Source: a virus
Reading direction: 5' to 3' (one strand)
DNA: 28,245 nt
UHGV virus genome: UHGV-0133447
Shown: positions 1-28,245 of the stretch, piece by piece
Layout of the letters: every line of letters begins with the position of its first letter
Position numbering within the stretch: position 1 is the first letter of the stretch
Notes under the pieces: generated by a model
Seen by the model: the letters and a program-made list of their open reading frames with translations, nothing else
What the model was told of the DNA's origin: nothing
Database searches by the model: none
Translations under genes and position numbers: made by a program

Positions 1-205
1 AAGTCGCGATGGTTTCGGATAACAGCCTTACACATGACCACACTGCCGATAACTGCAGGGCTTTATCAACCGTAACGGATTTGCCTGCTGCGGACTGCCC
101 ACCAGCATAAGCAGCCCATAATTCACCGTCGGTAAGTGAGATGGGTACGCCGAGCCACCGGCGAACGGCGCTTTTTATCCGGCCTGGCTTCTTCTCTTTA
201 TTCAT
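1..205 (-). CDS. phage portal protein (HK97-family-like), N-terminal fragment; gene continues past window start
   Basis: Minus-strand ATG at 203-205, just downstream of the TerL stop (212-214), open to position 1. Translation MNKEKKPGRIKSAVRRWLGVPISLTDGELWAAYAGGQSAAGKSVTVDKALQLSAVWSCVRLLSETIAT resembles portal N-termini (memory). Position after terminase fits head-module synteny. Absent from the ORF track because truncated. Confidence 0.7.
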   Translation of the reverse strand, partial: MNKEKKPGRIKSAVRRWLGVPISLTDGELWAAYAGGQSAAGKSVTVDKALQLSAVWSCVRLLSETIAT

Positions 206-211
206 GGTGAC

Positions 212-1948
212 TCACACAATGATGGGATTACTGAAAAAGTCGTCGATATCGCCAGAATCATCCTCATAGCCTTCGGAGGCACCGATTGCCATAGCGCCCG
301 CTACAATGCCGTCGATACGCCCGGTACTTTTTTTCTTGGCAAAAATTCGGTTTTCTTTCTGATCAGCCTCCGTCACTGCTGAAGCCGCATTCCAGCGAAG
401 ACAAGGGTTCGTCCTGATGATAATGACACTGTCATCAAGCAACTCTTCAAACAATTCGATGGAGTGAGGCATCCACAGCCCGGAATCTTTCGCTTTGTAA
501 TACCCTTGCCCATGAGGGATTAACGGAACAGAAACAGATGCTTCCTCAAGCTCCGGCTCAAGATATTTAATGCGATACTGGTCGAAGGCGATGGCCTTGA
601 TATCAAACTTCTGAGTCAGATCTGCAATGCGCTGGGCAACAAAGCCGTATTTCACTGCTTTGCCAGGTGTGGTGTGGATGTGACCATCTCGCTCCCAGGC
701 GTCATAAGGTACCCGGTCCGTTTTGGCCCGTTCCAGTAACGTATCTTTCGGGGTCCAGAACTCCACCAGCAACTTACGTTGTTTTGGAAAAAACAACGCC
801 AGTGCCGTCAAATCACGCGATCCGGACAGGTCTAAACCGCCATAGCATTCCTCACCTTCCAGTTCATCTGGATCAAAGCTCTCCTCACAACCCATCCAGA
901 CATCACTGCTCATCCACGGATTAGCCGCGTCAACCCACTGACAGAAGTTAAGACGTCTGACGATGCTCTCTTTCGATGGCATCCCGCGGGCCTGAGTCAC
1001 CTGCTCACGAAGATAGCTTTCTTCAAAGGTGTGACCCAGCGAAGGGTTAGCTTTCTTCCAGCAGGACTCATCCTTGAAAGGATCGTCTCCTTCATCCAGA
1101 GAACAAATGAAGGCAAAAAAGCTGTCATCTTCTATCGAACCGGCAGAAACCTTTCGGCCGTATTCGTGATAGTCATAGCAGACACTCGTTTTATCGTGCC
1201 CACTGTTGGTGATCATGAAAATCAGCGCCTGCCGACGACCTTTGGTACCGGCACGCATCATTTCAACAACCTGATTGCTTTTATGCTCGTGAACTTCATC
1301 AATAAGAGCACAATGCGGTCGCGGGCCGGACTGCCCGTCATCTGAACTGATTGGACGAAAGAAGGAACCAGACTGAAGAAAAGCCAGGTTCCATTCCTTC
1401 CCGGCACCACCTGATTTCTGAATACGTGCGGAAAGAGCTGGAGACTGATCGACCATCGCCACCGCATCACGGAAAAGGACCATTGCCTGGTCTTTCTTCG
1501 TGGCAGCGGCATAAACTTCAGCGCGTGCTTCTTTATCCGCAGTGAGACAGTAAAGCCCTATACCCGCAGACAGAGGGGATTTACCGGATCCCTTCCCGGA
1601 CTCCACATAGACCATTCGGAACCGGCGAAAACCTCTGGCGTTTTTCCAGCCAAAAATCGAACCGACGATGAAGCACTGCCATGGCAGCAACACGAAAGGC
1701 TCGCCTTCGAAATCACCACCATTGAGCTTCAGAACTTTCGCAAAATAGTCAATCGAGCGTTGCGCCGCCTCAACATCCCAGTGCAGACCACGGGCATGAC
1801 ATGACTGCAGATCGTTGAGGTGGCGCTGGCATGAGTTACGTATGTCAGGACCAGCCAGTTCTTTGCCCGAGGTTACATCCATCGCATATTGGGTTGCTGG
1901 ATCAACCGAAGAACTTATCGAGCGTGTCCTCTTCGGGGTCTTCGCCAT
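212..1948 (-). CDS. terminase large subunit (HK97-like)
   Basis: 578-aa ORF with Walker-A-like GKGSGKS and ATPase/nuclease-sized architecture. GGTGA Shine-Dalgarno 8 nt upstream of the ATG. Sits between the small terminase and portal genes. Confidence 0.9.
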   Translation of the reverse strand: MAKTPKRTRSISSSVDPATQYAMDVTSGKELAGPDIRNSCQRHLNDLQSCHARGLHWDVEAAQRSIDYFAKVLKLNGGDFEGEPFVLLPWQCFIVGSIFGWKNARGFRRFRMVYVESGKGSGKSPLSAGIGLYCLTADKEARAEVYAAATKKDQAMVLFRDAVAMVDQSPALSARIQKSGGAGKEWNLAFLQSGSFFRPISSDDGQSGPRPHCALIDEVHEHKSNQVVEMMRAGTKGRRQALIFMITNSGHDKTSVCYDYHEYGRKVSAGSIEDDSFFAFICSLDEGDDPFKDESCWKKANPSLGHTFEESYLREQVTQARGMPSKESIVRRLNFCQWVDAANPWMSSDVWMGCEESFDPDELEGEECYGGLDLSGSRDLTALALFFPKQRKLLVEFWTPKDTLLERAKTDRVPYDAWERDGHIHTTPGKAVKYGFVAQRIADLTQKFDIKAIAFDQYRIKYLEPELEEASVSVPLIPHGQGYYKAKDSGLWMPHSIELFEELLDDSVIIIRTNPCLRWNAASAVTEADQKENRIFAKKKSTGRIDGIVAGAMAIGASEGYEDDSGDIDDFFSNPIIV

Positions 1949-2366
1949 TCACTTTCACCTTCGTCCTTGCCGCTGGCGTCAGACCGAATTCAACCAGGTA
2001 ACTTTTAAAACGGCGGTCGGCATCGGCCAGCATCGAAACGGCCGGGTTAGCTTTGATAAGAAAACCACCCTCGGTCTGGACGGTATAGGTTCTTCCCTCT
2101 ACTGCGATAGTGTCGCGCAACTGAAGAATATCAGCGTAAATATCGCATAGCCGTTCAAGGGCTAAGGTGTCGGCAACCGTTAAAACCCCCATCCCGTCAA
2201 GGAGAACAGTCAACCTTCCCCAGGCGACCTTTCCCCAGTCGGTCAGGTGCGCCGGCGGGCTTGGAATTTCTCGCGCCGGAGTCGGTTCTTTATCGTTGAG
2301 TTTACGTTTGCCCGGGTTGCCGGAGACCACTTTGAGGTGGGTCGGTTTCGGGCGTCGTCCTGCCAT
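1902..2366 (-). CDS. terminase small subunit (P27-family-like)
   Basis: 154-aa ORF directly upstream of TerL with a 47-nt overlap. GGGAGG RBS upstream of the ATG. N-terminal basic region and LTPAARTKV-type C-terminus typical of P27-type TerS (memory). Confidence 0.8.
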   Translation of the reverse strand: MAGRRPKPTHLKVVSGNPGKRKLNDKEPTPAREIPSPPAHLTDWGKVAWGRLTVLLDGMGVLTVADTLALERLCDIYADILQLRDTIAVEGRTYTVQTEGGFLIKANPAVSMLADADRRFKSYLVEFGLTPAARTKVKVNGEDPEEDTLDKFFG

Positions 2367-2414
2367 CGGAACCTCCCGGAAAAAAACTTTTCATTTCGCG
2401 GTTGTGCACAAAAA

Positions 2415-2470
2415 GGAGGGGCGGCGGTCATTTCGGGTCAGACTTCTGAACTTTTGACCCGCCCCTCCCC
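2415..2470. other. long nested imperfect palindrome in the HNH-TerS intergenic region; candidate cos / terminase recognition element or terminator
   Basis: ggaggggcgg (2415-2424) pairs with ccgcccctcc (2459-2468), and inner gggtca (2435-2440) pairs with tgaccc (2455-2460). Location between the HNH endonuclease and TerS matches where HK97-type phages keep cos. Confidence 0.3.
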
Positions 2471-2483
2471 TATGGAATTGACG

Positions 2484-2825
2484 TCATCTGAACCAGTGAG
2501 AATTTGGATCAAGCGGAATACCGTTTTCATCGCAGCCGATTACGGTGCCGCGCTTCTCCATTCGCTGCTTCGTTGAGTCATGGTGCTGCTTACACAGCCC
2601 TTGCCAGTTCTTCCGGCTCCAGAAAAGCTTTTGCGCTTTCGCTATTGCCTGGCTGTCACCAGAGCGCAGAGCCTCTTTCAGTTTGTGCGGGATGATGTGG
2701 TCAACCACAGTGGCCGCTGTCACCCTGCCTTGCTCCTGGCACATGACGCATAAGGGGTGCGCACGAAGGAATATAAGGCGCTCACGGTCCCATTTGCTGC
2801 CGTATATGCGCGGTTCTTTGTTCAT
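2484..2825 (-). CDS. HNH endonuclease (terminase-associated type)
   Basis: 113 aa with Cys pairs (CVMCQEQG ... CKQHH) and VVDHIIPH HNH core. AAGGGG RBS. Immediately upstream of the terminase genes, as for HK97 gp74-like proteins. Confidence 0.85.
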   Translation of the reverse strand: MNKEPRIYGSKWDRERLIFLRAHPLCVMCQEQGRVTAATVVDHIIPHKLKEALRSGDSQAIAKAQKLFWSRKNWQGLCKQHHDSTKQRMEKRGTVIGCDENGIPLDPNSHWFR

Positions 2826-3191
2826 GTTATCGCCCCTTGAGCATTATCACAGGCACTCAGTGAATGCCTGCTGTAATGCCTTAGCTGGACTGTTCAGCGC
2901 TAGTATCGAATAGCGGCAGCGCTTCAGTTGCTTCCTGCACTGCTTTCATCGTCTTTGCCACCACTTCAGTCTCTGATGTGACACGGCTGTATTGCTGGAT
3001 GAATAACTGATACTTGAGCGTACTATCCTGAACAAATTCTACAGCGACCTTTGCAGCGGCAGTGTCTTAGTTCAGGGTGGAAAGTAGGTTAAGACGAATC
3101 TGCTGGGCGTCGGTGATTTCGACCATGTCGTACCTCTATGCGATGTGGGGAGCATTATCGAAGCCATTCGGCAGAATGGCTCCTGTAATGC

Positions 3192-3392
3192 CTACTGTCG
3201 TTCCAGGTGTTCGTAACGTGAAATTGTCTTGCCGTTTGCGTTCATCACGTAGGCAATCTCTCCCTGCTTCAGGAATACGTTCTGGTCCATTCCAGACACC
3301 GCGATACTCTGCTGGTTGGGGTTGAAACCAACGCTCAGGCCACAATGGATTTCTTCGCCACCATCTGGTGACATCACTTTTACTGTTAACAT
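3192..3392 (-). CDS. hypothetical small protein (66 aa)
   Basis: ORF preceded by AGGAG with about 8-nt spacing. Lies between the lysis cassette and the HNH gene on the late strand. No family recognised. Confidence 0.45.
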   Translation of the reverse strand: MLTVKVMSPDGGEEIHCGLSVGFNPNQQSIAVSGMDQNVFLKQGEIAYVMNANGKTISRYEHLERQ

Positions 3393-3527
3393 GCTTCTTC
3401 TCCTGCTTCTGGTAATAAAAAGCCCCGCTATTGCGAGGCATCACGATTAAAGGCTTCTACAGGGTGGCGGACAACATTTCTCCTCTATACTGTTAAATCG
3501 TCGAACTCAACAGAACAGGTAGAAAAT

Positions 3528-3812
3528 ATGATCGATCATTACTACGTAACTCACGCTCAAATCCTGGCGCTGAGAAACGTTGTTGCTTTTATCGTGCAAA
3601 CGATGCCCGAAGAACAAAAAGAAAATGTCCTTCAGGTTTTGAGAAAATTTGCTGAAATAGAATTAATGGATGGTATCGACACGCCGCCTACGAGTGATAT
3701 CACCCCGAAAACAGTTGAAAAGTTAAATAAAGCCTACAAGGCAGTCTTCAATGACATTATCGATCTTTCAACGCCTGGCAGGGAATCTGCTTCAGCAAGC
3801 TACCTGCAATAG
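3528..3812 (+). CDS. hypothetical protein (94 aa), opposite strand to surrounding late genes
   Basis: Only sizeable ORF in the 3445-3900 gap. Followed by hairpin ggccaga/tctggcc (3835-3857) and a T-rich tail. No family recognised. Confidence 0.4.
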   Translation: MIDHYYVTHAQILALRNVVAFIVQTMPEEQKENVLQVLRKFAEIELMDGIDTPPTSDITPKTVEKLNKAYKAVFNDIIDLSTPGRESASASYLQ

Positions 3813-3834
3813 TTCTCGACCTTATCTCCATGAT

Positions 3835-3857
3835 GGCCAGAACGTTCTTGTCTGGCC
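3835..3857 (+). terminator. hairpin with T-rich tail after the 3528-3812 ORF (weak intrinsic-terminator candidate)
   Basis: 7-bp stem ggccaga/tctggcc with 9-nt loop, followed by ctttctcaagttt. Confidence 0.3.
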
Positions 3858-3902
3858 CTTTCTCAAGTTTGCTCAGTCGAAATTCAATATTCTTTGCCTT
3901 GA

Positions 3903-4133
3903 TCATCGCGTAACCCTGCCGGTTGGTTGCGGGCAGTTAGCCTGCACTGATTTGTTGTGCGCCAGAATGTCGCGCTTCGTCTGCTTATCCAGCACATCGA
4001 TATCGTGGTCAGTAAGGTAGATGATCCGCACCCAGCTGCACGCGGTATCAACCACCACCGGGGCGGGTAAACTTTTCGCGCAGCTCGCGATCAACATCGT
4101 CATCGCCCATACGCTTAACGCTCTCTTCAACAT
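3903..4133 (-). CDS. putative outer-membrane spanin (Rz1-like lipoprotein), overlapping the i-spanin in another frame
   Basis: Internal ATG of the 3903-4292 ORF gives MLKRALSVWAMTMLIASC...: basic n-region, hydrophobic core, lipobox-like IASC. About 76 aa with several Pro and Cys in the mature part. Sits just downstream of the endolysin. Confidence 0.5.
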   Translation of the reverse strand: MLKRALSVWAMTMLIASCAKSLPAPVVVDTACSWVRIIYLTDHDIDVLDKQTKRDILAHNKSVQANCPQPTGRVTR

Positions 4134-4329
4134 CGCTGGCCCCTTTCGTGGCTTCTGCTTTACGTTCTGCCGCGGCGACGCTGGCGGCCGCCTTCTCTTC
4201 GGTGCGCTGCCGGCTGGCTTTCGCTTCTGCTTTACTGGTGCCTCGCGCATGGCCAATGCCGAACGCGCCAGCAATAGCGCCCAGAATGACAACCACCAGC
4301 CCCGCGATAGCTTCTATTCCCATGATCAT
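4048..4329 (-). CDS. putative inner-membrane spanin (Rz-like)
   Basis: 93 aa with N-terminal transmembrane segment (IAGLVVVILGAIAGAFGI) then a charged Ala/Glu/Lys-rich helical region. Start overlaps the endolysin stop (ATGA). The following lipoprotein ORF overlaps its 3' end. Confidence 0.45.
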   Translation of the reverse strand: MIMGIEAIAGLVVVILGAIAGAFGIGHARGTSKAEAKASRQRTEEKAAASVAAAERKAEATKGASDVEESVKRMGDDDVDRELREKFTRPGGG

Positions 4330-4955
4330 CCCACCAGTACCGATTTTGCTTTCAGGAATCGGGCGCGTCGGTCATCAATGCCGTTCTGCCCGCCGTTGAT
4401 AATCTGGGTCACGCGCACTAAATCTCCGTGGTATTTCAAACATCCGTTTGAGGTGTAAAACCAGGCTGCGCTGCGGGCCGCATTAATATATTTCTCCAAC
4501 AACTCAGGGTTGCTGACTAAATCCAGTTTCAGTGCATTACCGCACTTCATATAATTTTCGAGGAAGGTGATCCCGATAATTCCACGCCCGCGGTATTTCC
4601 AGCCATCGCCCGCAGCCTTATTGCCAAAACGATTGTTGTAGACGAGATTAGCGATCGCTCGTTGACGTTCGATCGGTAAAACCTTTTCGTAAGTTTTACG
4701 CCCCAGGGTGTTCGCCTGGTCCTGCGTGATGCGCTTTGCCTTCACAAAACCAGCCAGGCCGGCAACGCTATAGTTAAAACTTTCGACCATCTGGGTAAAT
4801 GACGTGCTTTCGTGTCCACACTGCGCTATGAACATCGCCTGATCGAGTGGAGCTGTAATGCCGAATTCTTTCATCGCAGCATCAATATGCGGAAACCAGC
4901 GCGCAGCTAACCCGGCGCTGATACCAGCCGCCCTTTGAAATTGTGATTGGTTCAT
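4326..4955 (-). CDS. endolysin, glycoside hydrolase family 19 (chitinase-like lysozyme)
   Basis: 209 aa with FIAQCGHESTSF-type motif and overall GH19 endolysin pattern (memory). Flanked by holin-like and spanin-like genes. Confidence 0.85.
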   Translation of the reverse strand: MNQSQFQRAAGISAGLAARWFPHIDAAMKEFGITAPLDQAMFIAQCGHESTSFTQMVESFNYSVAGLAGFVKAKRITQDQANTLGRKTYEKVLPIERQRAIANLVYNNRFGNKAAGDGWKYRGRGIIGITFLENYMKCGNALKLDLVSNPELLEKYINAARSAAWFYTSNGCLKYHGDLVRVTQIINGGQNGIDDRRARFLKAKSVLVG

Positions 4956-5233
4956 CAGTGCCTCAGTGCATCAACCAGTCGCGCCACATTCCCCCTGAAC
5001 CAGAGAACCGCGCCGCAGATAAGAATGTTAGCCAGCACCACCAGCCAGTGGGATGACTCGTACAGGCCAAACAGGAAACGGAAAGGGATGCTGGCATAAA
5101 CCAGCACCATGAGATAAGCCAGAACGGATATGCCCGGACGGTGTCTCGCACTACCTCGTTGGTAGAACATCAATGCCAGCACAATGACGGCGCAAATGAC
5201 TGCATTGGCCAGCGCTGAAGGATCATTTACCAC
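4955..5233 (-). CDS. holin-like small membrane protein
   Basis: 92 aa with three predicted hydrophobic segments and a basic C-terminus. Immediately upstream of the endolysin with a 1-nt start/stop overlap. Confidence 0.55.
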   Translation of the reverse strand: MVNDPSALANAVICAVIVLALMFYQRGSARHRPGISVLAYLMVLVYASIPFRFLFGLYESSHWLVVLANILICGAVLWFRGNVARLVDALRH

Positions 5234-5612
5234 TTGAACCTCCTCCCCGGAACCGGGTCAGCATATTGAACAAGCTATTTAGATCCTGGCTGTTGAGAAA
5301 CGTCAGAACTTTGATGATAAGCGCTGATATTAATACGGCTCCCAACGCATCAAGCGGACGGTCGCTGTAGCCAGTCCAGCTTGAAAGCTTGGAACCCACC
5401 AGACCGGCGCCCAGAACACCAACAATGAATGACGTCATAAAGTATGCCACCAGCTTACCGCGCGATATGTTAGCTGCCGTGGCCACGTAAAAAACCGCCC
5501 CGGCGAACGCACCAAATACCACGCCGTAATCTATTCCGGTAGCCAGACCGAACATGCTAGCCCCCATCAGGCCGCCGGCCGCAACTGAAGTACCAGAGAC
5601 AGGATCGGACAT
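5223..5612 (-). CDS. holin-like membrane protein (possible holin/antiholin partner)
   Basis: 129 aa, Gly/Ala-rich hydrophobic segments, GAGGGGG RBS. First gene of the lysis cassette. Confidence 0.55.
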   Translation of the reverse strand: MSDPVSGTSVAAGGLMGASMFGLATGIDYGVVFGAFAGAVFYVATAANISRGKLVAYFMTSFIVGVLGAGLVGSKLSSWTGYSDRPLDALGAVLISALIIKVLTFLNSQDLNSLFNMLTRFRGGGSSGK

Positions 5613-5657
5613 TTAGCCCCCTCTATTGCTGTGGATCCTCTCAGAACGAGGGGAAAA

Positions 5658-5671
5658 TAGGATGGCCGCCA
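5658..5671. repeat. 14-bp direct repeat copy 1 (taggatggccgcca)
   Basis: Exact 14-mer also at 6271-6284. The two copies bracket an AT-richer segment carrying the opposite-strand ORF 5855-6265. Confidence 0.7.
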
Positions 5672-5854
5672 TGTGACAGCCACCAAAAATCACTGTAAAA
5701 ATATCAGGATTCACCACCCTCTCAGACGGATTTATTCTTCTTGTTCAGTCTCGTCCGCGTACGAAGCCAAGGATGTATCCAAGACCAAAACAAGAAAAAC
5801 CGAATCCCACCACGGGTAATACTGAATAAATAAAATCAGGCATAGGGAAATCTC

Positions 5855-6265
5855 ATGGAAATTATTTCAGTAATCGGAGTGATACTGACACTGCTAGGGC
5901 TCTTTATTCCGTCACTAATCAGTAACCATTCGTCACGTAAGGCAGAGTTCAGGAAGCATTCCGCACCACTGCTGGGAAAGTTGCTAAGCGAAATTGAGGC
6001 TATTGAAGGAGGCTCTTATCCATTCAGGCTTATCAGCGATGCTGATTTCAACCAGTTGCTACCTTACGCCCCGAGGCGCAGGAAAAACGCTCTCCTTGAT
6101 GCTTACACCAGTTATCTCGACGCTCATACGATGGCCACCACGAAGCACTGGCACGATGAACATCCATCCGATGGAATGCTATTTTTCCCGACGGGTTTCT
6201 CAGTCACTAATTCAGATGAGGTACTGAAGAAAATGCAACCTCTGAAAAAAGAACTCAGCAGATAG
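5855..6265 (+). CDS. hypothetical membrane-anchored protein (136 aa), moron candidate
   Basis: N-terminal hydrophobic segment IISVIGVILTLLGLFIPSLI. AGGGAAA upstream of the ATG. Opposite strand to the late operon, in visibly AT-richer DNA bracketed by the 14-bp repeats. Confidence 0.5.
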   Translation: MEIISVIGVILTLLGLFIPSLISNHSSRKAEFRKHSAPLLGKLLSEIEAIEGGSYPFRLISDADFNQLLPYAPRRRKNALLDAYTSYLDAHTMATTKHWHDEHPSDGMLFFPTGFSVTNSDEVLKKMQPLKKELSR

Positions 6266-6270
6266 TCCTT

Positions 6271-6284
6271 TAGGATGGCCGCCA
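6271..6284. repeat. 14-bp direct repeat copy 2 (taggatggccgcca)
   Basis: Exact match to 5658-5671; lies 6 nt after the stop of ORF 5855-6265. Confidence 0.7.
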
Positions 6285-6330
6285 GATGGATTAACGACAA
6301 AGCACAGAGTGAATGATGCTCTGGTGGCAC

Positions 6331-6358
6331 AAATAAAAAAGCCATGCAAATGCATGGC
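6331..6358 (-). terminator. intrinsic terminator-like hairpin (minus strand)
   Basis: Perfect palindrome gccatgca-aa-tgcatggc (6341-6358). On the minus strand it is followed by TTTTTTATTT (complement of 6331-6340). Confidence 0.5.
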
Positions 6359-6462
6359 CTTGTGGTTTGAATCCGTTATTTACAAAATGTATTCGAGACA
6401 GTATCTTTCGACTTCCGGACAAAAAAACATATACCGGGACAAAATCTAAATGTAACTGCCTT

Positions 6463-6493
6463 GCCTGCATGAAACCATGCGGGCTTTTTTTTT
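6463..6493 (+). terminator. intrinsic terminator (plus strand)
   Basis: Stem gcctgcatg/catgcgggc (one mismatch) with loop aaac, followed by nine T (6485-6493). Confidence 0.55.
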
Positions 6494-6496
6494 GGC

Positions 6497-6522
6497 CAAA
6501 GAAAAAGCCCACCGAAGTGGGC
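6497..6522 (-). terminator. intrinsic terminator (minus strand) with UUCG-type tetraloop
   Basis: Minus-strand reading ggcccac-ttcg-gtgggc followed by TTTTCTTTGG. Lies downstream of the TerB-like gene. Confidence 0.5.
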
Positions 6523-6896
6523 CTTACAGCTATCATCATTTTTTATTAGGTGTGGTGCCGGGTGCCTCCCGGTAAGTCGCCGCCAGTCCACAGACGACTC
6601 GCAATGCGCAAAAAAACATATCAGACTGGCAATGCCCCTCCGCATAGGGGGATTCACCACACGGATAATTTAGGATGTAGTCATAGGCGGCGTCAATAAC
6701 TGACACTCTGTCAAAGGCATCATTACGATGCCTTTTGCACAGTGCTAATCACTGGATCTAATAAGGGGCCAGAGCAAAGCGATTACCCCGGCTACCAGCA
6801 CGCCATCAGCCAGGATTGACATCATTTTGCTGGTGAAGTCGATAGCAACCACCAGAAACAAAAGCACCCCGGCTGCGGCCCAGCGAAGTTTACCGA

Positions 6897-7322
6897 TCAC
6901 AGGTACTGGTCCAGAGGAAGTTGCAGAGCCTGGGCAATTTTCTTCAGCTGTTTCTCTTCTTCTTCCCCGATGCCGTCGTTATCAGCTACATCAAGACACA
7001 GGCAAAGAACATCGACAGCGTCATCCGTCCCGGCAACGTCAGCCAGTTCGCGCAACGCCTGAGCGTTGGCTGAACGTGGTGATGCTTCATAGCGAGCGCG
7101 AATATTCGAACTCATCTGGGCAATTTCACCAGCAAATGGCGCGAATGCCGGGAGGGCCGAAATAGTCTTCTCCAGCACTGCAATCTCTTTTGCATCGCAG
7201 GTACCATCGGCGTATGCAATCGAGTACGCTCCCCAGACCGTGGCTTCTACGGCATCGCGGTTTTCCATTTTTTTTACTTCAACAACGGCTTTACGGGCTT
7301 TCTTTTTAAAAATACCGAACAT
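6897..7322 (-). CDS. TerB-like domain protein (tellurite-resistance TerB fold), moron candidate
   Basis: Using the ATG for MFGIFKKK...: two acidic motifs (AYADGTCDAKEIAVLEK and VADNDGIGEEEEKQLKKIAQAL) matching the TerB pattern from memory. The track ORF extends to 7403 with an alternative upstream start. Confidence 0.5.
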   Translation of the reverse strand: MFGIFKKKARKAVVEVKKMENRDAVEATVWGAYSIAYADGTCDAKEIAVLEKTISALPAFAPFAGEIAQMSSNIRARYEASPRSANAQALRELADVAGTDDAVDVLCLCLDVADNDGIGEEEEKQLKKIAQALQLPLDQYL

Positions 7323-7341
7323 AATTACGTCTCTCTTTAGT

Positions 7342-7404
7342 GGTGAGCCAACGCTCAGGGATGGTAACCACAAGGCGACGTAATACCGTCCCTCTTGGCT
7401 CACC
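7342..7404 (-). promoter_or_regulatory. long composite hairpin in the leader of the TerB-like gene
   Basis: Outer 10-bp stem ggtgagccaa (7342-7351) / ttggctcacc (7395-7404). Inner 8-bp stem agggatgg (7357-7364) / ccgtccct (7386-7393) with one wobble. Sits between the HNH-AP2 stop and the TerB-like start. Confidence 0.35.
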
Positions 7405-7453
7405 CTGAAAAGTTGTGGTTTTGATTTTTCCGCCGAGCGAGGCGGCTATGAGC

Positions 7454-7954
7454 TTAAATAGATGAAAAATCACCATGGTACTGCCTGGAAGCAGCTACAT
7501 ACGCCCTGTGCGCTTCTTCTTTAGTGTGGAAGCGACCAAGTCGAATTTTTTTCTTTGCAATACTTATTTGCGCAATCCATTTTTTTCTATTGCGGGGGGA
7601 ATCGTTGAAATAGACCCCTTTAAGTCCAGCTGCGTTATTGCTGTGTATCCGTCGATTGCGAGTGTTCTGGTTTTGTGTGCAGAGCCTGAGATTTGTAATA
7701 CGGTTATTCAACTTGTCGCCATCAATATGATCAACAACAAGGGTTGACGGAATTTCACCGTATTTCAAGACCCAAATTATTCGGTGCACACGTATATTCT
7801 TTCCATTGAAGAATACCCTTAAATACCCAGTATCAGTCTTGACGCCAAGAGTGTCGCCAGGACTTTTACTCCCAAAAGGTGACTTGCAATAAAGGATGCC
7901 CGTAGTTTCATCGTATGAAAAAAAGTTCCTAACCGTTTCAAGAGATAGATTCAT
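7454..7954 (-). CDS. HNH homing-type endonuclease with C-terminal AP2-like DNA-binding domain
   Basis: 166 aa. HNH core VVDHIDGDKLNNRITNLRLCTQNQN. C-terminal GVYF...KKWIAQISIAKKKIRLGRFHTKEEAHRAYVAASRQYHGDF resembles AP2 domains (memory). AGGAG RBS. Gene is visibly AT-richer than its flanks. Confidence 0.8.
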   Translation of the reverse strand: MNLSLETVRNFFSYDETTGILYCKSPFGSKSPGDTLGVKTDTGYLRVFFNGKNIRVHRIIWVLKYGEIPSTLVVDHIDGDKLNNRITNLRLCTQNQNTRNRRIHSNNAAGLKGVYFNDSPRNRKKWIAQISIAKKKIRLGRFHTKEEAHRAYVAASRQYHGDFSSI

Positions 7955-8008
7955 GCCTACTCCTGGTATGGGTCCTGTGCTTAAATAACGCCGAGCGTGG
8001 CGCAGATA

Positions 8009-8033
8009 CGAAAAAGGCCCGCGAATGCGAGCC
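8009..8033 (-). terminator. intrinsic terminator-like hairpin (minus strand) upstream of the HNH-AP2 gene
   Basis: Minus-strand reading ggctcgc-attc-gcgggcc (7-bp stem, one G-U pair) followed by TTTTTCG. Confidence 0.45.
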
Positions 8034-8246
8034 TGATGGATCCGCTTACTGATACGGAGCGACCAACCTAAGTTGTCGCAGATTCAAATTGTGGCCCTGC
8101 CTTTAAGTCACTTTGCGCGCAGCTGGGACATGTAGTTTTCGCATCGTGATCGGGATTCGCTTCAGACGCTGGCCCCGCAGCCATTTAAGTGCCGGTTACG
8201 TTTATCCGGCGGCTTTCGCCCGGTTAAGCCCTAAGGTAAGGGATTT

Positions 8247-8393
8247 GGTTGTGACACCAGGCCGTTACGCCTGCTTACTTCCTGCCGCTCTGTTTTGGTA
8301 TTGGCCGCCAGTAACTGCGACTCAGCCGATTTACAGGTCTTTGCGTCGGCCGGCGCTGCAGCCCACTTGAGCACATCACAACGGAAAGAGCGC
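8247..8393 (-). ncRNA. candidate structured tRNA-like element, copy A (degenerate)
   Basis: Minus-strand leader gcgctctttccgttgtgat resembles the leaders at 21901 and 22159. gttgtga can pair with tcacaac about 130 nt downstream to close the element. Contains gcgccggccgacg internal motif. Region 8036-8505 has no credible ORF. Confidence 0.3.
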
Positions 8394-8505
8394 TTAGTGC
8401 ATTTAAGCCAAACCCCATGTAGGAAGCACTCTTACCTGTTGTGCGCTCCGTTTCGTGGAGCAGACGCCGCCGGAATCGCACCGGCAGAATCATCACATTG
8501 GTATA

Positions 8506-8581
8506 TGGTGCTGGTTGACGGAATCGAACCGCCGACATCCTGCTTACAAGGCAGGCGCTCTACCAGCTGAGCTAAACCAGC
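8506..8581 (-). tRNA. tRNA-Thr (anticodon UGU), phage-encoded
   Basis: Minus-strand 76-nt cloverleaf GCTGGTT-TA-GCTC-AGCTGGTA-GAGC-G-CCTGC-CTTGTAA-GCAGG-ATGTC-GGCGG-TTCGATT-CCGTC-AACCAGC-A-CCA. Acceptor 7 bp, D-loop GG, anticodon loop with U33 and A37, canonical T-loop, encoded CCA. Confidence 0.8.
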
Positions 8582-9621
8582 AAATTACGCATTTCACTGA
8601 CCGTCTGTTCAAATCTCTCGGTTTCCAGTTCGACACCTAGTCCCCTTCGCCCGAGAAGAGCAGCCTGCTTGAGCGTTGAGCCTGATCCAAAAAAGAAATC
8701 AGCTACAACATCACCCGGGCGGCTACTCGCTGTGATTATCTGCTCCAGCATATCCGCAGGCTTTTCACATGGGTGTTTACCTGGATAAAACTGAACAGGC
8801 TTATGAGTCCAGACGTCGGTATATGGCACCGTGACCGATACGCTGAATGGTCGCCGTAAACGGTAATATTCCTGCTGGAGTTCAGAATATTTTCGGCTTA
8901 ACGATTGCCAGGTGCCGACAAGCTGGTGGTGAGGTTTTCCCAGTTCGTTGCGTGAGTGCTTATCCATGGCGATTGTTTGAAACAAAGCCTGCAACTTTAA
9001 ATAATCGGCTTCGTTCGGTAGCTGCCACTGACTAAGGCCAAACCAGTGGGAAACCATATTTTTCTTACCTGTGGCTTCTGCAATCTGAGCCGACGTCACG
9101 CCAAGAGATTCCCGTGCATCACGGAAGTAAGAAATTAAAGGCGTCATGACGTGTTGCTTTAACTCATTACACTTTGCGGCATATCCATCGTCTTTGGGCC
9201 TGTATGGCCCCTGATAATGGTCGGCAAAAATGATACGCTCAGTGGCCGGGAAATAAGCGCGTAAGCTCTCCTTATTGCAGCCGTTCCATCGCCCTGATGG
9301 CTTAGCCCAGATGATATGGTTGAGCAGGTTAAACCGCTCTCTCACCAACAGCTCAATATCCGCTGCCAGGCGGTGCCCACAGAACAGATACATGCTGCCG
9401 GCAGGTTTTAACACTCGCCAGAACTGTGCCAGACAGCTATCCAGCCAACGTAAATAGTCTTCGTCCCCCTTCCATTGGTTATCCCAGCCGTTTGGCTTCA
9501 CCTTAAAATAAGGCGGATCGGTAACAATAAGATCAATGGAGTTATCGGGTAGCGATGGGAGGTATTGCAGGCAATCAGCATTGATTAACTCAATACTGGA
9601 TATTTTTACAGTATTTTTCAT
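8572..9621 (-). CDS. orphan DNA methyltransferase, N6-adenine/N4-cytosine (beta) class
   Basis: 349 aa with TDPPYF catalytic motif near the N-terminus. No adjacent restriction endonuclease. The ORF's last codons overlap the 5' end of the tRNA. Confidence 0.85.
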   Translation of the reverse strand: MKNTVKISSIELINADCLQYLPSLPDNSIDLIVTDPPYFKVKPNGWDNQWKGDEDYLRWLDSCLAQFWRVLKPAGSMYLFCGHRLAADIELLVRERFNLLNHIIWAKPSGRWNGCNKESLRAYFPATERIIFADHYQGPYRPKDDGYAAKCNELKQHVMTPLISYFRDARESLGVTSAQIAEATGKKNMVSHWFGLSQWQLPNEADYLKLQALFQTIAMDKHSRNELGKPHHQLVGTWQSLSRKYSELQQEYYRLRRPFSVSVTVPYTDVWTHKPVQFYPGKHPCEKPADMLEQIITASSRPGDVVADFFFGSGSTLKQAALLGRRGLGVELETERFEQTVSEMRNLLV

Positions 9622-9770
9622 AGATCAGTAAGCGTAACTCTGATAGGCTCACTTTGCTTTTGCGCTAAAGCAGTGGGCCGTGGTTAGCTTGTGACCTGAA
9701 AGCATGAGCTGATGGCTGGCCGGGTGCTACAACACCCACCAGCCGCCCATTTTCACAGCAAAAGCCCCCA

Positions 9771-9992
9771 TTACTGGAGGCGCTTATAACATCCGAACTG
9801 ATAATCAGATAACCCCGCCATTACCAGCTGCGTAAGTATGAGCTGGCAGCGTTCGCGGCTCAGGTGAGTATTCTGAGCAATCTCCCCAGCCGTAGCCGGT
9901 TTGTCACTTAACTCATCAAAAACAGCCTTGGCTGTTTCCGTCATATCTTGCTGATTTAGCATGTCTTTTATCTCAAATAAGTGGTGTGACAT
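9771..9992 (-). CDS. small winged-helix-like DNA-binding protein (hypothetical; PapI/FaeA-like fold only suspected)
   Basis: 73 aa from the ATG (MSHHLFEIK...); the track's longer ORF starts at a TTG. Segment ATAGEIAQNTHLSRERCQLILTQLVMAGL has an HTH-like pattern. First ORF downstream of the late promoter/terminator. Confidence 0.35.
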   Translation of the reverse strand: MSHHLFEIKDMLNQQDMTETAKAVFDELSDKPATAGEIAQNTHLSRERCQLILTQLVMAGLSDYQFGCYKRLQ

Positions 9993-10063
9993 ACAGATAA
10001 CTCTGGTGACGGTATCCAGCAAGAACTAATTGAAAGAGAAGAAGATTTTATCGATTTTATCCC

Positions 10064-10089
10064 ATAAAAAAACCCGCTCGCTGGCGGGT
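10064..10089 (-). terminator. intrinsic terminator just downstream of the putative late promoter (tR'-like)
   Basis: Minus-strand reading acccgc-cagcga-gcgggt followed by seven T (complement of 10066-10072). Confidence 0.5.
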
Positions 10090-10127
10090 TAATCAACGTT
10101 GAACATACAAAGCCCATCGTTATAAAT

Positions 10128-10156
10128 AAAATTACACAAAAGCGGCAACTTTGCAA
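10128..10156 (-). promoter_or_regulatory. candidate late promoter (PR'-like) immediately downstream of Q
   Basis: Minus-strand TTGCAA (10151-10156), 17-nt spacer, TAATTT (10128-10133). About 40-60 nt upstream of the terminator at 10064-10089, analogous to the lambda PR'-tR' arrangement. Confidence 0.35.
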
Positions 10157-10172
10157 GTAACGTGTCGCTAAA

Positions 10173-11003
10173 TTATGCGATATTTATCAAATCAGGCACC
10201 TTTGTCACACGTTTAAGCTGTGAGTCGGTATAACTCTCTTCCTCAAAGCATCTTGTAACCAGACTTTCATAGAAAGGTTTCCAGCTATATCGCCAGGTAC
10301 GTTCTGGCAGACCAGGCAGCTCAGAGAGCATACCCCTGTATGCATTCGAAGACTTAGGACGACTATAACCGCGGCCTTCACAACGTTTACACACTTTGTA
10401 GACAGGCACTCCCTGCAGCTCTGACTCTTTACGGTCCAGGGTTTTTCCCGTACCGCCACACTGGCATCGCTTGCTGATTTTCCCGGTGCCGCCACATTTG
10501 AAGCAAAGAACATGGTCAACCTCTTCCACCTGACGTTTTACTTCAAAATCCGAAGGTGACTGCCTGAGGTCTTTTGCCCATTGCGGTAATCTCATTGTGT
10601 AGTGGCTTTTTTCCACCATTGAGGTTTTTTTTATGAAGCCTGAACCAGAACACTTCCTGCAATCTACGCTGTCAGCTGCAGACGAGGCATAGTCGTTATA
10701 AGCGAACCGAGCTATTATCAGCATACACAGCGGGAACTTCTTCCCTGCTGCTTTTCTTATCGATCGAGGCGCTTTTGATTTTGCATATTCAGCCAACCAA
10801 CTGACGGATGCCTTTCTGTCGTGTTCGCTGATTCCAGCTTTACCCAAAAACATTGACAGGCCTATTCCTGCCTCTGCCTGTGTCATCCCCAGAGCCGCCA
10901 TTACATCTGTCACAGTAAGTTGCTCGCTGGCGGTTGCAAGACCGCTATCGGAAATATGCATTCCTTTGGGCGCAAAAAATTTGGGAATTGATTCAATATT
11001 CAT
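10173..11003 (-). CDS. late-gene antitermination protein Q-like (Cys-rich, zinc-binding type)
   Basis: Repeated Cys pairs CRKCSGSG / CFKCGGTGK / CQCGGTGK / CKRCEGRG. Position directly upstream of promoter plus terminator and adjacent to DUF968 resembles Qin-type Q (memory). ATG at 11003 has a GGAG RBS; the track's GTG at 11021 is an alternative start. Confidence 0.65.
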   Translation of the reverse strand: MNIESIPKFFAPKGMHISDSGLATASEQLTVTDVMAALGMTQAEAGIGLSMFLGKAGISEHDRKASVSWLAEYAKSKAPRSIRKAAGKKFPLCMLIIARFAYNDYASSAADSVDCRKCSGSGFIKKTSMVEKSHYTMRLPQWAKDLRQSPSDFEVKRQVEEVDHVLCFKCGGTGKISKRCQCGGTGKTLDRKESELQGVPVYKVCKRCEGRGYSRPKSSNAYRGMLSELPGLPERTWRYSWKPFYESLVTRCFEEESYTDSQLKRVTKVPDLINIA

Positions 11004-11021
11004 GCTCAGTACTCCATACAC

Positions 11022-12077
11022 TCAAGCTTTTACAATGACGCCGATACCCATTACCCGATCCAGAAAACGAGCCCACAGCTCTAACTGAGTGCCATATTTC
11101 TTTTCGAACTCTGATGTATTGGCGTGTAATTCATCGTGATGCACTCTGCACAGTGGTATCACGAAGAGATCATGGGCCTTGGTGCCAGTTCCCCCCAGAC
11201 CATTCCCTATTATATGGTGTGGATCGTCTGAAGGTTGCCTACAGCATTCACATGGCTGAGTTTTAACCCAACGTGTGTAAACTTCGCAGGTCCAGCGCCG
11301 GCGCTTTGGGCGGCGCATAAATGATTCGGGGCTGTTCGGATCGACACTAAGCCTCAGAATGGGTTTACTTTCAATCTGAGGTTGCTCAATGAGTACACTG
11401 GCGTCCGCCAGGTCTATGCCCTCGACAAGATCCTGAAGGATTTCACCTGCAGCTAATGACGGGACAATATCGCTATCCTTATAAACGGACAGGAAAGGTT
11501 CCTCAGGCAGTCTTAAGGCCTGTTGCGCCATCGTCTCGGTTATTGCGTCAGCAATGCCGGATTTCACGGCCCACCAGCAGAGCTCCGCCATCGATAATTC
11601 GCGCTCCTTATTGTATCCAAGGCTGATCAACACCCTTTCAATCACCCACTGAACCAGATTCTGATAAGCCAGCTCTGACAACATTTCGGTGGTCTGCTCA
11701 CGTAATTCATTATCACAATGCCAGCAGACAACCATGGCGCCAGGCGGATGCCGCATAGTCACTAATTCATGGTGGTGATAGTGGGAATGCGGGTACTGGC
11801 ACTCTCTGACATGTCGTAGAAGCCAGGCCTCAAGAGCGTTAATTCCACCAGCTGCGTTAATAACCCTCTCATCCCTCATGAAAAAACGCAGAATGTCCAT
11901 TTCTGCAAGCGGCTGACGTGCATCGGCGATCCGCCCAGTGGGCAGTGTTTTCATCTTCTCTGGCTGGCGCTCTATCAGGACACGACCGCCGGTAAAGAGA
12001 GACATCAATTCGCGGCCTGGTTTAAAAAGAACAACGCCCAGGCGCGGAACAATTTCCGGAGTTAGCAATGCCCGCAC
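11022..12077 (-). CDS. DUF968-family phage protein (YdfU-like) with C-terminal HNH-like Cys/His motif
   Basis: 351 aa from a GTG start. C-terminal CECC...DPHHII...IPLCRVHHDELH motif. Length and position before Q resemble YdfU of lambdoid prophages (memory). Confidence 0.6.
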   Translation of the reverse strand: MRALLTPEIVPRLGVVLFKPGRELMSLFTGGRVLIERQPEKMKTLPTGRIADARQPLAEMDILRFFMRDERVINAAGGINALEAWLLRHVRECQYPHSHYHHHELVTMRHPPGAMVVCWHCDNELREQTTEMLSELAYQNLVQWVIERVLISLGYNKERELSMAELCWWAVKSGIADAITETMAQQALRLPEEPFLSVYKDSDIVPSLAAGEILQDLVEGIDLADASVLIEQPQIESKPILRLSVDPNSPESFMRRPKRRRWTCEVYTRWVKTQPCECCRQPSDDPHHIIGNGLGGTGTKAHDLFVIPLCRVHHDELHANTSEFEKKYGTQLELWARFLDRVMGIGVIVKA

Positions 12078-12085
12078 AATACCCC

Positions 12086-12610
12086 CTAAACAGTCAGATC
12101 TTTAAGCTTCTGCACGGCTTTTCCAACTTCAGCCATAGCATCTACGAACTCGTCAAACTTCCTGCTGGCCATTCCATATGCCTGGAGAATCTCCAACTTC
12201 AAGGGATCGAGCTGTTTCTTAATTTCTGCACGATCCCCGGCTTTTTTCTCCGCTTCCTCTGCCGCTTTGATCAAGGCGTCGGCCTGTTTACGTAATGCTT
12301 CCGGAGTTACTTCGAGCTGTTTATTCATTTTGCATTCCATCGTCGGCTGAGGAGGTCTCATTACAGGCGCCACAGATTTGTGACCATATTTAGGGTGGTG
12401 CAAGGTAGTAGACCTTCCATCATCTATCACGCAGAGCAGCCCGCTTTCCCGGATAATATCAATCAGAGTCTCTTTGTCTTTTCGATTGAGCCCGCTATAT
12501 GCCGCCACTTTGTGCGTCAGGTGGGTTAGCGTTGCGCCTTCTGGTTGCTTCTCTACAAAACGCTTTACCCTGGAGAGAACTGGTTGCAGGTGTGGAGGTG
12601 TCATTCTCAT
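12086..12610 (-). CDS. hypothetical protein with C-terminal coiled-coil
   Basis: ATG at 12608-12610 preceded by AAGGGG; the track start at 12616 is a GTG. No family recognised. Confidence 0.45.
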   Translation of the reverse strand: MRMTPPHLQPVLSRVKRFVEKQPEGATLTHLTHKVAAYSGLNRKDKETLIDIIRESGLLCVIDDGRSTTLHHPKYGHKSVAPVMRPPQPTMECKMNKQLEVTPEALRKQADALIKAAEEAEKKAGDRAEIKKQLDPLKLEILQAYGMASRKFDEFVDAMAEVGKAVQKLKDLTV

Positions 12611-12619
12611 GTTCACCCC

Positions 12620-13450
12620 TTACTGCGTGACAACGCCAATGAGCTTTAAAAGCTCAGGAAATTTCGATTCGAAGAAGTGCGGTTGCGTCTCACGTGGATT
12701 TGCCGGGCTGGTGATGTTTTTACCGTACAGACAACCTTTTGCCGTAACAGACCAGAATCTTTTCACGCCATTGATACCCGTTCGGCTGCGGCGCTCCTTC
12801 TGCTCGACTATGCCGTGACCAGCCATAAGGTGATAAGCCTGGTTCGCGGTCATTCTGATGTTGTTAGCTTTAAGCAAAGCGCTAAGAGACAGCGTTGGTC
12901 TGCTGGAACCATCCTGCGCGCCAGCTGGTGCATCAATGGCATATGAAGGCATTAAATCAGGCAGCCCTGCTACCTGCTGAAGCTTCTGATATGCCCCGAG
13001 CTTTGACGAATTAGAGAGATTGAGCATTTTGGATGCAGATTCCAGGAGGATTATGCCAGCCTGAATGCGATCGGTATTGACGGTTGCAGCCCCAGCAGTG
13101 TGGAGCGCGTCAAACGTTCTGATGACCTTCAGATTAAAAACAGCGCTGATCCACATCGCGTAGGCATACACCAACTCACGGCAAACATAGGTACCTTGCT
13201 CATTTCCGCCGCGGATGACACTTACAGGTTCTGAAATATCCGAGTTGCTATTTTGCAACTCGCCTATCAATTGCGCAGTTTGTTCGTTACGGAGCCAGAA
13301 TGCAGGCTTATGGCGGTCAAGGGAGCCGGAAGCACGATGGAGATCGTTTAGGCAATAACGACCAAGGACATCACGACGAACAGAAATACCATCAATAACA
13401 AAAAAAGTGTGATTATTGGATGCAGCAGCACCCATGACGTGGTTAGTCAT
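12620..13450 (-). CDS. KilA-N domain protein (antirepressor-like)
   Basis: N-terminal FFVIDGISVRRDVLGRYCLNDLHRASG...KPAFWLRNEQTAQLI matches the KilA-N pattern (memory). ATG at 13450 has a GGAG RBS; the track start 13462 lacks one. Confidence 0.7.
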   Translation of the reverse strand: MTNHVMGAAASNNHTFFVIDGISVRRDVLGRYCLNDLHRASGSLDRHKPAFWLRNEQTAQLIGELQNSNSDISEPVSVIRGGNEQGTYVCRELVYAYAMWISAVFNLKVIRTFDALHTAGAATVNTDRIQAGIILLESASKMLNLSNSSKLGAYQKLQQVAGLPDLMPSYAIDAPAGAQDGSSRPTLSLSALLKANNIRMTANQAYHLMAGHGIVEQKERRSRTGINGVKRFWSVTAKGCLYGKNITSPANPRETQPHFFESKFPELLKLIGVVTQ

Positions 13451-13538
13451 AGCTTTCTCCATACATTTTTATGTGACGAAGGGCCTGCACGCCCGTTTCG
13501 TTTGCACCCTTTGAGATTACTGGCAAGTTGCATAGACT

Positions 13539-13937
13539 TCAACCTACCACTGAACAAACATCCAGCGTTTTTTTATACGCCGATATGGTGATTTCTACCC
13601 GCCCGCCTTTAACATTCTCACCCCACTCTATAGCCATGCGCTTTACCTGGTTGTCGTCCTCCCAGATACCGGCATAAGTCAAAGCATCAAGAAGTGCCTT
13701 GTTGTAATTGTCCAGGTCACGCCGGCGATAGTCTGGCGGATAGAGAATAATTTCTACAGCTGCTGGCGCGGTAGATGGTTTTGGTATTGCACGCAGTTGC
13801 TCAATGATCGCTGAACGTACTGCATGTTTGAATTTACGGCCGGCTGCGCTGACAAGGTGTTTACCTTTTGCGGGCCCCTTATTTGGGGACCGCCAGTAGG
13901 TGTTCACGCTGGGTGGGAATGGAAGAATAAATTTCAT
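13539..13937 (-). CDS. rusA: Holliday-junction resolvase RusA
   Basis: 132 aa. N-terminal MKFILPFPPSVNTYW plus acidic catalytic region typical of RusA. Start overlaps the upstream stop (ATGA). Confidence 0.9.
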   Translation of the reverse strand: MKFILPFPPSVNTYWRSPNKGPAKGKHLVSAAGRKFKHAVRSAIIEQLRAIPKPSTAPAAVEIILYPPDYRRRDLDNYNKALLDALTYAGIWEDDNQVKRMAIEWGENVKGGRVEITISAYKKTLDVCSVVG

Positions 13938-14410
13938 TCTGCCTCCAGCACTATTTTCAACTCAAACGGAACATCTCCTCCGCAATAGCAGAGCGGGCCA
14001 AGGTCAGACATGAGGCTCCACAGGGTCATTGACGTATAGCCATTTTCGTCTGTTATCGGGGGCGAAAAGTCTCCGAAGATCGCCGGGTGCTGGATTCGAT
14101 TCTCTTCGTGCTGGCTTCTCAAGTAACTTAGAGCTTCGGCAGTAAGTTTCACTTTTACGATGCTGTTGAGATTGACCGATATTTCTCTGGCCAACAGCGA
14201 AGAGGTGATACTGATACCGCGAGAAACCCCGCGGGTAATCTTGATGGCCCCTTTTCTCTCCAGCGCCTTGAGGTGCGTTGCTGCTGCATTGGGGGACCGG
14301 CACCCCAGCATGCCGGTCAGTTCGTAAGTTGTAGGCGGAAAACCATGTTTACGCTGATATTCGATCAGGAGGTCAAGGACCTCCTGCTGCCTTAAGGTCA
14401 AGGAAGTCAT
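13934..14410 (-). CDS. LexA-type N-terminal DNA-binding domain protein lacking the S24 peptidase domain
   Basis: From ATG 14410: MTSLTLRQQEVLDLLIEYQRKHGFPPTTYELTGMLGCRSPNAAATHLKALERKGAI closely follows the LexA DNA-binding-domain pattern. The ~90-aa C-terminal part has no Ser/Lys peptidase motifs. Start overlaps the C5-MTase stop (ATGA). Confidence 0.6.
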   Translation of the reverse strand: MTSLTLRQQEVLDLLIEYQRKHGFPPTTYELTGMLGCRSPNAAATHLKALERKGAIKITRGVSRGISITSSLLAREISVNLNSIVKVKLTAEALSYLRSQHEENRIQHPAIFGDFSPPITDENGYTSMTLWSLMSDLGPLCYCGGDVPFELKIVLEAE

Positions 14411-16389
14411 GCTGCCTGCTCCTCTCTGTTCACGCACATTTCGGGTAAGTTGGCGCGTACCAGCGCTTCGGCGAACGGCGGCGGGACGGCATTGCCACAG
14501 CGCGCGACCTGCTTATCTTTCGCGTATTTCACGCCGCGGTAATCCTGGTCAATGATGTACCACTCCGGAAAGCCCTGCGCCCGATAGAGCTCGTGCGGCT
14601 GCAGCATGCGCATGCCGATATCAACGATGCGGTAAGTCACTCCGCCGATTTCCACCAGCCCGGTGCATTCCTCTCCGCAGTATTCCTGCAGGAACGACAG
14701 CACCTGCTGCGCTCGCTCTTCGTCATAGTCCTCGACCGCCAGAGTCGTTTTAACCTCCCCTACATGCTGGCCACCGGCAGTGATAGTCGGCATCGGCTCG
14801 TCAGTTCGCTGGCCATCGCGGCAGGTTCCGCGCAGCTTAACCAGATGAGAAGCGACTAATGCATGGTGATCGACAGTCGTTACTGAATGCGCTGGCTCAT
14901 CCAGCCCCACGCCAGCGCCCTGATAATTCCCTCCGTAGTGTTTTGCCAGGAACGCACCAACTACAGCATGTTTCCCGCCACCAGCCACAACGGTGCCCAG
15001 CGGCTTATCCAGTCCTGGCACGCGAGGTGCCTGTCCTGGCCGTTCCCCGTATCCCATTTGAATGAGCGTCGGCACAACCAGCTGCGATTTACCTCCGCCG
15101 CCCGCGGTGATTGTTGCGCTAGGCTCATCCGCCCGGTGTCCGATGCTGGCGCCGAACTGCCGGGCGATAACCGGAGCGACGACACAGGCGCGCGATTCTT
15201 TCAGGATGGTGTGAGCGGGTTTATCGAGCGGGCGTGGTTTAGCCTGGTACTCGCTGCCGCCATTGCCAGCCAGGAACGGCGCCAGCTCTGCTTCAACAAT
15301 ACCCAGAGCGTGACCATTCCCGCCCGGGCGTTTTGCGGTACCGGCCGTCACCGTCGGCAACGGATCGGTGACTTCCTGCCCGGTAGCTCCAGTTCGGAAT
15401 TTTGTCAGATGAGGTACCGCAATTGCGTAGCCGTGGGTTTTCGTAATCGTCTGTAGCGGATCGTCCAGCGCCTGTCCCCGGAAACAGTCGTATTTGCCGC
15501 GTGTCGTTGTGTGATTGCACTTCACGATGAACGGCGAAGCGCTTTCGATAACAAAGCGCTGAATGCCGCGGGCAATCCGTTTTAGCGTATTCTCTGCCAG
15601 TGACTTTTTGCGACCGAAGATGCTCGGCGCGGGGATTGACCAGTCTATGCATTCCGCAGCTGTACGCCACGGCTCAAGCTGGCCCGCCAGCACGGCGGCA
15701 GACTTCGGATCCCCGTGCGTGGCTTCCGGCCAGACTATCAGTTTCCCGTCCCGGCGCATCACCATGAAGAACCGCTTACGGATGGTCGGCGCGCCATAAT
15801 CGCAGGCGCGCAGCTCGCGAAAATCGACGACATAACCCAGCCCGGCAATTAAGCGCTTGGCCTGCTCGCTATCCGGTGAAAACTCCAGAAACTCGCAACA
15901 CTCCACCAGTGCAGGATGATCTGCTGGAATACCGGTGGTAAGCATCCCGACAAATGCATTGAAAGTTTCACCGATGCGTGCCGGATCCGGTCGCATTTCT
16001 GCCGCGAGTAACGGACCCCACGTCTTAAACTCTTCGACGTTTTCCAGCATCATGACTCGCGGGCCAACATCCAGCGCCCAACGAATGACGATCCATGCCA
16101 GCCCTCGAATAGCTTTCTCTACTGGTTTAGCACCTTTCGCTTTAGAAAAGTGACGACAGTCAGGCGAGAACCATGCCAGGCCGACAGGCTTGCTACTGGT
16201 AGCGGCTAATGGGGATACATCAAACACACTTTCGCAATAGTGAAGCGTGTCGGGATGGTTAGTGCGGTGCATAGCAACGGCGTTAACATCGTGGTTAATA
16301 GCGATATCAACACTGCGCCCTATTGCCAGTTCAATACCTGTACTGGCTCCACCGCCGCCAGCGAAATTATCGACAATAATCTCACGCAT
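14407..16389 (-). CDS. DNA (cytosine-5)-methyltransferase with long repeat-containing variable region
   Basis: 660 aa. DNFAGGGG (motif I), SPDCRHFS (catalytic Cys), MMLENVEEF (ENV), C-terminal QGFP and GNAV motifs. The intervening ~250 aa carries about six related modules of the form P-x-x-T-I/V-T-A-G-G. GAGGGGG RBS. Confidence 0.8.
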   Translation of the reverse strand: MREIIVDNFAGGGGASTGIELAIGRSVDIAINHDVNAVAMHRTNHPDTLHYCESVFDVSPLAATSSKPVGLAWFSPDCRHFSKAKGAKPVEKAIRGLAWIVIRWALDVGPRVMMLENVEEFKTWGPLLAAEMRPDPARIGETFNAFVGMLTTGIPADHPALVECCEFLEFSPDSEQAKRLIAGLGYVVDFRELRACDYGAPTIRKRFFMVMRRDGKLIVWPEATHGDPKSAAVLAGQLEPWRTAAECIDWSIPAPSIFGRKKSLAENTLKRIARGIQRFVIESASPFIVKCNHTTTRGKYDCFRGQALDDPLQTITKTHGYAIAVPHLTKFRTGATGQEVTDPLPTVTAGTAKRPGGNGHALGIVEAELAPFLAGNGGSEYQAKPRPLDKPAHTILKESRACVVAPVIARQFGASIGHRADEPSATITAGGGGKSQLVVPTLIQMGYGERPGQAPRVPGLDKPLGTVVAGGGKHAVVGAFLAKHYGGNYQGAGVGLDEPAHSVTTVDHHALVASHLVKLRGTCRDGQRTDEPMPTITAGGQHVGEVKTTLAVEDYDEERAQQVLSFLQEYCGEECTGLVEIGGVTYRIVDIGMRMLQPHELYRAQGFPEWYIIDQDYRGVKYAKDKQVARCGNAVPPPFAEALVRANLPEMCVNREEQAA

Positions 16390-17335
16390 GAGCGGTCCCC
16401 CTCATGCTGCCGACCAGCCCACCAGCAACGGTGATGATTTCGCTGGTGGGCACGCGCTCCAGCCACAACTGGTTAATGTGGGCCTTCAGCTTGTTCTGCT
16501 GGGAGAACTCCAGATCCTCTGCGCCTTGTACCTGTCCAAAGACGAGTCCAACTTCCAGTGGCCAGATCCGGGATTCAGGCTCAGCCAATGATGCAACAGC
16601 ATCGGGGATGATCACTTCAGGAGACTGAACTGGCGAAACTGGTGACAGGAATTTTCCTGCAGCAAACTCAGCCAGCGCCATACTTGCGCGCCCTTTTGCT
16701 TCCAGCTCAACGCGATCGATATAGCTAAAATGTTCACCGCGCCAGGTCTTATCAAATACCGCAATGGCCCCGGCAAAGAATGCGCTGGTGGGCTTCTGCT
16801 TTTCGTCGGCCGGCACAAACCACGTTGGGAGATCGAATCCAATACGACCACGAATAAACATGATGTGATCGGCATATTCCGGCCACCATGTTTCACTTGT
16901 TGCTGACTTCACGAGGTAAATGTAACGACCACCCTTTTCACGCTGCTCGGCGGTATAGTTCATAATATGAGTCATGCCAGTGATGGCTTGTTTTTCATGG
17001 TACTGCGAACGGCTATACGGCGGATTAGCAAAGGCCGCTCCTCCGAGTTCTACCAAACGACCAGACCAGTCCTGCGTCAGCGCATTATCTTCAGCGGTAT
17101 ACCATGCCGGACATTTTGTATTGCTGTCGTCTGCAAACAGGTCCAGTACCAGCGGGCCAAACATAGCGTTAACGCCCCAGAACAGCAGATCAGGGGTACG
17201 CCATTGATCCCCGACTTCTTTTAAATAATGCGCACTACGCTGGCGCTGTTCCTCAAGTGCCAGGCAATAAGGGCTGACGGTTTTTGTTAAAGTTTGCTCT
17301 TCTGCGGTCATAGCTTCTTGTACTTCCTGACTCAT
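16382..17335 (-). CDS. phage Dam-like N6-adenine DNA methyltransferase with C-terminal extension
   Basis: 317 aa. WRTPD...FANPPYS motif characteristic of the phage N6-adenine methyltransferase family (memory). AGGGGA RBS. Confidence 0.8.
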   Translation of the reverse strand: MSQEVQEAMTAEEQTLTKTVSPYCLALEEQRQRSAHYLKEVGDQWRTPDLLFWGVNAMFGPLVLDLFADDSNTKCPAWYTAEDNALTQDWSGRLVELGGAAFANPPYSRSQYHEKQAITGMTHIMNYTAEQREKGGRYIYLVKSATSETWWPEYADHIMFIRGRIGFDLPTWFVPADEKQKPTSAFFAGAIAVFDKTWRGEHFSYIDRVELEAKGRASMALAEFAAGKFLSPVSPVQSPEVIIPDAVASLAEPESRIWPLEVGLVFGQVQGAEDLEFSQQNKLKAHINQLWLERVPTSEIITVAGGLVGSMRGTAHA

Positions 17336-17513
17336 AGTTTTCCCCTGCGCTGATCAGCATCAACAAGTGCTCTCAGTAACCAGTAACGGCGATCAAAGCT
17401 GAAAAGGTCATTTCTGAGGAGTGCATATTTTCTGCGAAAAATAACGTCGTGCTGCCACCAGTAACGCCAGTGATGCAAACGCATAAGGCGCCGGAGACTT
17501 ATCAAAATCTTCT

Positions 17514-17972
17514 TCAATCGGAGCACAAGTCACCTCCGCAGTAATTTCCGGCCAGATAGCATGACCCGGCGGAATCATTCATGTTTCTGGCGTTTCGAAC
17601 AGAAGCATTCTTAAGACGCAGGTATCGCTCTCTTGCTTTAGCCGTACAGTTGCTGTCACAAAGTTGCTGCCATACCGTCGCCGCACGGCGGTAATAGCGT
17701 TTCTCTTCCAGCTTTTTGGCTGTCGCTTCAAGGGCGAGAATCTCCCCCGAAAGCCCACCTGGCAGGTACTCTTCAATATCAATGGATCCCGCTACGAAGT
17801 AGATAAACCCACCAGTAACTTCAACGCTGGCAAGTTCCCCGTCGTAGTAAAGGCGATGAACAGCGCTCTTCACTGTTACCGGTTTGGTTTCAGGAAATGC
17901 CGCAGTGATATCGCGCAGCATTTTGCCTGGATTCTTCTCAATAAATTCAAAGATCGACTTGGCTATGTTCAT
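17514..17972 (-). CDS. hypothetical protein with PerC-like C-terminal motif
   Basis: KRYYRRAATVWQQL resembles the RRAA-x-RW signature of PerC-family activators (memory, uncertain). Start overlaps the replication-protein stop (ATGA). Confidence 0.4.
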   Translation of the reverse strand: MNIAKSIFEFIEKNPGKMLRDITAAFPETKPVTVKSAVHRLYYDGELASVEVTGGFIYFVAGSIDIEEYLPGGLSGEILALEATAKKLEEKRYYRRAATVWQQLCDSNCTAKARERYLRLKNASVRNARNMNDSAGSCYLAGNYCGGDLCSD

Positions 17973-18880
17973 CCCCGGAACCCCCGTGGAATCGTGGTTT
18001 GTACTGGACTAATTGAATTAACATCCCGCGGTCTGGTTTTGTCCCACGACTCCCTTGGCGGGCGGCCTTTAGCATCCCAGCGGATGGCGCTTTGCAGATA
18101 TCCCTCGAATTTTTTAGGGCCGAAAAGTGTCTCGGGTCGCATGTACTGGTATTGCTCGTCGTTGCCATGCCAGTGCTCATGCTTGACGTCGATTACCAGA
18201 TTCAAGTCGCTAACGGTATGACCTTCGCGGAGGCGGGCGCGAATGTTCTCCAGTGAGGTCTTAGATTTCTGGTAACGGGAACCGCTGACCAGATTCAGGT
18301 GTGCCAGAACTTCGATCGCGTTATCGGTAATAACAACTTCAGGATCCGGCTTATCGTCGGGTTCCGCAGGAGCCCGACAAGAAGGTTTTTTAGATGACGG
18401 ATCTAATGACGGATCTAATGACGGATCGCCTTCAACCATTGAGGGGTCCTCCCGCAATATTTGAGGGGGTACAGACCCATTATTTGAGGCATCAGAATTT
18501 GACCCCTCAAATTTTGAACCCTCAAATTCTGAGGCATCAAATTTTGATTGTTCACGTGGCGTTGCGTAGAAGATTTTTGCTTCAGCTGCTGCACGTTCAA
18601 GCATGTCCACATTGAGTTTATAAACGTTCGAATTATTCTTTCCACCCACGCGCCGTTCCTGCTTCTTCAGCCAGCCTTTAGCCTGAAGCTTTTTGATAGC
18701 GCTGCGGACAGTATTCTCGCTCTTGGCGCCGATCTGTCGCTGAATAGTGGTTACCGCTGGCCATGACACACCTTCGTCATTACTGAAATCTGCCAGGCGA
18801 GCCATGACCGCTATTTCTGAGATTATCAGCCCTTTGAAAGCGCATGCTTCCCATACGAGGCCGTGTAATTTACTGCTCAT
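17969..18880 (-). CDS. replication initiator / replisome organiser (lambda O-like) containing the origin iterons
   Basis: N-terminal winged-HTH-like domain, low-complexity linker (DPSLDPSLDPS), conserved-looking C-terminal domain. The linker-coding DNA carries tandem and inverted short repeats. GAGGG RBS. Confidence 0.65.
   Translation of the reverse strand: MSSKLHGLVWEACAFKGLIISEIAVMARLADFSNDEGVSWPAVTTIQRQIGAKSENTVRSAIKKLQAKGWLKKQERRVGGKNNSNVYKLNVDMLERAAAEAKIFYATPREQSKFDASEFEGSKFEGSNSDASNNGSVPPQILREDPSMVEGDPSLDPSLDPSSKKPSCRAPAEPDDKPDPEVVITDNAIEVLAHLNLVSGSRYQKSKTSLENIRARLREGHTVSDLNLVIDVKHEHWHGNDEQYQYMRPETLFGPKKFEGYLQSAIRWDAKGRPPRESWDKTRPRDVNSISPVQTTIPRGFRG
18393..18540. repeat. iteron cluster (candidate origin of replication) inside the replication gene
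   Basis: Tandem 12-mers atgacggatcta (18393-18430, about 2.5 copies). Multiple ATTTGAGGG-type repeats in both orientations, e.g. tttgaggggg 18460-18469, ccctcaaatt 18503-18512 and 18519-18528, tgaggcatca twice. Confidence 0.5.
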
Positions 18881-18889
18881 GGCTGCCCT

Positions 18890-19216
18890 CTACTTCCCTG
18901 AACTTGCGTTGAAACTGATCGAGTGGGCTAAAGCACTCGTGGGAATAGCCTTCCCGCAGGTAGATGACGCGACGTGTCTCAGGCTCCCAGCGGATAACTC
19001 TGACTGGATTGCCATAGTGGTCTTTGAACTTCCGGTTAACTTCTCGCATAACGCTTTTGCCCTCCGGTTAAAGACCCCCACAACTCCGCGTGCCCGACTG
19101 TGGTTACACTCGACCCATTTACCGCATACCATGCGCTCATACCGAAACGACGAAACGCCCGGGATCGGGTACATCCGTAGTTGCGGTAATTGAAGATTTA
19201 CGATTAAATTGCTCAT
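18890..19216 (-). CDS. hypothetical protein
   Basis: ATG at 19216 with GGAG RBS; the track start at 19237 is a GTG. Lies between the CII-like and replication genes. No family recognised. Confidence 0.35.
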   Translation of the reverse strand: MSNLIVNLQLPQLRMYPIPGVSSFRYERMVCGKWVECNHSRARGVVGVFNRRAKALCEKLTGSSKTTMAIQSELSAGSLRHVASSTCGKAIPTSALAHSISFNASSGK

Positions 19217-19221
19217 GCGGA

Positions 19222-19773
19222 TTATTTCTCCATACACAAAGATTTATTCGCCACGACGCCCGGAGCTGCACACTCGCGGGCGTCACTCTTTTCTGGCTGA
19301 CAAAAGACACGGAACAGTAACGTTAAATGTTCCTGCCATTTCGCCATCACCTGATAGCTGTTCTCCTCAATTTGCTCGCGTTCTGCCTGGTCAATTACCC
19401 CATCAGCTGTAGCTTTACGCAGGTACTGCGAGTGTTTTCCTATCCACTCAATGGACTCCATAAGACGCTGGTTAATATCTGCGTTGTCCACGTCTTCAAT
19501 ATCTGCCAACGGAACAAAAACGCCGTTCGAGTGACGCGCTATAGCATTGGCAATATGATTTGACCCACCAGCACGCTGCAGCACCATTGCCCAGCCGAGA
19601 GGGAAAATCTGATCACCATCGGCACGTAAACGGTTAAACAATGCGTTTTCAGTAACGCCCAGCCACTCCGCAGCTTCCACGTAACCACCGTCCAGTTCGG
19701 TGATAGTCTTTTTAATCGCGGCCACCAGCCACGCCGGTTGCTTCTCTACTTTCCATTCAGGTTCTATACCCAC
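19222..19773 (-). CDS. CII-like / YdaT-like early regulatory protein
   Basis: GTG start with strong AGGAGG RBS. Segment ITELDGGYVEAAEWLGVTENALFNRLRADGDQIFPLGWAMVLQ matches the CP76/CII-like HTH pattern (memory). Position immediately after cro. Confidence 0.5.
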   Translation of the reverse strand: MGIEPEWKVEKQPAWLVAAIKKTITELDGGYVEAAEWLGVTENALFNRLRADGDQIFPLGWAMVLQRAGGSNHIANAIARHSNGVFVPLADIEDVDNADINQRLMESIEWIGKHSQYLRKATADGVIDQAEREQIEENSYQVMAKWQEHLTLLFRVFCQPEKSDARECAAPGVVANKSLCMEK

Positions 19774-19817
19774 GGCTTACCTCCTACTTCTGTGGTTAAC
19801 GCTGCTAAAACCAAATG

Positions 19818-20018
19818 TTATTGTTTGGAATAGATATCTGGTCGGAGATCAAACTTGGTGATCGCACCGGATGTGCTTTTTTCCAGTTTTTTTGCCAGAT
19901 CAAATCCAGCTTTTTTGTAGCCGTTAAAAACTAAACGCAGATAACCGGGTGTAGAGCCAACGTTTGCAGCTAAATTGCTCTGTTGCTCTTTAGTTAATGA
20001 ATCCCAGAACTCTTTCAT
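19818..20018 (-). CDS. cro: Cro-like repressor
   Basis: 66 aa from the ATG at 20018, preceded by AGGAGG. Divergent from cI across an operator-rich spacer. Small HTH-like protein. Confidence 0.7.
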   Translation of the reverse strand: MKEFWDSLTKEQQSNLAANVGSTPGYLRLVFNGYKKAGFDLAKKLEKSTSGAITKFDLRPDIYSKQ

Positions 20019-20029
20019 ATATGTACCTC

Positions 20030-20105
20030 CTGTGTACATATTACACGAAAGAAATGAACCTTCAAGGTACTTGTACCTTGAAGGTACACACGGTTTAATT
20101 TCAAT
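20030..20105. promoter_or_regulatory. divergent cI/cro promoter-operator region
   Basis: Palindromic operators gtaccttgaaggtac (20074-20088) and accttcaaggtac (20058-20070). Minus-strand TTGAAG-16-TAATAT promoter candidate toward cro. Plus-strand TTTAAT -10 candidate immediately before the cI ATG. Confidence 0.5.
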
Positions 20106-20780
20106 ATGAAAACAATCCAGGAAATCAGGCGGTTAAACGCCAGAAAATTGCGTGATGGTGTTGGCGGTAATATTTACTTCGCCAATATGATTGATCGCGA
20201 GCCTACTCAAACCAGCCGGTTCATGGGAGATGGCGCCACTAAAAACATCGGCGATGCAATGGCAAGGCACATTGAAAAGTGTTTTGACTTACCTACTGGG
20301 TGGTTAGATCAGGAACATCAAACCACTAATGTTGCTAAAACGCCCGATGTCTCTGATACAAATAGAAATATCACCATGGTTCCGGTTATATCCTGGGTAC
20401 AAGCAGGAGCATGGACCGAAGTTGGCTATGCTGAGGTTGATTTGAATAGCACTGAAAACTATCCATGCCCTGTGCCTTGTGGGCCGATGACTTATATTCT
20501 TCGTGTTATTGGCGACTCAATGATCGACGAATATAGGCCCGGTGATATGATTTTTGTTGATCCCGAAGTTCCAGCAGTGCATGGAGATGATGTGATCGCC
20601 TTAATGCACGCTTCTGGTGAGACTACATTTAAACGGTTGATTGAAGATGCAGGACAACGCTATCTAAAAGCACTTAACTCAAATTGGCCAGAACCTTACA
20701 TCAAAATCAATGGTAATTGCTCTATCATTGGCACCGTAATTTTTTCCGGTAAACCAAGACGATACCGAACGAAAACATAA
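20106..20780 (+). CDS. cI: CI-like phage repressor (HTH plus S24 LexA-type peptidase domain)
   Basis: 224 aa. C-terminal VIGDSMIDEYRPGDMIFVD...FKRL carries the Ser/Lys S24 signature. N-terminal HTH region. Divergent from cro. Confidence 0.9.
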   Translation: MKTIQEIRRLNARKLRDGVGGNIYFANMIDREPTQTSRFMGDGATKNIGDAMARHIEKCFDLPTGWLDQEHQTTNVAKTPDVSDTNRNITMVPVISWVQAGAWTEVGYAEVDLNSTENYPCPVPCGPMTYILRVIGDSMIDEYRPGDMIFVDPEVPAVHGDDVIALMHASGETTFKRLIEDAGQRYLKALNSNWPEPYIKINGNCSIIGTVIFSGKPRRYRTKT

Positions 20781-20794
20781 CAAAGACTATTAAA

Positions 20795-20815
20795 CCTGCT
20801 TCGGCGGGTTTTTTT
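20795..20815 (+). terminator. intrinsic terminator after cI
   Basis: cctgc-ttcg-gcggg (5-bp stem with one G-U pair, UUCG loop) followed by seven T. Confidence 0.55.
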
Positions 20816-20819
20816 ACAC

Positions 20820-20848
20820 TTGACAATGTACCTCAACGGTACATAATG
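20820..20848 (+). promoter_or_regulatory. strong sigma70-like promoter with embedded operator (PL analogue driving the early-left operon)
   Basis: TTGACA (20820-20825), 16/17-nt spacer, CATAAT/ATAATG (20842-20848). The spacer contains gtacctcaacggtac, the same GTACC-N5-GGTAC operator type as in the cI/cro region. Confidence 0.55.
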
Positions 20849-20953
20849 TACCTAAAAGAAACAGCGAACAGGCAGGACGCCCACGAAGTAGCCGCCCGGG
20901 GCATATGAAGTCCGGGATGATTCGCTGACAGATAAACCAAATAGGAACAGATC

Positions 20954-21187
20954 ATGGCAAGCAAAGGCATTGAAAACCTTATCAAGGACGCATTGGCAAA
21001 CGGCTGTCATGTAGTCCGTAAAGCGCATCGCTTCGAGGTAAGCAAGAAAGGCCAAAAATCAATCACTCTTATTATTTGTGAAGATGGCACAGCTTACCGG
21101 GGAGATATTGACCTAACGATCGCCATAGCCATTCGCACTCAAAAAGAAATGCGCAGAATCCTCGGCCTGCCAGCCAAGGCAAGTTAA
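20954..21187 (+). CDS. hypothetical early protein (77 aa)
   Basis: First ORF after the PL-like promoter; AGGA about 8 nt upstream. No family recognised. Confidence 0.45.
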   Translation: MASKGIENLIKDALANGCHVVRKAHRFEVSKKGQKSITLIICEDGTAYRGDIDLTIAIAIRTQKEMRRILGLPAKAS

Positions 21188-21900
21188 TTACCACAGGTGT
21201 CTTCGGGAGGGGTTGCGGAGCTGGATTGACCACCAGCAACAGAAACTCACCCGACATACAGCAGCCGTTTAGCCCACGGCGTCGGGGGTCCAGTAGACCT
21301 GGATTAATACTGTAGGGGTTGTGCCGGTTGGTCGCCGGCGCCCCGCCCGAAGATTCCTGATCGAACATGGCGAAAGCCGACAGCGTTGAAGGCGATTTTC
21401 TCGGTTTGCGCGCTAAACAATAGCGGGGGTGAAATCGGGGCGGAGAAGCAGAATCCGCGATGTCGGGACTTGATACTTCCGGCCAGACCAACAAGCCGAA
21501 TGATCGCGTAACGGTCCTTTGCATCTGCCCCGGCGAGGTGGCGCCGCCGGACCGGGGCAGATGAATCGTACACAACATGAAAGCGCATTCCATCTTCATC
21601 CGTCGTGGGGACTGGTTTGTAACTGAAGGAGTGCGCTTCCAGTTGTGAACGGCAATATTCACGACCGTTGTATGGCACATGCAGCGTTAGCAGCCCGGAT
21701 GGTTCCCTTGAAGTTCCATGCGCTATCCGGACAACTGGAATGTGCAAGCCAAGTGTTTCAGGCACGACGTGCGCCCCACCAGCGCGGCGAAAAGGTGTGA
21801 CCCCCGGGAAGAGTCCGGGACACAACAGGAAAGAGTACTGAAGATGCCAGGAAACGCCCTACCGCCAGGCAGATAGACGGGTTATCCCGCAAGGGGTGGC

Positions 21901-22043
21901 GGCAGTGCTCTTACCGTTGTGGTGTAGCTCAAATGGATAGAGCGCCCCTTATGTGGGGAGTTGAGCACTAACCAATGTTCGCAACACAGGTTATCTCATG
22001 CGGCCGGCCGGACGTTATGCGGGTTCAAATCCCGTCACCACAG
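21901..22043 (+). ncRNA. candidate tRNA-like structured element, copy B1
   Basis: Leader ggcagtgctcttaccgttgtggt. TGTGGTG (21918-21924) pairs with CACCACA (22036-22042). D-arm-like GCTC-AAATGGATA-GAGC. T-arm-like GCGGG-TTCAAAT-CCCGT (22019-22035). About 60 extra nt between the anticodon-like region and the T-arm. No encoded CCA. Confidence 0.3.
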
Positions 22044-22080
22044 CGCACAACGATGAGGGCATTGACGAGCAAGGCACAGA

Positions 22081-22099
22081 GTCTGGTTCGATTCCAGAC
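22081..22099 (+). other. tRNA T-arm-like hairpin (loop TTCGATT)
   Basis: gtctgg-ttcgatt-ccagac, a 6-bp stem with a loop identical to the tRNA-Thr T-loop at 8506-8581. Confidence 0.4.
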
Positions 22100-22138
22100 G
22101 CCAGGATAGCTCTATATCTGGTGATGGGCAGGGAAAAG

Positions 22139-22155
22139 GTCCGTTCGATTCGGAC
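22139..22155 (+). other. tRNA T-arm-like hairpin (loop TTCGATT)
   Basis: gtccg-ttcgatt-cggac, a 5-bp stem with the same loop sequence. Confidence 0.4.
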
Positions 22156-22158
22156 ACC

Positions 22159-22290
22159 GGCAGTGCTCTCTTCGTTGTGGTAATTGCGGCTATGCGCACG
22201 TGACGAGCCAACCCGTTCATGGAATGCGTTTCCGGGCAGTGTACGTCGCCGGTTATGGCTTAACCCGGCAGGTGGAGGCACCACCGCCAC
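22159..22290 (+). ncRNA. candidate structured element, copy B2
   Basis: Leader ggcagtgctctcttcgttgtggt matches the 21901 leader at 20 of 23 positions. gttgtgg (22173-22179) can pair with ccacaac (22284-22290). Internal cgtcgccgg motif. Confidence 0.25.
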
Positions 22291-22529
22291 AACCTAGTTA
22301 ACTGTGCTGTGTGTAGTCTTGGCGGTTATCCAGTTTTCCACTATCCAAAGGAGGAAGAGGATAACGTTCTGATGGATAACCGCCCTTTTTACACAATACA
22401 AAAGAGCATCACCGGGCGACGGGCTCATTACCCAATCCACCCGGGCGGCGTCCTAACCGCAGGTGCTCTTCTGTGTTGTGTACGGAGAAATTCCCGGCGG
22501 TGGCAGCCGCCTTTCGAGAGGGTAAAACC

Positions 22530-22901
22530 ATGAGTAATGATCGCATGACAGTAGTGCCCGATTTCCTGGGTGAACTGGACGCCGGCGTATTCATGAACAA
22601 GATTGCGGCGGCTCTTAATACCACCGCGCTCGGCGTTCTGAACAACGGCAACAAAGGCAAGGTTGTCCTCACCTTTGATTTTGAGCGTATGGGCAACTCT
22701 GTTGAAGAGAAGCGCGTCAAGATTAAGCACAAGCTGAACTACAGCACCCCAACTCCCCGCGGCAAAGCGTCGGAGGAGGACACCACCGAAACACCAATGT
22801 GGGTTAACAAAGGTGGCAAGCTCACAATCCTGCAGGAGGATCAGGGGCAACTCTTCGGTATCACCGGCGCGGTGGACGGAAAGCTTAAAGCGGCTCAGTG
22901 A
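22530..22901 (+). CDS. conserved phage early-region protein (possibly YfdP-like)
   Basis: 123 aa from ATG 22530 (GAGAGGG upstream); the track ORF starts earlier at 22473. Precedes the DUF2303-like and HD-domain genes, as in the CPS-53 yfdPQR block (memory, uncertain). Confidence 0.5.
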   Translation: MSNDRMTVVPDFLGELDAGVFMNKIAAALNTTALGVLNNGNKGKVVLTFDFERMGNSVEEKRVKIKHKLNYSTPTPRGKASEEDTTETPMWVNKGGKLTILQEDQGQLFGITGAVDGKLKAAQ

Positions 22902-22957
22902 ACCGCACGTACAAATTCACTGATACCACTTCGCTAATCAGTTAATAAGGAATTTTT

Positions 22958-23785
22958 ATGTCTCAGTTAGACAGCGGTACTTTTCAGCAGGTTAAAGATC
23001 TGGTGCTTTCCGGTTATCACCTGAACGATATCCCCGGCCTGGCCTGTCCGACCGCCCTGCTACCGCAGAATACCAGCATTGAAAGCCTGGAGCGTTTTGC
23101 TCTTGAGCGTTTCCGTTTCCGCGGTGCAATGGACACGACTAGCATTGATGATTTCGTTCGCTATTCTGTCGCTTATGCCCTGGAAGAAGAAAAAGCACGT
23201 TGCTTTATTGATGCCGATAACATGCTGGCTCGTTCTATCTTCAACATCGGTACGCTGGATAATCCCGGCCACGCTGATAACGTCGCCTCGATCAAGCTAA
23301 AGAAAACAGCGCCCTTCCGCGCGTTACTGGCGATCAACGGCGATCACCTTAATCAGAAGCAAATCGCCGAATGGCTTGAAGACTGGAGCGACTATCTCAC
23401 TGCGTTCGATGCTGACGGTAACACGATGAAAATCGCCCAGGCCGCTCAGGCAGTTCGCCGCGTCACCATCCAGCAAACTAATGCCTCCGACCATGAAGAT
23501 GGTGATTTCAGTGGCAAAAAATCGCTGATGCAGAGTATTGAAGCCAGCAGTAAAGAGGTTATGCCGGTAGCGTTTGAGTTTAAGTGTGTACCCTATGAAG
23601 GCTTGGGCGAACGTCGTTTCAGTCTGCGCAACAGTCTGCTGAAAAGTAATGACCCGGTATTCGTCCTGCGTATCGTCCAGTTGGAAGCCCAGGAAGAAGC
23701 GATCGCCAATGAGTTCCGTGATCTGCTGGTTGGCAAGTTCGCCGGCAAGCCGGTAGAAACCTTTATCGGCAACTTCAAGGCCTGA
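22958..23785 (+). CDS. DUF2303-like protein (YfdQ-like)
   Basis: 275 aa with AAGGA RBS. Size and position relative to the HD-domain gene match YfdQ-type prophage proteins (memory). Hairpin aaatccccg/cggggattt follows at 23797-23822. Confidence 0.55.
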   Translation: MSQLDSGTFQQVKDLVLSGYHLNDIPGLACPTALLPQNTSIESLERFALERFRFRGAMDTTSIDDFVRYSVAYALEEEKARCFIDADNMLARSIFNIGTLDNPGHADNVASIKLKKTAPFRALLAINGDHLNQKQIAEWLEDWSDYLTAFDADGNTMKIAQAAQAVRRVTIQQTNASDHEDGDFSGKKSLMQSIEASSKEVMPVAFEFKCVPYEGLGERRFSLRNSLLKSNDPVFVLRIVQLEAQEEAIANEFRDLLVGKFAGKPVETFIGNFKA

Positions 23786-23917
23786 TTGCTCTCCATTAAA
23801 TCCCCGTCGTTGCGGGGATTTATTAAAGCGTAATCCTGCAATTAATCGCCACCTGGCGAGGGATTCCTACACCCAAAAATCAGCGCTGTGCAGAGCGCAA
23901 TTAAATGGAGAAATACG

Positions 23918-24445
23918 ATGAGCTTTATTCAAACGTTCACAGGCAAGCACTTTAACTATCTCGATATCCAGCTGGATGCCATTGAGATCGAAGATATCGC
24001 TAACGCACTCTCGAATATTTGCCGCTTTGCTGGCCATCTTCCGGAGTTCTACAGCGTCGGTCAGCACAGCGTGTTAACCAGTCACCTGGTACCACAGGAG
24101 TTTGCACTTGAAGCACTGCTGCACGATGCCGCAGAGGCTTATTTGCAGGATATTCCAGCACCGCTTAAACGCCTGCTCCCGGACTACCGCGCCATTGAGG
24201 ATCGGGTTGATGCTGCTATCCGTCAAAAATTTGGCCTGCCATCTGAGCAGCACCCGACCGTGAAGTATGCCGACCTTGTGATGCTGGCCAGCGAACGTCG
24301 CGACTTTGAAATCGACGACGGCACCCACTGGCCGATGCTCGAAGGCATTATTCCTACCGACCAATTTGTGATTAATCCCGTCCGACCTGGTCAGTCTTAC
24401 GGCATGTTTATGAACCGCTTTAACCAACTGATGGAGCGGCGCTAA
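23918..24445 (+). CDS. HD-domain phosphohydrolase (YfdR-like 5'-deoxynucleotidase)
   Basis: About 175 aa from ATG 23918 (GGAG 7 nt upstream). H...HD motif LLHDAAEAY and downstream Asp residues typical of HD-domain hydrolases. Confidence 0.7.
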   Translation: MSFIQTFTGKHFNYLDIQLDAIEIEDIANALSNICRFAGHLPEFYSVGQHSVLTSHLVPQEFALEALLHDAAEAYLQDIPAPLKRLLPDYRAIEDRVDAAIRQKFGLPSEQHPTVKYADLVMLASERRDFEIDDGTHWPMLEGIIPTDQFVINPVRPGQSYGMFMNRFNQLMERR

Positions 24446-24645
24446 TGGCACATGTGAAAGTGAAAGAATTGGTTGCTGCAGCATACGCTGCAGCACCTGA
24501 CCTACCACCAGCAGCAGCACAATTAATGCAAGACATAGCGTCAAGGCTGGATGTGACCTTTGTCGCCCTTACAGAGGCAATGGACCAGAACACCGCTATG
24601 GCCGCGATGATAGCGAACCTGAGCGAGGAAAACAGAAATGGCTAA
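24445..24645 (+). CDS. hypothetical small protein (66 aa)
   Basis: Start overlaps the upstream stop (TAATG) and its own end overlaps the ParB-like start by 8 nt, so it is translationally coupled on both sides. Confidence 0.45.
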   Translation: MAHVKVKELVAAAYAAAPDLPPAAAQLMQDIASRLDVTFVALTEAMDQNTAMAAMIANLSEENRNG

Positions 24646-25426
24646 AAACTCGATCGATGCTTATGGCGCCAGCGGCAAGACAAACGTTCTGATGTTCGAG
24701 CCGAAAAATCTGCATATTGTCACTGACAAGGCTCACCCGCTTTACGATGAGCGTATTCACTTACCTCTCAGTGAGGCAATGGTGCTGAACATCATGGATC
24801 AAGGTGTTCTGGAGCCGATTATTGTGTGGAAAGACCCGGAAACGGGGCTGTCCTGTGTGGTCGATGGCCGTCAGCGTGTCCGCCATACCCTGGAAGCTAA
24901 CAGGCGTCTGGCAAAAGAGGGAAAAACCCCACTGCTGGTTCCGGCTGTCACTAAACGCGGTTCTGCTGTTCGTATGGCGCAGGCAATGGTCAGCGCAAAC
25001 GAAATCCGCCAGGCCGATACACCGCTGGGCCGAGCCAAAAAGATGGCTGATGCACTGGAGCGCGGGCATGACGAGGAAGACCTCGCGCTGATGTTCGGCG
25101 TCAGCGTCCCCACTGTACGCGCTACGCTATCCCTTCTGGATGCCACTCAGGCAGTCAAAGACGCGGTAGAGTCCGGCACAGTAACAGTTACCCAGGCACG
25201 TCAACTGGCATCACTAAAACCCGAAGAACAGCGGGAAAAGGTAGCCGAAATCGAAGCGGCGACCGCTGGCACTACTGGTCATGAAAAAGCGCGTCGTCAG
25301 CGCCAGGTTCTCGGCGATAAGAAACCGCGCCTTAAAACTCGCAAAGAAATCACTAAAGCCCTCGAAGCTGCCAGCGGTGAATACGCTGATGCTCTCCGCT
25401 GGGTACTTGGGGAGGTAACATTATGA
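24638..25426 (+). CDS. ParB-like nuclease-domain protein with HTH
   Basis: 262 aa. N-terminal LEPIIVWKDPETGLSCVVDGRQRV matches the ParB/Srx GxxR core. Central EEDLALMFGVSVPTVRATLSLL is HTH-like. GAGGAA RBS. Confidence 0.7.
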   Translation: MAKNSIDAYGASGKTNVLMFEPKNLHIVTDKAHPLYDERIHLPLSEAMVLNIMDQGVLEPIIVWKDPETGLSCVVDGRQRVRHTLEANRRLAKEGKTPLLVPAVTKRGSAVRMAQAMVSANEIRQADTPLGRAKKMADALERGHDEEDLALMFGVSVPTVRATLSLLDATQAVKDAVESGTVTVTQARQLASLKPEEQREKVAEIEAATAGTTGHEKARRQRQVLGDKKPRLKTRKEITKALEAASGEYADALRWVLGEVTL

Positions 25427-26499
25427 GTAAAGTAGGAGATCATTTCTTTGAGTTTCCTGCATCACGTGGAACTCAGGGCGTTTCAATCGTCCTGATGCTG
25501 AGTGTTCCTGCACGGACCCTTACGCGAGTTCTCGCCAGCGATAATTACGGGGACACTCTTGAACGCTCGCAGCGAGAACTGAACCCAGCCAGGGCGAAAA
25601 AGTTTTATCAGTATCTTGTTGAAGCATACGAAAACAAAGAGCCATTTATCATTCCACCGCTGGTAGGTAACTGCGATTCGTATGTTGAATTCGAAGAGTT
25701 CGGAAACACTAATGTCGGGGTGGCCCGATTCCCAATGGATGCAGAGATTAAATTGTTTGATGGTCAGCATCGCGCAGCAGGTATTGCGGAATATTGTCGC
25801 ACCATTGATGAACCGATCCATGTCCCGATGATGCTTACTCTCCAGTTGCCACTGAAAACGCGGCAGCAGTTTTTCTCGGACATTAACAACAATGTTTCGA
25901 AGCCATCTGCGGCAATCAACATGGCCTATAACGGGCGCGATAAGAACGCGCAGGTGATGGTCAGCTTTATCAGTTCACACGACGTCTTTTCTGAAGTCAC
26001 CGATTTTGAGCATAACGTCGTTCCCGCGAAAAACGATAAGTGGGTGAGCTTCAAGGCCCTTAGTGATGCCACAGCAAAATTTTCAGGTTCCTGCTCGCAG
26101 GATGATCTTGAAGGATTATGGAATGCGTGGCTTATGCTGACAGGTTTAGATGATATTCGCCGCGGTACGAATCAAGCCGAATATAAACGCGAGTATATCC
26201 AGTTCCATGCCGTGATGATTAATGCCTTCGGTTACGCAGTGCAGCGGCTAAGCGAAGGCCGGGGAGTTCGTGGGGTCACGCTGATGATTGAGGATCTGGT
26301 AATGAATACCGGCATTGCCGATCGTGAAGATTTCTTTCTTATTTCATCATGGGTCGGAATTTGCGCCAGCTGTGAGAAAGCTAGGCCAACGGTCATTGCG
26401 AATGTATCCGCTCAAAAGGCTGCAGCATCACGCCTGATGGATGCCATCGTGAATAAAAGCTTGTCTGTTAGTCGCGGTAAGGAGGCCAGCCATGACTGA
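25423..26499 (+). CDS. DGQHR-domain protein (DndB-like)
   Basis: 358 aa with the literal motif LFDGQHRAAGIAE. Size similar to DndB-family proteins. Start overlaps the ParB-like stop by 4 nt. Confidence 0.7.
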   Translation: MSKVGDHFFEFPASRGTQGVSIVLMLSVPARTLTRVLASDNYGDTLERSQRELNPARAKKFYQYLVEAYENKEPFIIPPLVGNCDSYVEFEEFGNTNVGVARFPMDAEIKLFDGQHRAAGIAEYCRTIDEPIHVPMMLTLQLPLKTRQQFFSDINNNVSKPSAAINMAYNGRDKNAQVMVSFISSHDVFSEVTDFEHNVVPAKNDKWVSFKALSDATAKFSGSCSQDDLEGLWNAWLMLTGLDDIRRGTNQAEYKREYIQFHAVMINAFGYAVQRLSEGRGVRGVTLMIEDLVMNTGIADREDFFLISSWVGICASCEKARPTVIANVSAQKAAASRLMDAIVNKSLSVSRGKEASHD

Positions 26500-27073
26500 G
26501 GCTGAATTAGCGCTTGAACGAGCAAAAAAGCTGGCGTTCTTAATGACAGAGCGTTTCAGTATGAACCCCATTAGCGCCAAACTGCTTAATGAAGCATGGC
26601 GTCTTGCATTCCCTGACGAAGTTGCAGTGGCCAGGCGCATGAGGGCGCTGGTAGAGGCGCTGGAGAAGGCGCAGACCAAAAACGCACTCGTTGCCGGCGG
26701 CATTGAGGCTACAGCAAAGCTACATGAGCGCATCGCCGAGCTGGAAGAAGCAGAGCAAAAACTCTGTGCCGCTAACGTGACGCTTGATGCTCGCGCGGAA
26801 TTGGCTGAGCGCCGGTTGGCAGAGATGGAGTCCCGTACCGTCACCATTGAGCCATTCCGCTCGTTTGTCACTGATGCCGACTTAGCAGCGCTCCACCGCT
26901 TCGCCGAATGCTGTGATGACCCTGAATCTGGCGGTCACGATTTGGAACAAGAGCAGGTAAGGCGGCTTGAGGCAATCGGAGCATTGCAGCGTTCGGGGCG
27001 AATTAGCTACATCACGAGCTTTGGTGATGTCCTGATTTCGATTACCGCTGGCATCAAGTGGGAGGCTAAGTGA
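26492..27073 (+). CDS. hypothetical coiled-coil protein
   Basis: 193 aa. Start overlaps the DGQHR stop by 8 nt. Ala/Glu/Leu-rich heptad-like central region. Confidence 0.45.
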   Translation: MTEAELALERAKKLAFLMTERFSMNPISAKLLNEAWRLAFPDEVAVARRMRALVEALEKAQTKNALVAGGIEATAKLHERIAELEEAEQKLCAANVTLDARAELAERRLAEMESRTVTIEPFRSFVTDADLAALHRFAECCDDPESGGHDLEQEQVRRLEAIGALQRSGRISYITSFGDVLISITAGIKWEAK

Positions 27074-27249
27074 TGGCAGAACGCTGGAAAATTTATCTCA
27101 CTATCGCATTCATCGCCCTTGGCGCTACACCGATAAGCATGGTAGCTGCAAAGATTTATGTACCCTCATGGGCGCTTATTTGCGGGCACTGTGGCGCGAT
27201 AATAGCCGGATTTATTTGTGCAGAATTAGGAAGGGGAGCCGACCAATGA
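27073..27249 (+). CDS. small hydrophobic protein (58 aa)
   Basis: ATG overlaps the upstream stop (TGATG) and its stop overlaps the next ATG (ATGA). Two hydrophobic segments and a CGHCG motif. Below the ORF-track size cutoff, translated by hand. Confidence 0.35.
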   Translation: MAERWKIYLTIAFIALGATPISMVAAKIYVPSWALICGHCGAIIAGFICAELGRGADQ

Positions 27250-28154
27250 CCAGCAAAATATCCATAACCGACGAGCGACTTGCATCAATCCAGGCGACAA
27301 CAGTCGGGGTAAAACAGCGCGGGGCAATGCCGCGTGGTTTTTCAAAGTATCTTGTTGAAAACCTGGCCGCAATACTGGCAGAGCTACAGGAACGTCGCAA
27401 TGCCGCAAAAGGTCTTGACCTGGCGGGCTGGCAATTCAAATCAGTAAACGGTGACTGGTTGGGCCTAATTGACGAACACGGAAAGAATCAGGCCTTTCGT
27501 GAGGGTTGCGAAGTTCGCGAGGTTTTCGCTATGGCCGATGGCGTCAATGAACGCGACCAGGTACGCCGCGAGCACGCCGAGTGGTCACAGGCTACATTCG
27601 GCAATGTTGGTCCGGTTGGCCCATTGAAGCACCTGAGCAAAGAAGCGCTGGAAGCTGCTGCCGAGCCTGGCGACCTGTCGGAGTTTGCTGATATGCAGTT
27701 CCTGCTTTGGGACGCCCAGCGCCGGGCTGGTATCACTGATGATCAGATTACCCAGGCGATGATCGAGAAACTGGCGGTGAACAAACAGCGCGAATGGCCT
27801 GAGCCGAAAGACGGTGAGCCACGGTTGCACATTAAAGATCAGCCATCGGCGGTAGGGCCAGTAACAGACGCTATGGCTTACGCATTCCATCATGCGCTAA
27901 CCGATGGTCCCCTGGGTGATGACGATGTGGAGGATATTAAGATCGGATTGAGAGCAGCTTTCGCTAATGTAACCACCTATCAGCCATTACCAGTAGTGCT
28001 GAAAGAGCATCAAATCCGCGAACTAGTCAATAAACTGCGTGATATAGCTATTGAATATCACGGTACACAACAATTGCGTGAGCATATTGCTTGTGTTGTC
28101 CGCGCCGCTATGATCGCGGTCGCACAACCAGCGCCAAAAAGCGAAGTGAATTAG
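27246..28154 (+). CDS. DUF550-like (MazG-type dATP/dGTP pyrophosphohydrolase domain) protein
   Basis: About 302 aa from ATG 27246; the track ORF starts upstream at 27168. Central HAEWSQATFGN...LSKEALEAAAEPGDLSEFADMQFLLWDAQRRAGI has MazG-like acidic spacing (memory). Confidence 0.5.
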   Translation: MTSKISITDERLASIQATTVGVKQRGAMPRGFSKYLVENLAAILAELQERRNAAKGLDLAGWQFKSVNGDWLGLIDEHGKNQAFREGCEVREVFAMADGVNERDQVRREHAEWSQATFGNVGPVGPLKHLSKEALEAAAEPGDLSEFADMQFLLWDAQRRAGITDDQITQAMIEKLAVNKQREWPEPKDGEPRLHIKDQPSAVGPVTDAMAYAFHHALTDGPLGDDDVEDIKIGLRAAFANVTTYQPLPVVLKEHQIRELVNKLRDIAIEYHGTQQLREHIACVVRAAMIAVAQPAPKSEVN

Positions 28155-28196
28155 TAATATTCCCCGGGTGCAGCCGGGCTGTATGGAGATCCTGTC

Positions 28197-28245
28197 ATGG
28201 CAAAACTTATGAAAGCGAGTCAATGGGGAAAACGCGAATTTACCA
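28197..28245 (+). CDS. start of a further ORF (MAKLMKASQWGKREFT...), truncated by window end
   Basis: ATG at 28197 with GGAG about 9 nt upstream, after hairpin cccgg-gtgcag-ccggg (28163-28178). Confidence 0.3.
   Translation, partial: MAKLMKASQWGKREFT

Follow-up and report, generated by a model that had tools for sequence, protein, structure and literature searches.

Layout of the early-left operon

The window, i.e. the whole 28,245-nt stretch of viral genome UHGV-0133447 that was analysed, belongs to a lambda-like Klebsiella prophage, and the interval 22530-24445 within it is the yfdP-yfdQ-yfdR module, which is conserved among lambdoid early-left operons and here takes the standard form known from ST64B, SfV and CPS-53. 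An earlier interpretation of the same DNA, made without database searches (the sequence-only reading), had labelled this region an early-left operon, and the layout agrees with that label: an S24 repressor gene of the cI type (20106-20780) is followed by a promoter and then by plus-strand genes only. A stem-loop with a U-run, the cI terminator, lies downstream of the repressor gene at about 20790-20815. The PL-type early-left promoter (TTGACA-16 nt-CATAAT; 20820-20847, plus strand) gave 11 of 12 consensus matches in a promoter scan and is overlapped by operator-like repeats of the form ATGTACC..GGTACAT (repeat D2).

The cassette begins with a yfdP-like gene (22530-22901, plus strand; 123 aa; phrog_204, E 1e-41), for whose product Pfam and PDB searches returned no match, and continues with a yfdQ-like gene (22958-23785, plus strand; 275 aa) encoding a DUF2303 protein (PF10065, E 1.8e-64). 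PDB entry 9O7M ('YfdQ Protein', 36 chains) is a solved relative of the latter, and a literature search for a paper on this entry found none; the AF2 model of YfdQ/DUF2303 reached a pLDDT of 36.6, a low value attributable to the retrievable homologs all being at least 87% identical. The third gene encodes a yfdR-like HD-domain phosphohydrolase of 175 aa and was confirmed at 23918-24445 on the plus strand by its open reading frame and by PHROG, PDB and YfdR matches; the frame itself spans 23888-24445, with an ATG at 23918 and GGAG upstream of it. The sequence-only reading had presented the interval as one of nucleotide-pool enzymes, which is correct in that the HD gene lies inside it, but the DUF550 gene is 2.8 kb beyond its limits and the yfdP-like and yfdQ-like genes went unmentioned.

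Downstream of the cassette, a 66-aa open reading frame (orf66; 24445-24645, plus strand; phrog_12248, E 7.7e-32) starts within the stop codon of the HD gene (TAATG). Between it and the DUF550 gene are four plus-strand genes whose stop and start codons overlap (24638-27249), comprising a ParB-like gene (24638-25426), a DGQHR/DndB-like gene (25423-26499) and open reading frames of 193 aa (26492-27073) and 59 aa (27070-27249). The MazG-type domain gene proposed at 27246-28154 is present at that position on the plus strand, as its match to PF04447 confirms, and encodes an Eaa-type protein of 302 aa; its ATG at 27246 is served by the ribosome-binding site AGGAAGGGGAG and overlaps the stop codon of the preceding gene by 4 nt. 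The HD and DUF550 genes are the ends of a series of seven tightly packed genes, and they are placed in one operon because there is a single PL, stop and start codons overlap along the series, and no plus-strand terminator-like site was found downstream of PL in the scanned region (to 24700). In L011, a close relative, a 69-aa open reading frame and the integrase come directly after the DUF550 gene, and the operon there closes with xis-int.

The yfd cluster has been described as common in lambdoid early-left operons and as something other than a recombination module (PMC12315714). The order and orientation of yfdP-yfdQ-yfdR and the H..HD..D site are identical to those of K-12 CPS-53 (KpLE1), where the cassette likewise comes first among the protein-coding genes of the early-left operon, and the cassette assignment follows from this synteny together with 59%, 57% and 66% identity to K-12 YfdP, YfdQ and YfdR, respectively. 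The two loci differ further downstream, where K-12 CPS-53 has YfdS (DUF551) and YfdT, whereas the prophage described here has orf66, the ParB-like and DGQHR/DndB-like genes, the two small open reading frames and DUF550. Across 80 viral YfdR loci, a yfdP-like gene was present in 47 and a yfdQ-like gene in 49, while orf66 accompanied the HD gene most consistently (62 loci, always directly downstream).

Families and active sites of the two enzymes

The HD protein matched phrog_318 (E 7.8e-98), a family labelled deoxyribonucleoside 5' monophosphate phosphatase, and its identity to E. coli K-12 YfdR extends over 175/175 residues. This full-length similarity, along with the yfdP/yfdQ-like genes immediately upstream, assigns it to the YfdR family. 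The predicted metal and catalytic residues, H50 (codon 24065-24067), H69-D70 (codons 24122-24127), E73, D78 and D119 (codon 24272-24274), make up a complete metal site; in alignments of 20 and 37 YfdR-family members H50, H69 and D70 were invariant, and D119 was invariant or nearly so. The AF2 model was helical (pLDDT 88.4), and its only strong structural match was Atu1052 of Agrobacterium tumefaciens (PDB 2GZ4), on which it superposed with a TM-score of 0.78-0.81. The same entry was the only strong PDB match by sequence (E 2.7e-11 as a single sequence, E 6.8e-19 as a profile), and the metal ligands of the two proteins align. As judged from these alignments and the model, the protein is a member of the HD-domain metal-dependent phosphohydrolase superfamily. 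Atu1052 is chromosomal, is about 25% identical to the HD protein and has no known function, hence it gives no mechanistic information.

Purified E. coli YfdR is a weak nucleotidase, with nucleotide affinities much below those of YfbR, and binds DnaA via Phe46 of domain I; multicopy yfdQR plus yfdS or yfdT inhibits replication initiation, an effect on DnaA that required overexpression, and deletion of yfdQRST has no phenotype (PMC4776307). That the HD catalytic residues are so strictly conserved suggests selection on enzymatic activity, beyond DnaA binding.

With YfbR (2PAQ/2PAR, PF12917) the HD protein shares the HD fold and an HDxxE..D..P.P core, the HD..E part of which aligns directly. It differs from YfbR in scoring below the cut-offs of both PF12917 (YfbR/DatZ-type; 20.7 vs 25.9 bits) and NF003009 (5'-deoxynucleotidase; 17.2 vs 122), with the HD-motif segment alone aligning in each case, in a Foldseek TM-score of about 0.4, and in the N-terminal substrate-binding segment of YfbR (INRWPL), which has no counterpart in a MAFFT alignment. 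Other branches of the HD superfamily act on (p)ppGpp, cyclic oligonucleotides or nucleic-acid ends, and an enzyme directed at such non-mononucleotide substrates would fit these differences, as well as a sole close structural relative that lacks a known function. However, the HDxxE...D core and the DxPxP segment following it match YfbR, RefSeq names K-12 YfdR a 5'-deoxynucleotidase and nucleotidase activity has been reported for it (PMC4776307), leaving this substrate class with a very slim chance of being the right one.

The Eaa-type protein consists of an N-terminal region, a central DUF550 domain and a variable C-terminal region. The domain, a dATP-dGTP pyrophosphohydrolase domain of the MazG-like, all-alpha type (residues 107-200; 27564-27845, plus strand), matched PF04447 with 138.9 bits (cut-off 23; E 6.6e-41) over profile positions 2-95 of 97. 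Its predicted catalytic set comprises E133, E136, E146, D149, K175, N179, R182 and W184, all invariant in 151 DUF550 domains except N179, which is present in 150. In an alignment to 7ODY, all eight match metal and transition-state residues of S-2L MazZ, namely E35, E38, E50, D53, K76, N80, R83 and W85, for which roles have been described (PMC8342488); MazZ E34, noted as the one non-conserved ligand of that enzyme (PMC8342488), corresponds to K132. The ExxE...ExxD metal ligands and the transition-state arginine, read from sequence, identify the domain as MazZ-type.

Pfam family and fold class are also common to this domain, MazZ and the DUF550 enzyme of Acinetobacter phage SH-Ab 15497, the last of which converts dATP and dGTP to dNMP (PMC12884076); characterised DUF550 and MazZ enzymes favour canonical dGTP and dATP (PMC8342488, PMC12884076). 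The substrate specificity of the domain described here may differ, because the members with known substrates are distant enzymes of Z-genome phages (MazZ itself is matched weakly in sequence, at E 0.02). Unlike in the Z-cluster, the domain is found in a temperate lambdoid phage, has no PurZ/DatZ partner and is embedded in a mosaic protein.

An identical copy of the Eaa-type protein (P0121) was found on 21 contigs, and some database records give relatives the name 'Eaa1' or 'DUF550 domain-containing protein'. The domain remains 82-95% identical, while the flanks range from 3 to 215 residues on the N-terminal side and from 0 to 249 on the C-terminal side. A conserved domain amid variable flanks points to a portable enzyme cassette under strong purifying selection, and thousands of prophages retain a nearly invariant DUF550 domain.

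The proposal that both enzymes would act on deoxynucleotides is supported in that both belong to nucleotide-phosphohydrolase superfamilies with characterised relatives that cleave deoxynucleotides. The catalytic residues, whose absence had been named as grounds for abandoning the proposal, are present in both, and both enzymes are apparently catalytically active. The two genes are Klebsiella-prophage copies of widespread, named lambdoid accessory families (YfdR and DUF550/Eaa) whose presence is expected; as new members of known families, they are an ordinary finding.

Linkage and possible roles

A DUF550 gene accompanied the YfdR-like gene in 7 of the 80 viral loci; counting only the 53 loci whose downstream sequence extends to 3.7 kb or more, the figure is again 7. 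The HD and DUF550 genes are common, independently shuffled accessory cassettes, not a linked system. The sequence-only reading had joined them with three methyltransferases in a single theme of nucleotide-pool manipulation or DNA modification, and this theme was not sustained, given the rarity of co-occurrence and the location of the methyltransferases in other operons. The latter genes are real, comprising an N6_N4_Mtase (8572-9621), a C5 methylase (14407-16389) and a Dam-type methyltransferase (16382-17335), but they are encoded on the minus strand in the early-right/late operons rather than in the early-left operon.

The favoured explanation, held with moderate confidence, is that a yfdP-yfdQ-yfdR cassette supplies a YfdR-like nucleotidase and DnaA binder, that the Eaa-type protein supplies a MazZ-like dNTP hydrolase, and that the two are carried as separate accessory cassettes. 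The substrates, DnaA binding and biological role of these Klebsiella proteins would then follow those of their relatives. The HD protein belongs to the YfdR/Atu1052 subfamily of metal-dependent phosphohydrolases and is catalytically intact; orthology with E. coli YfdR makes it most likely a 5'-(deoxy)nucleotidase of low affinity that would also bind domain I of the host initiator DnaA. After infection or induction, it would act with YfdQ and a small partner encoded downstream to dampen the initiation of host replication; this third component is YfdS or YfdT in K-12, whereas the frame downstream in the Klebsiella prophage encodes an unrelated 66-aa protein. The MazZ-like DUF550 domain, part of a mosaic protein encoded last before xis-int, most likely cleaves purine dNTPs (dGTP, dATP) to dNMP and pyrophosphate. 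Both PL-transcribed genes could plausibly restrain host DNA synthesis, one at the level of the initiator and the other at that of the precursors, and would constitute neither a two-enzyme pathway nor a demonstrated counter-defence.

Alternatively, the two enzymes could form an early programme and act in series (dNTP to dNMP to nucleoside), reshaping deoxynucleotide pools or destroying nucleotide immune signals to overcome host defences. The two chemistries could follow one another, both active sites are intact and both genes belong to one translationally coupled PL operon, but with co-occurrence in so few loci such a scheme appears unlikely. There are two precedents for it. In Z-genome phages, DatZ, an HD enzyme, and MazZ/DUF550 cooperate (PMC8342488, PMC12884076), a pairing that needs PurZ; the window ORFs scanned included no PurZ or adenylosuccinate-synthetase-like gene, and the space before xis-int is too small for one. 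A DatZ/MazZ/PurZ pathway was rejected on this basis, along with the nearness of the L011 integrase to DUF550 and the scores and fold of the HD protein, which are not DatZ/YfbR-like.

The second precedent is T5 Dmp, a 5'-deoxynucleotidase that blocks Kongming by draining dAMP and whose mutated catalytic residue, D22, is Mg2+-coordinating and conserved in phosphatases (bioRxiv 10.1101/2024.12.20.629578). The Kongming signal dITP might, in turn, be a substrate of DUF550 enzymes active on dATP and dGTP. The HD gene resembles Dmp in nominal activity, by its PHROG label, and in being an early-expressed phage gene, but homology was rejected as no sequence similarity was detectable (BLASTP best E 3.1). 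Anti-Kongming genes of the Dmp type are accompanied by phage dNMP kinases (bioRxiv 10.1101/2024.12.20.629578), and of the window ORFs compared with Pfam none had a kinase domain. The YfdR ortholog is the weak nucleotidase described above, and its deletion in an engineered strain failed to increase the yield of CMP.

Counter-defence could also be the task of either the DUF550 enzyme or the YfdR-type HD enzyme, or of the two, by destroying an immune signal or its precursor (e.g. the dITP or dAMP of Kongming) or by pre-empting dNTP-depletion defences; this is considered a distant prospect. PADLOC-DB gave no match for YfdP, YfdQ, the HD protein, orf66 or DUF550, and a defence or anti-defence component was rejected for either enzyme; the only match among the operon proteins tested was that of the neighbouring DGQHR protein to DndB. 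Were counter-defence the true role, host immunity would be the selective force that keeps DUF550 conserved inside shuffled Eaa proteins. More broadly, if either enzyme truly acts on immune-signal nucleotides or the host dNTP supply, a very common function would be added to those of temperate phages.

MazG-like enzymes, and some HD enzymes, classically sanitise the precursor pool, and one or both proteins could instead clear non-canonical or damaged nucleotides (dUTP, dITP, 8-oxo-dGTP) for phage DNA synthesis. The fold class of DUF550, that of the all-alpha NTP pyrophosphohydrolases (MazG/HisE/dimeric dUTPase), and its very strong conservation are consistent with such house-cleaning, as is the reported sensitivity of K-12 yfdQ and yfdS mutants to MMS and H2O2 (PMC4776307). 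It is nonetheless judged improbable, given the preference of the characterised enzymes for canonical dGTP and dATP and the poor fit between accessory cassettes that are often absent and a core need for replication fidelity.

Structured RNAs between PL and yfdP

Structured RNAs that show covariation, among them a tRNA-like element, form an unannotated array at about 20857-22490, between PL and yfdP; this array is a more unusual and more promising lead in the window than the two enzymes. An Rfam search of 20700-22600 returned a tRNA match (E 1.7e-06) and a weak rsmX match at the cI terminator (E 0.95; 19 bits, where the gathering score is 56). The sRNAs AgvB, AsxR, Pas and STnc were rejected as identities for the units, there being no other Rfam match at E up to 1 in this region; Pas sRNAs map to the late region. 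A homolog of HK022 put was likewise rejected for the leader RNA, which does not resemble HK022 putL in sequence and is not repeated on the PR side.

A covariance model of unit U4, an element lacking upstream of the cryptic remnant copy in K-12 CPS-53, recovered U1 weakly (15 bits) and U2 and U3 not convincingly; as the other units are poorly recovered by this model, their relatedness rests on the shared closing-stem sequence. A scan of genome contigs for the core motif of the tRNA-like element gave 66 matches, nearly all of which were in unrelated phyla and had gap lengths unlike those of the prophage element, and were read as chance for both reasons. A match in Raoultella was the only one of the 66 that looks genuine.

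Prophage identity and the early-left operon

The window, a lambdoid Klebsiella prophage, is matched by Klebsiella phage Kp4866-6 over ~81% of bases 1-20000, at 96% identity. The terminase, the lysis genes, the Q antiterminator and the replication and nin-type genes all lie on the minus strand, and a cro-like ORF (19818-20039, -) faces an S24 LexA/cI-type repressor (20106-20780, +). A stem-loop with a U-run stands 3' of the repressor and ahead of a near-consensus early-left promoter, PL (TTGACA-16-CATAAT; 20820-20847, +), which has ATGTACC..GGTACAT repeats on both sides. From PL to the end of the window there are plus-strand genes only, and the closest complete relative (L011) has DUF550, a 69-aa ORF and the integrase, in that order, as the last genes of this operon. 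The repressor, PL, the plus-strand-only genes and the integrase end of L011 thus justify the 'early-left operon' label of the sequence-only reading. All gene junctions between the HD stop codon and the DUF550 start overlap, a scan up to 24700 detected no plus-strand terminator-like site 3' of PL, and the HD and DUF550 genes belong to one operon. The three methyltransferases that had been grouped with these two genes, namely N6_N4 (8572-9621, -), C5 (14407-16389, -) and Dam-type (16382-17335, -), do exist, but they lie on the opposite strand in other operons.

The yfdP-yfdQ-yfdR interval and the HD protein

Within the interval 22530-24445 only an HD-domain gene (23918-24445) had been named; that gene is present, as the last of three. 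These are yfdP-like (22530-22901, +; 123 aa, 59% identity to E. coli K-12 YfdP), yfdQ-like, with DUF2303 (22958-23785, +; 275 aa, 57% identity to YfdQ), and yfdR-like HD (23918-24445, +; 175 aa, 66% identity to YfdR over its full length), the last with a GGAG ribosome-binding site ahead of ATG 23918 and none at the upstream GTG 23888. Lambdoid early-left operons commonly carry this three-gene cluster, which is not restricted to phages without a recombination module and probably does not constitute such a module itself (2025 survey, PMC12315714). A solved relative of YfdQ/DUF2303 (PDB 9O7M, 'YfdQ Protein', E 5e-40), for which no publication was found, has 36 chains of this sequence in the entry, suggesting a large homo-oligomeric assembly; the AF2 model of the window's YfdQ-like protein reaches a pLDDT of just 36.6.

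In the HD protein, H50, H69, D70, E73, D78 and D119 are fully or almost fully conserved in two family alignments (20 and 37 members) and match the QH, HDxxE and AD motifs of Atu1052 (PDB 2GZ4; profile E 6.8e-19), leaving the predicted active site intact. The AF2 model (pLDDT 88.4) superposes on 2GZ4 with a TM of 0.78-0.81. The HDASE...GDLPTP core of YfbR aligns with the central segment of the protein, HDDC2 and YfbR are weak structural matches (TM ~0.4), and scores fall below the cut-offs of YfbR-type families. Homology to T5 Dmp was rejected, no similarity being detected. The 2GZ4 match, the sub-cut-off YfbR scores and the lack of Dmp similarity therefore place the protein in the YfdR/Atu1052 branch of HD enzymes; 5'-deoxynucleotidase activity is not demonstrable by family membership.

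[quoted passage not shown] Deletion of yfdR brought no gain in CMP yield in an engineered strain. By analogy with these orthologs, the HD protein would probably be a weak (deoxy)nucleotidase that also binds DnaA; non-nucleotide substrates are not specifically supported.

The DUF550 domain and its linkage to the HD gene

The second enzyme gene is likewise confirmed as encoding a MazG-type domain protein of 302 aa (27246-28154, +), beginning at ATG 27246, which is served by a strong ribosome-binding site; the gene overlaps the ORF before it by 4 nt. Its PF04447 domain (residues 107-200; 27564-27845, +) scores 138.9 bits (cut-off 23). PF04447 was formerly DUF550 and is now named 'dATP/dGTP pyrophosphohydrolase'. 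In a phmmer alignment with S-2L MazZ (7ODY; residue roles from PMC8342488), E133, E136, E146 and D149 correspond to the metal ligands E35, E38, E50 and D53, R182 to R83, and K175, N179 and W184 to K76, N80 and W85, while K132 takes the place of E34, the one MazZ ligand called non-conserved (PMC8342488). These eight catalytic residues, all kept in an intact predicted site, are invariant (N179: 150/151) across the window domain and 150 cluster representatives (clusters built at 50% identity), among which the domain is 82-95% identical. The flanks of the representatives vary from 3 to 215 residues on the N-side and from 0 to 249 on the C-side, and some relatives are recorded as Eaa1 or with a DUF551 fusion. 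The domain behaves as a portable, almost invariant enzyme cassette within heavily shuffled Eaa/Ea22-type proteins.

Across 80 viral contigs encoding a YfdR-like protein, 53 of which have at least 3.7 kb of downstream sequence, tblastn recovered as neighbours of that gene the 66-aa downstream ORF (62), YfdQ (49), YfdP (47), a ParB-like gene (20), DUF550 (7) and a DndB-like gene (3); a DUF550 profile search returned the same 7 loci. The two enzyme genes are not linked; they are independently shuffled accessory modules. The ParB-like (HTH_ParB, phrog_1033) and DGQHR/DndB-like (TIGR03187 E 5e-57; PADLOC DndB E 1e-34) pair, translationally coupled at 24638-26499 (+), is rare beside YfdR, and its surroundings showed no modification genes of the dnd or dpd type.

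The DUF550 protein of Acinetobacter phage SH-Ab 15497 yields dNMP from dATP and dGTP (PMC12884076), S-2L MazZ acts specifically on (d)GTP (PMC8342488), and both supply PurZ in Z-genome phages (PMC8342488; PMC12884076). Among the window ORFs scanned there is no PurZ, and Z-DNA cannot be carried by a prophage replicating passively in the chromosome. T5 Dmp, to which the HD protein is unrelated, drains dAMP and so counters the Kongming system, and Dmp genes accompany phage dNMP kinases (bioRxiv 10.1101/2024.12.20.629578); no kinase was found among the window ORFs scanned, and PADLOC gave no match for the HD or DUF550 enzyme. Coordinated nucleotide-pool manipulation or counter-defence, the theme under which the sequence-only reading united two real enzymes, is not specifically supported, nor is a house-cleaning role. 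The PL transcript would give the YfdPQR cassette early after infection or induction and the Eaa/DUF550 protein later in the transcript; the DUF550 domain would probably cleave purine dNTPs, as its characterised relatives do, and either enzyme would restrain host DNA synthesis as a separate module. Both proteins are further members of known families.

Structured RNAs between PL and yfdP

The ~1.6 kb between PL and yfdP (20857-22490, +; ~55% G+C) contains one plausible ORF only (20954-21187, 77 aa). It is a mosaic of structured-RNA modules whose borders coincide with recombination breakpoints among related phages, and this array merits follow-up of its own. A 65-nt leader (20860-20925) with a covarying hairpin occurs in 55 of the 80 loci. 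Four long-stem units follow on the plus strand, U1 (~21567-21649), U2 (~21820-21923), U3 (~22046-22181) and U4 (~22389-22484), with folding z-scores of -2.7 to -5.8 and a bulged closing stem of ~22 bp with the common sequence ACACAAC..GAAAGAGCAC / GUGCUCUU..GUUGUGU; its 3'-arm motif occurs five times against 0.08 expected by chance. No Rfam family matches the leader or the long-stem units, and U3-like copies, all without annotation, are present in 80 of 5,426 complete E. coli genomes. In 69/80 loci U4, with compensatory changes in 8/33 pairs, immediately precedes the first ORF. In Salmonella phage 118970_sal3 (L001), where U4 is at 7015-7115 (77 bits, model R1), a YfdP-like 177-aa 'hypothetical protein' (6995-7528) is annotated with a start upstream of U4, so that its N-terminal extension is probably an annotation artefact over structured RNA.

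A tRNA-like RNA (21918-22043, +; Rfam tRNA, 40 bits) escapes ARAGORN at standard settings; in intron mode the program calls it 'tRNA-Glu with a 44-nt intron'. Besides a 7-bp acceptor stem and the D and T arms, it has two hairpins, one extra and one resembling a variable arm, and its anticodon-like arm is elongated and capped by a 7-nt loop (UUCGCAA here, WUCAUAA in most copies); 16/36 pairs show compensatory changes across 22 prophage copies. It is possibly a tRNA mimic or decoy. As a working guess, the closing stems may be RNase III-type processing sites at which the untranslated PL leader is cut to free small tRNA-like RNAs.

A fifth long-stem unit (8377-8443, -), accompanied by a T-arm-like hairpin, lies in ~500 nt of apparently non-coding late region (7990-8505, -), just downstream of a genuine tRNA-Thr(UGU) gene (8506-8581, -), and this adjacency connects the long-stem units to tRNA genes. 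The late region also contains, close to the genes for holin and lysis, an STnc100 sRNA (6494-6691, -; Rfam, 100.7 bits), a known prophage sRNA recently tied to PasD sRNAs.
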